Source: Bacteroidaceae bacterium (lineage in GTDB: Bacteria; Bacteroidota; Bacteroidia; Bacteroidales; Bacteroidaceae). Taken from it: a stretch of 64,000 nucleotides of DNA. The position numbers and the translations under genes were made by a program. The DNA lies in contig JAFWYF010000004.1 in the NCBI GenBank assembly GCA_017522785.1, positions 55,480 to 119,479 of the forward strand. The letters run 5' to 3'. Shown here piece after piece: positions 1-64,000 of this stretch (its first letter is position 1; the number at the start of each line of letters is the position of its first letter). A model generated the notes under the pieces. The model saw nothing but the letters and a program-made list of their open reading frames with translations. It made no database searches and had not been told where the DNA came from.

Positions 1-556
1 TTTCCACGAAGGTTCGGCTTGGAGTTATACCTTTGCCGTTCCACACGATGTAGACGGACTGACACGATTGATGGGTGGCAAGAGAGCATACGTAAATAGC
101 CTGCAAAAGGTATTCGATGAAGGACATTACGACCCGGCAAACGAACCCGATATAGTATATCCATACCTTTTCAGCCGTTTCAAAGGAGAGGAGTGGCGTA
201 CGCAACGCGAAGTAAAACGTTTGCTCGACAACCACTTCAAAGCTACACCCGACGGCATTCCGGGTAACGATGACACCGGAACAATGTCGGCATGGGCCGT
301 ATTCTCAATGCTTGGTTTATACCCCGACACCCCATCGGAACCCTACTATACTCTCACAACCCCAACTTTCGACAATGTCGAGATTGATACTCCGCAAGGA
401 ACAATCACCATTAAAGCAGAGCGTCCAAATGGCGATTGCCAATACATCGAGAGCATGACATTGGGAGGTGAGCCATTAAAGAGATATCGCATAACACACA
501 GCGAACTATTGAATAAAAAAAATATCACATTCAAATTAAAATCACAAGCAAAATGA
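1..556 (+). CDS. glycoside hydrolase family 92 (alpha-mannosidase), C-terminal part; 5' end lies outside the window
   Basis: The frame is open from the window edge (frame of nt 2). FHEGSAWSYTFAVPHDV and GNDDTGTMSAWAVFSMLGLYP parallel EGNAWQYTWLVPHDV and GNEDVGQMSAWYILSSLGMYE of the downstream GH92 paralog. Confidence 0.85.
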   Translation, partial: FHEGSAWSYTFAVPHDVDGLTRLMGGKRAYVNSLQKVFDEGHYDPANEPDIVYPYLFSRFKGEEWRTQREVKRLLDNHFKATPDGIPGNDDTGTMSAWAVFSMLGLYPDTPSEPYYTLTTPTFDNVEIDTPQGTITIKAERPNGDCQYIESMTLGGEPLKRYRITHSELLNKKNITFKLKSQAK

Positions 557-2727
557 AATTGATAAGATTACTGCTTGCTAGTGCACTTGCAATTACAGCA
601 TGCACTCAAGCCCCAACAGAAAAACTCACGAGCTATGTTAATCCACTCATTGGTTCAGGAGGACACGGGCATGTTTTCGTTGGAGCACATGTACCCTACG
701 GAATGGTACAATTAGGTCCTACTAGCATCACCACAACATGGGATTGGTGTTCAGGTTATCATCAGGACGAAAATTCTGTAATAGGATTCTCTCACACACA
801 CCTTAGCGGAACAGGTATTGGCGACCTATTCGATGTAACTGTCATGCCTGTAACAGGCGACGTAAAGTATGCACGTGGAACACTCGATGATGCGACATCG
901 GGACTGTGGTCTCCTGCCGACCGTACACAAGAAGTGAGCAAAGCAGGCTACTATTCGGTGCCACTTACACGCTATGATATTAAAGCCGAAATGACAGCTA
1001 CCACACGTGTTGGTTTGCACCGCTACACCTACCCTGCTTCGAGCGAAGCTGCCATTGTTTTTGACCTCGAGAACGGAGGATGCTGGGACAAAACAACCGA
1101 AGCATCTATGCAGGCAGAAAGCAAGAACAGCATCAGTGGTTGGCGTTTCTCTACCGGATGGGCAAAAAACCAAAAGGTATATTTCTATGCCGAATTCTCT
1201 AAACCTTTCGAAAAATTTGAGTTACAAGGCATGGGCAACATGTATGGACGTGCTTCATTTGCTACAACAGAGGGCGAAGTGATACAGTTGAAAGTTGCTA
1301 TCTCTCCGGTGAGCATCGAAGGAGCAAAAGCCGCTATGTCGGCAGAATTACCTCACTGGGATTTCGACAGAATTGCACAACAAGCCGACGAAGCTTGGGA
1401 GAGCGAATTGTCGAGAATACGAATCAATTGCGACAGCGAAGCACAAAAACGTACATTCTACACAGCAATGTATCATGTGATGACAGCCCCCATAACCTTT
1501 AACGATGTTAATGGCGACTACAGAGGTGCCGATGGCAATGTATACAATGCATCGCACAACACATATAGCATTTTCTCGCTATGGGACACCTATCGTGCAA
1601 AAATGCCATTGATGACTATTATACAAAACGAGCGTATGGGCGATTTCATTGCAACAATGATAGATATATGCGACAAGCAGGGACGCCTGCCGGTGTGGCA
1701 TCTATGGGGCAACGAAACCGACTGTATGGTTGGCGACCCAGGAATACCTGTAGTAGCCGATGCAATAGTTAAAGGTATCGAAGGATTTGACCGTGAAAAA
1801 GCCTATGAAGCCATAAAGAAGACTCTTGCACAAGATGGTCGTGGTCGTGGATTACGCAAGAAGTACGATTACATCCCTTGCGACTCATTCACAGAATCGG
1901 TAGCATACGACATGGAATATGCTCTTGCCGATGGAGCAGCTGCCCACGCCGCAAAAGCGTTAGGACACAATAGCGATGCAGAGCAACATATCAAGAACAG
2001 CCATTCATACCGTCATTTATTTGACCCTGCCACAGGTTTTGTGAGAGGCAAGAAGACAACAGGCGAGTTCAACACCCCATTTAACCCATTCTACTCTACA
2101 CACCGCGAAGACGACTACTGCGAAGGCAATGCATGGCAATATACATGGCTTGTTCCACACGATGTTCCCGGCCTTGCAAACTGCTTTGGTGGTAATGAAA
2201 AAATGCTTGTAAAGCTCGATTCGCTATTCACTGCACCCTCAACGGTAGAAGGCGACCCCTCACCCGATATTTCGGGATTGATAGGACAGTTTGCCCATGG
2301 CAACGAACCTTCGCACCACATACTTTATCTTTATACAATGTTGGGCGAACCACATAAAGCGGCTGACTATATTCGCGAGGTACTTACCACACAATACACC
2401 GATTCATACGATGGTCTGTCGGGTAACGAAGACGTAGGTCAAATGTCGGCATGGTATATATTGTCATCTCTTGGAATGTATGAAGTAGAGCCCGGTAGTG
2501 GCAGATATTGGTTTGGTTCTCCATTTGTAAACCGTGCAGAACTAACAGTGAAGGAGGGAACATTCACCATTGAAGCTATTAATAATAGTGCAACTAACAA
2601 ATATATTAAAAGTATTAAGTTAGATGGTGCCGATTACACACTACCCTACATAAACCACAGCGACCTGAAGGCAGGCAGCACACTCACGTTCGAAATGAGC
2701 GACACCCCTGCTAAATGGTACGAGTGA
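553..2727 (+). CDS. glycoside hydrolase family 92 alpha-mannosidase, lipoprotein
   Basis: 724-aa ORF with lipobox AITAC. It shows GH92-typical blocks (GSGGHGHVFVGAHVPYGMVQLGP, HTHLSGTG, GNEPSHH, GNEDVGQMSAW). Its start overlaps the upstream stop in ATGA. Confidence 0.9.
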   Translation: MKLIRLLLASALAITACTQAPTEKLTSYVNPLIGSGGHGHVFVGAHVPYGMVQLGPTSITTTWDWCSGYHQDENSVIGFSHTHLSGTGIGDLFDVTVMPVTGDVKYARGTLDDATSGLWSPADRTQEVSKAGYYSVPLTRYDIKAEMTATTRVGLHRYTYPASSEAAIVFDLENGGCWDKTTEASMQAESKNSISGWRFSTGWAKNQKVYFYAEFSKPFEKFELQGMGNMYGRASFATTEGEVIQLKVAISPVSIEGAKAAMSAELPHWDFDRIAQQADEAWESELSRIRINCDSEAQKRTFYTAMYHVMTAPITFNDVNGDYRGADGNVYNASHNTYSIFSLWDTYRAKMPLMTIIQNERMGDFIATMIDICDKQGRLPVWHLWGNETDCMVGDPGIPVVADAIVKGIEGFDREKAYEAIKKTLAQDGRGRGLRKKYDYIPCDSFTESVAYDMEYALADGAAAHAAKALGHNSDAEQHIKNSHSYRHLFDPATGFVRGKKTTGEFNTPFNPFYSTHREDDYCEGNAWQYTWLVPHDVPGLANCFGGNEKMLVKLDSLFTAPSTVEGDPSPDISGLIGQFAHGNEPSHHILYLYTMLGEPHKAADYIREVLTTQYTDSYDGLSGNEDVGQMSAWYILSSLGMYEVEPGSGRYWFGSPFVNRAELTVKEGTFTIEAINNSATNKYIKSIKLDGADYTLPYINHSDLKAGSTLTFEMSDTPAKWYE

Positions 2728-2749
2728 TTAATAAGTTATAAATGAGATT

Positions 2750-2788
2750 AAATATTAGCGAGCAGTAAGTTGCTCGCTAATATTTTTA
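2750..2788 (+). terminator. rho-independent terminator after the GH92 pair
   Basis: Perfect 15-bp stem aaatattagcgagca / tgctcgctaatattt with a 6-nt loop, running into a T tract. Confidence 0.75.
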
Positions 2789-2872
2789 TATACTCACCTA
2801 TGCAAACATATTTTGTTCCTAAAGTGTTTATCATTTGTTGCGAATAAATTGTAGAAAAGAAAATGTTTGCAT

Positions 2873-4258
2873 ATGAGAAAATTTATTCTATTTCTGAGCC
2901 ACATTATTACAATAATGTCTATCTCGGCACAAGAGAACAACTATCTTAAAGAGCCGTTACCACAAAAATGGAGTGATAGCAAACTTTTTGAACAGGTATT
3001 ACCTTCCGAAGACAAGTGGTGGCTACGCTTCGAAGACCCTATCCTCGATTCACTCATTACAATTGCCGGCAAACGAAATCTTTCGGTACTCGAGGCCATT
3101 GAGAACATACGCAATGCAAAAGCATCGTGGCGCATAGCACAGTCGAATTTGTTTCCAACTATAGATTTTGGAGCAGGATGGCAACGCAACAAAACAAGTG
3201 GTAATATTTACTCTACAGGATACAACGAAACATTCGGAGGCTATTTCGATGCCACCCTATCAATGAATTGGCAGTTGGATATCTTTGGGAATATCTATAA
3301 ACGTGCAAAAGCACAAAAAGAGCTATTTTACGCCAGCGAGGAGGAGTATCGTGCAGTACTTGTATCCCTATGTGCGAATGTTGCAACCGCCTATTTCTCC
3401 TTGCGCCAGAGTTTGGCCGAGATTGCTGTATTAAAACGCAATGTAGCATCACAAAAGGAGATAATGGATATTGTAGAGACCCGTTTCAACACAGGCTTGG
3501 CTTCGAAACTCGATGTAGCACAAGCACGTTCGGTCTATTACAGCACATTGGCATCTATTCCCTCGATGGAGTCATCGATACAGCAATATCGTAACGCCCT
3601 TGCTATACTACTTGCAACATACCCCGGTGAGATTTATGTTTGGCTTGGTAGTAGCACCGAACTACCCGAATACATAGACCCTATTGCAGTTGGCATACCT
3701 GCCAATCTGTTGCGCCGGCGTCCCGACATTCGCAGTGCCGAGAGAGAGGTAGAAGCATACGCATCGCTTTTGGGAGCCTCAAAGCGCGATTGGCTACCTG
3801 CATTTTACGTTAATGGCTCTATTGGTTTTGCATCTACCGATATAAAGTATATGCCTCGTTCACGTAGCATGCAATGGAAAATTTCCCCCACCATAACATG
3901 GAATCTGTTCGATGGGGGCAAGACAAGTAAGGAAACTGTTCAGGCACGCGCACAATTGGAACAGAGCATAATTCGTTTCAACAACACCGTGCTCACTGCA
4001 ATGCAAGAAGTTGAAAACGCTATGCAGACATATAAAAGTTCAATAGCAACCATAGTGGCCTTGAGCGAAACGGTTAATCAGAATGAAGAGACACTGCATC
4101 TTTCTTTGGAATTATACAAACAGGGTCTTACACAGTTTCAGAACGTACTCGATGCACAACGTACACTGCTCAACTATCAGGATAATCTTGTTCAGGCAAA
4201 AGGAAGGTCGCTCATTACTCTAATACAGTTATATGAAGCATTAGGTGGCGGTTGGTAG
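2873..4258 (+). CDS. efflux transporter outer membrane factor (TolC/NodT family)
   Basis: The ORF track starts at TTG 2867; I prefer ATG 2873 (MRKFILF...). Signal peptide ends SA-QE. The two-repeat OMF helical pattern is present, and the gene sits directly upstream of MFP and RND genes. Confidence 0.85.
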   Translation: MRKFILFLSHIITIMSISAQENNYLKEPLPQKWSDSKLFEQVLPSEDKWWLRFEDPILDSLITIAGKRNLSVLEAIENIRNAKASWRIAQSNLFPTIDFGAGWQRNKTSGNIYSTGYNETFGGYFDATLSMNWQLDIFGNIYKRAKAQKELFYASEEEYRAVLVSLCANVATAYFSLRQSLAEIAVLKRNVASQKEIMDIVETRFNTGLASKLDVAQARSVYYSTLASIPSMESSIQQYRNALAILLATYPGEIYVWLGSSTELPEYIDPIAVGIPANLLRRRPDIRSAEREVEAYASLLGASKRDWLPAFYVNGSIGFASTDIKYMPRSRSMQWKISPTITWNLFDGGKTSKETVQARAQLEQSIIRFNNTVLTAMQEVENAMQTYKSSIATIVALSETVNQNEETLHLSLELYKQGLTQFQNVLDAQRTLLNYQDNLVQAKGRSLITLIQLYEALGGGW

Positions 4259-4284
4259 GCAATAGAACTAAAAATTCATACATT

Positions 4285-5385
4285 ATGAAACAGATTATAT
4301 ACCTTGTGGCAATATTGGTTACTGCTATTGCCTGTCAAAAGAGAAGCAAAACCCAAAGTCCCGAGATAGCACTACCAATAGAGGTTTCAAAGCCCATAGT
4401 GCGCGAGGTAACCCTCACACGCGAATATCCCGGGTATTTGGATGCCGATGCAACTGTTGCTATAATGGGACGTGTCAATGGCACACTCGAAAGTAGCAAT
4501 TACATTGCCGGTAGCAGAGTTAAACTTGGCGATTTGCTTTTTGTTATAGACCCCACATTATACAAAAACAGTGTTACACAAGCCGAAGCTGCATTAAAAA
4601 CAGCAAAAGCAAACCTTGTCTATTCACGTAGCAACTACGAGAGGATGAAAATTGCCGGCGAGAGCAATGCAGTGAGCCAGATAGAGGTGCTGCAAGCAGA
4701 AACAAATGTAGCAACCGGAGAGGCTTCTGTCAAAAATGCCGAAGCTACACTAAAGAGCGCCCAAACCAATCTAAGTTACTGCTATGTACGCGCTCCGCAC
4801 AACGGGCTCATGGGGTTATCAAACTATTCCACCGGCAGTTACATTGCCGGAGCTGGAGCACCTGTTCAACTTGCCACACTCTACAAAGACGATATTATGT
4901 ATGCCTATTTCAATGTTACCGACAACCAATGGCTACGCCAGCAATATCGTAGCGACGTTGTTGGGAAAGAGCAATATATTACATTCACACTTGGCGAGGA
5001 TAAATATTTCACCCGCAAAGCAAAGATGGATTATCTATCGCCCGATGTACAACTTAGCACTGGAACATTGCGAGTAAGAGCCGAATTAAATAACAGCGAC
5101 GGCTTTCTGAAGCCGGGTAGTTTTATTAGCATCGTGCTACCATACGAAAAGATTCCATTGGGCATATTGGTAACCGATGCCTCTATTGGCACCGACCAGC
5201 TTGGGAAGTTTCTTTATGTAGTAAACGATTCCAACACCATAGAGTATCGCCACATAGAAACAGGCAACATTGTCGATGATAGTTTGCGTCTTGTAACAGC
5301 AGGGCTAAAGCCGAACGAACGCTATGTAAGCAAAGCACTGCTGAAGGTTCGAAACGGCATGAGAGTTGCACCTATTGAGCAATAA
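4285..5385 (+). CDS. efflux RND transporter periplasmic adaptor (membrane fusion protein), lipoprotein
   Basis: Start is set to ATG 4285 (MKQIIYLVAILVTAIAC, a lipobox). Coiled-coil hairpin and barrel-sandwich pattern (VRAPHNGLMG) are present. It lies between the OMF and RND genes. Confidence 0.9.
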   Translation: MKQIIYLVAILVTAIACQKRSKTQSPEIALPIEVSKPIVREVTLTREYPGYLDADATVAIMGRVNGTLESSNYIAGSRVKLGDLLFVIDPTLYKNSVTQAEAALKTAKANLVYSRSNYERMKIAGESNAVSQIEVLQAETNVATGEASVKNAEATLKSAQTNLSYCYVRAPHNGLMGLSNYSTGSYIAGAGAPVQLATLYKDDIMYAYFNVTDNQWLRQQYRSDVVGKEQYITFTLGEDKYFTRKAKMDYLSPDVQLSTGTLRVRAELNNSDGFLKPGSFISIVLPYEKIPLGILVTDASIGTDQLGKFLYVVNDSNTIEYRHIETGNIVDDSLRLVTAGLKPNERYVSKALLKVRNGMRVAPIEQ

Positions 5386-5409
5386 TTATTAAGAAAAGGT
5401 TATTTATAT

Positions 5410-8400
5410 ATGGATTTTGCAAAATTCTTTATACATCGCCCCATATTTGCAACAGTTCTATCTCTGTTGTTGCTCATTGGTGGTATTGTTTGTCTATTCA
5501 TTCTTCCAATTGACCAATATCCGGCTATAACACCTCCAACTGTACAAGTGAATGCAGTGTATCCCGGAGCAAATGCCGAGACAATAGCGCAAACCGTTGG
5601 TATTCCCATTGAGCAACAGGTAAACGGTGTCGATAACATGATTTACATGAGTTCCACATCGTCATCATCGGGCACATATCAACTTACTATAACGTTCGAG
5701 GTAGGTACCGACATAGACATGGCAACGGTGCTTGTTCAAAACAGAGTAAATATTGCGCTTAACTCACTACCCAGCGAGGTAACTCAACAAGGAGTAACCG
5801 TACAGAAGCAATCGTCTAACATTGTGTTGTTCATTACGCTCACAGGCGATTCTCTTTATAACCAATTATATTTGTCGAACTATGCCCAATTGCAAATTGT
5901 AGACCAGCTAACACGTACCCCCGGTGTAGGTGCAGTAAATATTATGGGAGCAGGCAAATATTCGATGCGAATTTGGTTGGACCCCGAGGCTATGCGCATA
6001 CGAGGCATTTCACCTGCTGAAGTATATCAAGCAATATCAAAGCAGAACCTTGCCGTATCGGCCGGATATGTTGGACAAGATTTTGGTAAAGGAGCTGACA
6101 ATGCCTTTCAATACACCCTTAACGTACAGGGGCGACTAAAAAACAGCGAGGAGTTTGGCGAGATTGTTATACGTAACGACGGAGTCGATATGTTACGTCT
6201 GCGCGACATTGCCAGAATTGAGATTGGAAGTGAAACCTACAGTTCTTCATCGCGTTTAAAAGGTAAACCTACTGCGGCTCTTGCAGTGTATCAGTTACCC
6301 GGTTCAAGTTCGCTTGCAGTGTCAAAAGCAGTACGTGCAAAGATGGAAGAATTGGCAAAAGAGATGCCACCCGAGGTGCAGTATCAGATTACGCTCGACA
6401 CCACCGATGTGGTACGCAGTTCAATTCGAGAGGTTCTTTATACCTTTTTAGAGGCTACCATTCTGGTTATATTTGTAATATTCATGTTCCTGCAAAGTTG
6501 GCGTGCCACAATAATTCCATGTCTCACCATACCAATATCTCTGATAGGAACTCTTGCTGTAATGGAGTTATTAGGCTTCTCCATTAACACACTCACTCTC
6601 TTTGGGCTTATTCTTGCGATAGCCATTGTTGTAGACGATGCTATTGTTGTGGTGGAAAATGTTACACGTATATTGGATGAAGAGCAGTTATCGCCACGCG
6701 AAGCAACAGAAAAGGCTATGGAGGAAATTTCGGGACCGATTATTGGTGTAGTACTTGTTATGATGGCTGTATTTATTCCTACCACCATGATAGGAGGTAT
6801 ATCGGGGCAGTTATACAAACAGTTTGCACTAACTATTGCGGCATCTACTCTGTTAAGCGGTATAAACTCACTTACACTCACTCCGGCACTGTGTGCCATT
6901 CTGCTACGCCCTACAGAGCATAATAATAAGAAGAATAGGATTTTTCGTATATTTGACAAAGGATATGGATTTCTGCAGAACATATACGATAAATCGACCA
7001 ATTACCTACTACGCAAAAGTGTTGTTGCCGCACTTCTTTTTGTTGCGATGACAGCCGTTGCCATAGTACTATTTATAAAATGGCCAACTACATTCATTCC
7101 CGAGGAAGATGATGGTTATGCTATAATAGCAGTGCAATTACCACCGGCATCTTCGCTAAACCGAACAGAGGCTGTTACGCGAAAAGTGGAGAAGATTCTC
7201 GACAGTTACCCGGAGATAAAAACCAACATAGCAATTAGTGGTTTCAGTATAATGAACAGTGGTGAACAGAGCAATGCCGCTACTATATTTATTGTTTTAA
7301 AAGATTGGAAAGAGCGTAAAGGAAAAGGGCATAGTGTTGCCGATGTTGTGTCGCGCTTTAACAAGCAGGCGTATGTAGAGATTGAAGAGGCCGAATGCTA
7401 TGCCATTGTACCTCCGGCAATACCGGGAATAGGTAATGTAGGTGGTTTGCAGTTGCAGTTGGAGGATAGGAAATCGTTAGGTGCCACTGAGATGCAAAAA
7501 GCAATAGAAATTCTGCTCGAGAATTACAGTAGCAAGCCCTCGATTGCATCAATGAATAGTTCCTATGAAGCTAATGTACCACAATATTTTCTGAATATAA
7601 ACCGCGAGAAGGCGCTGAGCATGGGATTAGATATTGGAGCTGTACTATCTACACTAAGCTATTACATGGGTTCGGTATATGTAAATGACTTTACCATGTT
7701 AGGACGTATCTGGCAAGTGAAGATGTCGGCAGGTGAACGTAGCCAGAAGGTAATAGACGATGTCTTGAATTTGAGCCTTGCCAACAACAGAGGCGAAATG
7801 GTTCCTTTTAGCAGTTTCATTGCCATTGAGAGCATTTTAGGAATAGACCAGATGAACAGATATAACATGTACAACACCGCTGCCATTACAAGCAACGTAG
7901 CCGATGGGTATAGTTCGAGCCAGATGATAAAAGAGATTGAGGAGCTTGTTGGTGAGCAGTTGGGTAACGAGTTTGGGTATGAATGGACTGGTGTTGCCTA
8001 TCAAGAAGAGAGCGCCGGACAAACAACAGTTATAATACTTATTCTAGCCCTAATTGTAGCCTATTTGGTACTTGCGGCACAATATGAAAGTTGGGCTAGC
8101 CCCATAGCTGCCATAACAGGTGTACCCATTGCCTTGCTAGGCGCCATTTTGGGCTGTTGGATTATGGATATACCGGTAAGTATATACACGCAGATTGGTA
8201 TTATACTGCTCATAGCATTGAGCGCAAAGAATGGTATTCTGATAGTAGAATTTGCACGCGATTTTCGTGCTGCCGGCAACGATATAAGAGATAGCGCACA
8301 AGAGGCGGGCCATGTACGTTTGCGCCCCATTCTAATGACCTCATTTGCTTTTGTTCTGGGTGTTGTTCCTTTGCTTTTTGCCAATGGAGCAGGCGCGGCG

Positions 8401-8529
8401 GCACGTCTTTCGCTAGGTGCAGCCGTTGTCTTTGGAATGTTGCTGAACACAGTTATAGCAACGCTATTCATACCCAATTGGTATGAATGGATGCAGAGTA
8501 TCGAAGAGAAATTTAGGAAAAAGAGATAA
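5410..8529 (+). CDS. efflux RND transporter permease (AcrB/HAE1-like)
   Basis: 1039 aa. N-terminus [14 protein letters not shown], 12-TM architecture with two large periplasmic loops, [11 protein letters not shown] motif. Confidence 0.95.
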
Positions 8530-8554
8530 ATGCTAAATAACAAAGGAGAAGCAA

Positions 8555-8851
8555 CTATTTACCATAGGGAGTATCACTCTCGGCAGCAAGTGGCATTTGT
8601 TCATCTTCAATGGTGTAGCCATGCGAGTTTTTGGATGCAAACATACTATTTTGCAGGCTTTTTAATTCCATAGCCTCTTCGGGCGACAAGTCGTGTGCCA
8701 CCATTTCGGTGCTATCCAGCATTGCTGATGCTACTTCGCTAAAGAGCAGTTCACCCAACCTATTCGAGTTGCGCAATTCGCTGAGCAGACGACGCGATTC
8801 ATCGCTACTCAAACGGCCATCCATTAAATCCTGTATATTCTGTTCGTCCAT
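8555..8851 (-). CDS. small acidic hypothetical protein (98 aa)
   Basis: Start is trimmed to Met22 of the tracked ORF (MDEQNIQDLMDGRLSSDESRRLL...), which removes the overlap with the ABC-F gene. It lies 49 nt downstream of ABC-F on the same strand. No TM segment or signal peptide. Confidence 0.5.
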   Translation of the reverse strand: MDEQNIQDLMDGRLSSDESRRLLSELRNSNRLGELLFSEVASAMLDSTEMVAHDLSPEEAMELKSLQNSMFASKNSHGYTIEDEQMPLAAESDTPYGK

Positions 8852-8900
8852 AATATCTACAAGGCAAAAGTAGTATAATTTATATCGTAGACAAAATTTA

Positions 8901-10772
8901 TCACACAAATTCACTCAGTTCCAACCAACGGGTACTCTTTTGCTCTATCTGTTCCAATAGTTCCGCCACACGCATCGACTTTTGCAATAGGGTGTTGTTG
9001 TCGAGCATGCCACTGCTCATTTCCTGCTCCAACTGAACCTTTTCATTTTCGAGTTGTTCAATCTCGGCTTCTAGAGTCTCATACTCGCGTTGCTCCTTAA
9101 AGGTTAGCTTGCGCTTCACACTATCGTCGCGCCACCCCTGTTTGGCTGGTGCACCTTTGGAGTTCTTTTCTGATGCAACCTTTGCGATAAGCGCCTTTTC
9201 CTCTTCTCGCCAATCGCGATATTCTGTATAGTTACCCGGGAAATCCTTTATATCGCCGTTGCCATTAAAAACAAATATGTGGTCGGAGACACGGTCGGTA
9301 AAATAGCGGTCGTGGCTCACCACTATTACACAACCCTTAAAATTGAAGAGATACTCTTCGAGCACCTGTAAGGTGTCTATATCGAGGTCATTTGTGGGCT
9401 CATCGAGAACAAGAAAGTTGGGATTCGACATGAGCACCGTACAGAGATACAAACGACGTTTCTCGCCACCACTTAACTTATAGACATAGTCGTGTTGCTT
9501 CTCGGGAGTAAAAAGGAAGTGTTGCAGGAACTGCGACGCAGTGAGCATCTTATTACCTACAGGAATGACCTCGGCAATACGTCGCACAGCATCTATCACC
9601 TTCATCTGCTCATCGAATTGCATGCCCTCTTGGCTGTAATATCCCCATTTGACAGTTTCACCAACCTCTATAACACCACTATCGGGAGCAACCTTACCAA
9701 GCAACATTTTTATAAAGGTCGATTTTCCTGTGCCGTTGTTACCTACGATACCTACCTTTTCGTATCTCGAAAATGTGTAAAAGAAATCTTTTATTATCAC
9801 TTTGTCGCCAAAGGCCTTATTCAGTGCTTTGATAACAAAGATCTTGTTGCCTATATATTGTGCTTTTACATCGAGCGACACCGATGCATCGTCGCGCATT
9901 ACAGCGGCTTTCTCTTCCAATTTATAGAATGCCTCAATACGATATTTCGCTTTGTGAGCACGTGCTTGTGGTTGTCTGCGCATCCATTCCAGTTCAGTGC
10001 GCAACAAGTTCCTTGCACGCGCAGTTTCGGCTGCCATATTTTGCAAACGCTCCTCGCGACGCTGAAGAAAATAGTTGTAGTTGCCTTTGTAGCGATATAT
10101 TTTGCTATTGTCAATTTCAATTATCTCGTTGCACACGCGGTCGAGAAAATAGCGGTCGTGGGTAACCATGAGCAAACTGCCTGTGAAACGTGCAAGATAA
10201 TCCTCGAGCCACTCCACCATCTCCATATCGAGATGGTTTGTGGGTTCATCGAGAATCATCAAATCGGGTTGCTCAATGAGCACAGCGGCCAGCGCAATAC
10301 GTTTCTTTTGTCCACCCGACAATTCACGAACAGGCTGTGTAAAACTTACTATTTTAAGTTTAGAGAGCACTTGTCGAGCACGGTTTTCATAATCCCAAGC
10401 ATCCAAACGGTCCATCTCTTCCATCAGATGTTGCAATTCCTGCTCGTTGCCATTTGAGAGAGCATTTTCATATCGGGCAATTAGTTCCGACTTTTCGCTG
10501 TTACGTTGCAGGCAAGCCTCTATCACCGTAAGATTTTCATCGAAGTCGGGCTCTTGTTCAAGGTAACCTACTCTCAAATTATTACGCATCGTAATTTTTC
10601 CACTATCGGGGACATCATCACCTGCAATAATCTTTAACAGTGTACTTTTTCCCTTTCCATTACGTGCAATTAGTCCTATACGTTGTCTCTCCTCGACAAC
10701 GAACGATATATCACTGAAAAGTTGCAGTACTCCGAAACTTTTTGATATGCTGTCTATCTGTAAATCTATCAT
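8901..10772 (-). CDS. ABC-F family ATPase (two ABC domains, no TM domain, C-terminal coiled coil; Uup-like)
   Basis: Start is set to MIDLQIDSISKSF. Two Walker A motifs (ARNGKGKST, GNNGTGKST), two LSGG signatures (LSGGQKKR, LSGGEKRR), and a charged coiled-coil tail. Confidence 0.9.
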   Translation of the reverse strand: MIDLQIDSISKSFGVLQLFSDISFVVEERQRIGLIARNGKGKSTLLKIIAGDDVPDSGKITMRNNLRVGYLEQEPDFDENLTVIEACLQRNSEKSELIARYENALSNGNEQELQHLMEEMDRLDAWDYENRARQVLSKLKIVSFTQPVRELSGGQKKRIALAAVLIEQPDLMILDEPTNHLDMEMVEWLEDYLARFTGSLLMVTHDRYFLDRVCNEIIEIDNSKIYRYKGNYNYFLQRREERLQNMAAETARARNLLRTELEWMRRQPQARAHKAKYRIEAFYKLEEKAAVMRDDASVSLDVKAQYIGNKIFVIKALNKAFGDKVIIKDFFYTFSRYEKVGIVGNNGTGKSTFIKMLLGKVAPDSGVIEVGETVKWGYYSQEGMQFDEQMKVIDAVRRIAEVIPVGNKMLTASQFLQHFLFTPEKQHDYVYKLSGGEKRRLYLCTVLMSNPNFLVLDEPTNDLDIDTLQVLEEYLFNFKGCVIVVSHDRYFTDRVSDHIFVFNGNGDIKDFPGNYTEYRDWREEEKALIAKVASEKNSKGAPAKQGWRDDSVKRKLTFKEQREYETLEAEIEQLENEKVQLEQEMSSGMLDNNTLLQKSMRVAELLEQIEQKSTRWLELSEFV

Positions 10773-10819
10773 CTCTGCTCTTTTACAAGGTGCTAAGATA
10801 GTAATAATATTTATAATAA

Positions 10820-10850
10820 CCCCCAAAGTTCTTTCTACAAACTTTGGGGG
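10820..10850 (-). terminator. hairpin downstream of the 806-aa gene
   Basis: 11-bp stem cccccaaagtt / aactttggggg with a 9-nt loop, about 30 nt past the stop at 10882. The U tract is weak. Confidence 0.4.
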
Positions 10851-10881
10851 CCACCTTTGAACTGTTATATTCTACAAATAT

Positions 10882-13302
10882 TTATTTACGTTCTCTGCGA
10901 ATATATCTCTTTTTGCCATCAACAATAACCAAACCCTCATTAGGCAGTTCGTTGAGTTTCTGTCCTTGCAGGTTATATATGCCACGTGGAGCAACAAACT
11001 CATCCACGTATGTTATCTCGTCGATTGATGTAGTAATATCAACAACATCAACATTTGGGTTCTCTATAATGTACATAATAGAACCATGGTCGTCCCATGT
11101 CCAGTTACGTACTGCTATAGGGTTTTCATTGGTACATATACATGCAAAACTTTGTGAACCTTCGGAGTAACCGCCACCGGCATGAAAACTGAATGTGCCG
11201 TCGCCATTATCGCGAATCTTATCCAAAGCCTTCTTGTTCACTGTAAATTTGTAATCACGTCCTTCACGTGTAACATAACTCTTTTTTGCCGGTTGGTAGA
11301 GATAATAGGAATCGCCCTCTTTCAGTATCTGCCAAACGACAGTCTCATCAAAAGGGGACACCTCCTCTTTATAGATGTTGGCAACTGTAGCATTTCCGGG
11401 TAGTTGGTTATACGACCATGTCGTAACACCTCGCAGGCTCAAATAGGTCTCAGTAACGGTGCTGTTCCAAGCCCAATAACCTTCGCCGGTCTTTGCCTTA
11501 ATGTGATAGGCCATGTCGTTACGTAGTTCATCGAGAGAACTGATATTTCGATATGGCAACACAGGGACGTATGTTACTGTTAATACACGAGTATCAGTAT
11601 CTAGTTCTACAGAAACTCTGTAATCTGCTATTTCAATAGCTTTCACAGCATCTGCAGAGAAGAATTGCGATGCTTTTATTGTAGCACCATTGCCATACGC
11701 GTGTCCAACGTATGTTACACCACCTTCGCCTTCGGGAGCGCCTACAACCTCAACGCTGTAATCGCAAACCTTTTGCATATCGCCAGCAATGCTCACGCTA
11801 CCTCCACGAATATATTCAGCCGGGATTGTATATGTGCTATCGGCGGAAATTTCTGTATCTGCTATATTCACAACAATCCAATTGGGATTGCCATTCTCGT
11901 CTAATTGCTCTGTTGCATTAACATTGTAACCATACTTCAATTGGAAACCGTATTGTACAAAGCCATTCTCGGGAATAATTTTAACTTTGAGAGGCTCATT
12001 ATACTTTGTTTGGTAGTTTTGCAATGGGATAAGACCATCGGCAAGTACAATATCACCATTCAACTGCGAAGCATTCACTATAACATTTTCGCCATGTACA
12101 TCGAGGACAAGATCTACAATGGCACCACCATTTTCCAAGAGTGATGCAGCACCTTTTGGATCGATATAGTCCCAGTCTACCTTATAACGCATACGGTAGA
12201 AGCCCTCTTTTGTAGCAGCAGGAACGGTGAATGAAGGCACTCCACCACCAATTGTATTACCATTAGCAGTTGTTGAACCGTCGCTCTTGCGCCATGTTCC
12301 ATTTATATTTGCAACACTATAAGAGACAATATCACTACCTTCGGCAGGAACACCATTATCCTGTACAGCAAAAGAGAAGACACCGTCATTGCCCCAATCG
12401 ACATAGGTATAAGCACTCATCCAAGAACCGGCATAGTTATATGTAGGTTGCACCTGTTGTCCGGCTGTAGCCGAAAAGACATTTGAGCAAACAAAATCGT
12501 TATACACAAGTTTTTTGTTTGTTGTTGCAGTTTGCGCCACGCCATCCACTGTAAGACCAACACCGTTCAAACTACGGTCGCTACGTATAGGGACCGCCTC
12601 GGGAGAGAAGTCTATAGCATATTTGTCGGTGCTGAAGCGTTTTTCGGGACTATCGTCTACTACAATATTGTCAAAGTATGCAACCCAATCACTTTCATCG
12701 GCATGTGGCGAGCGAAGGTCGGGAACAATTACTAATGAATAGATATCGATTCCGCTATTCTCTTTCTCTTGTTTTGAATATGAGAAGCCCTTGAACCTGA
12801 CAACAATATCTTGCCAACCATCTTTGGGTTTAATATTTGTCGTTGTCATTGCCCAAAACTGCTCATCTTCACCTGTCTGCCAAGACCAACTATCCTCAAC
12901 ACGTTTACCAAGACCAATAACCATCATACGAGAATCGGCAGGTTTGTCTTTGAGATAGGCCATTACGTGGATATACTGAAATTGTTTGGTTACTCTTATA
13001 GGCTCTTTGAGGTCTATTCTGGCACCAAAAGCATTACCGGCATGGCGACTGCGTTGCATTGCAAGTACCTTTGCCGAAGCATTAGGCGCTTTGCCAAGAA
13101 CTTCATCTACCAATGTGTTGGGGTTATCTACAACTGCAACATTACCCTCTAACAAACCTTTGCGGAAAGGGCTCTCTGTCCATTGGTCGTAGACTCCTAA
13201 TTTATTATAATCTTGAGACTCGAAATTAATCGTTGTCTGCGCTACGGCAGTCATACCAAATGTGAGTAGTGCCGCTAAAAATATATTTCTCATATTTTTC
13301 AT
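10882..13302 (-). CDS. secreted multidomain protein with T9SS C-terminal sorting domain (function unknown, probably glycan-binding)
   Basis: Signal peptide ends AVA-QTT. The C-terminus RGIYNLQGQKLNELPNEGLVIVDGKKRYI is a typical Por-secretion-tail pattern. It lies 10 nt downstream of the GH29 gene. YTYVDWGNDGVFSF is a possible GEVED-like segment (weak). Confidence 0.75.
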   Translation of the reverse strand: MKNMRNIFLAALLTFGMTAVAQTTINFESQDYNKLGVYDQWTESPFRKGLLEGNVAVVDNPNTLVDEVLGKAPNASAKVLAMQRSRHAGNAFGARIDLKEPIRVTKQFQYIHVMAYLKDKPADSRMMVIGLGKRVEDSWSWQTGEDEQFWAMTTTNIKPKDGWQDIVVRFKGFSYSKQEKENSGIDIYSLVIVPDLRSPHADESDWVAYFDNIVVDDSPEKRFSTDKYAIDFSPEAVPIRSDRSLNGVGLTVDGVAQTATTNKKLVYNDFVCSNVFSATAGQQVQPTYNYAGSWMSAYTYVDWGNDGVFSFAVQDNGVPAEGSDIVSYSVANINGTWRKSDGSTTANGNTIGGGVPSFTVPAATKEGFYRMRYKVDWDYIDPKGAASLLENGGAIVDLVLDVHGENVIVNASQLNGDIVLADGLIPLQNYQTKYNEPLKVKIIPENGFVQYGFQLKYGYNVNATEQLDENGNPNWIVVNIADTEISADSTYTIPAEYIRGGSVSIAGDMQKVCDYSVEVVGAPEGEGGVTYVGHAYGNGATIKASQFFSADAVKAIEIADYRVSVELDTDTRVLTVTYVPVLPYRNISSLDELRNDMAYHIKAKTGEGYWAWNSTVTETYLSLRGVTTWSYNQLPGNATVANIYKEEVSPFDETVVWQILKEGDSYYLYQPAKKSYVTREGRDYKFTVNKKALDKIRDNGDGTFSFHAGGGYSEGSQSFACICTNENPIAVRNWTWDDHGSIMYIIENPNVDVVDITTSIDEITYVDEFVAPRGIYNLQGQKLNELPNEGLVIVDGKKRYIRRERK

Positions 13303-13312
13303 AGTTGTTTAA

Positions 13313-14839
13313 TCAATATACGCAAAGGTTAGACAATAACGGACAAGCTCTGCTATCGAGTATCTTAATACGAAGCTTCATTGCGTTGTAGCCCTCGCCA
13401 TAACTCTCCGAAGTGCTTCCGTTCAACGGAATAATTCTCTTATAACCAACAGTTGTGGTTTGCATTACAGGACATAGTTCATGCCATGTATTTCCATCGG
13501 CGCTGAACTCCAATGTAAAATCTTTAATGCGCTGTCCCAAAGAGATAGGCTCTTGCATTACCAAATAACGTATTGTTTGAGGAGTATCCCAAGAGAGAGT
13601 GATTGTTGCCGACAAACTACCGTCGTTAGTACCCCAATATGTCTCTTTATCGCCATCGGTGAGATTCTTCACATCATATTTGCCACCGGTGCGCACCTCG
13701 CTTACCTCTATATTTGCACTCTTTGCATAATCAACTGCAGCAGTTGTTTCGTCCATGCCGTCTACAGGCAATGCCAAACGCTTGTGCAACATTTCGCCCA
13801 ACTTCTTTAACTCATTAACGGTGTTGGTTGGCAAAACACCATATTGGTCGGGGGGACAGTTGAGAATGAGTGTGGCATTACGTCCAACTGTCTCCAAATA
13901 CATTTGGAAAAGACGCTCTGCGCTCTTCATCGATTCACCTTGATGCCAGAACCAACCGGCATTTGTAGCTTTGGCATCGCTCTCGCCCGGGTTCCAGAAC
14001 CAACCGTTTATATCACCCTCTTCACGAACACCACTGCCACCGTAATCGGTCATAGCCCAGTTTGTCTCTCCGGCATAGCCCGACTCATTACCTATCCAAC
14101 GAGCCTCGCCACCAACACCCCAAAGAACACAGTTGGGAGCAATTTGGTGCACACGAGCACGAAGGTTGGGAGTATCGTAATAGATTTCAGCATCTACCTG
14201 ACGTGTTCCACCTTCACCACCATAATAACCATTTCCACCATTGGCTCCGTCGAACCACATCTCGAATTGGTCATCGCCATATTTTGCCAACTCCTCGCAC
14301 TGTTTTAGGAACACCTCTGTAACATAGGTATCTTTGCCATAGTGTGCCGAGTTACAGTCCCACGGCGAGATGTAAAAACCATATTTCATATTATGCTTTT
14401 TGCTTGCTGCGGCATACAGTTCGGGAATATTAGCTGTACGACCATACTCATTTCCAGCTTTTGCTATGCTGTGTGTTGTTGTTTCAGTAGGCCACAAGCA
14501 GAAACCGTCATGATGCTTTACAACAGCGATACCTCCGGTCATGCCGGCAGCCTTAACAGAGGTTATCCACTGTTCGGGATTAGGCATGGCTTTAGGAGCA
14601 TAAATAGATTCATCCTCATCACCATGTCCCCACTCATTGCCGGTAAATGTGTTCATACCATAGTGGAAAAAGGCATAGAATTCTGTTTCATTCCATAAAA
14701 TTTGTCGCTTGTGTGGTACCGGATGACAAGGTGCAGGCACATTATCAGGATTGGATAACTCCTGAGATACCATCTGAAACTCTTGGGCAAACCCTGCAAA
14801 AGGTATTAACAACCCAATTAGAAGTGTCTTAATCTTCAT
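13313..14839 (-). CDS. alpha-L-fucosidase (GH29) with C-terminal F5/8 type C (discoidin)-like domain
   Basis: Signal peptide ends FA-QEF. Contains the VVKHHDGFCLWPT block typical of GH29. The C-terminal NLTDGDKETYWGT segment is a discoidin-like pattern. Confidence 0.85.
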   Translation of the reverse strand: MKIKTLLIGLLIPFAGFAQEFQMVSQELSNPDNVPAPCHPVPHKRQILWNETEFYAFFHYGMNTFTGNEWGHGDEDESIYAPKAMPNPEQWITSVKAAGMTGGIAVVKHHDGFCLWPTETTTHSIAKAGNEYGRTANIPELYAAASKKHNMKYGFYISPWDCNSAHYGKDTYVTEVFLKQCEELAKYGDDQFEMWFDGANGGNGYYGGEGGTRQVDAEIYYDTPNLRARVHQIAPNCVLWGVGGEARWIGNESGYAGETNWAMTDYGGSGVREEGDINGWFWNPGESDAKATNAGWFWHQGESMKSAERLFQMYLETVGRNATLILNCPPDQYGVLPTNTVNELKKLGEMLHKRLALPVDGMDETTAAVDYAKSANIEVSEVRTGGKYDVKNLTDGDKETYWGTNDGSLSATITLSWDTPQTIRYLVMQEPISLGQRIKDFTLEFSADGNTWHELCPVMQTTTVGYKRIIPLNGSTSESYGEGYNAMKLRIKILDSRACPLLSNLCVY

Positions 14840-14990
14840 AAGTTAATAATTTGTTTGTTTTTACTCTAAGTTATTTAGTTATCACTAATTATTTTATCAT
14901 TGGCGAATTTAATAAAATTAAATTAACAGAGAGGAGTACAACATATTATTTCATAAATATTAACGTTATTTAGTTAAAATGCATCATAAG

Positions 14991-15030
14991 ATTTGCCGAG
15001 CAGAACTAAATTTAGTTCTGCTCGGCAAAT
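14991..15030 (-). terminator. perfect 40-nt palindrome downstream of glucokinase
   Basis: atttgccgagcagaactaaa/tttagttctgctcggcaaat begins 24 nt past the stop at 15054. There is no clear U tract. Confidence 0.5.
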
Positions 15031-15053
15031 AAGAACAATAACAGAAAACGCGA

Positions 15054-16025
15054 CTAATTACCCTCCCATGCCAAAGCACTTGCGCCAAGTATTGCAGCAT
15101 CGGAATCGCGCAATTGCGATACAAGAATCTGCGTTTTTCCTTTAAAGGTATGCAAAATATTCTTGTCCACAGCACGTTTCACAGGGTCGAGCAGAAAAGC
15201 ACCTGCACGTGTAAGACCGCCAAAGAGAATTACCGCTTCGGGACTGGAGAAGGCGATAAAATCGGCTATTGCCTCGCCCAACATAGTACCTGTACGGTCA
15301 AATATTTTCAGTGCCACATGGTCGCCCTGTTTTGCCGCCTCGTAGACATCGCGAGAGGTTATCTCTTTTACATCGCGCAGCAGACTCTGCTCATTAGTGG
15401 TTGCAAGAATCTCACGTGCAGTACGAGCAACACCTGTAGCCGAGCAATATGCCTCGAGACAACCATGCCTGCCACAACCACAGAGACGTCCCTCCTTGCC
15501 ACGAACCATAGTAACATGGCCCAATTCGCCGGCAAAGCCATCACAGCCGTATACCAACTGTCCATTGATGACAATACCACTGCCTACACCCGTTCCAAGC
15601 GTTATGACAATGAAATTCTTCATACCTTTTGCAGTGCCATAGGTCATTTCACCAATAGCAGGAGCATTAGCATCATTTGTAACATAGACCGGAATACCAC
15701 TCTTTTGTGATAACATATCGGCAAGAGGCAAGACACCTTTCCAAGGGAGGTTAAAAGCATGTTCAATATTTCCGGTGTAGTAATTGCTATCGGGAGCGCC
15801 AACCCCAATACCACGTATGCGTCCTTCACTACCCGTTGCCTTAATCAAACGGCCTATTACAGTGTTCATGGCATCGACAAATGCCTCGAAGGTGGGATAG
15901 GAACCTGTAGCTATACCCTCGTCGCGAGCAAGTATCTCGCCTCGTGCATCTACTATTCCAATTTTTGTTCCTGTGCCTCCTACATCTATTCCTATAACAA
16001 GGTTCTTCTCTACATCTGTTACCAT
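15054..16025 (-). CDS. ROK family glucokinase
   Basis: IGIDVGGTGTKIG ATP-binding motif, GELGH, and the zinc motif CGCGRHGCLEAY. Confidence 0.85.
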   Translation of the reverse strand: MVTDVEKNLVIGIDVGGTGTKIGIVDARGEILARDEGIATGSYPTFEAFVDAMNTVIGRLIKATGSEGRIRGIGVGAPDSNYYTGNIEHAFNLPWKGVLPLADMLSQKSGIPVYVTNDANAPAIGEMTYGTAKGMKNFIVITLGTGVGSGIVINGQLVYGCDGFAGELGHVTMVRGKEGRLCGCGRHGCLEAYCSATGVARTAREILATTNEQSLLRDVKEITSRDVYEAAKQGDHVALKIFDRTGTMLGEAIADFIAFSSPEAVILFGGLTRAGAFLLDPVKRAVDKNILHTFKGKTQILVSQLRDSDAAILGASALAWEGN

Positions 16026-16386
16026 TATTGAATTATTTTAGTTAGACATTATTTATATATAAAGCAATGTAATACTGTTTAAACAAACGAGAAGATTAAT
16101 TGGTAATGGGATTGTCGTTGTTTTATTGATTATTAATATTGTCAATGAGTTTTAATTACTTTTCTCCTTTAAAACCTCGGAATTCAAAGAGTAGTTATTA
16201 CTTTAACCAATTGCTCTTTTGTTTTTCCTTTTTTTAAAAAAGGCTGTTAAAAGCAAAAGGTATAGAGAAAAAACAGTTCGTGAGGCACCTAGAATTATAA
16301 GCTAAGAACTGCAAAAAACATCTCCACTCCCACATTAACACTACCCAAGCAGGGAAAATAGAAGAACAGAAACACTCTATTGAGAT

Positions 16387-16433
16387 TAACACATAAATGG
16401 GGTTGCTAATTTAGCAACCCCATTTATGTGTTA
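16387..16433 (-). terminator. long stem-loop closing the nine-gene operon
   Basis: ttaacacataaatggggttgcta at tagcaaccccatttatgtgttaa forms a stem of about 23 bp, 27 nt past the stop at 16460. No U tract, so it could be a terminator or an RNA-stability/processing element. Confidence 0.5.
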
Positions 16434-16459
16434 GAGAAAATTGAAAGAATAGAGATTTA

Positions 16460-17923
16460 TTATTTCCCTAAATATCTCTTTTGTAATTTAGTAGCCTCGC
16501 CCTTTGCTCTCTCAATAATAGGCTTCCACTGATAGTTGCGATATAATCCAACTACAGTACTATAAGTCATAATGATAAATGATACACAGCAAAGCACTAG
16601 AACTGCTATAATAATCAATGCCAACATCCTTGCAAAGATAAGGAAGTTTCCTGCGTCCACCTCTTTATCTTTACGAACTTGTCCATTGCTAAGATAGGTA
16701 GTAACCTCGATATCAGGCAACAATTTAGTTGCAAGAACAGTACCTAATAAAGAGGCAGCAATACCAAATGCTAAATCACGAATAGAGTTAATGAATTTAG
16801 AATCTTCCTCATATTTCACTATAACATAGCCATACTGATAGGATGCAAGAATGTAGAGAGGAGTCATTACTATAGCAAGGAAGAGCAAAAAGTTCACCCA
16901 TACGGTGCCTCCTTTTAGATGTGATACCATATCTTCACACTCCTCTATAGCAGCATCTTGAACATCGTCGAAGTCCATCTCGTTGAAATCTTCATACTTT
17001 TCGAGATACTCTTCGGCCATATCCTCATACTTCTCTTGCGAATCGAGATATTCATCTCTTTTGTCTGAATCGGCCGCTTTTGCAGCAGATTCTGCATAGT
17101 TTTCGGCACTCTCTTTAGCTTCGTAATGTTCACGATATAACATATGCAACATATATATTTTATAGTTGTTGGCATTGTCATATACGTTCGTAAAGAAGCC
17201 ACCATGTGGCGAAGGATACTCGGTCAGAATAGTATCACACTCTTGCCAATCTTCTACCAATGCAAGTCGTTGTTCAGCCTTATCAATAGCACCTTTATTT
17301 TTCATACTATAATAAAATAGTATGATGATTGATAAAAATACACCACCTATTATCATCCACGAGTGTGTCCACTGACGTGTAAGCGACCAACTGACACTGT
17401 TGCGCAACATGTTGATTCGTTCTACTAGAGTAGACTCGTGAGGGGCATCAGCTGCCTTTTCTGCCTTATCCAAAAGTTCATCGACACGCATAGCCTCTTC
17501 GGGCGATTTAATATTAAAGGCAACTCTTTCATCTTTCAATTCGCGCATTGCCAAGCTATAGGCCTCATTTGCATAAGCCCATGCCTCGTTATTAACATTT
17601 TCGCCTTCTGGTTCTTCGGGATAATCCAATGGACGGGCATAGCCTTCTTCGACACTTTTCCAAAGGCGCCACACCATTTTACATTCCAATCCATTGCTAC
17701 GTAGTTTTCGTGCCAATGTAAATGCCTTGAGCCATTTACCGGCCTCAAACACATAAGGCAGATTTCCTTGCAGGTCGCCTATTTGTGTCAGACTGAGACC
17801 AACATCATACTTTAGTATTTCAATTAATTTCTCTTTCGAAACACCGTCGATGTTTGTAAGTTTTATGTAGTACTTTTTGTATCCAAGAAAGTATACCAAC
17901 AGGAATATTAAGAGTTCAAACAT
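16460..17923 (-). CDS. polytopic membrane protein with N-terminal L7/L12-CTD-like module and a very acidic loop (operon gene 9)
   Basis: 487 aa with hydrophobic segments at about 1-15, 187-205, 350-372, 395-413 and 440-470. Residues 19-84 resemble the ribosomal L7/L12 C-terminal domain. The segment DSDKRDEYLDSQEKYEDMAEEYLEKYEDFNEMDFDD is strongly acidic. Confidence 0.8.
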   Translation of the reverse strand: MFELLIFLLVYFLGYKKYYIKLTNIDGVSKEKLIEILKYDVGLSLTQIGDLQGNLPYVFEAGKWLKAFTLARKLRSNGLECKMVWRLWKSVEEGYARPLDYPEEPEGENVNNEAWAYANEAYSLAMRELKDERVAFNIKSPEEAMRVDELLDKAEKAADAPHESTLVERINMLRNSVSWSLTRQWTHSWMIIGGVFLSIIILFYYSMKNKGAIDKAEQRLALVEDWQECDTILTEYPSPHGGFFTNVYDNANNYKIYMLHMLYREHYEAKESAENYAESAAKAADSDKRDEYLDSQEKYEDMAEEYLEKYEDFNEMDFDDVQDAAIEECEDMVSHLKGGTVWVNFLLFLAIVMTPLYILASYQYGYVIVKYEEDSKFINSIRDLAFGIAASLLGTVLATKLLPDIEVTTYLSNGQVRKDKEVDAGNFLIFARMLALIIIAVLVLCCVSFIIMTYSTVVGLYRNYQWKPIIERAKGEATKLQKRYLGK

Positions 17924-17959
17924 AGTTATATCTGTTTAAAGATGAATATTGTGTGTGTT

Positions 17960-18760
17960 TTATGCACCTTCAGCCTCCATGAGAGCATCGAGATCCTCGG
18001 GCTCTGCATCGAGTGTCTCTCCCTCAACCTCGGGAGCAACAGCAATATTCAAACCACCCATGAGCGCCTCTTGTGCAGCAACTTCTTCGGGAGTAAGTTC
18101 GCGACCTACACTCTTATCGAGTTTAGTGATGAAACAACATTTAGAGAGAGATTTCAACTGTTCCTCGTTCCATATTCCAAGTGTAGCAGGGTCAATTGCA
18201 CCCTCTTTCATTGCCTTCCACTGCTGATACTGCTGACGACGCACTGCTGTAATTTGTTTAATCTCGGCACCACAAAGTTCAATTACTTTAGGACCCGATT
18301 TTAGATATTTACCATAGGAGAGAGCCTGTAAACCCATGTCGGGCAATGCAGTTGTAGCCGAAGCTGTGAGAACACCGATATTTGCAATATCGAGTACAAT
18401 GTTAGTACCCTGCATGATAGCATTAACCAACTGCCATGTTACTGCACCACGAGTAAGGTAAGCACCCGAAGCATCTTCCATGTGAGCCATCACATAGTCG
18501 GCACCATTCACATCACGCAATGTGTCGGTTTTAAATGTATAGGTGTTCATGCTCTCTGCAACCTTTTGAACATCGTTCCAAACGGTATCACATGTGAGCA
18601 GGTAGAGGTCGAAGTCGGCATTACCGCTAAGTTCGGGCATAACCCACTCATATTTTTTCTTCTCTTTCTTTTTCTTCTCTTTTTTAGAGGCCTCAGCATT
18701 CATTGGAGCCAACATAAGAATTGCAAGCATTGCAACCATTACTTTTGAAAGTGTTTTCAT
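17960..18760 (-). CDS. exported hypothetical protein, Lys-rich N-terminus and acidic C-terminus (operon gene 8)
   Basis: 266 aa. Signal peptide ends NA-EAS. This is followed by KKEKKKKEKKK, and the C-terminal tail is EVEGETLDAEPEDLDALMEAEGA. Confidence 0.75.
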   Translation of the reverse strand: MKTLSKVMVAMLAILMLAPMNAEASKKEKKKKEKKKYEWVMPELSGNADFDLYLLTCDTVWNDVQKVAESMNTYTFKTDTLRDVNGADYVMAHMEDASGAYLTRGAVTWQLVNAIMQGTNIVLDIANIGVLTASATTALPDMGLQALSYGKYLKSGPKVIELCGAEIKQITAVRRQQYQQWKAMKEGAIDPATLGIWNEEQLKSLSKCCFITKLDKSVGRELTPEEVAAQEALMGGLNIAVAPEVEGETLDAEPEDLDALMEAEGA

Positions 18761-18804
18761 AATTCTAAATTTTAAGATTAGTATTATATTTGTCTGTTTG
18801 TTTT

Positions 18805-20199
18805 TTATGGAGTAAGCACAACATCGAGTGTTTGTGTTTTATGCTCTACCGGATGCGAACATCCTTCTCCTTGGAAATAGAGATATTTAAAATCTTCGCG
18901 CATTTTTATCGAATATTTACCACCCTGAACTGTACCCACCTTCTTTAGGTTATACTTTTTTACATCCTTTATTTTGCTTATATAAATATTGGAAGCATAG
19001 ATATCCACATCTACAGGGAATATCCATCCTTCGCCTGCAGTAACTGTTCCGCTTATTACAGGATACTCCACTATCGAAGAAGGATGCTGGCCATATTTGT
19101 AATCTATCTCACGCAATAACTTCTTGTAGTACTCCATTTCGGGAAACTCATCTATCAATGTATGCAAGCGCTTACGCTCGAAATTTAGATATTTCCACAC
19201 GTTAGCCGATTCAAAACCCTCTTCGTCTGCCAGCTTGCGCCAACGCTCGTCGGCCTGATTGATAGCATTTGTGTGGTTACGTATCTTCTTGAACTTATTA
19301 GCTTGTATCTGATGAGCATCTTTTTTGTCTATAGGACATTGCAAATGTTTGCTAGCCTTTTCGTATGCATCGGCCACTGACGCAAAGTATGCACTTGTGT
19401 GCTCCTTTTCGTAGCCAGCCTCTTTATTCTGTGCAACAGCAAGCACATCTTCGTATGTCTCGTCGGTAGCCCTTACCACCATGAAGATGTAGGATGTACG
19501 ACCAACTAGTTCTTTTTGTTCAATTTGAACACTGCTAAAGTCGGGCGAACTGATTTTGAATGCTACATTACCTGTTATGTCTTTACTGCTTTTTGTCTTG
19601 GGAGCAAGATTAAAGACAATAGCATAATCTTTTTGCTCACCCACCATTTCGGCCGAAGCTTTAAAGTTACAGCCGGTTAATGTAACAGGTTTACCATTTT
19701 CTATGCATGTAATGCCATTACAAGCAATTGTAAGATTTGTAAAAGCCGACATAAATGTAACCTTTGCAGCGTTTGCGTATGGGTAGACAGCATCGGCCTC
19801 GCGATTTATTGCAACATTAATTTTCTCGTCGTATGAGCCCTCATAAACCTTTCCTTTATACATTACGAGTGGTACAGTCTCTTGCCCCATAGGCAAACGT
19901 AACTGTAGCTGTGTCTTTAGAAAGTCATCGTCATAATCCTCGGGGAATGTATAGTTTATAGTATACTTATAGCGTCCGTTACTTTCGATGCTCTTTGTAC
20001 CTTTTTCTATACCCACACTATGCGACATTATCAGATTGTCGCAATTAGATGTTACAATGATGATAGCCTCGTCAACCCCTGCTGTTTGAGTTTTACTCTC
20101 TGTTGGAGGCACAAGCGTCGTGTTGTCGTCTTGTGCCGTTGTCTTCACTACACCAAGAAACGACAAAAGCGATATAAAGATTATCTTTTTCAATTTCAT
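18805..20199 (-). CDS. exported hypothetical protein (operon gene 7)
   Basis: 464 aa. Signal peptide ends TA-QDD. The C-terminal roughly 90 aa (VISGTVTAGEGWIFPVDVDIY...) resemble a CarboxypepD_reg-like beta-sandwich (tentative). Confidence 0.75.
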   Translation of the reverse strand: MKLKKIIFISLLSFLGVVKTTAQDDNTTLVPPTESKTQTAGVDEAIIIVTSNCDNLIMSHSVGIEKGTKSIESNGRYKYTINYTFPEDYDDDFLKTQLQLRLPMGQETVPLVMYKGKVYEGSYDEKINVAINREADAVYPYANAAKVTFMSAFTNLTIACNGITCIENGKPVTLTGCNFKASAEMVGEQKDYAIVFNLAPKTKSSKDITGNVAFKISSPDFSSVQIEQKELVGRTSYIFMVVRATDETYEDVLAVAQNKEAGYEKEHTSAYFASVADAYEKASKHLQCPIDKKDAHQIQANKFKKIRNHTNAINQADERWRKLADEEGFESANVWKYLNFERKRLHTLIDEFPEMEYYKKLLREIDYKYGQHPSSIVEYPVISGTVTAGEGWIFPVDVDIYASNIYISKIKDVKKYNLKKVGTVQGGKYSIKMREDFKYLYFQGEGCSHPVEHKTQTLDVVLTP

Positions 20200-20210
20200 A
20201 GTTCTTTACA

Positions 20211-21209
20211 TTATAGGTCGATAACGAAATCTCCGGGTGTAAAAATTTCCTCTTTTGCTATTGGCTGAGTCTTGTTCTCGTCCATCCAATAGGGTTGCCA
20301 TGTACGAACATGAATCTGCACATTGTCTTTGTCGCGGAAATCCCACAAAAGGAACAAATAGCCATCGTCGCTGTAGCCACGGCTGTTTGAATATTTTTGA
20401 CGAACAGTTACACCATAGAAACCCTCCATTAGAGGATTAGGGTGTTTAACAACCTTCACATCCTCGAACTGCACATTTATCCAACTGTTGCTGGCAAAAC
20501 TTCTTTTGAGGTTTGTGATATACTCCTGTTTATTTTGTTTCTTGTATGTTACCTTGTTGTATGAGATACCCATTCCATCGGTCTTTTTAACCTTTGTTAC
20601 TGTACCTGTGATGATAAGCGCATCCTCGCTGAAGATATTCTCTAGGAAAACAATATCCTTTTCGTTATACGCTGTACGGAACTGCTCCACGTATGACAAT
20701 ATCTGCTGACGACGGCTGACCTCGGTTACATTTTTTCCCTTTTTCATCACATTCTGATAGACATTTGTGCTAAGTGTGAAATTGAAACGGGTTATTTTAC
20801 CTGTTGCATCGAAATTTATAACTGCCTCTTGATACTCATCGTCGAGTGTTTCACCATTAGGTTTTATCATCAACGGAATTTGACGTACCTGATAAGTGCT
20901 TCCCACAGACAAGCAAGATTGCACGACCTCGCTGTCATCGCAATAGAAATGAGCATTCTCCCAAAGAGCAGAAAGACCACTTACAGCACTCTCGGCAAGG
21001 CCAAGATTAACCAAGTTCAATGCACGATTTTCGTTATATGCGGCATTTATTTCTGTTAGCAAGCGACTGGCCGATTTCTCCATTTTTACTTTAAGGGCAA
21101 TATCGTACAAGCCATCAACAATCTCTAGTTTAACCCCCTCTTGTGCATTAATGGTAACAATCGACAAACAGCAGACTGCAACCATTAGCCAACGTAATAA
21201 ATTTCTCAT
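20211..21209 (-). CDS. exported hypothetical protein, possible NTF2/SnoaL-like C-terminal half (operon gene 6)
   Basis: 332 aa. Signal peptide ends NA-QEG. QQILSYVEQFRTAYNEKDIVFLENIFSEDALIITG resembles the start of an NTF2-like fold (tentative). Confidence 0.75.
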   Translation of the reverse strand: MRNLLRWLMVAVCCLSIVTINAQEGVKLEIVDGLYDIALKVKMEKSASRLLTEINAAYNENRALNLVNLGLAESAVSGLSALWENAHFYCDDSEVVQSCLSVGSTYQVRQIPLMIKPNGETLDDEYQEAVINFDATGKITRFNFTLSTNVYQNVMKKGKNVTEVSRRQQILSYVEQFRTAYNEKDIVFLENIFSEDALIITGTVTKVKKTDGMGISYNKVTYKKQNKQEYITNLKRSFASNSWINVQFEDVKVVKHPNPLMEGFYGVTVRQKYSNSRGYSDDGYLFLLWDFRDKDNVQIHVRTWQPYWMDENKTQPIAKEEIFTPGDFVIDL

Positions 21210-21228
21210 AATATTATCTTTTTATTTT

Positions 21229-22023
21229 TTATTTTAACATAAACCAATAAGCTCCACAACCACTGAAATCAACTATATTCTTTGCACTATTATCCTTTGC
21301 ATCGGTGTATTTGTCGCCACTCTTGCGCACAATAGCTTTTATGTTACCCTCGCGTGTGTAGAACAATAGATAGCACTCATTTACAACTGTTTGAGCATTA
21401 TAACTGCCATAGTTTATTTTGCTCTCGCTTTTTAGTGAAGCAAATACAGGTTTTAAGTCGCTCATTGTTTTTGCAGCCAATATCTGCTCCAATGGAGTTA
21501 CCTCTGCAACAGACTCTTTTACAACAGGCGCTGCTTCATTTTCGACCTTTACAGAATCTGCCACTTGTGTCTCTGCAACATTTTTTGTACTATCGGACTG
21601 TGCCGGAGCGTTAATCTCGGAGAGAGCCTGCAAATCGGCTCCATTCTCTTCGTTGTTGAGAACAATTTGTCCGTCGCCATATATTAATACAATATCTTTT
21701 TTCTTCACATAGACAAAAGCACGTGTTTTTATACCACGTTTCATGTCCATCTCCTGAGCGCAAAGGTTAATATCCTGCAAAACAATCTGCTTTACCTCGG
21801 CACCGTTTCTTTTTGAAGCCACCCAATCGTTAATCTCGCCAACGAGTAACTCGCGTGCCAGACTCAAAGCCTCTTCCTCGGTGGACATGGTAGCCTCAGC
21901 CGATAGATACTGTGATGAACGTTTAATTTTGTTTATCTGCGCCTTTGTATCTGAGTTGTTCTGTGCATTAAGTATGCCACATAAGCAAATACTTAAAATA
22001 AATAGTGTGAAAAACTTTTTCAT
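21229..22023 (-). CDS. exported hypothetical protein (operon gene 5)
   Basis: 264 aa. Signal peptide ends NA-QNN. A low-complexity acidic/Val linker joins two globular halves. Confidence 0.75.
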   Translation of the reverse strand: MKKFFTLFILSICLCGILNAQNNSDTKAQINKIKRSSQYLSAEATMSTEEEALSLARELLVGEINDWVASKRNGAEVKQIVLQDINLCAQEMDMKRGIKTRAFVYVKKKDIVLIYGDGQIVLNNEENGADLQALSEINAPAQSDSTKNVAETQVADSVKVENEAAPVVKESVAEVTPLEQILAAKTMSDLKPVFASLKSESKINYGSYNAQTVVNECYLLFYTREGNIKAIVRKSGDKYTDAKDNSAKNIVDFSGCGAYWFMLK

Positions 22024-22059
22024 GGTTATATGTTTTTATCTCATTACCGTATTCTACAA

Positions 22060-23046
22060 TTACTTGTCGTCGGATGCCTCGTTGAATTCGTCGAAAAGTG
22101 CCGAAATATTATGTGTAGGAACAAACAGGTTAAGGTCGCCTGTTACAGTGCCCTTTCTATCTTTAAAAACAGTGTATGGAACTTCGACATTCATCACATG
22201 ATTGTATTTAAATATGTTGTTTACAGCAAAGAATGCCACTTGAATTGAGTTGGTACCCATCTCCTCTATACCAATATATATATTACAACCTAGTACTTTA
22301 AGATAGGAGAGCCATAATTTCAAAGGTAAAGTACGCTGTTCCTTTTTTAATCCATATTTGCGCACCACCAACTCCAATGACACCTCACCGGGGGAAAGTT
22401 CCGAGAGCAAAAGATTATGACAACTCTCCAGCGGATGGTCGGCATCGAAAACCAACTGTAAGCCAGCACCACTGTTTATTAGATAGAGGTTACTGTTTAT
22501 ATCGTCTATCTGATAGGCACCACCCGGTTTCATATAATAGTTGTCGTGTAGCGGCTTCAGTTCCGATATTTCGGTAGTCAAAGTATCGACTATTCGGTAG
22601 GAGTAGTTATCCAACCCAACAAACAGGTTGTCTTCGAGCTGTTTCAGGTTCTGCCCTGTCATTAATTGACACGATGCCGGGAAAGATATCTCAATAATAG
22701 GGTTCTTGGCATTGAAGACAGCCAAACTATACCTGTTGTTCTCCTCGGCAAATGCCAACGAACTGCTATCATCTATTCGTGCCAGATTTTCAATGCGCCC
22801 TTTTGTTATGCGCACATCATCGCGCTCCATACGCGACGACTGTTCTGTAGCATTCATACCTTGCAACTCAGCCAGATAGCGTTCGACAAAATCGAACACA
22901 ACGGATATTGCCGGAATATCTTTAGATGCCTTTTGCGCCTCATCGCGTAACCTACCGCCCAAAACTCCATTATGCTGCCCCCACACAGATAGTGGGAGTA
23001 GCATAATGAAAATAGAGCAATATACTATTTTAAATAGCTTGTTCAC
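22060..23046 (-). CDS. exported hypothetical protein (operon gene 4)
   Basis: 328 aa. Signal peptide ends WG-QHN. No family recognised. Confidence 0.75.
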   Translation of the reverse strand: MNKLFKIVYCSIFIMLLPLSVWGQHNGVLGGRLRDEAQKASKDIPAISVVFDFVERYLAELQGMNATEQSSRMERDDVRITKGRIENLARIDDSSSLAFAEENNRYSLAVFNAKNPIIEISFPASCQLMTGQNLKQLEDNLFVGLDNYSYRIVDTLTTEISELKPLHDNYYMKPGGAYQIDDINSNLYLINSGAGLQLVFDADHPLESCHNLLLSELSPGEVSLELVVRKYGLKKEQRTLPLKLWLSYLKVLGCNIYIGIEEMGTNSIQVAFFAVNNIFKYNHVMNVEVPYTVFKDRKGTVTGDLNLFVPTHNISALFDEFNEASDDK

Positions 23047-23052
23047 AGGGTC

Positions 23053-23688
23053 TTAAGGAATGATTGTCTCTTTATTACCATCTTTTTTGTGCCATGTACC
23101 GGTTACAAGATGTCCATCTTCAAATATTCCGATAACCTTTTCACCCGGTTGTGCTGTACGCTTTTTAATATCGCGTTGTTCAATGATATGTGTCTCTTTG
23201 AATGTGAGTACGCCATTGTCGTCGTTCATCTTGCCATTTTTCATGCGACCTTTGTACACTGCATAACCCAAATCTTTGGTAACAACCAAATTTGGGTCGG
23301 GTGCAGGAGCCGGTGTAGGCTCTGGTTCCGGGGCAGGTGCTGGTGCAGGAGCTGGGATAGGCTCGGGGGCAGGAACAGGCTCAGGGGCAGGTGCTGGTGC
23401 AGGTTGAACTTTCTTTGGCTCTTTTGCCTTTTTATCCGATTCTGGCATAAAGAACATTGCCGCACCGCCGGCTGCAATTGCAAGAACAGCAATAATTGCT
23501 ATTATTAATCCTTTATTACCACCTTTCTTGGGAGGAGGACACTCACGCAATGCCTTTCCACACTCGGCACAAACAAATTCCTTGCGTGATGGAATCTCTT
23601 GTACCTCTTTTGCTTTTGCCTTTGAACAACCATCGTTCAAACACATTCCATATCTAAAACGAACTCTGTCGTTACTACTACTTGCCAT
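23053..23688 (-). CDS. bitopic membrane protein: zinc ribbon, TM helix, (Pro-X)19 spacer, small C-terminal globular domain (operon gene 3)
   Basis: 211 aa. Cysteines C16-x4-C21 ... C40-x2-C43; TM at about 61-81 (LIIAIIAVLAIAAGGAAMFFM). Residues 96-132 alternate Pro strictly at every second position. The C-terminal YKGRMKNGKMNDDNGVLTF ... GIFEDGHLVTGTW is MORN-like. Confidence 0.8.
   Translation of the reverse strand: MASSSNDRVRFRYGMCLNDGCSKAKAKEVQEIPSRKEFVCAECGKALRECPPPKKGGNKGLIIAIIAVLAIAAGGAAMFFMPESDKKAKEPKKVQPAPAPAPEPVPAPEPIPAPAPAPAPEPEPTPAPAPDPNLVVTKDLGYAVYKGRMKNGKMNDDNGVLTFKETHIIEQRDIKKRTAQPGEKVIGIFEDGHLVTGTWHKKDGNKETIIP
23293..23403 (-). repeat. imperfect tandem GC-rich repeat encoding the (Pro-X)19 spacer
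   Basis: Reiterated ggtgcagg/ggtgctgg/ggctcggg units are visible on the plus strand. They translate as PAPAPAPEPVPAPEPIPAPAPAPAPEPEPTPAPAPDP. Confidence 0.8.
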
Positions 23689-23724
23689 TTTTTATTATTT
23701 TTAAATTGTTATCTATTTATGTTA

Positions 23725-26700
23725 TTACATCATTGGAGGGGGAGGAGGTGTAGGACCACCTGCAGGAGGCAACGGTGGGAAACCGGGTGCTGCAGCAGGA
23801 GGTGCAAACAATGGTTGCAATGCAGGAACCTGTCCGGCAGGCATCCATGCGGGCATACCGTCCATCCAAACTGTGCTTTGTGCTGTCAATTGACCACCCT
23901 GTACCATTTGTTTACACTGCTCATAGGTATAAGGACCATAGTTCTGACCTGCTACAGAGAGGTAGAGACTAATCTTTGGCTCTTCAGCATGAGGTGGAGG
24001 GGGAGGAGGTGTGCTTAAGCCACCGGGAGGTGGAGGAGGCACAGCCATTCCCATTGTAGGTTGCTGAACTTGCGCAGCGGGTTGCATAGTAGCTTGTGCG
24101 GCCTTTGCAGCAACCTCTTCGGCATTTTCTACAGCAAACAATGATGGTAATTGACTACCGTCGCCCTCACTATGTAACAAAATAGAATTGCTTAAGTCTG
24201 TAGCGGGATTTCCTGTGCATAGGAACTTTTCGTAACGTTCTTTATAAGGAGTCATCCACTCGATACCACGTACAGGGAAGCAGTATGATACTGTGATAAT
24301 TGAAAGCTCGTCTTTACGTGGGCTCTTGCGATTTACAGTGATTGTGGTACGTGCTGTACTCTGATTGAACGAATTTTTAAATGCTGCCTCAAGTTTATCT
24401 GCAAATTTCTTCAGGCCCTCATTTTCATCGGGAGAAGGAATAGAAACGAGTATAGCCTTTTTGTTAATACTTGCAGGGTTTGTAGGACTTAGATTTCCTT
24501 CGTTATTACGCAAGTGCAACTGTATCTGGTCGTTGTTCAAACGAAGATATACACCACTTTGACCTACTATCTTAGAAGCAAAGGCTTTGATATCATCATC
24601 GGTCTTAAGCTTTTGTTGTAACTGTGTTAGGATATTCAGGCCCAATACCTTATTGTCGCTATCGGCCTTTTCATTGTGTTTGGTCTTTACAATTTCTGAC
24701 AACTTAACATCAAATGCATCTTTTATATCATCGATGCTGATATTGTTTGCCAAATTACCAAAGTTCAAGAAATCGCCAACAGGTAGTATAGATTCACGCA
24801 ATTGACGTGCAATATTAGGCATATCTACTTTGTCAATCTTAAGTTCTTTCTCAAACTCATCCATTGCCTCCTCTTCGCTAACCTCAATGATTGCACCCTT
24901 CATATCCTCGAGACCTTTGTTCACCTTCTTCTGTGCTGTTACCAAACGCTCGGTTTCATCGATAGCATCATTGATTTTTTGACCAAATGAAGAGATATCG
25001 GCATCCATTTTACCTATTTCAACAAATACTTTTGCTAGAAGTTTCTTTGCAAAATCCCAACCACAAAGCATTGTCTTCGATGTATAGTAATCGGTTAAAA
25101 TACCCTGATGATCGGCATAGCGACGTGCACCAACACCAACCATGCGTTGCAATATACCCAAACGGCTCCACTCCTCGACATTTACTTTGCGGTCCTCTTC
25201 GCAAGCCTCGTAATTGGTTTTTTCCTCTTTTTCTTTTACTTCGAGCTCTTCGCGCATCTCGCCCAAACGCTCAAGCAGAAGTTTTGAAACTTTCTGCAAC
25301 TCAACAATAGAAACATCACCCAATTTCCATTTCTCGAACAGTTCGACCTCAATTGTGTGGCGTATCTCACGTGCTATTTCGGGAATTACACGTTCTTTAC
25401 CTTGGAAGAATGCTTCTACACCCTCTTCTCTGAAATGCTTGTTATAGAACTCGCTCATTATAGTATCGAGTTCATTGAGCGGACAATCGGCCTTCTTTGC
25501 ATCTTCGGCATAGCCAATTGCTTTATCGTGCCAATAATCGTTAAAGCCGGGATAATCAGCATCTGATTCAAGCACTTTAGCCTCCATTGTCAAATGTAGG
25601 TCGTCGAGCATCCATTTTGCGAGATTTTCTTTGTTGAAATACTCTTTGCGATAGTCTTTGTTGCGTTCTTCATCAACATAGCCAAGATTCTCTCGCCAAT
25701 TATTATATTTAAATTGATAGAGTATACTCTCGCCCACTGTATATGTGATATGTTTGAGTACACGAAGCTCAGGATACATCACACGTTTAATTCCGAAAGA
25801 ATTGATTTTCTTGGTACGGGCAACAGGGATACGTCCGTCTGCACCGGCATTTGCAGCCTCATCATACTCCAATGCAAAATCATCCATATTCTCGAAATTG
25901 TATGCACGTATGATATCGCTATTAACCTGATCCTCTTCGTTTATAAAGAATATACGGGCAAATACATAGTCGCTGACAATTTTAGGAAGTTCTGTGAGAG
26001 AATTTATTGTTAAACCATTCTCATTCACATTACTATAAACAGTGAGACCATCTGCAACACCCTTTACGCGGTCGCTATAATATTTAGCTTGTCCACCACC
26101 TGTTACATCGCAAGGGAACCATCGACCAGCCTGCAAAGCATTCAACTCGTTCATTGCAGCGTAACCATTCTGGTAGTAACGACCTTGGTCCATATCGGCT
26201 TTGGGAAGATTCATTTCGGGAATCATTGCATAAACCGAAATTTTTGCATTTGGGAATGTTTTACGTGTTTGTACAACAACGTCGACAATTGAACCCGAAC
26301 CTGTACCACCACAAAGACCGGCAAAGATATGTATATTGGTACTTGTAGCATCGGCAGAAATAGCCTCACAACGTGCATAGGCATCACGAAGGCTATTTAC
26401 ATAACCTACAGCATTTGCAGCAAACAAAAGACGACCAGCACGACGTTTTTGTCCTGCGGCTTGACCCAACGAGCCAATAGCCGACCTTACTGCCGATACA
26501 TTATCTACTATTCCCTTTACAGAAGGATAGTTGTTTATGTGGTCGAGAATATGCTCAACATCAACAGCTTTGATATTTAAAAATTCGTTATTGGTAAACG
26601 AAGCATCCTGTCCCATTACACGAAAGTCGGGACGTGCTCTACCATCTTTTGGCATCATTTCGTCGGTTGAATCGACATACAAAAGAGCAACTGGCAATTG

Positions 26701-26823
26701 CTTGCGCTCGTCAGCTGTTGGGAACTCCTCGAACATACGCATCTTGAATGCACGCAAGATTTTACCACCTGTACCTCCTAGACCAACGAGGATGTGGTTG
26801 CTTTTACAAAAATTAGTCTCCAT
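23725..26823 (-). CDS. tubulin/FtsZ-superfamily GTPase-like protein with long helical region and C-terminal GYF-like domain (operon gene 2)
   Basis: 1032 aa. VGLGGTGGK (T1-like, nt 26761-26784); GSLGQAAGQKRRAGR (FtsZ T3-like GAGxxPxxG, nt 26431-26475); GGTGSG (tubulin signature, nt 26293-26310, checked against the nucleotides). The middle region is rich in charged heptads. The C-terminus has a W/GP/W GYF_2-like pattern between polyproline runs. Confidence 0.85.
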   Translation of the reverse strand: METNFCKSNHILVGLGGTGGKILRAFKMRMFEEFPTADERKQLPVALLYVDSTDEMMPKDGRARPDFRVMGQDASFTNNEFLNIKAVDVEHILDHINNYPSVKGIVDNVSAVRSAIGSLGQAAGQKRRAGRLLFAANAVGYVNSLRDAYARCEAISADATSTNIHIFAGLCGGTGSGSIVDVVVQTRKTFPNAKISVYAMIPEMNLPKADMDQGRYYQNGYAAMNELNALQAGRWFPCDVTGGGQAKYYSDRVKGVADGLTVYSNVNENGLTINSLTELPKIVSDYVFARIFFINEEDQVNSDIIRAYNFENMDDFALEYDEAANAGADGRIPVARTKKINSFGIKRVMYPELRVLKHITYTVGESILYQFKYNNWRENLGYVDEERNKDYRKEYFNKENLAKWMLDDLHLTMEAKVLESDADYPGFNDYWHDKAIGYAEDAKKADCPLNELDTIMSEFYNKHFREEGVEAFFQGKERVIPEIAREIRHTIEVELFEKWKLGDVSIVELQKVSKLLLERLGEMREELEVKEKEEKTNYEACEEDRKVNVEEWSRLGILQRMVGVGARRYADHQGILTDYYTSKTMLCGWDFAKKLLAKVFVEIGKMDADISSFGQKINDAIDETERLVTAQKKVNKGLEDMKGAIIEVSEEEAMDEFEKELKIDKVDMPNIARQLRESILPVGDFLNFGNLANNISIDDIKDAFDVKLSEIVKTKHNEKADSDNKVLGLNILTQLQQKLKTDDDIKAFASKIVGQSGVYLRLNNDQIQLHLRNNEGNLSPTNPASINKKAILVSIPSPDENEGLKKFADKLEAAFKNSFNQSTARTTITVNRKSPRKDELSIITVSYCFPVRGIEWMTPYKERYEKFLCTGNPATDLSNSILLHSEGDGSQLPSLFAVENAEEVAAKAAQATMQPAAQVQQPTMGMAVPPPPPGGLSTPPPPPPHAEEPKISLYLSVAGQNYGPYTYEQCKQMVQGGQLTAQSTVWMDGMPAWMPAGQVPALQPLFAPPAAAPGFPPLPPAGGPTPPPPPMM
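23734..23751 (-). repeat. 18-nt direct repeat copy A (encodes TPPPPP at the extreme C-terminus)
   Basis: tggagggggaggaggtgt is identical to the copy at 23995-24012. The copies are 261 nt (87 codons) apart and in the same frame. Confidence 0.9.
23995..24012 (-). repeat. 18-nt direct repeat copy B (encodes TPPPPP just before the GYF-like domain)
   Basis: tggagggggaggaggtgt is identical to the copy at 23734-23751. Confidence 0.9.
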
Positions 26824-26845
26824 AATACATTATTGTTAAATTAGT

Positions 26846-27472
26846 TTATCTTGTTCTTCTATGTGAATGGCCACTTACACGAGGACGCGAACGGTCGCCA
26901 CCCACAGGTTGGCGTCGGCCGGCACCTTCGCGGGTTCTACCACCAGAGCCATTGTTTATTGATATTGTTTTAATTGCTATGATTGCCGAAACCACTACAA
27001 AGCCTAAGCACCAGAGCAAACGACGAAATATGAAATGGCGCATAAAACTGCGTATTTCGTCTCCTATTGCCGCTGGGAGTGTTTCGACAGTGTATCCCAT
27101 AAAATAGCCTGAACCAAAATAGTTTTCGAATATTGGAAATTCATCTATGAGCAACTGAATTACCTCTTCGCTTTCGGCAATTGAAACAGAGGAATCCAAT
27201 GACACATAGCGCATATCAAGAATTTCCTGAGTTTTTTCCTCTACAATATCGGTAAAACTGATTATTTTTATTGCTCCACAAATCATTATACACTGTACGG
27301 AAAGCAAAACGAAGAGTACAAAGCCCATGATGTAGGTTATGATTGTAAACTCTGCATTCTTCCACCATCCTTTAATGGCAAAGAAAAACAGACACATACA
27401 TACAGCGGCAATAAGTATTCCCCAAAAGAGGCTGCTTATTGAAAATTGAAGTATTTCCCAAAGTGCATTCAT
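26846..27472 (-). CDS. 3-TM membrane protein with Arg/Gly-rich C-terminal tail (operon gene 1)
   Basis: 208 aa with hydrophobic segments at about 14-33, 42-68 and 150-170. The tail is GSGGRTREGAGRRQPVGGDRSRPRVSGHSHRRTR. Confidence 0.75.
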   Translation of the reverse strand: MNALWEILQFSISSLFWGILIAAVCMCLFFFAIKGWWKNAEFTIITYIMGFVLFVLLSVQCIMICGAIKIISFTDIVEEKTQEILDMRYVSLDSSVSIAESEEVIQLLIDEFPIFENYFGSGYFMGYTVETLPAAIGDEIRSFMRHFIFRRLLWCLGFVVVSAIIAIKTISINNGSGGRTREGAGRRQPVGGDRSRPRVSGHSHRRTR

Positions 27473-27580
27473 AGTCCTAAACTTATAGTAGAAGAATTAA
27501 GATATAAGTGATGATAAAAGCCTGCACTACTAAACTATTGTAAAAGCAAGTAATACAAGCACTTATCAACAAAATAGCAG

Positions 27581-27600
27581 TCAAATCTCTTAACAAGAGA
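27581..27600. promoter_or_regulatory. hairpin motif copy 1 in the operon leader/promoter region
   Basis: tcaaatctctt-aac-aagaga. The arms tctctt/aagaga are self-complementary. It shares 11+6 nt with copy 2, with the loop inverted. Confidence 0.4.
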
Positions 27601-27614
27601 CAAACCGAATAATG

Positions 27615-27622
27615 CAAATGTA
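27615..27622 (-). promoter_or_regulatory. candidate Bacteroidetes -7 promoter element (TACATTTG) for the nine-gene operon
   Basis: This is the only exact TAnnTTTG match on the minus strand between 27473 and 27780. It would place hairpin copy 1 at the start of a leader of about 135 nt. Confidence 0.3.
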
Positions 27623-27754
27623 TACAAAATATTGAAATAATCTCTAATTTATTAAAAAAAATCTTACATACCGCAAAAATTTCTATTAAATGTTTAGCAA
27701 ATGGCTCTATATGGTATGGCATTTGTAGTTGATTATCAGCCCATTTAGATTTTG

Positions 27755-27778
27755 TTCAAATCTCTTGTTAAGAGATTT
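27755..27778. promoter_or_regulatory. hairpin motif copy 2 (perfect 9-bp arms)
   Basis: ttcaaatctctt-gtt-aagagattt, with arms aaatctctt / aagagattt. Confidence 0.4.
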
Positions 27779-27905
27779 CGGTACTTACGAAACTTTCCTA
27801 TTCTTTGCGTATTTTTCATTATTTCACTTATAAATAATAGGAAGTTTTTTTACAGCTAAACGCAATAAATTCCCTTTTACTATTATGAATTACCTGTTTT
27901 GTTGC

Positions 27906-27913
27906 TATATTTG
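27906..27913 (+). promoter_or_regulatory. candidate -7 promoter element TATATTTG upstream of tcdA
   Basis: Exact TAnnTTTG match ending 16 nt before ATG 27930. Confidence 0.45.
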
Positions 27914-27929
27914 CTAACAAAAAACAGGT

Positions 27930-28637
27930 ATGGAGAAAAATTGGCTACAACGTGGCGAACTTATATTGGGAGAAGAGAAGCAACAGCGTTTGGCAAATGC
28001 ACATATTCTAATTGTAGGACTTGGCGGTGTTGGTTCTTGGGTTGCCGAAATGCTATGCAGAGCCGGTGTAGGCCAATTTACCATAATAGATGCAGACATT
28101 GTCGATGTTACTAACATTAATCGGCAAATGCCGGCCTTGCAAAGCACAGTGGGAAAAGCCAAATGCGATGTTGTAGCTGAACGTATGCGCGCAATAAACC
28201 CAAAAGTTCAACTTACAGTTGTAAACGAATTTATAGACGAAGAGAATATTCGACAACTTTTGGACAAGACAGAATATGACTTTGTGGTAGATGCAATAGA
28301 TACACTTCCTTCGAAAGCAGCACTGATTGTAGGATGTTGGCAAAGAGATATAAAAATTGTGTCGAGCATGGGAGCCGGAGCAAAGAGCAACCTATCGCAA
28401 ATACGCATCAGCGACCTGTGGAAGACAGAGCACTGCACATTGGCTAAGAACTTGCGCAGATTGTTGCGCGACTACCGCGGAAAGCAACATCTACCGGTTG
28501 TGTTCAGCATGGAGGAGCCAAACAAAAATGCTATTAGACCAAACCCCGTAGGCGGTAAGCCCATTATTGGTTCAATCGGATACTTTACAGCCACTTTCGG
28601 TTGCTACTTAACAGAATATACAATAGAAAATATATGA
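27930..28637 (+). CDS. tcdA: tRNA threonylcarbamoyladenosine dehydratase (ThiF/MoeB-family E1-like)
   Basis: [42 protein letters not shown] is a Rossmann/E1-like motif. The size of 235 aa is typical of TcdA/CsdL. Confidence 0.85.
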
Positions 28638-29299
28638 TTGAGATAAAAGGCGTTACAAAGAGTTTCGACAACCTTCGCGTACTTAAAGGCGTGGACCTTA
28701 AGATTGAAAAAGGAGAGGTTATAAGCATTGTTGGGCCTAGCGGCGCCGGCAAAACAACACTTTTGCAACTTATTGGCACATTAGACAAGCCCGACAGCGG
28801 TTCGATATGTTTTAATGGACGCGACCTTTGCACCATGAGCCAAAAAGAACTAGCGAAATTCCGCAACAAACATATTGGTTTTGTTTTTCAGTTTCATCAA
28901 TTACTACCTGAATTTACAGCATTGGAAAACATCACCATTCCTGCATTAATTGCCGGACGCAATCAACGCGACGCCGAGAAAGAGGCAATGGAGTTACTAA
29001 AGATTATGGGATTGGAAGAGCGTGCACACCACAAGCCTGCACAAATGTCGGGTGGAGAAAACCAGCGTGTAGCAGTTGCCCGTGCGCTTATTAACCACCC
29101 CGACGTGGTTCTTGCCGACGAGCCATCGGGAAGCCTCGACAGCTACAACAAAGAGGAACTGCACCGTCTGTTCTTTGAACTACGCGACCGCTTTGGACAG
29201 ACATTTCTAATTGTTACGCATGATGAAAAATTGGCAAGTATCACAGACAGAACAATCCACATGATTGATGGAACGATAGAAAGCATGTCTGTTAAATAA
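28634..29299 (+). CDS. lolD: ABC transporter ATP-binding protein, LolD/MacB-type
   Basis: Start is set to [11 protein letters not shown] (ATG 28634, an ATGA overlap with tcdA). Walker [10 protein letters not shown], signature [15 protein letters not shown], Walker B VVLADEP. Confidence 0.8.
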
Positions 29300-29453
29300 A
29301 GTTAAATATAGGCATTCTCATTTTACTTTTCAAGAAATCCGATGTCATATAAGTGAGACAATGCTTTTATTGTCTTACTTGTTATTTTTCCAATGTTGGT
29401 GTCTACGGTTTCTTTTTTTTAGGGGAACCGTAGATTTCCCTAAAAAAACGTCT

Positions 29454-29897
29454 ATGAAAAAGGGATTTATTTTATTTACTGTTTGTGCGGTAGTTCTGTC
29501 GCTTAATGCACAAAACAGAGACAGGAGAGAAAAAGAGAGAACACCCGAAGAGGTTGCAACAAACCTCACCGAGGAATTGAACAGAGTTGTTGCACTTGAT
29601 AGTATTCAGTACCAAGCAATTTTTATAATGAATCTTTCAGATGTAATGAATTCATGGGACGAGATGAATGCTAACAGAGAGAGAGCCACTGCGGCGCGAA
29701 AAGAGGGAAGAAAAATTGAACGCCCTCGCTTGACCGAAGAACAGCGCAAAGCGCGCATGGAGGAGCGTCGTAAACGCAAAGAGATTCGAGACAGCAAGAT
29801 TAAGGAGATTTTGAGCAGTGAGCAATATGATAAATATTTAAAAGGCGAAGAAGAAAAGGCTCAGAAACGCAAAAGCCGTTCACATAGAAGAAACTGA
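29454..29897 (+). CDS. exported basic coiled-coil protein, hypothetical
   Basis: Start is set to MKKGFILFTVCAVVLSLNA-QNR, a signal peptide obeying the Q-rule. The rest is Arg/Lys/Glu-rich and helical. Confidence 0.6.
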   Translation: MKKGFILFTVCAVVLSLNAQNRDRREKERTPEEVATNLTEELNRVVALDSIQYQAIFIMNLSDVMNSWDEMNANRERATAARKEGRKIERPRLTEEQRKARMEERRKRKEIRDSKIKEILSSEQYDKYLKGEEEKAQKRKSRSHRRN

Positions 29898-29910
29898 GGA
29901 TAAGAAGAAT

Positions 29911-29954
29911 AAAACCAAAGATACAAGCATCGCGATGCTTGTATCTTTGGTTTT
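29911..29954. terminator. bidirectional rho-independent terminator between convergent genes
   Basis: Perfect palindrome aaaaccaaagatacaagcatcg/cgatgcttgtatctttggtttt flanked by an A run and a T run. It touches the rsgA stop codon. Confidence 0.75.
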
Positions 29955-30885
29955 ATTCTGAAGTTCTATATTTACCTTCGTCTTTGTCTTCGAGCATACT
30001 TAGATAGGATTGATAACGCGAAGGAGCAATGTGCCCCTCTTCCAATGCTTGCAGAACGGCACATCCCGGCTCATGAGTATGGGTGCAGTTTCCATATTTA
30101 CACCCACCCGACAACTCAAAGAATTCTACAAAATAGTGAGCTATCTCCTCACTATCCATGTCGTATGTACCAAAGCCTTTCACGCCCGGGGTATCTACAA
30201 TGAAACTACCGGGCATAAACTCGAACATCTGCGAGAAGGTGGTAGTGTGCATACCTTTATCGTGAGTTCTTGATATTTCTCCTGTGCGGGCGGCCACTTG
30301 CGGGGCAACAGCATTCACAAGGCTCGACTTACCGACTCCGGAGTTGCCTGCCAACAACGAAACTTTGCCACGCATCATCTCTTTTAGTTTGTCGATGCCC
30401 TCCCCTGTTGCAATAGATGTTTTGAGGCATCTGTAGCCAATGCTTTCATAAAGAGCAAACAGATAATCGAGTTCGGACAATTCGTCGGGAGCGTATAGGT
30501 CGGTTTTATTAAAAACCGGAACTACGGGCACACGATAGGCCTGAGCAGATGCTAGAAAACGGTCTATAAAGGTTGTAGAGGTTACTGGATGATTGATAGT
30601 TATCACAAGGAAACATAAATCGAGATTTGCCGCAAGTATGTGCGACTGTTTCGACAAATTAGATGCCTTACGCACAATATAATTTTTTCGTGGCAAAATA
30701 TCGACAATATACGCAGTGCCATCGTCGCGTTGCGACAACGAGACATTGTCGCCAACAGCAACCGGGTTTGTACTTTTAATTCCTTTGAGACGGAAATTAC
30801 CCTTTATTCGACACTCAACCAATGTGCCATCTTCGAGACGAACATCGTAGACGCTGCCGGAACTTTTAACTACTAATCCTTGCAC
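29953..30885 (-). CDS. rsgA: ribosome small subunit-dependent GTPase A
   Basis: N-terminal OB fold, permuted GTPase motifs (NKTDL ... GNSGVGKSSLVN), and the zinc knuckle CKYGNCTHTHEPGCAV. Confidence 0.9.
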   Translation of the reverse strand: MQGLVVKSSGSVYDVRLEDGTLVECRIKGNFRLKGIKSTNPVAVGDNVSLSQRDDGTAYIVDILPRKNYIVRKASNLSKQSHILAANLDLCFLVITINHPVTSTTFIDRFLASAQAYRVPVVPVFNKTDLYAPDELSELDYLFALYESIGYRCLKTSIATGEGIDKLKEMMRGKVSLLAGNSGVGKSSLVNAVAPQVAARTGEISRTHDKGMHTTTFSQMFEFMPGSFIVDTPGVKGFGTYDMDSEEIAHYFVEFFELSGGCKYGNCTHTHEPGCAVLQALEEGHIAPSRYQSYLSMLEDKDEGKYRTSE

Positions 30886-30906
30886 TCTGAACCCTATTTC
30901 GTACCG

Positions 30907-31467
30907 TTAGACGGTCATAATCTCCTTCTCTTTTGTTGCAAAAATCTCTTCGGCTCTCTTAATATATTTGTCGTGAATTTTCTGCAATTTCTCTTCGCCA
31001 TCCTTTGACAAGTCTTCGGGCATGCCATCTTTCACAGCTTTCTTGAGTGAATCGATTCCATCGCGACGCGCATTACGTACACTGATTTTTGCAGTTTCCA
31101 ATTCACGAGAGCACTGCTTAACAAGCTGTTCACGACGCTCACCGGTTAATGGGGGTATTGCAACAATAATTACTTCTCCGTTGTTAGCAGGCATAATTCC
31201 TACAGGAGAATCGATGATAGCCTTTTCTATTGCGCTGAACATACTCTTGTCCCATGGTTTAATGGAGATTGTACGCATGTCGGGTGTGGTAATGGTTGCC
31301 ACATTATTGAGAGGGACCTCGGAACCGTAGGAGCTGACTCTTACACAGTCGAGCAAATGAGGATTTGCTTTTCCGGCACGTATATGTGAATACTCTTCTT
31401 CGAGATGCATTATTGCAAGTTCCATCATCTCTTCGGCTTCGTTCAAACAGGTTTTTACGTCTAACAT
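30907..31467 (-). CDS. frr: ribosome recycling factor
   Basis: 186 aa with full-length RRF pattern (IRAGKANPHLLD ... PPLTGERREQLVK ... VRNARRD). Confidence 0.95.
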   Translation of the reverse strand: MLDVKTCLNEAEEMMELAIMHLEEEYSHIRAGKANPHLLDCVRVSSYGSEVPLNNVATITTPDMRTISIKPWDKSMFSAIEKAIIDSPVGIMPANNGEVIIVAIPPLTGERREQLVKQCSRELETAKISVRNARRDGIDSLKKAVKDGMPEDLSKDGEEKLQKIHDKYIKRAEEIFATKEKEIMTV

Positions 31468-31561
31468 ATCTATTTTGTTTTAGTTAATTATTCAATTAAA
31501 ACAGAAATACCCGCACTTACTCATGAGAATATTTAGTTTTGACAAAAATAAAGAGAAAGAA

Positions 31562-31569
31562 CGAAGATA
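31562..31569 (-). promoter_or_regulatory. candidate -7 element TATCTTCG upstream of frr
   Basis: Minus-strand TATCTTCG about 95 nt upstream of the frr start. It belongs to the recurrent motif listed in the findings. Confidence 0.4.
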
Positions 31570-31785
31570 CTATATAATTAAGTTTTTTTAACAGTTAGGT
31601 GTAAAACTAGTGGAAACCTGCCGAATTCTAAAAAAGGAGAGAGAAAGAACATGTATACATAACTGCTTATTATTTTTTTAACCAACCAACATTGCCGGAT
31701 AATTGTTTCTCATACATAGAAAATGTGTTATCAATAGAACCGAAGGATAAAGAAGTTGGTTTAGTAAAAAAGGAAGGAGAATATT

Positions 31786-32037
31786 ATGAGCAATAGAAGA
31801 GGACAGCGCAACTTTGTACAAGTTTATAGTGGAAACTTGTGGCAGGCACAAATTATTCAAGGCTTGCTGGAGGCGAACAACATTATATGCATATTAAAGA
31901 ACAACAGTGCATCGGCTGTAACATCGCCCTACACAGATACAGCAGGAGAGGTACTGGTTATGGTAGACAACCGCGACACGAAATTTGCTAACATTATTAT
32001 AGAAGAGTGCTCTTTGTCTTCGAACCCTTACAATTAA
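31786..32037 (+). CDS. small DUF2007-like (putative signal-transducing) protein
   Basis: 83 aa. FVQVYSGNLWQAQIIQGLLEANNIICILKN fits the DUF2007 beta-alpha-beta pattern, but the call is weak. Confidence 0.45.
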   Translation: MSNRRGQRNFVQVYSGNLWQAQIIQGLLEANNIICILKNNSASAVTSPYTDTAGEVLVMVDNRDTKFANIIIEECSLSSNPYN

Positions 32038-32136
32038 AAAAAGGGTAATAGATTAGCAGAATTTCTAAAACATTTCTCTTTAGGAATCGAATATTCCCTG
32101 TTCTTTATATTAAAGATGCATATAACAGACAAAAAT

Positions 32137-32165
32137 ATAATGGACACCTTTTGGGTGTCCATTAT
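32137..32165 (-). terminator. rho-independent terminator of rplS
   Basis: 12-bp stem ataatggacacc / ggtgtccattat, followed on the minus strand by ATTTTTG. It lies 27 nt past the rplS stop. Confidence 0.65.
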
Positions 32166-32191
32166 ATTTACAAATTTCTGTGTGGTAATGC

Positions 32192-32542
32192 TTATCCTTT
32201 AATCTCTTTGATACGAGCCTTCTTACCTGTAAGAGCACGAAGATAATAAAGTTTTGCACGACGAACACGACCACGTTTATTAACAGTGATGCTGTCAATA
32301 GAGGGTGAGTTCAATGGGAAGATACGCTCAACACCTACTGTACCCGACATTTTGCGGACAGTGAAACGTTTTTCGTTACCATGTCCACAGATTTTGATAA
32401 CAACACCGCGATACATCTGGATACGCTCTTTTGTTCCCTCGATAATTTTGTATGCTACTGTTACAGTATCACCGGGAGTGAACTCCATTTCACGTTTTAC
32501 ATCAGTAGCAAATGCTTCTTTAGCAATTTTAATTAAATCCAT
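32192..32542 (-). CDS. rplS: 50S ribosomal protein L19
   Basis: Start is set to [38 protein letters not shown] and [10 protein letters not shown] are canonical L19 blocks. Confidence 0.95.
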
Positions 32543-32628
32543 TTTTGTGATTTGTTTAAATTGTTCATTTCTCCAACGCAACATATCAAGTTACCCTTCC
32601 TTGACAGCGATTACGCCGAAAGCGGTTG

Positions 32629-32636
32629 CAAAGATA
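32629..32636 (-). promoter_or_regulatory. candidate -7 element TATCTTTG upstream of rplS
   Basis: Exact TAnnTTTG on the minus strand about 87 nt upstream of the start. Confidence 0.45.
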
Positions 32637-32742
32637 AGACTTTTTTTGTTAAGCTGTTAAAAATTTGAGGATTATTTTTTGATGTTAGAAAAAACCTGCA
32701 TAAAAAAGCGAGAATTATTGCTTGTTATTGGCAACAAAAATG

Positions 32743-32750
32743 TACTTTTG
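32743..32750 (+). promoter_or_regulatory. candidate -7 element TACTTTTG upstream of the 5'-nucleotidase gene pair
   Basis: Exact TAnnTTTG ending 18 nt before ATG 32769. Confidence 0.45.
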
Positions 32751-32768
32751 GGGATCTAAAAAAAGAAG

Positions 32769-33524
32769 ATGGGAACAAGGTTTATAACATTAATTCTTGC
32801 ATTGTCGATATTATTGTCGTGCAGAGAGAAGAGAGAAATAAAAACAATCGAAGGACGTTGCATTGCCGTTACTACAATTGAGCAGAACGGTGTTGCCGAG
32901 CAGGTGCGCAAGCTAATAGAAAATGGAAATGCTGCGGTAGATAGTGTAAAAGCGCCTATCATAGGAGAATGTGCAAAAAGACTCACACTATTCAGCCCCG
33001 AAAGCCCACTAATGAATTTTGCAGCCGACGCTCTTATGAAAATGGCAAAACGTCATAGCAAAGAGAGAATTGACATTGCTATAACAAACAAAGGCGGACT
33101 ACGTAGCGAAATTAACGAAGGGACCATTACATTTGGTGATATTTACAATGTGTTTCCATTCGAGAACACATTGGTTTTGCTCACTTTAGACGGTAAACAG
33201 TTATGGAAGCTATTCGAAGAGATAGCAAAAGAGGATGGTGAAGCTATAAGCGGAGCAAAAATAGAGATGACCCAAAATGGCAAATTAATTAATGCAACAG
33301 TAGCAGGCAAACCTATTGTGCCGACAAAAAGATATCGCATTGCAACGTCGGACTATCTGTCTCAAGGAAACGATGGGTTAAGCACACTTGCCACCGGAAT
33401 CGACAAAATAGAGTACAGCGTAACAATACGCGACCTTATGATTGAATACGTTGAGTCGTTAGACAAACAAGAAGTGGCGGTAGATGCCGATTGTGATGGG
33501 AGAATTAAAATAGTTACCGAATGA
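32769..33524 (+). CDS. 5'-nucleotidase C-terminal (substrate-binding) domain lipoprotein
   Basis: Lipobox ILLSC. NKGGLRSEINEGTITFGDIYNVFPFENTLV and ATSDYLSQGNDG are typical of the UshA C-terminal domain. Confidence 0.75.
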   Translation: MGTRFITLILALSILLSCREKREIKTIEGRCIAVTTIEQNGVAEQVRKLIENGNAAVDSVKAPIIGECAKRLTLFSPESPLMNFAADALMKMAKRHSKERIDIAITNKGGLRSEINEGTITFGDIYNVFPFENTLVLLTLDGKQLWKLFEEIAKEDGEAISGAKIEMTQNGKLINATVAGKPIVPTKRYRIATSDYLSQGNDGLSTLATGIDKIEYSVTIRDLMIEYVESLDKQEVAVDADCDGRIKIVTE

Positions 33525-33534
33525 AAAAGAGTAT

Positions 33535-34350
33535 ATGAAAAAGACAACAATAGTTCTATTATTATCACTTTTAATATGTGCATGTACACACAAAGATAAT
33601 TGTTTAACTATACTGCACACCAACGACACTCACAGCCACATAGAGGCCGAAAAGAATGGAAACGGCGGAGCACTGAACAGAGCATTGCTCATTGAACAAC
33701 TTCGCGACTCTATTGGAAAGGAAAACATGTTACTATTGGATTGTGGAGATTTTTCTCAAGGTTCATTATATTATAATATTTATAAGGGAGCATTTGAGAT
33801 TGATATTATGAATGCCATGGGCTACGATGCCGGCACCATTGGCAACCATGAATTCGATTTTGGCATAGAGAACCTTGCAAATCTTGTAAAGAGAGCCAAA
33901 TTCCCATTTGTATGTGCCAACTACGATTTTACTGACACTCCTTGCGAAGGAGTGATTAGCCCTTATATTATTATTGAACGAGGAGGAAACAAGATTGGGA
34001 TTTTTGGTTTATCACCCGACCCCGAAGGACTTGTACTAAAAGAGAACTACAAAGGGGTGAAGTTCATTTCTCCGATAGATGCAACAAACCGTTGCGTAGA
34101 GGAATTGAGAAAGCAAAACTGCGACATAGTTATTTGCCTTTCGCATTTGGGATGGAAGATTAACAACGAGTACAACGACGAACGACTGGCCACAGAGACA
34201 AGTGGAATAGACATTATTTTGGGTGGGCACTCTCACGACTATTTCGAAGAACCAAAGTTATACAAAAATAGGGAAGGCAAAGATGTACTGATGCAACAAG
34301 CCGGTAAATATGGCAGGTACTTGGGTGAAATAAAGGTTACAGTAAAATGA
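33535..34350 (+). CDS. calcineurin-like metallophosphoesterase (5'-nucleotidase N-terminal catalytic domain) lipoprotein
   Basis: Lipobox LICAC, plus the motifs ILHTNDTHSH, DCGDFSQG, GNHEFDFG and LSHLG ... GGHSH. Confidence 0.85.
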   Translation: MKKTTIVLLLSLLICACTHKDNCLTILHTNDTHSHIEAEKNGNGGALNRALLIEQLRDSIGKENMLLLDCGDFSQGSLYYNIYKGAFEIDIMNAMGYDAGTIGNHEFDFGIENLANLVKRAKFPFVCANYDFTDTPCEGVISPYIIIERGGNKIGIFGLSPDPEGLVLKENYKGVKFISPIDATNRCVEELRKQNCDIVICLSHLGWKINNEYNDERLATETSGIDIILGGHSHDYFEEPKLYKNREGKDVLMQQAGKYGRYLGEIKVTVK

Positions 34351-34423
34351 GTCTTACTCATTTACATTTGTAACTATTTTCTTAAAATTCATTAAGAGGA
34401 GGTATATATTTAACAACTTTATC

Positions 34424-34431
34424 TATTTTTG
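34424..34431 (+). promoter_or_regulatory. candidate -7 element TATTTTTG upstream of the TlpA-like gene
   Basis: Exact TAnnTTTG 45 nt before ATG 34477. A second match, TACATTTG, lies at 34363-34370. Confidence 0.4.
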
Positions 34432-34476
34432 CAACCTACAAACAGATTTCTAATAAACCATATAAATAATTAAAGC

Positions 34477-35553
34477 ATGAAAAAACTTATTTTTTGCACC
34501 GCTGCATTTGCAACATTAATTGCTTGCCAACCTAAACAGACAAGCTTCGTAATTAACGGAACCGTTTCGGACACACTGCTAAACGGCAACCAAATTTATC
34601 TTATTGATATTAACGAAAACAAAGCGGTGGATTCTGTAGCAATTGCCGACTGTAAATTCTCATTCACAGGAATGTTGGAAAAACCGGCAGTACGTCGTAT
34701 ACAAATTGGACGTAATATTGCCGAGGTAATTCTCGACAACAACACAACTGCCAACGTTGCGTTGGGTGAATCACCTCTAAGAATCTCTGACAACGGTGGA
34801 TATAACGACAAATTCTCAGAAATTGCCGAACAAGTTACAACAGGTTTTGCATCGCTCAAAGCTGTGTATGATTCATTGTTAAATACAGAACTATCTAAAG
34901 AGGAAATTTCGGTTATCATGGATAAGAAGCGAGAAGAGACATATAACATTTTCCACACAGCAATAGACAACAACAAAGACAACATTCTTGGAGGATACCT
35001 TTTGATGACAACTGTAAACATGCTTTATCCCAATGTTGCAGCACTCGACTCTATAATGGAAGTCGTTACTACTTCAAAAGATTTCACATACACAAACAAA
35101 TATCGTAATACTTTATTCCACAAGGAGGCAACACAAGCCGGCAAGATGTTTACCGATTTCAACGGCAAGAACATCGATGGTACTGCTACTAAATTATCGG
35201 ACCATGTAGGAAAAGGCAAATATGTACTTGCAGACTTTTGGGCAAGCTGGTGCGCTCCATGCCGTCGCGAAATACCCAACCTCATTGAGTTGCAGAAGAA
35301 ATTTGGCGGTAACAAGTTTACTGTACTTGGAATTAACGTTTGGGACAAAGACGCCGAATTTAAGAAGGCAATAGAAGAGGAGAAGATGAATTACCCACAA
35401 TTGTATGCATCTGACGACAATACAGCAACCGAACTATACGGCATACAAGGAATTCCTCAAATTATTTTATTTGCCCCCGACGGTACAATTATTGCACGCA
35501 ACCTCAGAGGCGAAGCAATGAAAAAATTAGTAGAAGAAGAGATGGGAAAATAA
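34477..35553 (+). CDS. TlpA-family thiol:disulfide oxidoreductase lipoprotein (N-terminal DUF4369-like plus thioredoxin domain)
   Basis: Lipobox LIAC and the active site WASWCAPCRREIP. Confidence 0.85.
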   Translation: MKKLIFCTAAFATLIACQPKQTSFVINGTVSDTLLNGNQIYLIDINENKAVDSVAIADCKFSFTGMLEKPAVRRIQIGRNIAEVILDNNTTANVALGESPLRISDNGGYNDKFSEIAEQVTTGFASLKAVYDSLLNTELSKEEISVIMDKKREETYNIFHTAIDNNKDNILGGYLLMTTVNMLYPNVAALDSIMEVVTTSKDFTYTNKYRNTLFHKEATQAGKMFTDFNGKNIDGTATKLSDHVGKGKYVLADFWASWCAPCRREIPNLIELQKKFGGNKFTVLGINVWDKDAEFKKAIEEEKMNYPQLYASDDNTATELYGIQGIPQIILFAPDGTIIARNLRGEAMKKLVEEEMGK

Positions 35554-35569
35554 ATTATATACGATGAAT

Positions 35570-35597
35570 AAAAAAAGGCTCCTAGGAGCCTTTTTTT
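35570..35597. terminator. bidirectional rho-independent terminator
   Basis: aaaaaaaggctcctaggagccttttttt: a perfect GC-rich palindrome between an A7 run and a T7 run. Confidence 0.8.
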
Positions 35598-35889
35598 ATT
35601 GTATAAATATCTTCTTCACTACAGATAGACCATCTGCCGTTGCAATTTTCACAATATAGAGACCCGAATTATCGAAGTTGATATAATGTATAACAGATAG
35701 GGTGGAGATTGATTTAATTAAAGCTCCACGAGCATCCACTATTTCAATATTGGATATTTTTCTATCAAAAGCATCAATAGTAAGCATTTTATTGTCTACA
35801 TAGACATTTATTGCATTTGTATTTGAGTCTACAGACATTGCTGTATCAGAAAGAGCCACATCTACACTTATACAATTTTCGGGTAACAT
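35596..35889 (-). pseudogene. orphan T9SS C-terminal sorting domain (remnant of a secreted protein gene)
   Basis: 97 codons. INVYVDNKMLTIDAFDRKISNIEIVDARGALIKSIS ... SGLYIVKIATADGLSVVKKIFIQ fits the Por secretion tail. There is no signal peptide and no cargo domain, and stops occur in the 80 nt upstream. Confidence 0.5.
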
Positions 35890-35970
35890 AAATGAGAGTT
35901 CGTTTCCTTCAAAATAATTAACCCTATCATATTTTTGTATAGTTCATAGAAACAGATTTGAATCCATCAC

Positions 35971-36621
35971 TTACTCTTTCTCTCCAAAGCAGAGGTCTCC
36001 GGCATCGCCTAATCCCGGCACTATATAGTAGTGCTCGTTAAGTGTTGGATCGATTGCGGCACAATAGAGTATTGTATTACTTGGAAAATGTTCTTTTACA
36101 TACTCCACAGCCTGACGACTTGCAATGACCGATGCCAACACCACTTTCGAAGGTGTTCCTTTTGTGCATAGTGCGCGGAAACTGAGTTCTGCACTATAGC
36201 CTGTAGCAAGCATTGGATCGACAAGCAACAATGTTTTGTTATCGAGACGAGGAGATGCCAGATATTCCACATGCACGTCAAAGTGAGTTTCATCGGTGTA
36301 TTTACGATAGGCTGAAACAAAAGCATTCTCGGCCCTATCGAAATAGTTATGAAAACCGGCATGCAGAGGCAATCCGGCACGTAATATTGTACCTAGAACT
36401 ACCTTGTCGGCAGGAACATTTTGAACAGACTCTCCCAATGGAGTTGTTACAGTTTGCGCTTCATAAGATAATTCACGACTAATCTCATAGGCCATTATTT
36501 CACCTATGCGCTCTATGTTGCGACGAAAACGCAAACTATCTTTTTGAATATTAACATCTCGTATCTCTGCAACAAAACGGTTAAGGATTGTATTTTGCAA
36601 CGACAAATCTACTATTTTCAT
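35971..36621 (-). CDS. upp: uracil phosphoribosyltransferase
   Basis: 216 aa. PRPP-binding motif LLLVDPMLATGYSA and C-terminal YIVPGLGDAGD. Confidence 0.9.
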   Translation of the reverse strand: MKIVDLSLQNTILNRFVAEIRDVNIQKDSLRFRRNIERIGEIMAYEISRELSYEAQTVTTPLGESVQNVPADKVVLGTILRAGLPLHAGFHNYFDRAENAFVSAYRKYTDETHFDVHVEYLASPRLDNKTLLLVDPMLATGYSAELSFRALCTKGTPSKVVLASVIASRQAVEYVKEHFPSNTILYCAAIDPTLNEHYYIVPGLGDAGDLCFGEKE

Positions 36622-36656
36622 AACTAAAGTCTATTTTAGTAACTATTTTTCACTTG

Positions 36657-36664
36657 CGAAGATA
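36657..36664 (-). promoter_or_regulatory. candidate -7 element TATCTTCG upstream of upp
   Basis: Minus-strand TGTATCTTCGCAAG 36 nt upstream of the start. Confidence 0.45.
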
Positions 36665-36900
36665 CAACAACTTATCGAAATTGCAGGTAAAGAGGTGTCA
36701 ATTATTGAAAATTTAGTGGGAAATAGAATATTTTATTGCAAAAATAAAAATTATTTTTCGCATATCAATAAAGTATTAACATTTTGTTCTACAACTATTT
36801 AGAGAAGACTTTAACAAAAGTAAAGATAAAAGAATACATAATTTCACACTAATTAAAGAAAAATTTCTTTAATAGTTTTCGTAGTTTAACCAAAAAAATA

Positions 36901-36908
36901 TATCTTTG
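36901..36908 (+). promoter_or_regulatory. candidate -7 element TATCTTTG upstream of pckA
   Basis: Exact TAnnTTTG about 100 nt upstream of ATG 37009, at the end of a 387-nt AT-rich spacer. Confidence 0.45.
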
Positions 36909-37008
36909 CACTCGGAGAACTTTGGCAATTGCAAGAATTGCAACAAACAAAGAACTCGAAAGAGAACAGACAAAAAAGATTATTAACAAAATAATTCATT
37001 TATTAATT

Positions 37009-38610
37009 ATGGCAACAATCGATCTTACCAAGTATGGTATTACCGGTGCTACAGAGGTCATTTACAACCCCTCTTACGAGCAACTTTTTACAGAAGAGAC
37101 ATTGCCGGGTCTCGAAGGTTATGAGAAAGGTCAAGTTACTGAACTTGGCGCAGTAAACGTTATGACAGGTGTTTACACCGGTCGTTCACCTAAGGACAAA
37201 TTCATTGTTAAGGATGCAACTTCTGAGAACACTGTATGGTGGACATCTGAGGAGTATAAAAACGATAACAAGCCTGTTACAACAGAGGCTTGGAACGCAT
37301 TGAAAGAGATTGCAGTTAAAGAACTTTCAGGCAAGAAACTTTATGTTGTAGACGCTTTCTGTGGTGCTAACCCCACAACACGTCTCAAAGTACGTTTCGT
37401 GATGGAGGTTGCTTGGCAGGCTCACTTTGTAACAAACATGTTCATTCGCCCCACAGCCGAGGAGTTGGCTAACTTTGGCGAGCCCGATTTCGTTGTTTAC
37501 AACGCTTCAAAGGCAACTGTACCCAACTACAAAGAGCTCGGTTTGAACTCTGAGACAGCAGTTGTATTCAACCTCACAAGCCGTGAGCAGATTATTCTTA
37601 ACACATGGTACGGTGGTGAGATGAAGAAAGGTATGTTCTCTATGATGAACTACTACCTCCCATTGCAAGGTATAGCATCTATGCACTGCTCTGCTAACAC
37701 AAACGAGAAAGGCGAGACAGCTATCTTCTTTGGTCTTAGCGGAACAGGAAAGACTACTCTTTCTACTGACCCCAAACGTATGCTTATCGGTGATGACGAG
37801 CATGGATGGGACGATGAGTCTGTATTCAACTTCGAGGGTGGTTGCTATGCAAAAGTTATCAACCTCGACAAAGAGAGCGAGCCCGATATCTACAACGCTA
37901 TCCGTCGCGACGCACTTTTGGAGAACGTAACTGTTGATGCTAACGGCAAAATCGACTTCACAGACAAGAGCGTTACAGAGAATACACGTGTATCTTATCC
38001 CATCAACCACATCGAGAACATCAAGCCCGGTTCAATGGCAGCTCCCGCTAAGAAAGTTATTTTCTTGTCGGCCGACGCATTCGGAGTGCTTCCTCCCGTA
38101 TCTATCCTTACACCTGAGCAGACTCAGTACTACTTCTTGAGCGGTTTCACAGCTAAGTTGGCAGGTACAGAGCGCGGTATCACTGAACCCACTCCTACAT
38201 TCTCTGCTTGCTTCGGTGCTGCATTCCTTAGCCTCCACCCCACAAAATATGGTGAGGAGTTGGTTAAGAAGATGGAGAAGAACGGTGCTAAGGCATACTT
38301 GGTGAACACAGGTTGGAACGGTACAGGCAAACGTATCTCTATTAAAGATACACGCGGTATCATCGATGCTATCCTCGATGGCTCTATCGATACAGCTCCT
38401 ACAAAGACTATCCCCCACTTCGATTTTGTTGTTCCTACAGCACTGCCCGGTGTTGATCCCGCAATCCTCGATCCTCGCGATACATACGCTGACGCATCTG
38501 AGTGGGAGACAAAGGCACTCGATTTGGCTGGTCGTTTCATTAAGAACTTTACAAAATACACAGGAAACGAGGCAGGTAAGGCTCTTGTTGCAGCAGGTCC
38601 CAAACTCTAA
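37009..38610 (+). CDS. pckA: phosphoenolpyruvate carboxykinase (ATP)
   Basis: Start is set to [11 protein letters not shown] rather than the upstream TTG of the ORF track. Kinase-1a motif [11 protein letters not shown], plus IGDDEHGW and the full-length PckA pattern. Confidence 0.95.
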
Positions 38611-38630
38611 TAAGTGTATTTTATATACCC

Positions 38631-38666
38631 AAAAACGTCTGTTCAATTGTGAACAGACGTTTTTTT
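38631..38666 (+). terminator. rho-independent terminator of pckA
   Basis: 12-bp stem aacgtctgttca / tgaacagacgtt followed by T7. Confidence 0.8.
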
Positions 38667-38669
38667 GTT

Positions 38670-38677
38670 TATCTTCG
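38670..38677 (+). promoter_or_regulatory. candidate -7 element TATCTTCG upstream of the methyltransferase gene
   Basis: GTTTATCTTCGCAAGC ends 13 nt before ATG 38691, so the leader would be very short. Confidence 0.4.
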
Positions 38678-38690
38678 CAAGCAGGTAGTT

Positions 38691-39860
38691 ATGATAGACA
38701 ATTCAACAAAAAAATTCATTCAGGAACACAAGAAGCACGATGTACGTTCACTCGCCTTGCAAGCAAGGCGATATCCCGACGTGGACATGCATGTTGCCGC
38801 AACTCAAATCGAAGGTTGGCAAACAGCATGTATTAAAAACCCTGCATGGGCAGCCACCGACGGGATTATATATCCTCCACGTATTTCAATGGAGCAATGT
38901 TCCTCGGAGGCCACAGCACTATACAAAGCCTCTTTAGCAGAAGGAGATAGTTTTACCGACCTTACCGGAGGTTTTGGCATTGATTGCAGCTACATGGCCC
39001 GTAATTTCTCTAAAGCAACATACATTGAACGTAACAGCGAATTGTGCAAAATTGCTAAACACAACTTTGCACTGTTCGGTTTACAGCATATAGAGGTTAG
39101 AAACAGCAATAGCGAAGATATTCTTGCGACGATACCACAGCAAGATTGGATTTTTGCCGACCCGGCTCGACGCGATGACATAGGCAGAAAAGTTGTTGCA
39201 CTGAGCGATTGCGAACCCGACATCACTAGGATTGAAGAACTGCTGATGCAAAAAACTAAGAGAGCAATGATAAAATGCTCTCCAATGCTAGACATAACAG
39301 CCGCGTGCAAGGAGTTACATTATGTAAGCGAGGTACATGTATTAGCAGTGAACAACGAATGTAAGGAGTTGCTTTTTATTCTCTCTGACAAAGAGAAAGA
39401 GGGGGTTGAATTACACTGCATAAATTTACAGAAAGAAGGCAGGCAACAGTTCTGTTGTTTGTTACAAGAGGAAGATAACCTACCTAACTACACAGCAGAT
39501 GTAAAAGAATATCTATACGAGCCTAATGTTGCTATTCAGAAAGCCGGATGCCACAATAGTTTGGCAAAATATTACAATTTAAAGAAACTACACCCCAACA
39601 GCCATTTATATACATCGGAAAGATTCATAGAAAAGTTTCCCGGACGGGCATTTAAGGTGGTAGGCGTGAGCCGTTTCTCAAAAAGCGATATAAAAGAGAT
39701 GTTAGGAGAGACTAAACAGGCAAACATAACGATACGTAACTTTCCCGAGAGTGTACAGACGTTACGTAAGCGACTAAAGATAGCAGAGGGTGGCGACATT
39801 TATCTGTTTGCAACCACCCTTGCCGACAATAGCAGGGTGCTTATAAAATGTACAAAATAA
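38691..39860 (+). CDS. class I SAM-dependent methyltransferase with THUMP-like C-terminal domain
   Basis: Start is set to MIDNSTKKF. SAM motif I FTDLTGGFGIDCSY. The acidic motif IFADPARR is typical of RNA/DNA methyltransferases of this architecture. Confidence 0.75.
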   Translation: MIDNSTKKFIQEHKKHDVRSLALQARRYPDVDMHVAATQIEGWQTACIKNPAWAATDGIIYPPRISMEQCSSEATALYKASLAEGDSFTDLTGGFGIDCSYMARNFSKATYIERNSELCKIAKHNFALFGLQHIEVRNSNSEDILATIPQQDWIFADPARRDDIGRKVVALSDCEPDITRIEELLMQKTKRAMIKCSPMLDITAACKELHYVSEVHVLAVNNECKELLFILSDKEKEGVELHCINLQKEGRQQFCCLLQEEDNLPNYTADVKEYLYEPNVAIQKAGCHNSLAKYYNLKKLHPNSHLYTSERFIEKFPGRAFKVVGVSRFSKSDIKEMLGETKQANITIRNFPESVQTLRKRLKIAEGGDIYLFATTLADNSRVLIKCTK

Positions 39861-39887
39861 AAAAGTGAGGCGTCCCCTCACTTTTTT
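39860..39887. terminator. bidirectional terminator between the methyltransferase gene and the S41 peptidase gene
   Basis: aaaagtgagg cgtcc cctcactttt: a 7-bp GC stem extended by A/T runs. Confidence 0.7.
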
Positions 39888-39893
39888 ATTTTT

Positions 39894-41501
39894 CTACTTC
39901 TGTTTCTTGGTTAAAACAGCGTCCATGTACTTCTGTTTCACAAGTTCTAGAGCCTTTCTGAAAATCTCATCGTCTTCGTTTATGATTTCCATGTACTCAC
40001 TCACACTCCATAGGCCTCTTGCAAGCAGGGCCTTCATCTGACGGCGGATTTGTGGCAACGATTTCTGATACTCCTCTTCTCCCGAGAGTTTTACACTATC
40101 CGATTCTCCTCGCAAACGCAGGCTTGTCAGCAGAGCCTCATCCACCTCAAAATTCTTATTGAAATCCTCTTTATTGGGATATTTCTTCATTAAAGCAGTG
40201 CGGTTCTCATCGATATAACGCAATGAGGCCTGCAGAACAGAACCATTACGAACCAAGTCGCGATGATACTTTGTATAGCGAGTGGTATCGAATGGAACAA
40301 AGTAGTCGGGCATAATACCTCCACCACCATAAACAACACGCTCAAGACGTTTTGTTTTCATCATCAATGAATCGGGGAAGTGGATACTATCCTCGCTCAT
40401 AAGCTCGCCACTATTATAACGCTTCATAAGGTCATCGGCATACTGTATTGAATCGCCATAAGGTTTTTGTATGTTGCGTCCCGAGGGTGTGTAATAACGC
40501 GCAATGGTAAGACGTATCATTGAGCCGTCGGGAAGATTAAATGAGCGTTGCACAAGTCCTTTACCGAAAGAGCGACGGCCGACAACTACACCTCGGTCCC
40601 AATCTTGTATTGCACCGGCAAGAATCTCTGCGGCCGAAGCCGAAGTTTCATCGACAAGAACAGCTACGTTACCTTTTCTAAATCGTCCGCCACCTGCGGC
40701 GAGGTAGTCGTAACGTGGGAACACACGACCTTCGGTATAAACGACCAACTGGGTAGGCTGAAGCAGTTCATTTGCTATGTCTACGGCAGCCTGCAAATAT
40801 CCGCCACCATTTCCTTGCAAATCGATTATGAGGTTTTTCATTCCACGCTCCTTTAGGGAGTCGAGTTTTGTAACGAACTCCTGATGTGTGGTTGCACCAA
40901 ATGAAGCAATGCGTATATATCCATTCTTTTTGTCAATCATGTAGGCGGCATCTACACTCTCTGTAGATATTTTATCGCGAGTAACCTCGAAGACCAGTTG
41001 ACGGTCCAAGCCACGACGACACACGTTCAGTTTCACCAATGTACCTTTGGGACCACGCAAACGGGAAACAATCTCGTCGCGACTCATTTCGACACCGGCA
41101 ATTGTAGTATCATTCACTGCTACAATGCGATCGCCTGCAAGGATACCCACTTTTTCCGATGGGCCACCTGCAGTTGTTTGGATAACAAAAAGTGTATCAC
41201 TAACAATGTTGAACTGTACGCCTATGCCCTCAAAGCTACCCTGCATAGACTCCATAAGACGTTTAACCTCTTTTGGATCGGAATATGTAGAGTGTGGATC
41301 GAGCTGTTTCAACATTGCCTTTATTCCCGCCTCTACAACCTTTGACTCAGGAACAGAATCGACATAGAAGCGAGATATTATGTTATTGGAAAACATCAGT
41401 TTCGTCAGTTGTTCGGGCATGCGTATCTCGTTCTGCTGTGCATTCAAAGTGCCTAAGAACAACATCATTGCTAATAGAATTGTAAAAAATCTTGTTCTCA
41501 T
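39894..41501 (-). CDS. S41 family C-terminal processing peptidase
   Basis: Signal peptide ends NA-QQN. PDZ segment GILAGDRIVAVND and catalytic-Ser region VLVDETSASAAEILAGAIQD. Confidence 0.9.
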   Translation of the reverse strand: MRTRFFTILLAMMLFLGTLNAQQNEIRMPEQLTKLMFSNNIISRFYVDSVPESKVVEAGIKAMLKQLDPHSTYSDPKEVKRLMESMQGSFEGIGVQFNIVSDTLFVIQTTAGGPSEKVGILAGDRIVAVNDTTIAGVEMSRDEIVSRLRGPKGTLVKLNVCRRGLDRQLVFEVTRDKISTESVDAAYMIDKKNGYIRIASFGATTHQEFVTKLDSLKERGMKNLIIDLQGNGGGYLQAAVDIANELLQPTQLVVYTEGRVFPRYDYLAAGGGRFRKGNVAVLVDETSASAAEILAGAIQDWDRGVVVGRRSFGKGLVQRSFNLPDGSMIRLTIARYYTPSGRNIQKPYGDSIQYADDLMKRYNSGELMSEDSIHFPDSLMMKTKRLERVVYGGGGIMPDYFVPFDTTRYTKYHRDLVRNGSVLQASLRYIDENRTALMKKYPNKEDFNKNFEVDEALLTSLRLRGESDSVKLSGEEEYQKSLPQIRRQMKALLARGLWSVSEYMEIINEDDEIFRKALELVKQKYMDAVLTKKQK

Positions 41502-41528
41502 TATTATTTTAGTTATTTTGTTTCTATA

Positions 41529-41987
41529 TTATTTAGGGATGAAGTCGCTGACATCTTTGCCATAGGAGATTAGTTCGCGCACCACACTGCTACTTATAGA
41601 GGCATACAAAGGATTACTAACCAACAACACTGTTTCCATGCCACTGATACGGCGATTGACCTCGGCCAAATCGCGTTCATAATCGAAATCTTTCATACTG
41701 CGCACACCACGTAGCAAACAGCATGCTCCAATCCCTTTTGCATAATCTACTGTAAGCCCCTCGTAAGCTACCACTGAAACACGTGGTTCATTGGCATATA
41801 GCGAACGTATAGCCAACAAACGTTCATCGAGAGAAGACATTGCCTGTTTTGCACTATTTGACCCTATGGCCACGACTACCTCGTCGAACATGGCAAGAGC
41901 TCGTTTCACAATATCGTGATGCCCGATTGTAAAGGGGTCGAATGTGCCGGCAAACAGAGCTAAGCGATTTTCTTTAGAGTGTTTCAT
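41529..41987 (-). CDS. coaD: phosphopantetheine adenylyltransferase
   Basis: Start is set to [27 protein letters not shown] (the T/HxGH motif). It overlaps the parE stop by 14 nt. Confidence 0.9.
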
Positions 41988-43926
41988 TTGCCTTATCCTC
42001 CTCAACAACCAAATTGTCTATTATAAAATTCTGACGCTCCATAGTATTCTTACCCATGTAATAGCTGAGCAGGTCCTCGACCTTGTCGTCTTTGTGCAAA
42101 GTAACACGCTCCAAACGCATATCAGGGCCTATAAAATTACGGAACTCATCGGGCGATATCTCTCCAAGACCTTTAAATCGGGTTATTTCGGGATTAGGAG
42201 ATAGTTTCTCAATTGCAGCAACACGCTCTTCTTCGGAGTAGCAATATATTGTTTCGAAATCGCCCTTACCCTTAGCCTCTTCGGACGCTTTCTTACCACG
42301 AGCAACCTTGCGTTTGTTACGTACACGGAATAGCGGTGTCTGCAATATATATACATGCCCTTTCTTTATTAGTTCGGGGAAGAATTGCAAGAAGAATGTT
42401 ATCATTAGCAAACGTATGTGCATACCATCTACATCGGCATCGGTAGCCACAATCACCTTGTTGTAACGCAAGCCTTCGAGGCCATCTTCGATGTTCAATG
42501 CTGCTTGCAAAAGATTGAATTCCTCATTCTGATACACAACAGCCCTACTCAAGCCAAAGCAGTTCAAAGGCTTTCCACGCAGACTGAATACTGCTTGCGT
42601 ATTGGCATCGCGACTCTTTGTGATTGAGCCACTTGCAGAATCACCCTCGGTGATGAATATACAACTGTCATCCATGCGGTCGCCTTTGGTGTCGTTGAAG
42701 TGTATGCGACAATCGCGTAGTTTGCGGTTGTGCATATTCACTTTTTTGGCCTTTTCACGCACCTGTTTTGTTAAACCTGCCAACTCCTTGCGCTCCTTTT
42801 CAGAAGCCATGATTTTTGTTAGCATCACATCACTTATTTCGGGGTTGCGATGCAAGAAGTTATCGAGTTCCACTTTCACAAAATCACCAATAAATTTCTT
42901 TACACTGGTGCTGTTCTCGTCGGGAGCAATGCGCAACGAACCAAGTTTCACTTTTGTCTGGCTCTCAAACACCGGCTCCTGAACATTTATTGCAATGGCT
43001 GCAACAATTCCGTTACGTATATCGCTGTACTCAAAGTTCTTTGCGCTAAAAAAGTCGTGTATAGTAGAAGCGACAAGTTCTTTGAACGCGCTCTGATGTG
43101 TTCCACCTTGTGGTGTGTACTGACCATTAACAAAAGAGTAGTACTCCTCGCCATACTGTGCCGCATGAGTAAAGGCTATCTCGATGTCCTCGCCTTTAAG
43201 ATGTATTATAGGATAGAGGCTTTCGGCTGTAACATTGTCGGTAAGTAGGTCGGCCAAACCATTACGCGACAAGATACGTCGGCCGTTAAACATTATTGTG
43301 AGACCTGTGTTCAGATAGGTATAGTTACGCAACAGAGTCTCTATAAAAGCCTGACGATATTCGTAATTGGGGAATAGCTTGTTATCGGGGGTGAATGAGA
43401 TTAATGTACCTGTCTCTTCGGCACTTTTTTCTGTTATATCGGTTTGTTTGACACCCGAAGCAAATGTTGCTGCACGCATCATGCCATCGCGGTAACTACG
43501 GACCTCGAAACGGGTACTTAAAGCATTTACAGCTTTTAGACCGACACCATTCAAACCTACAGATTTTTTAAATGCCTTGCTATCGTATTTGCCACCGGTG
43601 TTCAGCATGCTCACAGCCTCAATCATTTTTCCTTGTGGTATACCACGACCGTAGTCGCGCACCGTTACCGAGTGGTTATCCTCGATATCAATCTCTATGC
43701 GACGACCTGCACTCATTTTGAATTCATCGATACTATTGTCGATAACCTCCTTTAAAAGTACATATATGCCATCGTCGCTTTGCGAGCCATCGCCTAGTTT
43801 TCCGATGTACATACCCGGACGAGTACGTATATGCTCCATATCATCGAGATGACGTATATTGTCGTCGGTATATTCTACCTGTTGCTGTAATATATCCTCG
43901 TTAATCAACAAGTTTTCTTCGTCCAT
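41974..43926 (-). CDS. parE: type IIA topoisomerase B subunit, most likely topoisomerase IV subunit B
   Basis: GHKL ATPase block ([30 protein letters not shown]), Toprim block ([20 protein letters not shown]). At 650 aa and with this N-terminal pattern it looks like Bacteroidales ParE rather than GyrB; that distinction is an inference. Confidence 0.75.
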
Positions 43927-43958
43927 ACCGTTTTCTATTATATGTTATTTCAAACAGT

Positions 43959-45092
43959 TTATACAATCTCTTTCTTGTATGCTCTGCGTCGCTTGTGCTG
44001 GTCTTTCTCGAACATTTGCCACTGCGACTGTATTTTCTCGTTTGTCTCCAGTTCGGGATTACTTTCTATGTCCACTACACCCATCTCCAAATAGCGTGGC
44101 AAAAGGTCATTGATAATCAATGCATTCACTCCCTTACTCTGATATTCAGGTTTCACAGCCATGAGTAGAAAATCGAGGTGTTTTGGATTGCGTGCAAGGA
44201 GAGGCTTTAGGAAATGTATCCACCCGAATGGGAACAGATGTCCTTTGGATTTTTGCAAAGCCTCGGTAAATGATGTGAGACTCACGCCTATTCCTACCAA
44301 GTTGTCATTTTCATCGGCAACCAACGAAATTAGGCGCAAATCGATTAGTGGTATATACATTTTAATGAATTGCGCTATTTGTGCTTTGCTCAGCGGAGAA
44401 TAGCCATAAAGAGGCGAATAAGCCTCATTCACAAGTTCAAAAAGCGCCTCACCATATTGTTTCGCCAATTTGCCACGCGATTTACAATGCACTACATGCA
44501 AATTATAACGACGCGCAACAAGAGCCGACAAACGTTCGGCTTTTGGCCAATTCTCTTTGGGTACGGTAAAGAGATACTCTACCCAATCGATATCTTTCAC
44601 ATAGCCCAACTGCTCCATGTGAACCGGATAATAGGGATAGTTATAGATTGTGGCCATTGTACCTACTCTATCGAAGCCATCTATTAGCATGCCTTCGGGG
44701 TCGAAATCGGTAAAACCCAAAGGACCCTGCACCTCGTTCATGCCACGCTCCTTTCCCCAAGCCTCAACAGTGTCTAACAACGCTTTTGAAACCTCTTTAT
44801 CGTCGATAAAATCTATCCAGCCAAAGCGTACCGCTTTCACATTCCATTTCTCGTTTGCACGATTATTTATGATTGCCGCAACCCTGCCCACGATTTTATT
44901 ATCGCGCATTGCCAAGAAGTAATCGGCATCACAAAATTCAAAAGCGGCGTTACGGTCTTTTCTAAGAGTAGTCAATACATCCTCATAAAGGTCGGGTACA
45001 GCATATTTATTACCCTTATATAGTTCGTTATTAAAACGAACAAACTTTTTGAGTTCTTTGAGTGTAGTTACTTTAACTATTTCTACAGACAT
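43959..45092 (-). CDS. GNAT-like N-acetyltransferase family protein (function unknown)
   Basis: 377 aa. The N-terminal pattern FVRFNNELYKGNKYAVPDL ... IVGRVAAIIN recalls a conserved Bacteroidales GNAT-fold family. The call is weak. Confidence 0.5.
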   Translation of the reverse strand: MSVEIVKVTTLKELKKFVRFNNELYKGNKYAVPDLYEDVLTTLRKDRNAAFEFCDADYFLAMRDNKIVGRVAAIINNRANEKWNVKAVRFGWIDFIDDKEVSKALLDTVEAWGKERGMNEVQGPLGFTDFDPEGMLIDGFDRVGTMATIYNYPYYPVHMEQLGYVKDIDWVEYLFTVPKENWPKAERLSALVARRYNLHVVHCKSRGKLAKQYGEALFELVNEAYSPLYGYSPLSKAQIAQFIKMYIPLIDLRLISLVADENDNLVGIGVSLTSFTEALQKSKGHLFPFGWIHFLKPLLARNPKHLDFLLMAVKPEYQSKGVNALIINDLLPRYLEMGVVDIESNPELETNEKIQSQWQMFEKDQHKRRRAYKKEIV

Positions 45093-45249
45093 GTGAAAGT
45101 ATTTATTCTAAAATTATGGCGAATATACGAAAAAAACGAGAGATATATAAAGCAGTTACTGTAAAAATTTACAACATCTGCTTTATATATTCTATTTTGG
45201 AATTTAATTCCTATAACGATTACTATATTTTGAATTACAGACAAGGAAA

Positions 45250-46203
45250 TCAGCGCATAAGCAGATAGGCTGTATATAAAACATAACCGATAAGGAGCAC
45301 AGCTCCTTCCCAACGATTTATTACACTCTTGCCCCAAAAACGTCCGACACAATATATTAGTAGCGAGGATGCGATGAGAACATAATAATCGACACAACTG
45401 AAGCCTGTGAGTGCTATTGGAGTTATGGTTGCACTACAACCAAGAATAAAGAATATATTGATTATATTGCTACCAAGTACATTACCGAGCGCAATACCTA
45501 CATTCCCTTTTCGAGCCGCACTAACCGACACCGCAAGTTCCGGCAATGAACTGCCGGCCGAAACTATAGTTATTCCTATAACAGCCTCGGAAAGCCCTAA
45601 CACTGTTGCTATTTCCACTGCCCCATCGACAAACAGATTTCCACCAAAAATCAGAGCAGCAAGACCACCTACAATAAACAATACGATTTTTAGCACCGAT
45701 AGAGGTTGAACCGGAGCATCATCTTCTCCATCACTTGGAATGGAAAAAGTATAGCGTATGAACACTGCCAAAAAGCAAAGTAGTATGAGACCGCCACTGC
45801 GCGTTATATACTCACCATCGGCACCACCCATGAGCATACTACCCGACACCAGCAACAACACAATTGATGCCAACATATTGAATGGCAATTCACGTGTAAG
45901 CATTCTTGCATTGAACTTAACCGGTGTAATTAGCGCAGTAGTTCCAAGGATGAGCATCCCATTAAAGATGTTACTACCCAGAATATTACCCAACGAGATA
46001 CCCGAATTACCTTTAATTGCCGACCCTACACTTATGACAAACTCGGGCAACGAAGTTCCCAAAGCAACAATTGTAAGACCTATTACAAGCTCACTTATAT
46101 TAAAACGACGCGCCAACCCAGAGGCCCCTTTTGTAAGCCAGTCGGCGCCTAATATAACAAGAACTATTCCTGCTACAAAACATAAGACAGAGAGTATCAT
46201 CAA
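45250..46203 (-). CDS. calcium/sodium (CaCA family, YrbG-like) antiporter
   Basis: 317 aa, about 10 TM segments, with two alpha-repeats: GTSLPEF ... GNILGSNIFN and GSSLPEL ... GNVLGSNIIN. Confidence 0.85.
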   Translation of the reverse strand: MMILSVLCFVAGIVLVILGADWLTKGASGLARRFNISELVIGLTIVALGTSLPEFVISVGSAIKGNSGISLGNILGSNIFNGMLILGTTALITPVKFNARMLTRELPFNMLASIVLLLVSGSMLMGGADGEYITRSGGLILLCFLAVFIRYTFSIPSDGEDDAPVQPLSVLKIVLFIVGGLAALIFGGNLFVDGAVEIATVLGLSEAVIGITIVSAGSSLPELAVSVSAARKGNVGIALGNVLGSNIINIFFILGCSATITPIALTGFSCVDYYVLIASSLLIYCVGRFWGKSVINRWEGAVLLIGYVLYTAYLLMR

Positions 46204-46222
46204 AGTATTTTTTTATTCTGCG

Positions 46223-46230
46223 CGAAGATA
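46223..46230 (-). promoter_or_regulatory. candidate -7 element TATCTTCG upstream of the antiporter gene
   Basis: Minus-strand CTTATCTTCGCGCAG 20 nt upstream of the start. Confidence 0.4.
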
Positions 46231-46260
46231 AGAAAAAATACCGTTATACTCAACTATTAA

Positions 46261-46410
46261 TTAGGGCCATATATTACTCCAATCATCGGCATGATTGTTT
46301 TCTTTTTCCGGCAGACGCAAACCTTGTACTCGTGCTGTATCCGATGCTGCCAACATCTGTTCAACATGAAACTCAACAACCCGGATAGACATCTTTTTGT
46401 ATTTTCTCAT
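46261..46410 (-). CDS. small ORF (49 aa), paralog of the ORF at 46562-46717; not in the ORF track
   Basis: Hand translation gives MRKYKKMSIRVVEFHVEQMLAASDTARVQGLRLPEKENNHADDWSNIWP. It shares M[KR]KY.K, V.E, LAAS and a W..IW C-terminus with the neighbouring small ORF. Confidence 0.4.
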   Translation of the reverse strand: MRKYKKMSIRVVEFHVEQMLAASDTARVQGLRLPEKENNHADDWSNIWP

Positions 46411-46491
46411 AAAAAATCTCTTTTACATTACTACTGCTATAATACACATTACAAACAACAGCCAAGAGATTTACTTTGTTTTAGAGAGCAA

Positions 46492-46540
46492 CAACGAAAA
46501 AAACAAAAAAAATGTGATAGAAACACATTTCTATCACATT
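46492..46540 (-). terminator. rho-independent terminator after the upstream small ORF
   Basis: 13-bp stem aatgtgatagaaa / tttctatcacatt with loop caca, followed on the minus strand by TTTTTTTTGTTTTTTT. Confidence 0.7.
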
Positions 46541-46561
46541 TTTCATCTATTTCAAACAAGC

Positions 46562-46717
46562 TTATTCACTCCAAATATCTCCCCATGTTCCTCGTCTTTC
46601 TATTGAGCGGTCGGCATTGGAATCTGTAACACCGCCAACACCAATAGAGGCCGCCAAAAGAGCCGTTTCCACCTCGGATATTACCATTTCGGGTTTCTCA
46701 TATTTTTTCATCATCAT
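46562..46717 (-). CDS. small ORF (51 aa; 49 if started at the third Met), possibly co-transcribed with the T9SS cargo gene; not in the ORF track
   Basis: Hand translation gives MMMKKYEKPEMVISEVETALLAASIGVGGVTDSNADRSIERRGTWGDIWSE. It starts 9 nt after the upstream stop codon, in the same frame, and is followed by a strong terminator. Confidence 0.45.
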   Translation of the reverse strand: MMMKKYEKPEMVISEVETALLAASIGVGGVTDSNADRSIERRGTWGDIWSE

Positions 46718-46726
46718 TCCAATATT

Positions 46727-48511
46727 TTACTTGTTAATAAAAACCTTTTTACCATTCACGATATATATTCCCGACTCCACAACATTGTTTACACGACGGC
46801 CTGCGAGGTCGTAAACAACAGCCGTTTCATCACTTTCTACGTTCACGTCGTAGATACCGGTTGTTCCGGGGAAGCCAATGCGCAATGATGCAGATGAACT
46901 CATTCCCGGAATGCAGAGGTATGCCTTACCTGCTGCAACAGAGAAATCGCTAACCTTTTTACCAAACACCAAAACACCATCCTGCTCAACAAGCACATAG
47001 TATGAGTTATTGTCGTTATAATTTACAGCAACGCGCTCTGCCGTAGGATTACCCACCATGTAGTTTGTTGCAACAGAAGAGGCATCACCACCCACAAAGA
47101 GAGTGTAATCACCTTTTGCGGCTGCAAGCAAGCATCCCTCGCCAGCGGGAATAACACCTGTAATTTCCTCTAAAGAGACGTATGAGTCGTTGGCCGCTGT
47201 AGCAGCATAGGCCTTAACTCCATCGGGGATAATAACATTTTCGGAATGGCAGAATGTCACATAGCCTAAATCGTCGGGTACAGAAACAGAGACACTTGCC
47301 GACTCATTTTTATATATTTTTATATCATTTTGAGCACTCGCATAGCAAGCGAATCTTGGATTTTGTTTATTATATCTTAACCAATTTCGTGTTGTTGTTT
47401 CTTCATCAACCATTGATTTAATTACCGCTATGCCGTCAGTGCCGATTTCTATTGTCCATGATGATTTTGCAGTAATTTCATTTTCTGTTCTTAGATAATT
47501 TTTAGTCGAAGTTGAAGCACAGTATATATATCCTCCGGTGTTAGCGTTAAAAGCATATGAATTCGCGGACAATCCTGATTTTAACGTAAATATTTCCGTA
47601 TCATTACCAAACAGCACTATATTATCCTTTTTTTCAATCTCCGTTTGCTTTCTATAATCCGACTCTTGCGTGGTAGACATTGCACAATTTTCGTCAGCTG
47701 CAACTATTACAATTTTATCACCATACCTCAAATCGTTTATATTTGTAACTAAAGAATAAGATGTTAGTTTTACATAGTTCTTTTCTAAAACACTGCTATA
47801 ATTACCTGCCTTATCTTTTGCCACAGCCCTTACAAGTGTACTTATAGAAATTGATATAGGAGAAACATATTCAACTCCGAACTCTTTAGGGTCACTACCA
47901 TCCAAAGTATATAATATAGTATTGTTATCGACATTAGAAAGTTCCAAATCAAATGGTGCTGAAAAACTTTCTTCTTCGACACTGAATATTGGCAATGACA
48001 CATCTATTGCACCAGCCTTTTTATATGTTATAGTAAGTGATTGACAATACAAAGAATTTTGAGTAGCTTTAATTATAAGATTAAAAACTTCATTGGTCTT
48101 AACTTCATAATTATCATCTTCTAAAGTTAAAACTTTATCGACATATGATGTTGTATAAGCACCATTCCAAACATTATTAGAAAATGGAGCATTATCAATA
48201 GAAGCAATGACTGTATTACCAACTGTTGCCGAAAGTGAACCAGCTCCTGCAGATTTATTGGATTTCATACTTAATTTTATGCCAGTTATTATATATCCAT
48301 CCAAACCACTTATTGTGTATGTTACAGAGTTATCCTTAGTCATCTGGCACTTGGTTCCAAAAGTCTGAGAATAAGATACAGAAATACCTGTTGGTAAGTC
48401 TCCGGTTGTTGAAACAGAACTTTTATCTAAGACTTCACATTTAAATTCCTCAGCATGCACACCAAAGATGATTACCAATGATAAGAGACAAGAAAATAAA
48501 AATCTTTTCAT
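46727..48511 (-). CDS. secreted protein with chitobiase/hexosaminidase-C-like (Fn3-associated) segment and T9SS C-terminal sorting domain
   Basis: Signal peptide ends HA-EEF. NNTILYTLDGSDPKEFGVEY resembles the CHB_HEX_C-type motif. The C-terminus VVYDLAGRRVNNVVESGIYIVNGKKVFINK is a T9SS sorting-domain pattern. Confidence 0.8.
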   Translation of the reverse strand: MKRFLFSCLLSLVIIFGVHAEEFKCEVLDKSSVSTTGDLPTGISVSYSQTFGTKCQMTKDNSVTYTISGLDGYIITGIKLSMKSNKSAGAGSLSATVGNTVIASIDNAPFSNNVWNGAYTTSYVDKVLTLEDDNYEVKTNEVFNLIIKATQNSLYCQSLTITYKKAGAIDVSLPIFSVEEESFSAPFDLELSNVDNNTILYTLDGSDPKEFGVEYVSPISISISTLVRAVAKDKAGNYSSVLEKNYVKLTSYSLVTNINDLRYGDKIVIVAADENCAMSTTQESDYRKQTEIEKKDNIVLFGNDTEIFTLKSGLSANSYAFNANTGGYIYCASTSTKNYLRTENEITAKSSWTIEIGTDGIAVIKSMVDEETTTRNWLRYNKQNPRFACYASAQNDIKIYKNESASVSVSVPDDLGYVTFCHSENVIIPDGVKAYAATAANDSYVSLEEITGVIPAGEGCLLAAAKGDYTLFVGGDASSVATNYMVGNPTAERVAVNYNDNNSYYVLVEQDGVLVFGKKVSDFSVAAGKAYLCIPGMSSSASLRIGFPGTTGIYDVNVESDETAVVYDLAGRRVNNVVESGIYIVNGKKVFINK

Positions 48512-48596
48512 AGTAAATTATATTTATGTTTGTATTAAAATTCACGCAAAATTGCCTTCCGACAGGATGCAGAGCTACATAGTAGATTGCTGGCTA

Positions 48597-48604
48597 CAAA
48601 GGTA
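48597..48604 (-). promoter_or_regulatory. candidate -7 element TACCTTTG upstream of the T9SS cargo gene
   Basis: Exact TAnnTTTG on the minus strand 86 nt upstream of the start at 48511. Confidence 0.35.
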
Positions 48605-48684
48605 CAAAAATTAACCGACAAAACCATTAATTATATATTAAATAAAAAATGGACTATAATTGCTTACAATCCATTCTAAACATT

Positions 48685-49266
48685 TTAAACATATCCCTGT
48701 TTTATTAGTTCATCGGCAACAACAAGCAGTTCGTCGTACCACTCTTTGCCAAACCGTTCTATAAGCGGTTCCCGCAGAAATTGATAAGCACGTATTCCTT
48801 TTCGTCGACCTGCCACTTGTGCCGAACGACATACATCCCATTTATGAAAGTTTACGGCTGTCATATCGCCCACTTTACTCAAACGGACCGGATAGAGATA
48901 GCACGATATTGGTTTGCGCCAATTTGTACGTCCTTCGTTATACGCCTTTTCTATGAGACAGATGCAACACCCCTTGTCGTCGTGCGATGCAAAGACACAA
49001 TCTTTTCCATTTACGATGGATGTTACCAAGTCGCCATCGCGGTCGTTATAAACAACGCCCTGCTCGGCCACTACGGCACGTGCCTGTGGCGTCATCTCAT
49101 TCTCGACAATTTCGAATGCCTCTTCGAGCTTTTCTACCTCGTCGATGGCAACAGGTGCACCTGCATCACCCTCGACACAGCAAATTCCTTTGCAATGCGA
49201 GGGTGTACAACAGAAATATTCTTGAAATATAGCAAACGACACAATTGTATCGCCAATCTGCACCAT
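48685..49266 (-). CDS. DUF3109 family Cys-rich protein
   Basis: 193 aa. The N-terminus IGDTIVSFAIFQEYFCCTPSHCKGICCVEGDAGAPV matches my memory of the DUF3109 pattern. It lies 21 nt downstream of gpmI. Confidence 0.7.
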   Translation of the reverse strand: MVQIGDTIVSFAIFQEYFCCTPSHCKGICCVEGDAGAPVAIDEVEKLEEAFEIVENEMTPQARAVVAEQGVVYNDRDGDLVTSIVNGKDCVFASHDDKGCCICLIEKAYNEGRTNWRKPISCYLYPVRLSKVGDMTAVNFHKWDVCRSAQVAGRRKGIRAYQFLREPLIERFGKEWYDELLVVADELIKQGYV

Positions 49267-49287
49267 AATTTTGTCAATTATTTGTTA

Positions 49288-50787
49288 TCAGATGAGGCAG
49301 TTACCTGTCATATCAGCCGGTGCCTCCAAGCCCATTATCTTTAGAATGGTAGGAGCAACGTCGGCAAGAATACCATCTTTTATTGATGCATTCTTGTTCT
49401 CTGTTACATATACACAGGGAACAGGGTTCAATGAGTGTGCTGTATTGGGAGAGCCATCACTATTAACCGCATTGTCGGCATTTCCGTGGTCGGCAATAAT
49501 AATTGCCTCATAGCCATGAGCCTTTGCAGCCTCAATAACATCTTTAACGCATGCATCGACAGCTGTAACAGCTTTCTCTATTGCGCTGTACACTCCGGTG
49601 TGTCCAACCATGTCGCCATTTGCAAAGTTCACCACAATAAATTCATATTTCTCGGAATTTATTTCGGCAACCAATTTATCTTTTACCTCGTAGGCGCTCA
49701 TTTCGGGTTGCAAATCGTAGGTTGCAACTTTGGGAGAGGGAACAAGGATGCGCTCCTCGCCTTCGTAAGGAGCCTCACGACCACCGTTAAAGAAGAATGT
49801 TACGTGAGCATACTTCTCTGTTTCGGCAATGTGCAACTGTTTCATGCCCTGTTTTGAAACATACTCGCCAAGTGTATTCTCGACATTCTCTTTGTCGAAA
49901 AGAATGTGTACTCCTGTGAATTTTGCATCATAGGGTGTCATACAGTAATACTGCAGACCGGGAATTGTATGCATTCCTGCATCGGGCATATCCTCTTGTG
50001 TAAGCACCACTGTAAGCTCTTTTGCACGGTCGTTACGATAGTTGAAGAAGATTACAGCATCGCCCTCGCCTATGCGTCCGTCGAGTGTACTGTTCACAAT
50101 TGGTTTAACGAACTCATCGGTAACTCCATCGGCATAAGATTCCTCCATTGCCTGTACCATGTCGGTTGCAGGTTTACCCTCGCCATTAACCAACAAGTCG
50201 TATGCTATTTTCACACGTTCCCAACGTTTGTCGCGGTCCATTGCATAGTAGCGACCCACTATTGTAGCAAGATTCATACCTTGCTCTGTCAGTTGCTTTA
50301 TGAAGCCTGCACCACTCTTTGGGTCGGTATCGCGACCATCCATGAAACAGTGTACAAAGACCTCTTTTACACCTTCGTCTACAGCCATTTTATACATTGC
50401 CTCGAGATGTTCCAAAGAGCTGTGAACACCACCATCGGATGTTAATCCCATGAAATGGAGCTTTTTGCCGTTTGATTTTGCATACTCTATTGCTGAAACC
50501 AGCTCGGGGTTCTTGCGAATAGAGCCGTCGGCAATGGCGCGATTAATTTTTAAGAGGTCCTGATATACAACTCGACCACCACCGATGTTCAAGTGTCCAA
50601 CCTCGCTATTACCCATTTGTCCTGCAGGCAAACCTACATTCTCGCCACTTGCCTGAAGTTGCGAATTAGGATAGTTGTTTACCAGATAATCCCAATAGGG
50701 AGTAGGAGTATTAAAAATGACATCGCCTTTTCCATGGTTGCCAATACCCCAACCATCTAAAATAACTAAAAGTGCTTTCTTGCTCAT
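49288..50787 (-). CDS. gpmI: 2,3-bisphosphoglycerate-independent phosphoglycerate mutase
   Basis: [29 protein letters not shown]; full-length iPGM pattern. Confidence 0.95.
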
Positions 50788-50832
50788 AATGTATTTTATT
50801 TAAAATGTTTTTACGTTATACCTAAATCTCTG

Positions 50833-50840
50833 CGAAGATA
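50833..50840 (-). promoter_or_regulatory. candidate -7 element TATCTTCG upstream of gpmI
   Basis: Minus-strand AGTTATCTTCGCAGAG 46 nt upstream of the start. It forms an inverted pair with the site at 50991. Confidence 0.45.
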
Positions 50841-50990
50841 ACTCAAATATTTCAGAAACTACTTGTGCTTTAGCAAGAAACTGTTCTAAAATTCCTAAAA
50901 TTTAGTTATACAACAATATCAATTAGTTTAATTTATACTAACAATGAGATAATTTTTGTAAATTCCGCTTATAACCTCTTAAAAAAAGAG

Positions 50991-50998
50991 TATCTTCG
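50991..50998 (+). promoter_or_regulatory. candidate -7 element TATCTTCG upstream of the NUDIX gene
   Basis: GAGTATCTTCGCAGAT ends 24 nt before ATG 51023. Confidence 0.45.
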
Positions 50999-51022
50999 CA
51001 GATTGAAATTCAAAGCACAAAA

Positions 51023-51559
51023 ATGGAGCACCCTTTACGTCTATTCAAATATTGCCCAAAATGTGGGAGCAATAAATTTGTAATCAATGATTTTAAATCG
51101 AAGCGTTGTGAGGATTGCGGTTTTGTATTCTATTTTAATGCCTCAGCCGCAAATGTTGCCATTATTGTGAACAACAAAAACGAACTGCTCGTGGCACGAC
51201 GTGCCAAAGAGCCGGCTAAAGGCACACTCGACCTGCCCGGAGGCTTTGCCGACTGCGGAGAGACGGTGGAAGAGGGTGTTGCACGCGAGGTTATGGAGGA
51301 GACCGGTTTGCATGTTACTGCAACAAAATATCTCTTTTCCTTGCCAAATGTGTACATTTATTCGGGATTCGAGGTGCATACTCTCGACATGTTCTTTTTG
51401 TGCGAAATAGAAAATATGAATTTCATACAGCCCAACGATGATGTAGAGCAGTTGCAATGGATTCCCATTGAAGAGATAGACCCGAGCGAGTTCGGATTAC
51501 AGTCGATAGGCAAGGGAGTGAAAAAGTTTATTAATGAGTTTGTAGAAAAAAGAAAATAG
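51023..51559 (+). CDS. NUDIX hydrolase with N-terminal zinc ribbon
   Basis: CPKCGS ... CEDCGF zinc ribbon, and the Nudix box GGFADCGETVEEGVAREVMEETGL. Confidence 0.85.
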   Translation: MEHPLRLFKYCPKCGSNKFVINDFKSKRCEDCGFVFYFNASAANVAIIVNNKNELLVARRAKEPAKGTLDLPGGFADCGETVEEGVAREVMEETGLHVTATKYLFSLPNVYIYSGFEVHTLDMFFLCEIENMNFIQPNDDVEQLQWIPIEEIDPSEFGLQSIGKGVKKFINEFVEKRK

Positions 51560-54500
51560 ATGAAAAGAATTATTGGTATCATGTTTGCTATCTCGCTTGC
51601 ACTTACCATGCAAGCACAGAACAATGTTTTTTCCGATAGCAAAGAGTGGTTGTTTAAAGAGGGACGTCGCCTATATGCCGACAAGGAGTATGCAACAGCA
51701 CTAACCCTGATTAACCGTCTGCCGAGAAACGAATTCTCGCCAATAGAACGTCAGGAACTAGACTATATGCGTGCTATATCTACATTTGAGACCAACTCAC
51801 TCGAAGGACGTGCATTAATGTTACAATATCTCGACGATTACCCACAAAGTGGCAAGAGAGAGATTTTAGCCATACACATAGCCGAATCCTATTACTTTGA
51901 GCACAACTTTGCACAAGCAAAAAAATGGTTCACCGGTGCCAACTTCGACCGTCTTTCGGCAAAAGAGCGCAACAGAGCTACACTATATTATGCACTCACA
52001 TTGCAGGAACTTAACGAGGGAGAAGTTGCAAAGAGCCTATTAAACAGTTTGCGCTTTACCAGCAAAGAGTATAGTAGCGATGCCATATTCCACTTGGCTG
52101 TGATAGACTATGACAACAACGATTTACAACCTGCATACAATGGGTTTAAATCGATTGAATTTGACGACAAGTATCACCTTGAGATACCCTACTATTTAGC
52201 GGCAATATATCTAAAAAACGGTGAGTATGTACGTGCCGAAAAGGTTGCCGATGCCTTTTTAAAAGACAACAGCAATACCAGACAAGGAGCTGCCATGCAA
52301 CAAATCCTTGGTGCTTCCTATTTTGGGCAAAAACGCTATTCCGAGGCAATAGAGCCACTAAAGTTATATATTTCGAAAAACACTGCCCCACAACGTATTG
52401 CATACTATCAATTGGCTTTGAGCTACTTTGAAACAGGACACTACCAAGATGCCATACCACTATTTGACAAATGTACAGACAGTAACGATGCCATAGCCCA
52501 GAACGCATACCTGCACATTGGCATCATACAGTTAAAACTAAATGACATAACAAAAGCACGTTTAGCATTTGAACAGGCCGCATCTATGAATGGCGACAGC
52601 CGAATACGCGAAGAGGCCCTATACAACTACGCGCTTTGCATACATCAGACACGCTATTCCCCTTTTGCCGAGAGTGTAAAGGTTTTTGAGCAATTTTTGA
52701 ATGAGTATCCAAAATCGAAGCACACTGCACAAGTAAACAGCTATCTTGTTGAGGTGTATATGAATACACGCAACTACGATGTTGCATTACAATCGATAGA
52801 AAAAATCGAACGACCCTCAAAAGCTATTTTGGAAGCAAAACAGAAAGTGCTGTATCGTTTAGGAGTACAATCGTTCATAGACAATGACATGCCACAAGCC
52901 ATTGAGTACATGAACCGTTCTCTTGAACTATCGAAATATAACAAAGAGACACACTCCGATGCTCTCTATTGGCGAGGCGAGGCAAACTATCGTCTAAACA
53001 AATATAATGCAGCCGACAGAGATTATCAGGCGACACTTTCGCTATCGCCACGCAACGCATCTAATGCCATGTACGGCCTTGCATACACCTATTTCCAGCG
53101 TAACAGATACAACGATGCCATAAACAGTTTTAATCGTTTCTTGCAAAATTCCGATGCAAGAAATGCAAAATCGATGCGTGCCGATGCATACAACCGTCTT
53201 GGCGACTGTAATTTCTATAATCGAAATTATGTAGCGGCAGAGCAATATTACCGTAAAGCGACTGAAACGGACAAAAAGCATAGCGACTATGCTCTCTATC
53301 GTTCGGGAATAGCACAGGGCTTGACAAAGAACTACGAAGGGAAAATTGAGACATTGCAAAAACTGATAAATGAACACCCCAAAAGCGTTTATGCCGAACA
53401 GGCATACTACGAACTTGGACGTTCCTATGTCTCTTTGGAGAACTACGAACGTGCAGTAGAGGTTTTCACACAGTTCACCAAACGCTATCCAAAGAGCAAA
53501 ATATCGCGTCGTGCTGTTGCCGAAATTGCCATGATTCACAATCAAAACGGAGAACACGAAAAAGCCATTGTCGCATATAAGCAGATTATTCGCGACTATC
53601 CACAGAGTGAAGAGGCACAGATTGCTGCACAGGATTTGAAAAATATTTATGTAGAAAACGGAAAAGTTGATGAATATGCAACATACGCGGCATCGACTCC
53701 CGGCCTAAAAGCGATGGAGAGTAGCGAACGTGATACGCTCACCTACCTTGCCGCCGAGAAGATTTATGGTAAAGGCAACATGGGCGAAGCAAAAAAAGAG
53801 TTCGAGAAATATCTTAGAAATTTCCCCGAAGGCTCATTTGCCATAAACAGCCACTACTATTGCGGACTTATTTACTACAACCAACAAGCTCCAAAAGATG
53901 CACTTGCACACCTCGAAAAAGTTATTGCCTTCCCTGATAATAAATATAGCGAAGAGGCAATAGCGTTAGCATCGGAACTCTATTACAAAGAGGGAGCATA
54001 TGATAAGGCCTATGAGTTATTCAAACAACTGTCGGAAAAGAGCGATAATGAAGAGCGTCGTAAAGCATGCCTAATGAACATGACACGCTGTGCATATATG
54101 CTTGGCGACAGCGATAATGCTGTTGCTGTAGCCGGCGAGATACTGAAAAATGGGAATATTTCTCCGGAATGGGAGCGTGAAGCGCTATATATTCGTGCAA
54201 AATCACTGATACAAAAGGAGATGAGCGACGTTGCAAGTTCCGATTTAAAGAAGCTTGCAGATGACACACGTAGCAAACAAGGTGCAGAAGCAAAATATTT
54301 GTTGGCACAATACTATTACGACAGCAAACAATATGACAACTGCGAGAAAGAGATATTGAGCTACATAGAGGCAAGCACACCACACTCCTATTGGTTGGCA
54401 CGTAGCTTTGTACTATTAGCCGATTTATATATTACACAAGAACGCAGCATGGAAGCTAAACAATATCTGCTATCGTTACAGAACAATTACACAGGCGATG

Positions 54501-54565
54501 ACGATATTGCAGAACTTATAAAACAACGACTGGAATCCATAGCAAAGTTGGAAAGTAGCAATTAA
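51560..54565 (+). CDS. exported tetratricopeptide-repeat protein (1001 aa)
   Basis: Signal peptide ends QA-QNN. Reiterated TPR-like A..Y/F..A units run throughout. Its ATG directly abuts the NUDIX stop. Confidence 0.85.
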   Translation: MKRIIGIMFAISLALTMQAQNNVFSDSKEWLFKEGRRLYADKEYATALTLINRLPRNEFSPIERQELDYMRAISTFETNSLEGRALMLQYLDDYPQSGKREILAIHIAESYYFEHNFAQAKKWFTGANFDRLSAKERNRATLYYALTLQELNEGEVAKSLLNSLRFTSKEYSSDAIFHLAVIDYDNNDLQPAYNGFKSIEFDDKYHLEIPYYLAAIYLKNGEYVRAEKVADAFLKDNSNTRQGAAMQQILGASYFGQKRYSEAIEPLKLYISKNTAPQRIAYYQLALSYFETGHYQDAIPLFDKCTDSNDAIAQNAYLHIGIIQLKLNDITKARLAFEQAASMNGDSRIREEALYNYALCIHQTRYSPFAESVKVFEQFLNEYPKSKHTAQVNSYLVEVYMNTRNYDVALQSIEKIERPSKAILEAKQKVLYRLGVQSFIDNDMPQAIEYMNRSLELSKYNKETHSDALYWRGEANYRLNKYNAADRDYQATLSLSPRNASNAMYGLAYTYFQRNRYNDAINSFNRFLQNSDARNAKSMRADAYNRLGDCNFYNRNYVAAEQYYRKATETDKKHSDYALYRSGIAQGLTKNYEGKIETLQKLINEHPKSVYAEQAYYELGRSYVSLENYERAVEVFTQFTKRYPKSKISRRAVAEIAMIHNQNGEHEKAIVAYKQIIRDYPQSEEAQIAAQDLKNIYVENGKVDEYATYAASTPGLKAMESSERDTLTYLAAEKIYGKGNMGEAKKEFEKYLRNFPEGSFAINSHYYCGLIYYNQQAPKDALAHLEKVIAFPDNKYSEEAIALASELYYKEGAYDKAYELFKQLSEKSDNEERRKACLMNMTRCAYMLGDSDNAVAVAGEILKNGNISPEWEREALYIRAKSLIQKEMSDVASSDLKKLADDTRSKQGAEAKYLLAQYYYDSKQYDNCEKEILSYIEASTPHSYWLARSFVLLADLYITQERSMEAKQYLLSLQNNYTGDDDIAELIKQRLESIAKLESSN

Positions 54566-54595
54566 CAGTAAAAAAAATAAAGAACCATTATATTT

Positions 54596-56263
54596 ATGAA
54601 AAAAGAGATTATTTTAATAGCTACGTTGCTATTCTCTATAGGCAGTTATGCACAAAAAGATTCACTGAATGCAGTAATTCAGGTAGAGAACGATTACAAT
54701 CCTGTGGTGATAAAAGCAAACAAGCAGAGTTTTACTCCACAAATAGAGATGACAAAGAACAACAATCCATTGGAGTTGGTATTCTCGCAGGAGGCTACAC
54801 CGTACAGAAGATTTACAAGTGAGCGCAATGTTAAAGAGTTGCTTCCGAAACAGGATATTGCCACACCCGGTTACTTGCGTCTGGGATATGGAAATAATAA
54901 CAATGTAGATGCACTACTTGGATATCGTTTGGATATAAGCAAAAATGATAGGATTAATATTTTTGCATCGATGAACGGATTCAACACCGAACTCGAAGGC
55001 TTTTGGAACAATTGGGATTCACGCATGTACGACACATGGCTAACCACTGATTACACACATCAGTTTGAGGCCCTTTCGTTTGGTATAGAAACCGGTATTA
55101 ACAACAAGGTTTTCAACTATCAAACCATCAACCTTGGGAATTTACGTGAGGGTTACACCGATAAACAGCACAGCAATAGTTTCAATTTGATGTTCAATGT
55201 AAAGTCGAACCTTGCAGGACCATTCTCATATAGTGCAAAAGCCGGATACAGATATAATACACGTAAATATTCAGCCGGATTAAAGGAGCGTATAAGCGAA
55301 AACCACATTATTGCAAGTGGAAGTGTTGCCTATGAGCTTCCAAACGATGATATTCAAAAATTGGGCATGAATGTAGACCTTGATGGATTTATATATAGCG
55401 ATGAGCTAAAGCCACAGGAGGGAACAAGTTTCGAGGATTATGCATCTATTAGATTTAATCCCTTCATGAACTTTCGTTTCGATGACTGGAAAATTAGACT
55501 TGGCGTGCATGCCGACATGCTTACAGCAAACGGAACATTCTTTGCCTTTGCTCCCGATTGTAGTATAGAGGGCAGTATAACCGACAGAATTGACCTTTAT
55601 GCTACAGCTACAGGCGGACGCACTTTAAACACCTTTGCAACAATGGAAGAGGCTACACCCTATTGGGAGTATGTTCCCGGAATAACCCAACAGCACACAG
55701 CGACATATAAGATTTTCGATGTGTCGGTTGGAGGACGTATAGCCATTGAGCCATTATCGGTGAACTTATTTACAGGATATGCATATACAAAAGACGACCT
55801 ACTATGCACCAATGAGATTTTCAGAGACCACCAGACAAATGTTTTCAAACAAGAGAACACACGCAATATGTATATTGGCGGACAAATCGGATACGATTAT
55901 GGTGGTTGGTTTGAATTTGCAGCCGATGCACGTTACGACTATTGGAAAAGTAGCGGAGAAGAGTATCATCTACTATACAAGCCCGAAATTACTATTAACC
56001 TGAATGGTAAAGCACAAATTTATAAAGGGTTATGTGCAAATTTGGGATATACCTTTACACGTTACACCAAAAGCAGCGAGGAACCTATAAAAGGACGCAT
56101 AGCAAACAAAAGCAACTTACATGCAAAAATAGGCTACACATTCTTGGACAGATTTGAGGCTTTTGTTTTAGGAGACAACCTGCTTAATTATGACTATCAA
56201 ATATATCCGGGATATTTTGCACAAGGTATAAACTTTTTAATTGGAGCAACTGTTAGTTTCTAG
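54596..56263 (+). CDS. putative outer membrane beta-barrel protein
   Basis: Signal peptide ends YA-QKD. Alternating hydrophobic beta-strand pattern rich in aromatic residues, and a terminal ...IGATVSF ending in Phe. Confidence 0.6.
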   Translation: MKKEIILIATLLFSIGSYAQKDSLNAVIQVENDYNPVVIKANKQSFTPQIEMTKNNNPLELVFSQEATPYRRFTSERNVKELLPKQDIATPGYLRLGYGNNNNVDALLGYRLDISKNDRINIFASMNGFNTELEGFWNNWDSRMYDTWLTTDYTHQFEALSFGIETGINNKVFNYQTINLGNLREGYTDKQHSNSFNLMFNVKSNLAGPFSYSAKAGYRYNTRKYSAGLKERISENHIIASGSVAYELPNDDIQKLGMNVDLDGFIYSDELKPQEGTSFEDYASIRFNPFMNFRFDDWKIRLGVHADMLTANGTFFAFAPDCSIEGSITDRIDLYATATGGRTLNTFATMEEATPYWEYVPGITQQHTATYKIFDVSVGGRIAIEPLSVNLFTGYAYTKDDLLCTNEIFRDHQTNVFKQENTRNMYIGGQIGYDYGGWFEFAADARYDYWKSSGEEYHLLYKPEITINLNGKAQIYKGLCANLGYTFTRYTKSSEEPIKGRIANKSNLHAKIGYTFLDRFEAFVLGDNLLNYDYQIYPGYFAQGINFLIGATVSF

Positions 56264-56384
56264 TATTATTCCGTAGAGAAAAAATTTACACCTAAATAAA
56301 ATAATATATTATTTTAAGGTACAAAATGCAATTTTCGGCTCTTATTTTTTTGAGAAAAGAGGCTTGATATACCGGAAACTTTAA

Positions 56385-56392
56385 TACTTTTG
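56385..56392 (+). promoter_or_regulatory. candidate -7 element TACTTTTG upstream of topA
   Basis: Exact TAnnTTTG, which implies a leader of about 180 nt. Confidence 0.4.
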
Positions 56393-56579
56393 CACCGAAA
56401 TTTAGAAAAAAGGCCTAGAGGCTGTTTGAATTTCTTTGGAATAAGTTAATTATATTGCTCGTAAGTGTTGTGCTTGCTTTTTCAAGGAGATAAATTCAAA
56501 CAACTTCTTAATATTGTGAGTAAATTTTTACCACATTTTTTACACTTATTTGCAAGAGAGCAAAAAGAGACCACGCATT

Positions 56580-58913
56580 ATGCAAAAGAATTTAGTAATA
56601 GTAGAGTCCCCCGCAAAGGCAAAGACAATAGAAAAATTTCTTGGAAAAGAGTATAAGGTGCTGTCGAGTTATGGACACATCTGCGACCTTAAAAAGAAAG
56701 AGTTCAGTATTAACACCGACACCTTTGAACCTGTTTATGAGATACCAAAGGAGAAGGAGAAACTGGTAGCTACATTAAAGAGCGAAGCAAAAAAGGCCGA
56801 TACTGTATGGCTCGCATCCGATGAAGACCGCGAAGGAGAGGCTATTAGCTGGCATCTATACACTGTTCTTGGATTAAACCCCGAGAATACCAAACGCATT
56901 GTATTTCACGAGATTACAAAAAACGCCATACTAAATGCAATTGAAACACCGCGCGATATAAATACAAACCTTGTGTATGCTCAACAAGCCCGTCGAGTGC
57001 TCGACCGTATTGTTGGTTTTAAATTATCACCTGTACTATGGCGAAAAATTAAGCCGGCACTATCGGCAGGACGTGTTCAATCGGTTGCAGTGCGTCTTAT
57101 TGTAGAGCGTGAACGCGAAATTAACAAGTTTGTCAGCGAATCGGGATATAGAATTACTGCACAGTTCGAATTGCCCAATGAAAGCAAGCCTCTTTCAACC
57201 GAATTGTCTAAGCGTTTTGCAACACGTGCCGAAGCAGAGCTATTTTTGGAGTCTTGCAAAGGTGCTGAGTTCACTATAGAGGATATTAGCACAAAACCTC
57301 TGAAGAAAAGCCCGGCAGCGCCATTTACCACATCGACACTGCAACAAGAGGCTGCTCGCAAATTAGGTTTCACAGTATCGCAAACCATGATGGTGGCACA
57401 ACGTCTCTATGAGTCGGGATATATCACATACATGCGTACCGATTCGGTAAACCTATCCTCTTTATGTCTTGGCTCTTGCAAAAAGGTTATCACCGAAACA
57501 TACGGAGAGAACTATCTAAAGACAAGACAATATGCCACAAGTTCAAAAGGAGCACAAGAGGCACACGAGGCAATTCGCCCAACATACATGGAGAATGTAA
57601 CAATAGAGGGTTCTGTACCCGAAAAACGTCTCTATGAACTTATCAGAAAACGTACCATAGCATCGCAAATGGCCGATGCTCAGGTTGAAAAAACCATTGT
57701 AAACATATCTATTGGCGGTCACGAAGAGTACTTTATAGCAACAGGTGAAGTAACAATCTTCGACGGTTTCTTGCATGTATACAAAGAATCAACCGACGAG
57801 GAGAACAACCCCGACGCAATTGCTCTTCCAATAATGAATAAGGGAGATATTTTACAAGTAACCGAGATTACCGCTACAGAACGTTTCACACAACATCCTG
57901 CACGCTACACCGAAGCAAGCCTTGTGCGCAAGTTAGAGGAGTTGGGAATTGGACGACCTTCGACCTATGCACCAACTATAAGCACTATACAACAACGTGG
58001 ATATGTCGAGAAGGGCAACAAGAGTGGTACTACTCGCAAATACGATATTATCACTCTTAAAGGCAATAAGATAACTGCAAAAGAGGGAAAAGAGAATGTA
58101 GGAGCAGAGAAAGCAAAACTTTTGCCTACAGACATTGGCATGGTAGTAAACGATTTTCTGTTGGAATACTTCCCCGAAATAATGGATTACAACTTCACTG
58201 CAACAGTAGAGAAAGATTTCGACGACATTGCCGATGGCAAAAAGCAATGGGTGAGCCTTATTAAGGATTTCTACACCGATTTTGAACCTCAAATTGAAAA
58301 TATCATTCAAACAAAGAATGAGCACAAGGTTGGAGAACGTGTATTGGGCGACGACCCGACAAGCGGAAAACCTGTATCGGTGAAGATAGGTCGTTTTGGT
58401 CCTATTGTACAGATTGGTTCGGCTAACGACACCGAGAAGCCACGTTTTGCACAGATGAAACCCGGACAATCGTTGGAAACCATCACGTTGGAGGAGGCTT
58501 TGGGATTGTTTAGCTTGCCACGCACGCTGGGAGAATTTGAGGGAGAGAGTGTTACTATAGGAGCAGGTCGCTTTGGACCATATATTAAACTTGGTGCATC
58601 GTATGTCTCTTTGCCTAAGACCCACGACCCAATGACAATCTCACTGGAAGAGGCTATAGAGCTAATCATCGAAAAGCGTCAAGCCGAGGCTAAACGAGTC
58701 ATAAAGACATTTGACGAAGAGCCCGACCTACAAGTGCTAAACGGACGTTTCGGACCATACATAGCATATAAAAAGAGCAACTACAAACTACCAAAAACAG
58801 TGGTTCCTGCAGAACTTTCGCTCGAAGAGTGCATGGATATAATAAAGAAACAGGATACCAACGAAGAACCTGCAACCAAAGGACGTAAACGATACACCAA
58901 AAAGAGTAAATGA
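56580..58913 (+). CDS. topA: DNA topoisomerase I
   Basis: Start is set to MQKNLVIVESPAKAKTIEKFLG (Toprim). Active-site region GYITYMRTDS. The C-terminus has repeated GRFGPY segments. Confidence 0.95.
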   Translation: MQKNLVIVESPAKAKTIEKFLGKEYKVLSSYGHICDLKKKEFSINTDTFEPVYEIPKEKEKLVATLKSEAKKADTVWLASDEDREGEAISWHLYTVLGLNPENTKRIVFHEITKNAILNAIETPRDINTNLVYAQQARRVLDRIVGFKLSPVLWRKIKPALSAGRVQSVAVRLIVEREREINKFVSESGYRITAQFELPNESKPLSTELSKRFATRAEAELFLESCKGAEFTIEDISTKPLKKSPAAPFTTSTLQQEAARKLGFTVSQTMMVAQRLYESGYITYMRTDSVNLSSLCLGSCKKVITETYGENYLKTRQYATSSKGAQEAHEAIRPTYMENVTIEGSVPEKRLYELIRKRTIASQMADAQVEKTIVNISIGGHEEYFIATGEVTIFDGFLHVYKESTDEENNPDAIALPIMNKGDILQVTEITATERFTQHPARYTEASLVRKLEELGIGRPSTYAPTISTIQQRGYVEKGNKSGTTRKYDIITLKGNKITAKEGKENVGAEKAKLLPTDIGMVVNDFLLEYFPEIMDYNFTATVEKDFDDIADGKKQWVSLIKDFYTDFEPQIENIIQTKNEHKVGERVLGDDPTSGKPVSVKIGRFGPIVQIGSANDTEKPRFAQMKPGQSLETITLEEALGLFSLPRTLGEFEGESVTIGAGRFGPYIKLGASYVSLPKTHDPMTISLEEAIELIIEKRQAEAKRVIKTFDEEPDLQVLNGRFGPYIAYKKSNYKLPKTVVPAELSLEECMDIIKKQDTNEEPATKGRKRYTKKSK

Positions 58914-59437
58914 CACGCATAATACTCATAGGTTACATGGGAGCCGGCAAAACAACACTTGGACGCGCTCTAGCCGATGAACTCGGCCTCACATTCATAG
59001 ACCTCGACCATTTTATCGAGGAACGCTTTCACAAAAGTATCAGAGATATTTTTGCAGAGCAAGGCGAGTCTGAGTTCCGTCGTATTGAGCAACGTATGTT
59101 GCACGAGGTTGCCGAATTTGAGGATGTTGTAATATCTACCGGCGGAGGAACACCATGTTTCTTCGACAACATCGATTACATGAACCAAATGGGAACAACG
59201 GTCTATTTGAATGTACCTGTTGAGCGTCTTTTTATTCGTTTGAGTATCGCTCGCAAACAACGTCCTTTGATTAAAGACAAGAACGATGCAGAGTTACACA
59301 ATTTCATCGAAGAACAATTGGCTTTGCGCGAACCCTACTACAAAAAAGCACACCACACATTTACAGCCGACAAGTTAGAGGATAAAACTCAGATTTCGGC
59401 TTCGGTAGAGACATTCCGCCGACAATTCGATTTATAA
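58910..59437 (+). CDS. aroK: shikimate kinase
   Basis: IILIGYMGAGKTTLGRALA (Walker A) and ISTGGG. ATGA overlap with the topA stop. Confidence 0.9.
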   Translation: MTRIILIGYMGAGKTTLGRALADELGLTFIDLDHFIEERFHKSIRDIFAEQGESEFRRIEQRMLHEVAEFEDVVISTGGGTPCFFDNIDYMNQMGTTVYLNVPVERLFIRLSIARKQRPLIKDKNDAELHNFIEEQLALREPYYKKAHHTFTADKLEDKTQISASVETFRRQFDL

Positions 59438-59467
59438 CCCTATTACTAACGCAAACATCACACTGAC

Positions 59468-61363
59468 ATGAGAAAATGGCGCATTGAGGACTCCGAGGAA
59501 CTTTACAACATAAATGGTTGGGGAGCATCCTACTTCAGCATCAATGAAAAGGGTAATGTTGCTGTTACCCCTAAAAAGAACGGTGTTTCAATAGACTTAA
59601 GAGAGCTAATGAACGAGTTACAACTACGCGATGTTGTAGCCCCGGTACTTATCCGTTTTCCCGACATTCTCGACAACCGAATAGAAAAGATTTCGGGTTG
59701 TTTCAAAATTGCGGCACAAGAGTATAATTACAAAGGCGAAAACTTTATTGTCTACCCGATAAAGGTGAACCAGATGCGTCCTGTTGTTGAGGAAATCATG
59801 AGCCATGGTAAGAAATATAACATTGGCTTGGAGGCAGGTTCAAAACCCGAACTACATGCAGTCATTGCCATGAATGCCGACAGCGATTCACTAATAATCT
59901 GCAATGGCTATAAGGATGACAGTTATATCGAACTGGCACTTTTGGCCCAGAAGATGGGACGTCGCATATTCTTGGTTGTAGAAAAACTGAACGAGCTGAA
60001 ACGTATTGCAAAGATTGGCAAACGTTTGGGAGTGCGTCCAAACATTGGTATTCGAATTAAATTGGCATCGGAAGGCAGTGGCAAATGGGAAGAGAGCGGC
60101 GGCGATGCAAGCAAGTTTGGTTTGACATCGAGTGAGTTGCTCGAAGCACTGGAGATTCTTGCAAAATATGATATTAACGATTGCTTGAAACTTATTCACT
60201 TTCATATAGGTAGCCAAGTTACAAGAATACGCCACATTAAGACAGCGCTTCGCGAGGCATCGCAGTTCTATGTACAATTGCGCAAATTGGGCTACAACAT
60301 TGAGTTTACCGACATAGGCGGAGGATTAGGTGTCGATTACGATGGTACCCGTTCTTCGAGCAGTGAAAGTAGTGTAAACTACTCTATTCAGGAGTATGTA
60401 AACGATGCTATCTTTACATTTGTGGATGCTGCTGACAAGAACAATATTCCACACCCCAATATTATTACCGAGAGCGGACGTTCAGTTTCGGCACATCATG
60501 CTATTTTGGTGTTCGAGGTGCTGGAAACAGCCGCCCTACCCCAAATGGACGAAGATTGGGAGGTGGGAGCAAACGACCACGATTTAGTTAAGGAGTTGTA
60601 CAAGATTTGGTGCGAACTGGACCAACGAACAATGCTGGAGGCACTACACGATGCACAGCAAATTCGCGAAGAGGCTTTGGAGTTGTTCAGCCATGGAATT
60701 GTAGACCTTAAGACACGTGCACAGATTGAGAGTATGTTCTGGAGCGTAACACGCGAAATTTTGGCTATAGCAAAGAACATGAAACATGTTCCCGACGATT
60801 TTCGCAAATTGCCAAAGTTGCTTGCCGACAAATATTTCTGCAACTTCTCGCTATTCCAGAGCCTGCCCGACAGCTGGGGTATAGACCAGTTCTTCCCTAT
60901 AATGCCTATTCACCGTTTGGATGAACGTCCCGACCGCAGTTGTACAATACAGGACATGACCTGCGACAGCGATGGCAAGATTACCGATTTCATAAACTAC
61001 AACAGCAAAGCCGACTCACTAAAAGTTCACAAAGTTAAGGCTAGCGAACCCTACTACCTTGGTGTGTTCCTTGTAGGTGCCTATCAGGAGATTTTAGGAG
61101 ACATGCATAACCTCTTTGGCGACACCAATGCTGTCCATGTGAGTGTAGATGATGAGGGATATAGCATTGACAAGATTATTGATGGCGAAACAATAGCCGA
61201 TGTGCTCGACTATGTTCAGTACGATGCACGCAAACTTGTGCGTACACTTGAGCGTTGGGTAACAAGTGCAGTGAAAGAGGGACGTATCAGTTTAGAAGAG
61301 GGCAAAGAGTTCCTATCGAACTACCGTTCGGGACTTTACGGCTACACCTATTTGGAGACATGA
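59468..61363 (+). CDS. speA: biosynthetic arginine decarboxylase
   Basis: 631 aa. PLP-lysine region YPIKVNQ, HFHIGSQ, DIGGGLGVDY, and the C-terminal SpeA-specific extension. Confidence 0.95.
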   Translation: MRKWRIEDSEELYNINGWGASYFSINEKGNVAVTPKKNGVSIDLRELMNELQLRDVVAPVLIRFPDILDNRIEKISGCFKIAAQEYNYKGENFIVYPIKVNQMRPVVEEIMSHGKKYNIGLEAGSKPELHAVIAMNADSDSLIICNGYKDDSYIELALLAQKMGRRIFLVVEKLNELKRIAKIGKRLGVRPNIGIRIKLASEGSGKWEESGGDASKFGLTSSELLEALEILAKYDINDCLKLIHFHIGSQVTRIRHIKTALREASQFYVQLRKLGYNIEFTDIGGGLGVDYDGTRSSSSESSVNYSIQEYVNDAIFTFVDAADKNNIPHPNIITESGRSVSAHHAILVFEVLETAALPQMDEDWEVGANDHDLVKELYKIWCELDQRTMLEALHDAQQIREEALELFSHGIVDLKTRAQIESMFWSVTREILAIAKNMKHVPDDFRKLPKLLADKYFCNFSLFQSLPDSWGIDQFFPIMPIHRLDERPDRSCTIQDMTCDSDGKITDFINYNSKADSLKVHKVKASEPYYLGVFLVGAYQEILGDMHNLFGDTNAVHVSVDDEGYSIDKIIDGETIADVLDYVQYDARKLVRTLERWVTSAVKEGRISLEEGKEFLSNYRSGLYGYTYLET

Positions 61364-61365
61364 TA

Positions 61366-62139
61366 ATGAAAGAGAAATTAACCATTATAAAAGTTGGAGG
61401 AAAGATTGTCGAGGAGAAGGAAAGCCTCGATAATCTTCTCAACAACTTTGCAAACATAGAGGGTTGCAAGATACTTATTCATGGTGGTGGACGTTCGGCA
61501 ACACGCATTGCCGAGAAACTAGGCATAGAGAGTCGCATGATAGATGGTAGACGCATCACCGACGAACCAATGTTGCAGGTTGTTACCATGGTCTATGGTG
61601 GATTGGTTAATAAGAACATTGTTGCAGGCCTGCAGGCACGAGGTGTGAATGCTTTGGGGCTTACAGGTGCCGATTGCAATGTACTACAAGCACACAAACG
61701 CATATCGGAAACAATCGATTGGGGCTATGTTGGCGATGTAGACAAGGCCAATGAAACCATGTTCGACAAACTTATTAAGCAGGGTATTGTGCCCATTATG
61801 GCTCCACTGACACACGACGGAAAAGGCAATCTATTAAATACAAATGCCGATACCATTGCTTCGGAAACGGCAAAAGGTGTTGCTAACCTTTATGATGTTA
61901 CACTCATTTACTGCTTTGAACATCCGGGAGTTATGCGTAACCCCAACGACCCTGCAAGTGTCATTCAAAAGATAGATAGCAACAACTACAAGGAACTGCT
62001 GGAGGAGGGTGTTGTAAGTGGAGGCATGATTCCAAAGATAGACAATGCATTCAATGCTCTAAAAGGTGGTGTATCAAAGGTCATTATCACCAAAGCCGAT
62101 GCAATAGATGGTATTTCCGGCACACACATTGTTCTATAA
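61366..62139 (+). CDS. argB: acetylglutamate kinase
   Basis: Start is set to MKEKLTIIKVGGKIVEE (an alternative ATG at 61360 overlaps the speA stop). Amino-acid kinase fold motifs HGGG and NTNAD. Confidence 0.85.
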   Translation: MKEKLTIIKVGGKIVEEKESLDNLLNNFANIEGCKILIHGGGRSATRIAEKLGIESRMIDGRRITDEPMLQVVTMVYGGLVNKNIVAGLQARGVNALGLTGADCNVLQAHKRISETIDWGYVGDVDKANETMFDKLIKQGIVPIMAPLTHDGKGNLLNTNADTIASETAKGVANLYDVTLIYCFEHPGVMRNPNDPASVIQKIDSNNYKELLEEGVVSGGMIPKIDNAFNALKGGVSKVIITKADAIDGISGTHIVL

Positions 62140-62140
62140 T

Positions 62141-62851
62141 ATGACCCTTAAGAAGAGCATTATTACAGACAAAAAATACGGAAGAATTGAGATTACTCGC
62201 AACCCCAGAGCACGTCGCATCATAATGCGTGTTAAAGAGGGATGTATATGCATAACACTACCGGTAATTGCATCGGAGAAAGAGGTTCAAAAGATTCTTG
62301 ACAAATATGGCGACAGATTGCTGATACAGAAAAACAGACAGCCACAAAGAAAAATAGATTTTGAATATAGCATCGATGCCGATAATTTTTCTCTGCGCCT
62401 ATTTCCCGGCAACAACAATAGATTTCAGATAAAAAGAGAGGATGAGCAAAGATTCACTCTTATATGCCCTGCCGATTGTGATTTCACCGATGCAAAAACA
62501 AATGAGTTTCTGCGCAAAGTAATTAAATCGGTTATTCGCAAACGAGCAAAGGAGGTGTTGCCGGCACGCCTAACCTATTTTGCAAAAAAACATGGGTTTA
62601 GCTTTATGGATGTTAAGGTACGCGACAGCCACACTCGCTGGGGCAGTTGTAGCAACAAAGGCAATATCAGCCTTAGCATGTATCTGATGATGTTGAGTAA
62701 TGAACTCATAGATTATGTTCTGCTACATGAATTGTGCCACACAAAAGAGATGAATCATAGCGACTCTTTTTGGAAACTGCTAGATAGTGTAACAGCATCA
62801 CGAGCAAAAGCATTAAGAGCCGAGTTAAAGAGGCACCACACCACTTTCTAA
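62141..62851 (+). CDS. YgjP-like (DUF45/M48-related) metal-dependent hydrolase
   Basis: Start is set to MTLKKSIITD. Contains SHTRWGSCS and the HExxH motif HELCHTKEMNHS. Confidence 0.8.
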   Translation: MTLKKSIITDKKYGRIEITRNPRARRIIMRVKEGCICITLPVIASEKEVQKILDKYGDRLLIQKNRQPQRKIDFEYSIDADNFSLRLFPGNNNRFQIKREDEQRFTLICPADCDFTDAKTNEFLRKVIKSVIRKRAKEVLPARLTYFAKKHGFSFMDVKVRDSHTRWGSCSNKGNISLSMYLMMLSNELIDYVLLHELCHTKEMNHSDSFWKLLDSVTASRAKALRAELKRHHTTF

Positions 62852-63759
62852 AGTATATCAGGTTCTGCAACCTGTTCACCCAATTCGCTCCATGGCTTAT
62901 GCACAGGCGGAGTGCAACGATTCAATTTAATTATTAACCACAACGTTATCACAGCAAAGACAATAGTACTTTGTAATATCATTATATTGTTCTGTTGCGA
63001 ATATATTTCTTCCTCTGCACCCGAGAAGAAGAGTAAAGAGAGACATGCCAAAGAGTTATTCAACACATGCCCTATTACAACAGGCAACAGACTGCCGGTG
63101 CGATAGTAAATCCAACCGAGGATAAAGCCCAACAACGATGCGTAAATAACCTGTATTGGGTTAAGGTGAAAAACACCAAACACCAACGAAGCCACTAATA
63201 TTCCCACATAGGGATTTTTGTAGTTACGCATAAGGTAGCCCTGAATAGCTCCACGAAACATTACCTCTTCGAGTATAGGAGCCAATAGTGTCATAGACAG
63301 TATTCCTAATGGATTGTGCGAAAGACTCTCAAATGTATCTTCCATTAAATCGGGTATGGGATAGTAGATATCTACAAACTGAACAAGATTGTTCAGGAAC
63401 AACATAGAGAAAAAAACCAGTGCAACAGCCACAAACAGCACTTTTCCTTTTATTGCAGTAAATGTTGTCTTGCGCACCTTAACAAGCCCCGATAGAAATA
63501 TTATGAATAGCATTACAAGTGCCGAGAAAAACAGAGCAGAGGCTATTGCCCACACTCCATAATCGGAAGCAACTAACATGTTCTGAAATTCCTCGAATGA
63601 GATTTTGCTACCTAAGTCGGATAGTGAAACATTGATAGTTCCATCCATGCAGGCAACTACACCTGCCACCACATAAGCAACAAACGCGAACCCTCCCTGC
63701 AAAAGAGTGTAAAGGAGTAGCAAACCCAGAACAACTAATGCCGATTTTAAAAATTTCAT
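62848..63759 (-). CDS. CPBP family intramembrane glutamic endopeptidase (CAAX protease-like)
   Basis: Polytopic, with motifs EEVMFRG, FGVFH and HVLNN. Confidence 0.8.
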   Translation of the reverse strand: MKFLKSALVVLGLLLLYTLLQGGFAFVAYVVAGVVACMDGTINVSLSDLGSKISFEEFQNMLVASDYGVWAIASALFFSALVMLFIIFLSGLVKVRKTTFTAIKGKVLFVAVALVFFSMLFLNNLVQFVDIYYPIPDLMEDTFESLSHNPLGILSMTLLAPILEEVMFRGAIQGYLMRNYKNPYVGILVASLVFGVFHLNPIQVIYASLLGFILGWIYYRTGSLLPVVIGHVLNNSLACLSLLFFSGAEEEIYSQQNNIMILQSTIVFAVITLWLIIKLNRCTPPVHKPWSELGEQVAEPDIL

Positions 63760-64000
63760 AATACCATATTATTGTTTTTCAATACATCGGAAACATCTTT
63801 CTCTATTTGACGGCGCAACTCTTCGAGTGAGGCAAAACGTATTTCTTCGCGCAAACGACGTACAAACTGCACTCTGACATTGCAATCGTAAATATCTCCG
63901 CTGAAATTTATTATAAAGACCTCTACTGTGCGCTCATCGGCTCCAAGCGTAGGCTTATGTCCAATATTCATTACACCCACATAACGCTCGCCGTTTATTT
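63756..64000 (-). CDS. ribF: bifunctional riboflavin kinase/FAD synthetase, C-terminal riboflavin kinase part; 5' end lies outside the window
   Basis: NIGHKPTLGADERTVEVFIINFSGDIYDCNVRVQFVRRLREEIRFASLEELRRQIEKD is the canonical riboflavin kinase C-terminus. The ORF is open to the window edge. Confidence 0.85.
   Translation of the reverse strand, partial: INGERYVGVMNIGHKPTLGADERTVEVFIINFSGDIYDCNVRVQFVRRLREEIRFASLEELRRQIEKDVSDVLKNNNMVL

Follow-up and report, generated by a model that had tools for sequence, protein, structure and literature searches.

The FtsZl1 family (Pfam Tubulin_2), to which the large central protein of the system analysed here belongs, was defined by Makarova and Koonin in 2010 (PMC2875224; see also PMC9871819), who considered that these tubulin-like proteins may polymerise into filaments in some new way, or not polymerise at all (PMC2875224). 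Homologous neighbourhoods encoding tubulin and coiled-coil proteins were interpreted by Kaur et al. (2020) as conflict systems, with Zn-ribbon, NTF2, PEGA, Sel1 and GYF as accessory domains (PMC7159879). Among bacterial GYF proteins, 44% also have a Zn-ribbon, and the GYF domain of a Myxococcus protein recognises a proline-rich stretch in a coiled-coil partner (7z3c, PMC11135422). In the literature that we searched, we found no biochemical or genetic data on any FtsZl1 protein.

We analysed a 64-kb window, that is, the whole stretch of DNA presented above, from a Prevotella-group bacterium of gut or rumen. It carries an operon in which the typical partners of the FtsZl1 family (vWA, P-loop GTPase, OmpA, kinase) are all absent; the tubulin-like protein is instead accompanied by a three-TM protein whose tail is rich in Arg, by a protein of Zn-ribbon/TM/MORN-like layout, and by exported proteins that are NTF2-like or of unmatched fold. 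Its features, with gene lengths from the ORF listing, are the following:

26846-27472, minus strand: g1 (208 aa), inner-membrane protein with three TM helices and an Arg-rich cytoplasmic tail (hydropathy, orthologues)
23725-26823, minus strand: g2 (1032 aa), FtsZl1/Tubulin_2 family protein (Pfam, structural model)
25708-26799, minus strand: tubulin-like core of g2, aa 9-372 (conservation, Foldseek)
24934-25308, minus strand: long antiparallel coiled-coil hairpin of g2, helices aa 506-553 and 564-630
23806-23967, minus strand: C-terminal GYF_2 domain of g2, aa 953-1006 (Pfam)
23053-23688, minus strand: g3 (211 aa), bitopic Zn-ribbon/TM/MORN-like protein (alignment)
22060-23046, minus strand: g4 (328 aa, GTG start), exported protein, fold predicted with confidence (AF2, Foldseek)
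21229-22023, minus strand: g5 (264 aa), exported two-domain protein with a variable linker
20211-21209, minus strand: g6 (332 aa), exported protein with a C-terminal NTF2-like domain (orthologue Pfam matches)
18805-20199, minus strand: g7 (464 aa), exported protein, frequent but not universal (locus survey)
17960-18760, minus strand: g8 (266 aa), exported protein, frequent but not universal (locus survey)
16460-17923, minus strand: g9 (487 aa), polytopic membrane protein (hydropathy, locus survey)
16387-16433, minus strand: terminator-like hairpin with a perfect 22-bp stem and a 3-nt loop

The original prediction had described nine minus-strand ORFs separated by 22, 36, 6, 36, 19, 11, 44 and 36 nt, and all these coordinates check, as do the 457-nt region upstream of g1 (27473-27929) and the AT-rich spacer downstream of g9 (434 nt, 16026-16459, GC ~0.34); public gene callers start g4 at a later ATG, giving 314 aa. 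The hairpin 3' of the operon, noted earlier as ~23 bp, is very stable (−35.2 kcal/mol, z = −10.4; 0/200 shuffles as good) and is followed by no T-tract. We reproduced the topology calls with a hydropathy script (three TM helices in g1, one in g3, polytopic g9), as well as the N-terminal signal peptides of the five exported proteins g4-g8, which end in A or G before Q, or in A before E, and contain no lipobox. The architecture accordingly spans cytoplasm, inner membrane and periplasm, and profile searches, orthologues included, found no enzyme, nuclease or transporter domain in the partners of g2. The flanking genes are indeed a ROK kinase and a ThiF/tcdA-like gene, and the small ORFs scanned in the window are all housekeeping genes. 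That the block is resident chromosome and not a mobile island is upheld by these housekeeping neighbours, by the absence of any tyrosine recombinase detectable in the window with a Bacteroidota integrase profile, and by the near absence of relatives from plasmids (2/72,556) and phages (0/50,697).

Profile match, structural model and fold comparison place g2 in the tubulin/FtsZ superfamily. The full Pfam Tubulin_2 profile matched it with 155.6 bits (cut-off 27; E 2.6e-45), the AF2 model reached a pLDDT of 86 and a pTM of 0.74, and the top Foldseek matches of this model were CetZ, BtubB and beta- and gamma-tubulin, with ~350-380 columns aligned to full-length tubulins and CetZ. Membership in the family predicted in 2010, which had been flagged for checking, is thus confirmed; since a named family exists, the claim that the locus has no characterised counterpart holds only as regards experimental characterisation. 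We collected 291 representatives of the family at E<1e-30. The core contains a T1-like GLGGTGG (aa 14-20) and the tubulin signature GGTGSG (aa 172-177), whose residues are at least 85% conserved among 122 representatives. DSSP delimits the coiled-coil hairpin on the model, where pLDDT is mostly >90; this hairpin corresponds to the "extended coiled-coil" by which FtsZl1 was defined (PMC2875224). An hhalign comparison with E. coli FtsZ aligned the T4 loop alone and left the T7 catalytic loop unmapped, so that polymerisation-activated GTP hydrolysis is only a putative property of g2. A Pfam search also found the GYF_2 domain (E 5e-14); it lies between two disordered tracts of poly-Pro (aa 913-945 and 1010-1032) and resembles the GYF domain of a Myxococcus gliding protein (PDB 7z3c, E 1e-3). 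Present in 77/77 close g2 orthologues versus 2/121 family representatives, this domain is, as judged from profile matches, clade-specific.

Two membrane proteins may connect g2 with the periplasm. Directly upstream of g2 and present in 77/83 loci, g1 has a pair of TM helices separated by a loop of ~85 aa from a third, after which comes the Arg-rich tail; this tail has 10 Arg/Lys in 38 residues and is conserved in composition, not in sequence. In g3 (78/83 loci), the cytoplasmic part (nt 23530-23652) carries a Zn-ribbon of four Cys and an ECPPPK motif. A single TM helix follows, and the periplasmic side is made up of a variable spacer and, at the C-terminus, a MORN-like domain. The (Pro-X)19 run described earlier in g3 is real but confined to the source species, so that a rod is not a conserved element of the protein; what is conserved is the Zn-ribbon (C16, C21, C40 and C43 invariant), the juxtamembrane ECPPP motif (E49, C50, P52 and P53 invariant or nearly so) and the MORN-like domain. 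ECPPP is exact in 63/78 g3 orthologues and missing in 3/3 relatives lacking GYF, a co-variation for which the counter-examples without GYF number three. Some of these traits would suit a trans-envelope machine, namely the match of the g2 GYF domain to the Myxococcus structure, the documented logic of combining Zn-ribbon and GYF (PMC11135422), and weak NCBIfam matches of the TM and Pro-rich part of g3 to GltJ and TonB.

The exported proteins offered few family assignments. No Pfam family was found for g4 (74/83 loci) among 38 orthologues; its AF2 model (pLDDT 87, pTM 0.81) gave only weak matches to NTF2-like subdomains in the PDB (best Foldseek E-value 0.035), and the fold, as modelled, is one without a solved counterpart. 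For g5 (72/83 loci) we found no known family. The best conserved partner is g6 (mean column identity 47%; 78/83 loci), with matches to Cds6_C in 21/38 orthologues and to DUF4440 in 16/38. In 44/83 loci g6 is followed by g7, always in that position; g7, recognised also in loci L084-L086, has sporadic CarboxypepD_reg and TPR matches. In turn g8, always after g7 (45/83 loci), has an N-terminus rich in Lys and a hydrophobic segment that resembles a glycine zipper, with Gly-zipper Pfam matches in a few orthologues.

The predicted nine-gene unit is syntenic in related genomes, but its conserved part is g1-g8. Gene order and strand are constant, g1-g6 occur in 72-78 of the 83 loci and g7/g8 in 44-45, and collinearity extends across Bacteroidales genomes down to 39% g2 identity, the entire g1-g8 set being recognised at 46% and 39%. 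At 29%, g3 is the sole partner still recognisable, and the operon of a relative at this identity also encodes an Ig protein with a T9SS tail and an OmpA protein. By comparison of loci, the functional unit is g1-g8, a near-universal g1-g6 core with a variable tail of exported proteins; tails of relatives include PEGA, Sel1/TPR, OMP-barrel, DUF4384 and caspase proteins (the latter in L055). The operon changes genomic position between genera and is patchily distributed (at least 496/185,579 species representatives); Xylanibacter brevis ATCC 19188 and X. muris are among its cultured carriers. Identity among relatives is 23-50% for the partners versus 61-91% for g2; such fast partner evolution also fits an arms-race function, and we count it against the explanation that we favour below. 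Within the 83 loci, g9 occurs only on contigs of the source organism itself and is lacking even where the g2 of relatives is 91% identical. Only 15 clusters among 5.8 billion proteins are related to it; these relatives are isolated genes with unrelated surroundings. The proposed L7/L12-CTD-like module was not borne out (no Pfam match; BLASTP against E. coli L7/L12, E = 1.4). Although probably co-transcribed with g1-g8 in the source organism, g9 is, on sequence comparison, a lineage-specific passenger outside the conserved system.

The upstream region was of the size originally given, but the inverted repeats in it, which signal an invertible promoter, had been overlooked:

27761-27778, no strand assigned: distal arm of the inverted repeat (inverton), 18 nt, TCTCTTGTTAAGAGATTT on the plus strand
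27601-27760, minus strand: putative 160-nt invertible promoter segment between the repeat arms
27583-27600, no strand assigned: proximal arm, AAATCTCTTAACAAGAGA, ending 110 nt before the g1 start codon

The two 18-nt arms are 100% complementary and 160 nt apart, and their motif has no other copy in the 64 kb (0.06 chance matches expected). A Bacteroidetes-type −7 box, TACATTTG, at 27622-27615 is directed at g1 (ON orientation); the junction of the flipped orientation would read CTTAACAAGAGACAAACCGAATAATGC. At least eight species including the source have inverted repeats of 13-25 nt (shuffle maximum 12) with spacers of 159-169 nt, and in the seven others the box lies 137-147 nt into the segment. 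In L023 it faces g1; in L021, L045 and L077 it faces the other way, as does a TAnnTTCG variant in L026 and L028. L021 and L026 each have a tyrosine recombinase directly next to the repeat. Both orientations are thus observed only between species, while the three contigs of the source organism, which is absent from the metagenome set that we scanned, are all ON. From these features, an invertible promoter probably turns the operon on and off. Only ~8/62 loci with enough upstream sequence have the inverton, so phase variation is no general property of the system. Inverton control is common in phase-variable defence loci of Bacteroidales, which we count in favour of a conflict role.

The explanation that we favour, to which we give about an even chance of being correct, is that g1-g8 constitute a Bacteroidales-specific FtsZl1 system, a phase-variable, GTP-dependent assembly that lies beneath the inner membrane and is linked to a scaffold in the periplasm. 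Its centre, g2, is a cytoplasmic protein with a two-domain tubulin fold in which the GTP-binding loops T1 and T4 are intact, and its core is followed by the coiled-coil hairpin and an alpha/beta C-terminal body. It would bind GTP and self-assemble under the inner membrane, where g3, with its invariant Zn-ribbon and juxtamembrane ECPPP motif on the cytoplasmic side, may tether it, as the co-variation suggests; the GYF domain would be the likely reader of the PPP motif of g3 or of g2's own poly-Pro flanks, and the Arg-rich tail of g1 could be a second anchor. By predicted topology, the 85-aa loop of g1 and the spacer and MORN-like domain of g3 reach into the periplasm, where they may organise a scaffold of the SPI-exported g4, g5, g6 and, usually, g7 and g8. 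In other species, proteins of PEGA, Sel1/TPR, OMP-barrel, DUF4384 or caspase type, whose usual contacts are peptidoglycan or the outer membrane, would extend this scaffold. Expression would vary in phase through the 160-nt promoter, to judge from its architecture and from orientations across species; in the genome assembly analysed, the promoter has the ON orientation. The output, the least certain step, may be that a nucleotide-dependent polymer in the cytoplasm reorganises the cell envelope locally, and is apparently non-enzymatic because the version of the source organism has no catalytic domain.

The main rival, which we regard as unlikely though worth serious consideration, is an anti-invader conflict system (defence or abortive infection), in which the periplasmic proteins would sense envelope perturbation by a phage or competitor and signal via g1 and g3, and assembled g2 would act as effector or threshold device. 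It is modelled on the proposal for the tubulin-containing GAP1-N2 GTPase-centric systems of Firmicutes and Actinobacteria; defence had been among the options originally left open, though not in the form of this published reading (Kaur et al. 2020, PMC7159879). The accessory modules listed for those systems (PMC7159879) recur in our operon or its relatives, and yet their defining core is missing, as the operon has neither a P-loop GTPase (Walker A is missing) nor a vWA or FNIII domain, and PADLOC models gave no match above noise. The sole Bacteroides FtsZl1 of the 2010 paper adjoins a cysteine protease (PMC2875224) and the variable gene tail can include a caspase, whereas the source version has no nuclease, pore-forming or protease effector. 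Likewise, the far faster divergence of the partners, the inverton and a genomic position that varies by genus would fit a conflict role, but g2 remains 61-91% identical across families with strict collinearity, a pattern of vertically inherited cellular function unlike defence-island turnover, the neighbours are housekeeping genes, and plasmids and phages are almost devoid of the family.

An accessory cytoskeleton for cell shape or division, in which g2 would play a CetZ-like or FtsZ-paralogue role and the exported proteins would be cell-wall or outer-membrane remodelling adaptors analogous to periplasmic divisome components, seems improbable. The best structural match of g2 is CetZ, an archaeal cell-shape tubulin, the combination of membrane anchors and periplasmic partners recalls the divisome, and relatives have peptidoglycan-associating PEGA, Sel1 and OmpA-type modules; however, no partner matches a known divisome or elongasome family, an ON/OFF promoter is hard to square with essential morphogenesis, and the distribution is patchy. 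For Makarova and Koonin, the co-occurrence of conventional FtsZ spoke against FtsZl1 acting in division (PMC2875224).

Least probable is a machine for trans-envelope transport or surface-structure assembly, like the Agl-Glt focal-adhesion complex of Myxococcus or TonB-dependent systems, with a cytoplasmic GTPase and coiled-coil platform docking on a Zn-ribbon/GYF membrane protein that crosses the periplasm: besides the likenesses mentioned above, it can claim the T9SS-tailed Ig and OmpA proteins of the relative at 29% g2 identity, but there is no ExbB/TolQ/MotA or AglRQS-type proton-motive-force motor and no TonB_C domain, the GltJ and TonB matches of g3 are far below family cut-offs and driven by low complexity, g4-g8 lack a lipobox or T9SS C-terminal domain, so that no surface-reaching protein is predicted, and gliding is not known in Prevotella-group bacteria.

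For the favoured explanation, a phase-variable FtsZl1 assembly coupled to a periplasmic scaffold, the protein family had already been predicted, and the inverton upstream of the operon is the new finding. Predicted in 2010 and never characterised, the FtsZl1 family has, in its Bacteroidales version, cultured strains.

The nine co-directional genes, called here g1 to g9 in transcription order, and the region upstream of them were located in an ORF listing as follows.

27473-27929: upstream intergenic region, 457 nt
27472-26846, minus strand: g1, membrane protein
26823-23725, minus strand: g2, tubulin-like protein of 1032 aa
23688-23053, minus strand: g3, membrane protein with a Zn-ribbon
23046-22060, minus strand: g4, exported protein
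22023-21229, minus strand: g5, exported protein
21209-20211, minus strand: g6, exported protein
20199-18805, minus strand: g7, exported protein
18760-17960, minus strand: g8, exported protein
17923-16460, minus strand: g9, polytopic membrane protein

This listing confirmed the compact arrangement described in the original prediction, with gaps of 22, 36, 6, 36, 19, 11, 44 and 36 nt between successive genes and an upstream region of the expected length. A hydropathy script reproduced its topology calls (three transmembrane (TM) helices in g1, one in g3, signal peptides in g4-g8, and a polytopic g9), and the downstream hairpin was recovered as a perfect 22-bp stem at 16387-16433, 3' of g9 (-35.2 kcal/mol, z = -10.4 against 200 shuffles), with a low-GC spacer between it and the ROK kinase gene. 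The N-terminal signal peptides of g4-g8 contain no lipobox and have a cleavage context ending in Gln or Glu, in agreement with the preference of Bacteroidetes signal-peptidase-I substrates for Gln at position +1. In public annotation, g4 begins further downstream, at an ATG at 23004 (314 aa), which drops the positively charged n-region; with a GTG start at 23046 (328 aa), the signal peptide is normal and 6 nt separate the gene from g3.

The surroundings of the operon in the window combine glycan-utilisation genes (an alpha-L-fucosidase with an F5/8 type C domain at 13313-14839 and a GH92 fragment at the window start, 68-556) and housekeeping genes (RRF, RsgA, ribosomal protein L19, shikimate kinase, and a NUDIX protein), which is consistent with a resident chromosomal location. 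No tyrosine recombinase was found within the 64-kb window. Relatives of g2 occurred on only 2 of 72,556 plasmids, both of them non-mobilisable megaplasmids, and in none of 50,697 phage records. Window content and plasmid and phage searches together led us to reject an origin as a mobile island, plasmid or phage, in agreement with the resident chromosomal location originally proposed.

The product of g2 belongs to a protein family that is already known and named, FtsZ-like 1 (FtsZl1), whose Pfam equivalent is Tubulin_2 (PMC9871819). Its residues 11-367 matched positions 1-354 of the 356-position Tubulin_2 profile (PF13809) with 155.6 bits (cut-off 27, E 2.6e-45), and the canonical Tubulin profile PF00091 scored 20.8 bits, under its cut-off of 33. 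The Pfam scan reported neither FtsZ_C nor Tubulin_C and placed a GYF_2 domain at residues 954-1002 (E 5e-14). The published definition of FtsZl1 starts from a divergent FtsZ-like domain at the N-terminus, containing the GGGTG(S/T)G loop, after which come an extended coiled coil and, at the C-terminus, a globular domain (PMC2875224). At ~1000 aa, with an extended coiled coil followed by a globular C-terminal region, g2 has this same architecture. Its signature loop is GLCGGTGSG (residues 169-177), in which G169, G172, G173, T174, G175, S176 and G177 are invariant or at least 85% conserved, and the first G of the family motif is C in g2 and A in the family consensus. An exhaustive search retrieved 1112 cluster representatives at E ≤1e-3, 291 of them below 1e-30, mostly ~1000 aa long and collinear with g2 residues 8-897. 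Conservation of at least 85% across 122 full-length representatives was concentrated in the T1-like loop G14-G20, the signature loop, an Arg-rich QKRRAGR sequence, and an H7-like YxxNxYAAxxELNA helix followed by PxD. The protein itself is 100% identical to an NCBI MAG protein annotated as [quoted passage not shown]; its closest named relatives are from Xylanibacter and Prevotella, indicating that the window derives from a Prevotella-group gut or rumen bacterium.

The predicted structure agreed with this family assignment. An AlphaFold2 model of g2 (30-sequence alignment; pLDDT 86, pTM 0.74) comprised the following parts.

aa 9-372: alpha/beta core, with helical segments next
aa 506-553 and 564-630: long antiparallel coiled-coil hairpin, pLDDT mostly >90
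aa 651-883: C-terminal body, helical and alpha/beta
aa 953-1006: GYF domain, between a disordered poly-Pro tract and a second poly-Pro tail

The top matches of this model in a Foldseek search against the PDB were solely tubulin-superfamily proteins, led by CetZ (3zid, E 7e-6, TM 0.51), with BtubB and beta- and gamma-tubulin at TM ~0.4. The top matches aligned over 350-380 columns (for tubulins, ~375 of ~425), so that the predicted fold shows both tubulin domains, even the portion that had defied sequence alignment in 2010. When g2 was aligned with E. coli FtsZ using hhalign, only the T4 loop was aligned and the T7 loop, whose catalytic acidic residue activates GTP hydrolysis in canonical polymers, was not located that way; a conserved P237-x-D239 comes after the H7-like helix. 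The tubulin/FtsZ membership of the giant protein was thus upheld both by profile and by fold. As for the claim that it had no characterised counterpart, the literature searched indeed contained no experimental study of any FtsZl1 member, but the family as such already had a name.

To delimit the conserved unit, we scanned one genome per GTDB species, at least 496 of which encode a g2 relative, and assembled a comparison set of 83 loci, some truncated, from the best 80 loci of these genomes and the organism's own three contigs. To detect partners, profiles of the nine products were run iteratively against every ORF in these loci. The best 80 loci (g2 identity 61-91%) came from Prevotella, Xylanibacter, Paraprevotella, Alloprevotella, Paludibacteraceae, and Muribaculaceae, and their cultured carriers include Xylanibacter brevis ATCC 19188, X. 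muris, Prevotella sp. P2-180, and Prevotella sp. MGM1. Strand and order of g1-g8 were constant across the 83 loci, with g1 recognised in 77, g2 in 83, g3 in 78, g4 in 74, g5 in 72, g6 in 78, g7 in 44, and g8 in 45. The ninth gene behaved differently: among the 83 loci, g9 was found only in the organism's own contigs, it had just 15 related clusters among 5.8 billion proteins, and the two relatives inspected each stood alone, in unrelated surroundings that lacked a Tubulin_2 gene. The two closest species, whose g2 is 91% identical, have in place of g9 an exported, PEGA-containing protein of 579-748 aa that is unrelated to it. The nine-gene block originally proposed was therefore retained for g1-g8, which are syntenic across relatives, and abandoned for g9, which is not conserved with them. 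The conserved unit consists of eight genes, with a compact collinear core g1-g6 that is usually followed by g7 and g8.

The full g1-g8 set was still recognised in order by HMMs in metagenomic loci whose g2 was 46% and 39% identical. Next to a g2 relative at 29% identity, the adjoining downstream Zn-ribbon protein was the only partner recognised, and the neighbours included a CarboxypepD_reg-OmpA protein and a T9SS-tailed Ig protein. The genes flanking the operon vary from genus to genus. Partner proteins diverged much faster than g2, with identities of 23-50% where those of g2 were 61-91%, a pattern compatible with either low constraint on scaffold proteins or diversifying selection. Several loci departed from the standard gene content. 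In two Prevotella MAGs (L033 and L036), g3 directly precedes g6, and g4 and g5 are missing, so that even the "core" exported set is reducible. In two Paludibacteraceae loci (L059, 15556-17440, and L061), g6 occurs as a tandem duplicate of 298 and 322 aa. A second Tubulin_2 paralogue of 849-851 aa lies right after the g8 homologue, in the position of g9 in the window, in L084 (13161-15710) and L085 (10364-12919), which represent the relative with 46% g2 identity; two tubulin genes have also been described in Firmicute systems (Kaur et al. 2020, PMC7159879).

The partners are membrane and exported proteins. g1 has two TM helices, a loop of ~85 aa, and a third TM helix, a topology kept in its orthologues, and ends in an Arg/Ser-rich tail (10 Arg/Lys in 38 residues) of which the composition, not the sequence, is conserved. 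An ExbB/TolQ-like reading of this 3-TM protein was discarded, as the order of TM helices and loop differs and there was no MotA_ExbB match. In g3, an invariant four-Cys Zn-ribbon is followed by a near-invariant ECPPPK that directly precedes the TM helix. On the periplasmic side, the spacer of g3 differs between species in both length and composition: the (Pro-X)19 sequence is private to this species, and in L007 an Ig domain takes its place. The idea that the Pro-X rod is a conserved, TonB-like spacer element was dismissed on these grounds. At the C-terminus of g3, 70 aa are conserved and MORN-like in appearance. No TonB_C match was found in g3, and the NCBIfam GltJ model scored 25.6 against a cut-off of 450.

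Among the exported proteins, g6 is the best conserved partner (mean column identity 47%), with an NTF2-like C-terminal half (Cds6_C in 21 of 38 orthologues, DUF4440 in 16 of 38). No orthologue of g4 or g5 matched any Pfam family, and no significant match emerged when the g4, g5, and g6 families were searched as profiles against the sequences in the PDB. The model of g4 was confident (pLDDT 87, pTM 0.81) and had no significant structural neighbour in the PDB (Foldseek, best E 0.035), its predicted sub-domains weakly resembling NTF2-like curved sheets. Matches of g7 (beta-sandwich or TPR) and g8 (glycine zipper) were sporadic. The L7/L12-like module that had been attributed to g9 found no sequence support in Pfam or in BLASTP against E. 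coli L7/L12. As originally noted, no enzyme, nuclease, or transporter motif was recognised in the nine products: Pfam, NCBIfam, and a motif scan revealed no Walker A and no kinase, nuclease, or transporter domain. Pfam detected no vWA domain, three DxSxS strings being isolated. NCBIfam and PADLOC scans gave nothing above noise, with two marginal PADLOC-DB 2.0 matches at E 1e-3 (low-complexity part of g3) and 5e-3 (g9). In other species, the operon tails encode exported proteins with PEGA, CarboxypepD_reg, Sel1/TPR, OMP-barrel, DUF4384, and, once, caspase (Peptidase_C14) domains. Such tail genes, co-directional with the operon, follow g6 or g8 in L055 (21022-22689), L004 (18845-20581), L006 (16492-18940), L008 (17031-20687), and L019 (10761-13872), and many of the exported tail proteins begin, past the signal peptide, with a common Q-[DE]-[IL]-x-V-K-x-F strand.

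The C-terminal GYF domain of g2 offered a clue as to how the tubulin-like protein may be connected to the membrane. It matched 7z3c, the solved GYF domain of a Myxococcus gliding-motility protein, at E 1e-3. In Myxococcus gliding, a bacterial GYF domain binds a proline-rich sequence of a coiled-coil partner, and ~44% of bacterial GYF proteins also have a Zn-ribbon (PMC11135422). In the operon these two modules are split, with the GYF domain on g2 and the Zn-ribbon plus the PPP sequence on g3. The GYF domain was present in 77 of 77 close g2 orthologues versus 2 of 121 family representatives; the exact ECPPP motif occurred in 63 of 78 g3 orthologues and was replaced by a PPP-less sequence in all three GYF-less relatives examined. 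This co-variation, for which the counter-examples number three, suggests that the GYF domain of g2 may read the juxtamembrane PPP of g3. Alternatively, the ligand could be the poly-Pro flanks of g2 itself, present in 71 of 77 orthologues.

The upstream region, originally read as divergent intergenic space, turned out to contain a perfect inverted repeat whose two 18-nt arms (27583-27600 and 27761-27778) enclose 160 nt. The repeat motif has no other copy in the window (0.06 chance matches expected). A TACATTTG box, which matches the Bacteroidetes -7 consensus TAnnTTTG, lies on the operon strand 138 nt into the 160-nt segment; the flipped orientation of 27601-27760 would give a junction of CTTAACAAGAGA followed directly by CAAACCGAATAATGC. 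For every locus that had sufficient upstream sequence, this region was searched for repeats and compared with shuffled controls. Ahead of g1 in seven other species (L021, L023, L026, L028, L030, L045, and L077), it contained perfect repeats 13-25 nt long and 159-169 nt apart; repeats in shuffled sequence reached at most 12 nt. These repeats have a related core, TCTCTT-nnn-AAGAGA or TCTCTATGCAAGAG, and the -7 box sits at a constant offset (137-147 nt) across the inverton-bearing loci. Its orientation differed between species: towards g1 (ON) in the window and L023, and away from g1 (OFF) in L021, L045, and L077 as well as, with a TAnnTTCG variant box, in L026 and L028. Within the species of the window, it was ON in all three contigs; a scanned metagenome collection that does not include this organism yielded neither the flipped junction nor an internal stretch chosen to be independent of orientation. 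In L021 and L026, the distal arm has a tyrosine recombinase gene as its neighbour, whose end lies 32-76 nt away.

The repeats, promoter segment, and adjacent recombinase of L021 and L026, as annotated from sequence, conform to standard Bacteroidales inverton anatomy. Like known Bacteroidales invertons, the candidates found here have inverted repeats of 13-25 nt around a promoter segment of ~160-170 nt directly upstream of the operon and a -7 box near one end. Both orientations are represented between species, and two species have a neighbouring tyrosine recombinase; no recombinase was detected in the window, and one could be encoded elsewhere in the genome. The operon promoter in this organism can probably invert. 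The repeat family is a candidate inverton class with the core TCTCTT-nnn-AAGAGA, which presumably differs from the Mpi-type motif of Bacteroides fragilis capsule promoters, and we found no report, in the literature searched, of an inverton controlling a tubulin-superfamily operon. Most loci, those of the closest relatives included, are without this inverton, which makes phase variation an add-on in some lineages and not a defining trait of the system. The 107-kb contig L002 of the same organism (ERZ28653805 scaffold_256) ends ~40 nt outside the distal arm, possibly an assembly break due to mixed promoter orientations in the sample, an observation too weak to count.

How does this operon relate to other tubulin-superfamily systems? 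With the FtsZl1 operons of Makarova and Koonin (2010, PMC2875224) it has in common the g2 architecture and membrane-associated, lineage-specific neighbours, plus an OmpA-type partner, but the latter only in the relative at 29% identity, whose locus links the Bacteroidales clade to the OmpA contexts described by these authors. However, the vWA, diverged P-loop GTPase, OmpA, and Ser/Thr kinase partners typical of FtsZl1 were not found in g1 or g3-g9 (Pfam, NCBIfam, and Walker A searches), and the families B1-B9 of Actinobacteria, Clostridia, and Cyanobacteria are not here. These differences concern context and not protein family, leaving the membership of g2 unaffected. The sole true Bacteroides FtsZl1 in that study is BACCAC_02057, a 913-aa protein in a three-gene context with a cysteine protease, and the study does not contain the GYF fusion, the Zn-ribbon/MORN partner, the NTF2-like exported set, or the inverton. 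We consider it most likely that g1-g8 are a Bacteroidales-specific variant of the FtsZl1 membrane-associated system.

The main rival explanation is a conflict system, which is how Kaur, Burroughs, Iyer and Aravind (2020, PMC7159879) interpreted the homologous tubulin neighbourhoods of Firmicutes and Actinobacteria. Their GAP1-N2 systems also have a tubulin domain fused to a coiled-coil or helical C-terminal region, a membrane-proximal setting, lineage-specific variable arrays, and, in common with the Bacteroidales operons, accessory Zn-ribbon, NTF2, PEGA, Sel1, and GYF modules. Fast-evolving partners, variable gene tails, and inverton control would likewise suit a conflict function. Upstream of g1 in L006 (Xylanibacter brevis), the gene at 7842-8738 has an N-terminal sequence that looks to us to be of the Abi type (abortive infection) and, if this is right, it would be relevant to a defence hypothesis. 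Nevertheless, the components that define the GAP1-N2 tubulin theme, stated as limited to Firmicutes and Actinobacteria, are GAP1, vWA proteins, a protein with FNIII repeats, and one or two TRAFAC-clade (DO-type) GTPases, which usually carry N-terminal Zn-ribbons (PMC7159879). Among the nine products, we detected no such GTPase (no Walker A, no GTPase Pfam match, and a g3 Zn-ribbon without GTPase domain), no fn3 match in Pfam, and no vWA, GAP1 not being represented among the profiles searched. In addition, this organism's version has no effector, and g2 behaves as a vertically inherited cellular gene.

A role in transport or in a gliding-like process appears less likely. It is brought to mind by the Zn-ribbon/GYF switch GltJ, part of the Agl-Glt focal-adhesion complex in Myxococcus xanthus (Attia et al. 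2024, PMC11135422). There, too, a cytoplasmic Zn-ribbon adjoins a TM helix and occurs together with a GYF domain of the bacterial type, a ligand rich in proline, a GTPase, and a cytoplasmic platform made of coiled coil, and the membrane protein continues in the periplasm as a disordered spacer and then a small globular domain. In the operon, however, the GYF domain is on g2 and the Zn-ribbon on the separate g3, the GTPase is tubulin-like and not Ras-like, the periplasmic domain of g3 is MORN-like and not TonB-C, and there is no motor; the two are alike in working logic and not homologous as systems. A role in cell shape or division is also less likely. The g2 protein shares the two-domain fold and the T1 and T4 loops with the characterised CetZ, FtsZ, BtubA/B, TubZ/PhuZ, and eukaryotic tubulins, but it has ~650 extra residues after the core, its similarity to FtsZ is confined to the T4 loop, and the divisome, TubRC, BtubC, and phage spindle systems have nothing in common with the g1-g8 partner set.

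What the analysis establishes is the family and fold of g2, the set of genes with its conservation, their predicted topologies and domains, and the architecture of the inverton. From these, we infer the following mode of action for the FtsZl1-type membrane-associated system that we favour. The cytoplasmic, putatively GTP-binding g2, with its coiled coil, would assemble under the inner membrane in a GTP-dependent manner, and g3 and g1 would dock this assembly there. The periplasmic parts of g3 and g1 may couple it to a scaffold made of the exported proteins, which in other species is extended by peptidoglycan- and outer-membrane-associating modules, the presumed output being envelope remodelling. 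In this organism, the system would be expressed from the probably invertible promoter.

The literature searched holds no description of the g1-g8 architecture, of the GYF fusion with a split Zn-ribbon partner, or of the exported components (the NTF2-like g6 and g4, which is without solved structural counterpart). Within the tubulin superfamily, FtsZl1/Tubulin_2 is one of the most divergent branches. Since 2010 it has existed only as a computational prediction, for which membrane remodelling and conflict are the competing readings. The Bacteroidales version is unusually well suited to deciding between them: its core is compact, strictly collinear, and without the confounding GTPase and vWA modules, cultured strains are available, and some species possess a natural ON/OFF switch that could be genetically locked. 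It also supplies a specific interaction hypothesis, namely that the g2 GYF domain would read the ECPPP beside the g3 Zn-ribbon, and at least one exported protein with a confidently predicted fold and no solved counterpart. Only tentatively, as a possibility that we hold to be rather doubtful, we propose that this is a tubulin-superfamily polymer acting across the Gram-negative envelope, in which GTP-dependent FtsZl1 assembly on the split Zn-ribbon/GYF-polyproline tether would drive or position a periplasmic scaffold of unseen folds and bring about a phase-variable envelope change. If true, abundant gut and rumen bacteria of the Prevotella group would use it to alter their envelope, for example by vesiculation, surface-layer organisation, or phage-receptor masking, and it would be the first tractable polymer of this superfamily to act across the Gram-negative envelope.

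What the first reader, a model, noticed from the sequence alone, without database searches (positions are those of the whole stretch)
17672..17869. Ribosomal L7/L12 C-terminal-domain-like module fused to a polytopic membrane protein in a GTPase operon
Seen in sequence: residues 19-84 of the 487-aa protein read YIKLTNIDGVSKEKLIEILKYDVGLSLTQIGDLQGNLPYVFEAGKWLKAFTLARKLRSNGLECKMV. By hand they align without gaps to the E. coli L7/L12 CTD, which I recall as ...[54 protein letters not shown]. Matches are at GL-x-L, DL, P, G and the final L-x-x-x-G-x-E strand. KKYYIK immediately after the N-terminal hydrophobic helix suggests the module faces the cytoplasm.

Established knowledge: the L7/L12 CTD is the ribosomal element that recruits translational GTPases and stimulates them.

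Inference: here the module may dock onto or regulate the operon's tubulin-like GTPase at the membrane. This is a hand alignment of a short domain and could be coincidental.
Basis: inference. Interest (0 to 1): 0.6.

Follow-up and report, generated by a model that had tools for sequence, protein, structure and literature searches.

The report
Membrane-tethered ribosomal-stalk-like domain, operon link incidental
A small domain at the start of this gut-bacterial membrane protein is a diverged copy of the head of ribosomal stalk protein L7/L12, but the protein sits beside the tubulin-like GTPase operon in this species only, so regulation of that GTPase is not supported.

Summary
Residues 18-84 of the 487-aa ORF (16460-17923, minus strand) are a diverged bL12 C-terminal-domain (CTD) module.
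- The single sequence shows nothing: no Pfam hit, and BLASTP against the genome's own rplL gives E=62.
- Profiles of orthologs do match. hhalign gives 87-95% against ribosomal L12 CTDs and 97% (E 5.5e-11) against non-ribosomal PF00542 repeats, with shuffled controls at or below 2.8%.
- All top PDB sequence hits are bL12, and 12 of 22 family modules hit PF00542 on their own.
- The AF2 model (pLDDT 80) has the b-a-a-b-a-b order. Foldseek returns only bL12 CTD and ClpS.
- Charge distribution, and a natural module-less homolog without a signal peptide, place the module in the cytoplasm.

The functional inference is not supported. In the genus, 13 of 90 genomes have Tubulin_2 and 12 of 90 have a homolog of this protein. 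Only two have both (1.7 expected by chance), and one of those two is module-less and on another contig. The closest operon (tubulin 91% identical) has the same eight genes but no such protein. Orthologs are stand-alone genes with no conserved neighbour.

Most likely this is an accessory cytoplasmic docking domain of a lineage-restricted five-TM protein, with an unknown partner. It is a new architectural variant of a known domain, of modest interest.

The parts
16460..17923 (-). 487-aa ORF ('p487'). It is a lineage-restricted five-TM membrane protein with an N-terminal bL12-CTD-like module.
   Evidence: ORF list. There are 14 orthologs at 36-53% identity. No Pfam or NCBIfam family matches. Full-length AF2 gives pLDDT 74.
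17879..17920 (-). TM1 (residues 2-15). It has no basic N-region and is followed by KKYY, so it reads as an N-out signal anchor.
   Evidence: Helix 2-15 in the AF2 model. Across 18 orthologs the 0-5 residues before the helix carry no K or R, and net charge after it is +2.2.
17672..17872 (-). bL12 C-terminal-domain-like module (residues 18-84): b1 18-24, a1 30-41, a2 45-51, b2 57-62, a3 64-76, b3 80-84.
   Evidence: AF2 models, Foldseek, hhalign, hmmsearch against PDB, library-wide hmmsearch, and per-member Pfam scan.
17594..17671 (-). Variable acidic and Pro-rich linker (residues 85-110).
   Evidence: Poorly conserved columns in A1. No regular secondary structure in the model.
17381..17593 (-). 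Conserved cytoplasmic helical domain (residues 111-181). It is retained in module-less homologs.
   Evidence: Invariant N111, W115, S140, D148, D152, E155, R174. Helices 112-125, 141-157 and 164-181. Module-less homologs align from about position 89-100 onwards.
17297..17359 (-). TM2 (residues 189-209).
   Evidence: Hydropathy. Net charge is +2.6 before and +0.4 after the helix.
16898..17296 (-). Acidic helical region (residues 210-342), predicted periplasmic.
   Evidence: 11 K+R against 35 D+E in the window's protein. Family mean net charge is -10.4. Long helices 251-282, 286-314 and 318 onwards, with pLDDT 85-93.
16559..16897 (-). TM3 (343-365), short cytoplasmic loop, TM4 (384-402), periplasmic beta-hairpin (405-421), TM5 (429-455).
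   Evidence: Hydropathy, charge balance of the loops, and the AF2 secondary structure.
16463..16558 (-). Basic cytoplasmic C-terminal helix (residues 456-487).
   Evidence: 8 K+R against 2 D+E. Family mean net charge is +4.4. Helix 466-486.
16387..16433 (-). Perfect 23-bp inverted repeat (TAACACATAAATGGGGTTGCTAA / TTAGCAACCCCATTTATGTGTTA), starting 27 nt after the stop codon. It is a likely transcript end.
   Evidence: Read directly from the sequence. The consensus terminator scan did not list it, because no T-run follows.
17924..17959 (-). 36-nt spacer between the 266-aa exported-protein gene and p487, with no hairpin.
   Evidence: Sequence and terminator scan.

Best explanation
Residues 18-84 are a true but strongly diverged member of the ribosomal L7/L12 C-terminal-domain superfamily. 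In profile terms they are nearer to the non-ribosomal PF00542 repeats seen in large bacterial proteins than to rplL itself.

The module is held at the inner face of the cytoplasmic membrane. TM1 (N-out) anchors one end. A variable linker of about 25 residues joins the other end to the rest of a five-TM protein, which also has a conserved cytoplasmic helical domain and an acidic periplasmic helical region.

The module is an optional accessory: a sister clade of the same membrane protein lacks TM1 and the module entirely.

The most conserved surface positions are on helices a1 and a2 (E31, K35 in most members, K38 invariant, Y39, E40, E47 in most members, K49 in most members). This is the same face that bL12 uses for its partners. 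I infer that the module is a protein-docking head that recruits a soluble cytoplasmic partner to the membrane protein.

That partner is not the tubulin-like GTPase of the neighbouring operon. The gene is a stand-alone, lineage-restricted gene that in this one species has landed at the 3' end of the operon, where it is probably co-transcribed.

Shown: the fold, the homology, the conservation, the distribution and the lack of linkage. Inferred: the topology (strongly), the docking function, and the use of the a1/a2 face.
For: Homology and fold:
- hhalign is 86.9-95.1% against bL12 CTDs and 97.1% against non-ribosomal PF00542 repeats, with controls at or below 2.8%.
- The top 6-8 PDB sequence hits are all bL12, with E down to 0.0012.
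- Library-wide hmmsearch hits include P0020, P0026, P0027 and P0029, each carrying 3-8 Pfam Ribosomal_L12 domains.
- 12 of 22 modules hit PF00542 singly (best E 1.3e-5), and none hits ClpS.
- AF2 gives pLDDT 80.5 with b-a-a-b-a-b order.
- Foldseek TM-scores normalised by the target are 0.70-0.75 to 1ctf, 2zjq_5, 7o9k_FF and 8yeq, with probability 0.97-1.0.

Topology:
- Charge balance across 18 orthologs fits N-out and C-in with the module inside.
- The module-less 419-aa homologs start with an acidic soluble segment. They have no signal peptide, and the upstream frames are closed.

Accessory nature:
- Four of 12 homologs in the genus lack TM1 and the module, and they form one clade.

Independence from the operon:
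- In the genus, p487 homologs occur in 12 of 90 genomes and Tubulin_2 in 13 of 90, with both in only 2.
- tblastn with the eight other operon proteins finds nothing around any ortholog.
- The G457 operon has tubulin 91%, p464 75% and p266 80% identical, and is followed by a 748-aa exported protein instead of p487. The G428, G001 and G415 operons also lack it.
- Across 13 contexts no neighbour is conserved. P0003 and P0002 sit among pfl, blaI/blaR-like and glycosidase genes.
Against: - In this genome the gene is only 36 nt downstream of the operon's last gene, with no terminator in between and a strong hairpin after it. It is probably co-expressed with the tubulin-like system, so a species-specific functional recruitment cannot be excluded.
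- The genomes are MAGs that are 79-98% complete, so some absences could be assembly gaps.
- No partner was identified, so the docking function is inference only.
- The window's own module has lost several of the family's conserved surface charges: K35 is E, E47 is Q and K49 is G.
- The domain arrangement in the full-length model is uncertain (pTM 0.46).
Confidence: 0.72

Rival explanations
1. One reading: the L12-like head docks onto the operon's tubulin-like (Tubulin_2/FtsZl1) GTPase at the membrane and stimulates or regulates it.
For: - The gene is adjacent to the operon and probably co-transcribed with it in this genome: a 36-nt gap, no terminator, and a hairpin after the gene.
- The module is cytoplasmic, like the tubulin-like protein.
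- The rest of the operon is envelope-associated, so a membrane tether would make sense.
Against: - There is no co-occurrence beyond chance in 90 genomes of the genus.
- Seven of eight module-bearing orthologs have no Tubulin_2 in their genome.
- At least four other Tubulin_2 operons, including one 91% identical, lack the gene.
- bL12 acts on TRAFAC-class translational GTPases through EF-G's G' subdomain and EF-Tu helix D (PMC5887453 and own knowledge). These have no counterpart in the tubulin/FtsZ fold.
Confidence: 0.06
2. Stalk mimic: the membrane-tethered head keeps bL12's original activity and captures translational GTPases (EF-G, EF-Tu, IF2, RF3) at the inner membrane. This would either localise translation or titrate factors.
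For: - In the family consensus several bL12 factor-face positions are kept: K65 as R/K, K70 as K (15 of 18), R73 as K (18 of 18), L80 as L/M (18 of 18), E82 as E/Q (17 of 18) and K84 as K (11 of 18).
- The gene is stand-alone, so its partner should be a housekeeping protein.
- Phage bL12-domain proteins embedded in larger proteins, and with domain-less homologs, are a precedent (PMC6375957).
Against: - The hydrophobic centre of the contact patch is altered. V66 becomes E or D in 16 of 18 members and I69 becomes T in 10 of 18. An acidic residue there should repel EF-G's E224 and E228 (PMC5887453).
- The window's own protein keeps only L33 and L45 of the six EF-G contact positions V66-V68, K70, L80 and E82.
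- PF00542 repeats also occur in proteins with lipoprotein or dockerin signals (P0020, P0027). The fold is therefore not tied to GTPase binding.
Confidence: 0.14
3. ClpS-like adaptor: the module uses the shared fold as ClpS does, binding N-degron peptides or a Clp-type unfoldase N-domain.
For: Foldseek lists ClpS structures among the best matches: 1mbu_C at E 0.016, and 9ayo_B with TM-scores 0.71 (query) and 0.75 (target).
Against: - None of 22 modules hits the ClpS Pfam family, while 12 hit Ribosomal_L12.
- All sequence-profile PDB hits are bL12 and none is ClpS.
- ClpS and the bL12 CTD are known to share one fold, so the structural hits are expected either way.
Confidence: 0.03
4. Chance or convergent resemblance: a generic small alpha/beta domain with no evolutionary link to bL12.
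For: The single sequence has no detectable similarity: BLASTP E=62 and no Pfam hit. Foldseek E-values are only about 0.02, as is usual for a 70-residue domain.
Against: - Profile-profile probability is 95-97%, with reversed and shuffled controls at or below 2.8%.
- Library-wide E of 6e-11 to a six-repeat PF00542 protein.
- More distant family members reach PF00542 on their own (best E 1.3e-5).
- The secondary-structure order is identical over the whole domain.
Confidence: 0.03

Closest known systems
Ribosomal protein bL12 (L7/L12) C-terminal domain, Pfam PF00542 (PDB 1ctf, 1dd3, 8yeq)
   Same: - Same b-a-a-b-a-b fold, with TM-score 0.70-0.75 normalised by the target.
- Significant profile similarity over 58-63 columns.
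- Shared GLxL, DL, P, G and LxxxGxE landmarks, and a conserved basic residue at the R73 position.
   Different: - There is no bL12 N-terminal dimerisation/uL10-binding domain and no Ala-rich hinge. The module follows a TM helix instead.
- The window's own sequence gives no Pfam hit at all.
- The hydrophobic V66/I69 patch is replaced by E/T.
- The genome's real rplL is elsewhere, at G000:C14.
Non-ribosomal PF00542 repeat proteins: P0020, P0026 (TIR fusion), P0027 and P0029, plus the giant LRR proteins of the same genus
   Same: These are the nearest relatives in profile space (hhalign 97.1%, E 5.5e-11). They show that the bL12 head is reused as a module outside the ribosome, including in this genus.
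   Different: They carry 3-8 tandem, well-conserved copies that pass Pfam's threshold. Here there is one much more diverged copy, N-terminal and bracketed by a TM helix and a linker.
Phage bL12-domain proteins (Mizuno et al. 2019, PMC6375957)
   Same: A bL12 domain is embedded in larger non-ribosomal proteins. Homologs specifically lack the domain, and genomic contexts vary. The same pattern is seen here.
   Different: The phage domains are 30-40% identical to cellular bL12 and keep the factor-contact residues (PMC6375957). This module is far more diverged, membrane-tethered and chromosomal, with no phage genes nearby.
ClpS (PF02617)
   Same: Same fold class. ClpS structures are among the top Foldseek hits.
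   Different: No sequence-profile signal.
FtsZl1 / Tubulin_2 operons (Makarova and Koonin 2010, PMC2875224)
   Same: The neighbouring 1032-aa protein is a Tubulin_2 member. As that paper describes, its operon holds lineage-specific membrane and exported proteins.
   Different: p487 is not a conserved member of this cassette.

Membership tests
bL12 C-terminal-domain superfamily (PF00542 fold) | Three-stranded sheet with three helices, in the order b-a-a-b-a-b. | tested here: met
   AF2 on the domain alone gives E3-9, H15-26, H30-36, E42-47, H49-61, E65-70. The full-length model shows the same elements.
bL12 C-terminal-domain superfamily (PF00542 fold) | Superposes on solved bL12 CTD structures. 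| tested here: met
   Foldseek against PDB: 1ctf TMt 0.71, 2zjq_5 0.72, 7o9k_FF 0.73 and 8yeq 0.75, with rmsd 2.2-3.1 A and probability 0.97-1.0.
bL12 C-terminal-domain superfamily (PF00542 fold) | Significant sequence-profile similarity to the family. | tested here: met
   hhalign 86.9%, 95.1% and 97.1%, with controls at or below 2.8%. Library-wide hits to PF00542 repeat proteins. 12 of 22 members hit PF00542 singly.
bL12 C-terminal-domain superfamily (PF00542 fold) | The window's own sequence passes Pfam's gathering score (25.9 bits). | tested here: not met
   No PF00542 hit, even at E up to 10, for the window's module. A PF00542 scan of the genome finds only rplL.
Functional ribosomal stalk protein bL12 | N-terminal dimerisation/uL10-binding domain plus a flexible hinge before the CTD. 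| tested here: not met
   The module is preceded only by a 15-residue TM helix. Ribosomal_L12_N matched 1 of 22 members, at E 0.18 only.
Functional ribosomal stalk protein bL12 | Conserved EF-G/EF-Tu contact residues (V66-V68, K70, L80, E82; PMC5887453). | tested here: not met
   The window has E31, K32, L33, E35, L45 and Q47. The family consensus has E, E, L, K, L, E. The hydrophobic V66 position is acidic in 16 of 18 members.
ClpS adaptor family (PF02617) | Sequence-profile match to ClpS. | tested here: not met
   0 of 22 modules match, and no ClpS appears among PDB profile hits. Only the fold is shared.
Conserved component of the Tubulin_2 (FtsZl1) envelope operon | Co-occurrence and co-location with Tubulin_2 in related genomes. 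| tested here: not met
   Both are present in 2 of 90 genomes of the genus, against 1.7 expected. The operons of G457, G428, G001 and G415 lack it. No operon genes lie near any ortholog.
Conserved component of the Tubulin_2 (FtsZl1) envelope operon | Physical interaction with the tubulin-like GTPase. | not testable with these tools
   Needs a pull-down, a two-hybrid assay or a complex prediction. Only single-chain prediction was available.

The most novel reading that the evidence does not exclude
A gut Bacteroidaceae lineage has anchored a copy of the ribosomal stalk head to the inner membrane. There it captures translational GTPases, or another housekeeping partner, under control of a periplasm-facing helical sensor region. 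That would be a transmembrane switch acting on translation factors. In this one species it would have been wired into the expression of a tubulin-like envelope system.
Probability: 0.1. Interest if true: 0.7.

Novelty: new variant of a known kind. Interest (0 to 1): 0.35.

Why it matters
- **What is new.** The bL12 head domain has been reused, in a form too diverged for Pfam, as a membrane-tethered cytoplasmic module of an uncharacterised five-TM protein family. This adds a new architecture to the growing set of non-ribosomal bL12-CTD proteins: phage proteins, TIR fusions, and giant LRR or surface proteins.
- **What it corrects.** This gene should not be counted as part of the conserved Tubulin_2/FtsZl1 envelope cassette, and its L12-like head should not be used to argue for a GTPase-activating partner of bacterial tubulin-like proteins.
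- **A test case.** The natural pair of module-bearing and module-less homologs could be used to ask what the module adds.

Tried and rejected
- Single-sequence searches gave nothing useful. Pfam and NCBIfam had no relevant hit. phmmer of residues 1-120 against PDB gave only spurious lytic-transglycosylase hits at E about 1.3. BLASTP against the genome's own bL12 gave E=62.
- PADLOC found no defence-system match for p487.
- Foldseek of the full-length model gave no confident match for the membrane body. Chemoreceptor, exportin and pore-toxin hits had probability at or below 0.21.
- An order-level scan of 401 genomes found the family only in the window's own genome. I therefore went to genus level.
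- Contigs of the distant homologs P0023 and P0019 were too short upstream to show their context.
- I looked for a conserved neighbour. BlaI/BlaR-like genes flank two metagenomic orthologs, but an all-against-all comparison of 13 contexts found none shared.
- The ClpS reading was rejected on sequence profiles.
- A tree to decide whether the module was gained or lost is not decisive. The module-less proteins form one clade among three deep branches.
- The first literature search was too broad and gave nothing. A search for PF00542 in the literature found nothing relevant.
Full report
**What is at the coordinates.** The window holds a run of co-directional minus-strand genes from 27472 to 16460. 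The run is headed by a 3-TM protein and a 1032-aa protein with Tubulin_2 (PF13809, E 2.6e-45) and GYF_2 domains. A zinc-ribbon/TM protein and five exported proteins follow. The last gene, 16460-17923, encodes 487 aa. The gene starts 36 nt after the stop of the 266-aa exported protein, and no hairpin lies between them. A perfect 23-bp inverted repeat (16387-16433) follows it.

**Is the L7/L12 resemblance real?**

The single sequence shows nothing:
- Pfam and NCBIfam give no relevant hit.
- phmmer against PDB gives noise.
- BLASTP against the genome's own bL12 gives E=62.
- A PF00542 scan of the whole genome finds only rplL, on another contig.

The protein has 14 orthologs at 36-53% identity, and the N-terminal module is conserved in them. 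At profile level the picture changes:
- A profile of residues 16-95 from 14 orthologs aligns to bL12 CTDs with hhalign probability 86.9% (E 4e-6, 58 columns).
- With 22 modules the probability is 95.1% (E 3e-8) over 63 columns, which is the whole domain.
- Against 19 non-ribosomal PF00542 repeats it is 97.1% (E 5.5e-11). Reversed templates give 0.3-0.4%, and 30 column-shuffled templates give at most 2.8%.
- hmmsearch of the module profile against all PDB sequences puts bL12 entries in every top position, with E 0.015 falling to 0.0012 with the larger alignment.
- The same profile was searched against 1.84 billion representative proteins. Apart from orthologs, it found four proteins that Pfam shows to carry 3-8 bona fide Ribosomal_L12 domains: P0020 (E 6.4e-11), P0026, P0027 and P0029.
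- Scanned one by one, 12 of 22 family modules hit PF00542 (best E 1.3e-5) and none hits ClpS.

**Fold.**
- AlphaFold2 on residues 16-95 with the ortholog alignment gives pLDDT 80.5 and pTM 0.64. The element order is b1-a1-a2-b2-a3-b3, as in the bL12 CTD.
- The same elements appear in the full-length model.
- The top 35 Foldseek hits against PDB are all bL12 CTD or ClpS, with probability 0.77-1.0. These two families are known to share this fold. TM-scores normalised by the target are 0.70-0.75 for 1ctf, 2zjq_5, 7o9k_FF and 8yeq.
- In the full-length search these are again the only confident hits. The membrane body matches nothing.

**Topology.**
- Hydropathy gives five TM segments: 2-15, 189-209, 343-365, 384-402 and 429-455.
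- Mean net charges across 18 orthologs are +2.2 after TM1, +2.6 before TM2, +0.4 after TM2, -2.5 before TM3, +1.6 in loop 3, -1.4 in loop 4 and +4.4 in the C-tail.
- By the positive-inside rule (established knowledge), this gives N-out and C-in. The module and the helical domain 111-181 are cytoplasmic, and the acidic helical region 210-342 is periplasmic.
- Independent support comes from four genomes of the genus. They encode a 419-aa homolog that starts at the equivalent of about residue 90-100. Its first residues form an acidic soluble segment, it has no signal peptide, and the upstream frames are closed. Its N-terminal region must therefore be cytoplasmic.

- In 401 genomes sampled across the order, the family occurs only in the window's own genome.
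- In the 90 genomes of the genus, 12 have a homolog: 8 with the module and 4 without.
- Tubulin_2 is present in 13 of the 90.
- Both are present in only two genomes, against 1.7 expected by chance. One is the window's genome. The other is G428, where the homolog is the module-less form on a different contig.
- None of the other seven module-bearing genomes has Tubulin_2.
- The closest operon is G457:C17, with tubulin 91%, p332 92%, p266 80% and p464 75% identical. It contains all eight genes from the 3-TM protein to the 266-aa protein. A 748-aa exported protein then follows, not a p487 homolog.
- The operons in G428, G001 and G415 also lack it.
- tblastn with the eight operon proteins finds nothing near any ortholog.
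- The nearest orthologs are flanked by unrelated genes. P0003 (50% identity) has pflA and blaI/blaR-like genes next to it. P0002 (53%) has a divergent blaI/M56 cluster and a GH20 gene. Others follow sdhCAB or an exported protein.
- An all-against-all comparison of 13 contexts finds no shared neighbour.

So p487 is a stand-alone gene that sits at the end of the operon in this species only.

**The factor-binding face.** PMC5887453 summarises the bL12 residues that contact EF-G's G' subdomain as V66-V68, K70, L80 and E82.
- In the register given by hhalign and hmmsearch, the window's protein has E31, K32, L33, E35, L45 and Q47 at these positions.
- The family consensus has E, E, L, K, L and E.
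- Other basic positions are kept: R73 is K38 in 18 of 18 members, K65 is mostly R, and K84 is K in 11 of 18.
- The hydrophobic V66/I69 centre is E/T.
- The a1/a2 face is the best-conserved surface, so it is probably still a binding face, but with changed specificity.
- PF00542 repeats also occur in proteins with a lipoprotein-type or dockerin-bearing N-terminus (P0020, P0027). The fold is therefore not tied to GTPases.

**Most likely mechanism.** The module is an accessory cytoplasmic docking head, anchored by TM1 on one side and joined by a flexible linker on the other. It recruits a soluble partner to a five-TM protein whose periplasmic helical region may sense or bind something outside.
- The accessory nature is shown by the module-less clade.
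- A tree of the body region cannot say whether the module was gained or lost.
- The partner is unknown. A translational GTPase is the most interesting candidate, but the altered contact patch weakens it. The tubulin-like GTPase is unlikely on distribution grounds.

**Comparison with what is known.**
- The module belongs to the bL12-CTD superfamily by fold and by profile similarity. It is not a ribosomal stalk protein, because it has no N-terminal domain or hinge, and the real rplL is elsewhere in the genome.
- The pattern matches what Mizuno et al. described for phage bL12-domain proteins (PMC6375957): one domain embedded in a larger protein, homologs that lack it, and variable genomic context.
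- Earlier notes of this scan list other non-ribosomal bL12-head proteins in unrelated genomes. I used these as context only.
- Makarova and Koonin (PMC2875224) noted that FtsZl1 operons carry lineage-specific membrane proteins. This gene is not a conserved one of them.

**Limits.**
- The genomes are MAGs of 79-98% completeness.
- No interaction could be tested.

Noticed in passing
L038 3-13736 (G011:C97, same genus); also G001:C23 near 99915-100106: Giant ORFs of about 4,870 and 4,970 aa. The G011 ORF, scanned with Pfam, has leucine-rich repeats and 3-4 bona fide Ribosomal_L12 CTD repeats at its extreme C-terminus. The G001 ORF has one PF00542 match in the genome scan and was not scanned further. 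This shows non-ribosomal reuse of the stalk head in the same genus.
   Followed up: partly
P0026 (402 aa, metagenomic; found by the module profile): A TIR domain is fused to three Ribosomal_L12 CTD repeats. The TIR part resembles ThsB/SAVED-TIR models in PADLOC. It may be a defence-type protein that uses bL12 heads as sensor or targeting modules.
   Followed up: partly
P0020 (803 aa) and P0027 (965 aa): Six or seven L12-CTD repeats lie behind a lipoprotein-like signal (P0020), or behind a signal peptide with dockerin and Ig/SprB domains (P0027). These repeats are apparently extracellular, where no GTPase partner exists.
   Followed up: no
L040 7397-19140 (G457:C17): This is the closest relative of the window's Tubulin_2 operon, with the tubulin-like protein 91% identical. 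It keeps the same eight genes but is followed by a 748-aa exported protein. Synteny with the window breaks exactly at the operon's 3' end.
   Followed up: partly
window 16387-16433: A perfect 23-bp inverted repeat with an almost absent loop lies right after the p487 stop codon. About 360 nt of AT-rich spacer follow, up to the ROK-kinase gene.
   Followed up: no
L032 11754-13862 and L035 6734-9736: BlaI-like (Penicillinase_R) and BlaR-like (Peptidase_M56) genes lie next to the two closest metagenomic orthologs of p487. They are not found near the other orthologs.
   Followed up: partly
L028 13722-14981, L029 13409-14668, L037 585-1844: A 419-aa paralogous form of the membrane protein lacks TM1 and the L12-like module. 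It is present in four genomes of the genus and nearly identical among them.
   Followed up: yes

Follow-up and report, generated by a model that had tools for sequence, protein, structure and literature searches.

The FtsZl1 family of tubulin-like proteins, equivalent to Tubulin_2, was defined in 2010 by Makarova and Koonin, and its operons were described as holding many lineage-specific membrane or exported proteins, often with protein kinases (PMC2875224). This branch has had no function and no partner assigned since its definition. The locus considered here raises the question of how such a protein could be connected to the cell envelope. It lies in a window of 64,000 nucleotides (the whole stretch of DNA that was analyzed) from a member of the Bacteroidaceae, where a small ORF at 23053-23688 sits between a tubulin-like gene and a run of genes for exported proteins. 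The ORF and its product are called the ZnR gene and the ZnR protein below. The main features of the operon are as follows, with cellular locations as predicted:

26846..27472, (-) strand: first operon gene, encoding a 208-aa protein with three hydrophobic segments
23725..26823, (-) strand: Tubulin_2/FtsZl1 gene, upstream of the ZnR gene, encoding 1032 aa with a C-terminal GYF_2 domain and poly-Pro tails
23053..23688, (-) strand: ZnR coding sequence, encoding a 211-aa bitopic protein, stop codon included
23539..23661, (-) strand: Cys4 zinc-ribbon region, cytoplasmic, residues 10-50, with C16-x4-C21 ... C40-x2-C43, plus C50
23512..23541, (-) strand: juxtamembrane motif C-P-P-P-K-K-G-G-N-K, residues 50-59
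23446..23511, (-) strand: single transmembrane (TM) helix, residues 60-81, from a hydropathy scan
23404..23445, (-) strand: charged segment PESDKKAKEPKKVQ that opens the periplasmic spacer, residues 82-95
23293..23403, (-) strand: (Pro-X)19 tract, residues 96-132, encoded by GC-rich, imperfectly repeated DNA, hypervariable among strains
23056..23289, (-) strand: MORN-like beta-hairpin domain, periplasmic, residues 134-211
22060..23046, (-) strand: g328, exported, with its start 6 nt after the ZnR stop codon
21229..22023, (-) strand: g264, exported, with a signal-peptide-like N-terminus
20211..21209, (-) strand: g332, exported, tandem NTF2-like, the most conserved member of the cassette
18805-20199, (-) strand: g464, exported, with a signal-peptide-like N-terminus
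17960-18760, (-) strand: g266, exported, with a signal-peptide-like N-terminus

The upstream neighbor of the ZnR gene is a bona fide member of the FtsZl1 family, with matches to PF13809 (E=2.6e-45) and PF14237 (E=5.2e-14). The gap between the two genes is 36 nt, within the same operon. A counterpart of the 208-aa first gene is kept upstream of the tubulin-like gene in six public loci (L001-L006), and its product has no MotA/ExbB or other Pfam match. The membrane proteins of the operon include one of 208 aa and one of 487 aa.

The ZnR gene encodes a real, conserved, and unannotated membrane protein, most likely an adaptor. Searches recovered 144 homologs of the protein at E<=1e-3, and the start and stop positions are kept among them. 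In an alignment of 47 full-length homologs, C16, C21, C40, and C43 are invariant and C50 is at least 90% conserved. These five are the complete set of cysteines in the window copy, at exactly the positions the first-pass annotation had listed, and the single hydrophobic segment that it placed at 61-81 was found at 60-81. The two CxnC knuckles of a Cys4 zinc ribbon are present in the alignment and accompany beta strands at 11-16, 30-33, and 46-50 in the AF2 model, where the ribbon has a moderate pLDDT of 63-70. The ribbon matches no family in a Pfam scan, and zinc binding is assumed from the Cys pattern. The sequence RECPPPKK is near-invariant, with P51, P52, K54, and K55 invariant or nearly so, and the AF2 model places a helix at 59-72 in the TM region. 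Conservation across the 47 sequences is split, with the C-terminal G/Y/A pattern kept and the linker between the TM helix and the C-terminal domain unalignable. The family is without annotation, and what its members conserve is the Cys4 ribbon, together with the TM helix and the MORN-like domain.

The position of the gene is also conserved. The first-pass annotation had named a lack of conservation beside tubulin-like genes elsewhere as the outcome that would tell against a bridging role. Thirty tubulin loci, including the window, were examined in detail, and the position downstream of the Tubulin_2 gene was readable in 28; the ZnR gene is directly downstream in all 28. In the other two (L029 and L039), an ORF scan left the downstream partner unread, and genome searches place a match there in both. 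Same-strand adjacency holds in each of the six public loci, which come from Bacteroidaceae, Prevotella, and Paraprevotella, and again in two genomes (G130 and G067) of an order-wide sample. Among 201 sampled Bacteroidaceae genomes, the two genes are adjacent in all 22 that hold both. This strict adjacency persists over a deep Tubulin_2 tree with branch lengths of >1. Three Tubulin_2 loci of the vWA type from the same order (L010-L012) are without the ZnR gene.

The same association is seen when genomes are compared by content. Full-length ZnR-type matches are all in Tubulin_2-positive genomes. In the six A1-only genomes, which have no Tubulin_2, the match is confined to the C-terminal domain, and in four of them it belongs to a kinase-type ORF of 496-552 aa. 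Of the five Tubulin_2-only genomes, one has just a weak fragment and the rest have another subtype. The ZnR family has no real homolog in 400 sampled genomes of the phylum from outside the order. Within the family Bacteroidaceae the distribution is patchy, with the operon carried by 27 of 201 genomes and by 3 of 10 in the same genus, which marks it as an accessory operon.

The last ~78 residues of the ZnR protein are modeled as compact beta hairpins with an AF2 pLDDT of >90. The best structural matches from Foldseek are the MORN proteins 7jtk_S (rmsd 1.4 A over 64 columns, probability 1.0), junctophilin-2 (7rxe, probability 0.97), and 9e5c. The Foldseek E-values are weak, as the whole 211-aa model was used as the query. 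The modeled domain superposes on the solved MORN hairpin arrays 7jtk_S and 7rxe, in keeping with the hairpin arrays of MORN-repeat proteins such as junctophilin, MORN1/4, and the radial-spoke protein RSP1. It differs from these proteins in having ~3 hairpins, in being predicted to be extracytoplasmic, and in lacking a Pfam MORN match in the window copy, where PF02493, the model of the 23-residue YxGxWxxGxxxGxG repeat, was not reached even at E<=10 with the C-terminal 79 aa. Proteins with a homologous domain do reach PF02493 (P0126 at 4.6e-8, P0232 at 5.3e-5, and L015 at 0.008), and two others (P0113 and P0119) have a precomputed match. A sequence search of the PDB gave low-complexity or marginal matches only (FliL, ZipA, and MORN1; E 0.01-0.6). 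The domain is thus best described as MORN-like by its predicted fold and sub-threshold by sequence, and the MORN-like G/Y/K pattern noted earlier for the last ~75 residues is in line with that fold.

The wider use of this domain was revealed by the search strategy. A word-based search with a kinase-type C-terminus found only itself; it was an exhaustive profile search with the C-terminal domain, yielding 3,585 cluster representatives (564 at E<=1e-10), that revealed the architectures. Among the best 148 domain-profile matches, 85 have a zinc ribbon and a TM helix, and 9 more have a ribbon with a weaker hydrophobic segment. Other heads appear in the longer representatives that were scanned, namely Pkinase+TM in 7 of 10, TIR+TM+Big_2 in P0180, and TPR/Sel1+TM in P0126 and P0229. 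Ten loci without a tubulin gene were also examined, all with a MORN-like C-terminus. Their heads are a kinase in five (L015, L017, L019, L020, and L021), TIR in L046, TPR in L048, a double ribbon with TPR in L018, and a lipoprotein in L022 and L023.

The genes that follow the domain vary much less than the heads that precede it. In the window, all five ORFs downstream of the ZnR gene have a basic-hydrophobic, signal-peptide-like N-terminus. Homologs of g328 follow the MORN-like gene in the six public tubulin loci. A g332 homolog follows it in all 10 tubulin-less loci (E 1e-47 to 1e-89), a g328 homolog does so in 8 of the 10, and homologs of g264 and of PEGA/g464 are often present too, making for strict co-occurrence of the MORN-like domain with the g332 and g328 families. 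The counterparts of g464 in L015 and L046 carry a PEGA domain. The AF2 model of g332 shows two NTF2-like cones (pLDDT 87), and among solved structures it is best matched by the NTF2 part of the Bdellovibrio LD-carboxypeptidase Bd1075 (E=5.7e-7), a modeled likeness that gives a weak hint, at most, of a tie to the cell wall. Because the cassette follows the domain behind varied heads, the periplasmic module is the constant part and the cytoplasmic head is the variable one. Head variety and cassette co-occurrence together indicate that the C-terminus is periplasmic and tied to the exported cassette, and that the N-terminus is a swappable head.

An N-in/C-out topology for the ZnR protein is supported by four independent lines of inference. 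First, among the 47 homologs, the N-side flank of the TM helix holds 198 K+R, compared with 72 on the C-side, and the mean net charges are +2.9 and -1.8. The window copy alone is neutral by this measure, with 5 K/R on each side, so its topology rests on the family evidence. Second, Big_2 Ig domains are found within the linkers of relatives. Third, the same C-terminal domain is found behind Pkinase+TM or TIR+TM heads, which are necessarily cytoplasmic. Fourth, in L022 and L023, which lack any cytoplasmic portion, the domain comes after Big_2 in a protein that starts with a lipoprotein signal. All four lines agree with the periplasmic C-side originally proposed for this protein.

Taken together, the ZnR protein is probably a RodZ-like bitopic inner-membrane adaptor that couples a tubulin-like polymer to a periplasmic cassette. 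The Cys4 ribbon and the juxtamembrane CPPPKK would face the cytoplasm, beside the tubulin-like GTPase encoded immediately upstream. There the ribbon, and possibly the CPPP motif as well, would contact the tubulin-like protein. One helix would cross the inner membrane, and the spacer would hold the MORN-like domain out in the periplasm, where it may associate with the exported proteins encoded downstream, with g328 and g332 relatives as the foremost candidates. In this way the periplasmic cassette would be coupled to where the cytoplasmic polymer lies or how it is assembled, much as RodZ couples MreB to machinery in the periplasm. Contact on either side is predicted from gene adjacency, and the direction in which coupling runs and the biological role of the system are inferences too. 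The bridge that the first-pass annotation proposed between the tubulin-like protein and the exported proteins has gained comparative support from the adjacency found in every readable locus, with the contacts themselves predicted.

RodZ is reportedly the bitopic partner of MreB (Bendezu et al. 2009; van den Ent et al. 2010). It opens with a small filament-binding domain in the cytoplasm and a basic stretch beside the membrane. Past its one TM helix, an unstructured, Pro/Ser-rich periplasmic linker that varies in length leads to a small beta-rich C-terminal domain, also in the periplasm. The ZnR protein has the same layout and, by its predicted contact with a filament, would follow the same logic. 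The parts themselves are different: where RodZ has a helix-turn-helix head, the ZnR protein has a Cys4 zinc ribbon, and at its C-terminus a MORN-like domain takes the place of DUF4115. The partner also differs, being from the tubulin superfamily for the ZnR protein and from the actin superfamily for RodZ. There is no sequence or domain homology between the two, and neither the RodZ HTH nor DUF4115 was matched in the ZnR protein by Pfam. The ZnR protein can therefore be considered a RodZ analog by architecture only.

The same layout could also carry information in the other direction. The ZnR protein might be an outside-in receptor, with an ectodomain that reports the state of the cassette or an insult to the envelope and a ribbon that switches the polymerization or GTPase activity of the tubulin-like protein. 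This is the strongest of the alternatives, and it is still judged unlikely. The same ectodomain and cassette occur with Ser/Thr kinase heads (five of the tubulin-less loci and 7 of the 10 long representatives) and with a TIR head (P0180/L046), and kinase and TIR domains are signaling or effector domains. The patchy occurrence of the operon also fits a receptor. Between structural and signal coupling, the kinase and TIR paralogs would favor signaling. The receptor reading is weakened by the lipoprotein versions, which have no output domain, and by the ribbon itself, whose ~45 residues offer no evident way to relay a switch across one helix. The operon proteins also gave no match to a defense model in PADLOC besides one weak low-complexity match (PD-T4-6, E=0.0011), which falls on the TM helix and linker.

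The lipoprotein versions bear on a simpler explanation. The ZnR protein could merely tether the cassette, with the ribbon as a generic cap and the adjacency to Tubulin_2 as a product of co-inheritance. An N-terminal zinc ribbon followed by a TM helix is a common, generic architecture. L022 and L023 are periplasmic modules without any cytoplasmic head and appear to do the same job, which leaves room for a core function that needs no zinc ribbon, and anchoring alone can plausibly suffice in these paralogs. A purely passive anchor is nonetheless rather improbable for the ZnR protein. Little or no change is seen at the four Cys residues and their flanks, in contrast to a freely drifting linker. 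Full-length ZnR-type proteins are confined to genomes with Tubulin_2 and stay directly downstream of it (28/28) across a deep tree, and tubulin-less loci use other heads.

The feature of the window copy that most readily invites a different assignment is the proline tract. Pro occupies every second position through 19 dipeptides, and residues 96-132 correspond exactly to 23293-23403. The GC content is 0.694 in the tract, compared with 0.453 in the ZnR gene and 0.417 in the window. According to TRF, 23322-23403 is an imperfect repeat with a period of 18 (4.6 copies, 65% matches), and 23333-23355 is a period-12 sub-repeat. The Pro-X run and the GC-rich imperfect tandem repeat described in the first-pass annotation are thus both present. 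The rise of a polyproline II helix is 0.31 nm per residue, and if the tract adopts this form, its 37 residues would span ~11 nm; the reach of the whole 56-residue linker is estimated at up to about 17 nm.

Across the family, the spacer takes many other forms. Among 130 members with a ribbon and TM helix, the linker is 40-225 aa long (median 74) with a median Pro content of 8%. An alternating-Pro run of at least 17, the extended Pro-rich spacer of the TonB type, is found only in P0001 (the ZnR protein) and P0002, which is 96% identical to it. The linkers of other lineages are acidic, or coiled-coil-like (DSIKAAQ...LKDSL), or contain 1-2 Big_2 Ig domains, as in relatives from Bacteroides and Paraprevotella; examples of the Big_2 type are P0049, P0033, P0074, and L006. 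Since other lineages use other linkers, the Pro-X rod is one local solution to the spacer and not a defining feature, and a rigid rod does not hold up as a property of the family.

The tract is also unstable among close relatives. In one of them (L016), the flanks are identical to those of the window and the tract differs by a 9-nt indel and by many substitutions. Four further contigs (X7, X11, X13, and X17), each from an independent metagenome study of gut or faecal samples, are all shorter by a net 9 nt and differ at 18-22 positions by substitution across 751 nt, with at least two different substitution patterns. In these contigs, ~22 of the ~28 variable positions are inside 23289-23403, making the tract the hypervariable part of the ZnR gene. 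The excess of between-strain substitutions in the tract is roughly 20-fold. The change in length that was seen amounts to three codons only, with the Pro-X alternation retained. An earlier suggestion that the repetitive DNA could allow the spacer to vary is consistent with this indel and substitution excess, and the proline rod appears to be a strain-level spacer variant.

These findings bear directly on the TonB-like architecture originally ascribed to this protein. The resemblance consists of an N-terminal anchor, a comparably long run of alternating X-Pro (about 10 nm), and a small periplasmic domain at the C-terminus. A TonB-type transducer would use the rod to transmit movement driven by the proton motive force from an inner-membrane motor to an outer-membrane partner. 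The sequence matches that point this way concern the poly-Pro region of TonB only and are sub-threshold. PF16031 scored 17 bits (E=0.007) where 33 are required, and NF008084 scored 27 bits where 315 are required. TonB_C (PF03544), the domain that binds TonB boxes, was not matched by Pfam with the whole protein or with the C-terminal 79 aa at E<=10, and neither MotA_ExbB nor ExbD, which stand for the MotA/TolQ-type stator that works with TonB, was matched in the nine operon proteins by Pfam or NCBIfam. The C-terminal domain is MORN-like, the ZnR protein has an extra cytoplasmic zinc ribbon, and the rod, a strain-level trait, is missing from nearly all relatives. Membership in the TonB family was rejected on the lack of TonB_C and of ExbB/ExbD in the operon. 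The resemblance is superficial, and a role as a TonB-type transducer is highly improbable.

A second proline-based connection concerns the tubulin-like partner. GYF domains bind proline-rich peptides, and C[PLA]PP is found before the TM helix in all 13 loci where the tubulin-like partner bears a GYF domain. In loci without GYF, PPP is found in 0 of 14 and PP in 2 of 14. The GYF-bearing tubulins form one clade with a single gain, and its sister clade already has PAPP/PAPK; with GYF gained once, the correlation between GYF and CPPP has no statistical weight. The ZnR gene is adjacent to the tubulin-like gene without GYF as well, so docking by GYF is not the general link. As ligands for GYF, the poly-Pro tails that the tubulin-like protein itself carries would serve just as well. 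Docking of GYF on the CPPP motif is possibly part of the contact and is kept as a secondary hypothesis. The least probable reading of all inverts the topology and makes a cytoplasmic Pro-X tract the ligand of the neighbor's GYF_2 domain; the charge bias, the Big_2 inserts, the kinase- and TIR-TM fusions, and the lipoprotein versions all put the linker and C-terminal domain outside, the alternating-Pro tract is missing from the other 12 ZnR partners in the GYF clade, and the periplasm is an unlikely place for a Cys4 ribbon to keep its zinc.

The adaptor reading also has to be set against what is described for other partners of the tubulin superfamily. ZipA is a single-pass tether of FtsZ with a long Pro/Gln-rich linker, which makes for a general likeness to the ZnR protein. 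The topology is opposite, with the linker and FtsZ-binding domain of ZipA in the cytoplasm, and the sequence similarity is a low-complexity match (E=0.64). The FtsZl1 operons described in 2010 center on vWA proteins, typical of most of them, a novel GTPase, and OmpA-like proteins, and the sole Bacteroides caccae example has a different three-gene context (PMC2875224). The gene for a ZnR-TM-MORN-like protein and the g328/g332 cassette are not described there, and vWA was not matched by Pfam in the nine operon proteins of the window. A literature search on this operon and on FtsZl1/Tubulin_2 in Bacteroides found no functional study.

Several consequences follow for the study of these elements. 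The ZnR gene is the best candidate membrane link for one large FtsZl1/Tubulin_2 subfamily in gut and rumen Bacteroidales. Comparative genomics lends the bridging idea good support, and the physical link is predicted. The protein offers a small experimental handle, with 59 cytoplasmic residues and a 78-residue ectodomain. A tempting misannotation is also corrected, as TonB cannot be diagnosed from a TM helix and a long X-Pro tract behind it. The recurrence of the ectodomain and cassette behind kinase, TIR, TPR, and lipoprotein heads represents a modular envelope system that had not been delineated before, and it shows where experiments should look for the core. It is conceivable, although unlikely, that the invariant unit is the periplasmic cassette itself (the MORN-like ectodomain, g328, g332, and PEGA-type proteins), wired through one TM helix to interchangeable outputs that include a tubulin-like GTPase (by way of the zinc ribbon), a Ser/Thr kinase, TIR, and TPR/Sel1. 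The swapping of heads and the patchy, accessory distribution would fit an undescribed envelope-surveillance or conflict system of gut Bacteroidales. If so, the tubulin-like polymer would be an output or effector of that system rather than a housekeeping cytoskeleton.

The g328/g332 cassette, named for two of the exported proteins encoded downstream of the zinc-ribbon (ZnR) gene, is also found behind MORN-like proteins with other N-terminal parts.

L015:3435-5228 (genome G140), Ser/Thr kinase–TM–linker–MORN-like protein
L046:122-1375, TIR–TM–Big_2–MORN-like protein (P0180)
L022:9812-10531, lipoprotein-signal MORN-like protein
L023:5963-6715, lipoprotein-signal MORN-like protein

The kinase layout recurs at L017, L019, L020, and L021, and at all five loci the kinase-type protein, with its low-complexity or Ig-like linker, precedes the cassette instead of the tubulin and zinc-ribbon pair. 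The ZnR protein of the window (23056-23688, minus strand) itself has a weak PADLOC match (E=0.0011) to PD-T4-6, a defence protein of the kinase type, and this match is confined to the TM helix and linker (residues 54-127). The P0180 gene is followed by homologues of g328, g264, g332, and PEGA proteins, and its TIR head points to an output of the NADase or immune type for this periplasmic cassette. The L022 and L023 proteins lack a cytoplasmic part; their lipoprotein signal (…SSC / …TSC) leads into an acidic segment, which is followed by Big_2 and then by the MORN-like domain. A signal for surface export in Bacteroidetes might be formed by the acidic residues that follow the Cys.

20211-21209, minus strand, g332

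The g332 family, for which 4,895 clusters were found at E<=1e-5, is far larger than any other in the operon. The g332 protein is modelled as a tandem NTF2-like protein, and among solved structures it best matches the NTF2 part of Bd1075; this LD-carboxypeptidase acts on peptidoglycan and is involved in cell shape.

23725-24039, minus strand, GYF_2 domain of the tubulin-like protein with the poly-Pro tails that flank it
23689-23726, 36-nt gap separating the ZnR ORF from the tubulin-like gene

When the GYF_2 region of the window was compared with 28 related loci, GYF_2 and its flanking poly-Pro tails were found to be a single gain within one clade of 13 tubulin loci; in the remaining 15 loci, which share the operon type, the tubulin-like protein has a non-Pro helical tail at its end. 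The gap is filled by an imperfect tandem repeat with a 9-nt unit (TTTTTATTA x 4.2), composed solely of A and T.

G676:C2:4166-5005, ZnR gene with an in-frame TAA
G629:C20 (L029), tubulin-like ORF split at about 755 aa
G711:C209:9296-10068, tubulin-like fragments interrupted by several stop codons
L025:121-753 (G646, congeneric with the window), very divergent ZnR-type gene

The operon has apparently decayed in some genomes (G676, G629, and G711), in keeping with frequent loss of an accessory operon. The L025 protein has the pattern C-x5-C...C-x2-C and lacks both the Pro-X tract and CPPP, the juxtamembrane motif of the window protein; the tubulin-like protein paired with it is GYF-less and belongs to a different clade. 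This locus suggests independent acquisition or replacement of the operon type inside one genus.
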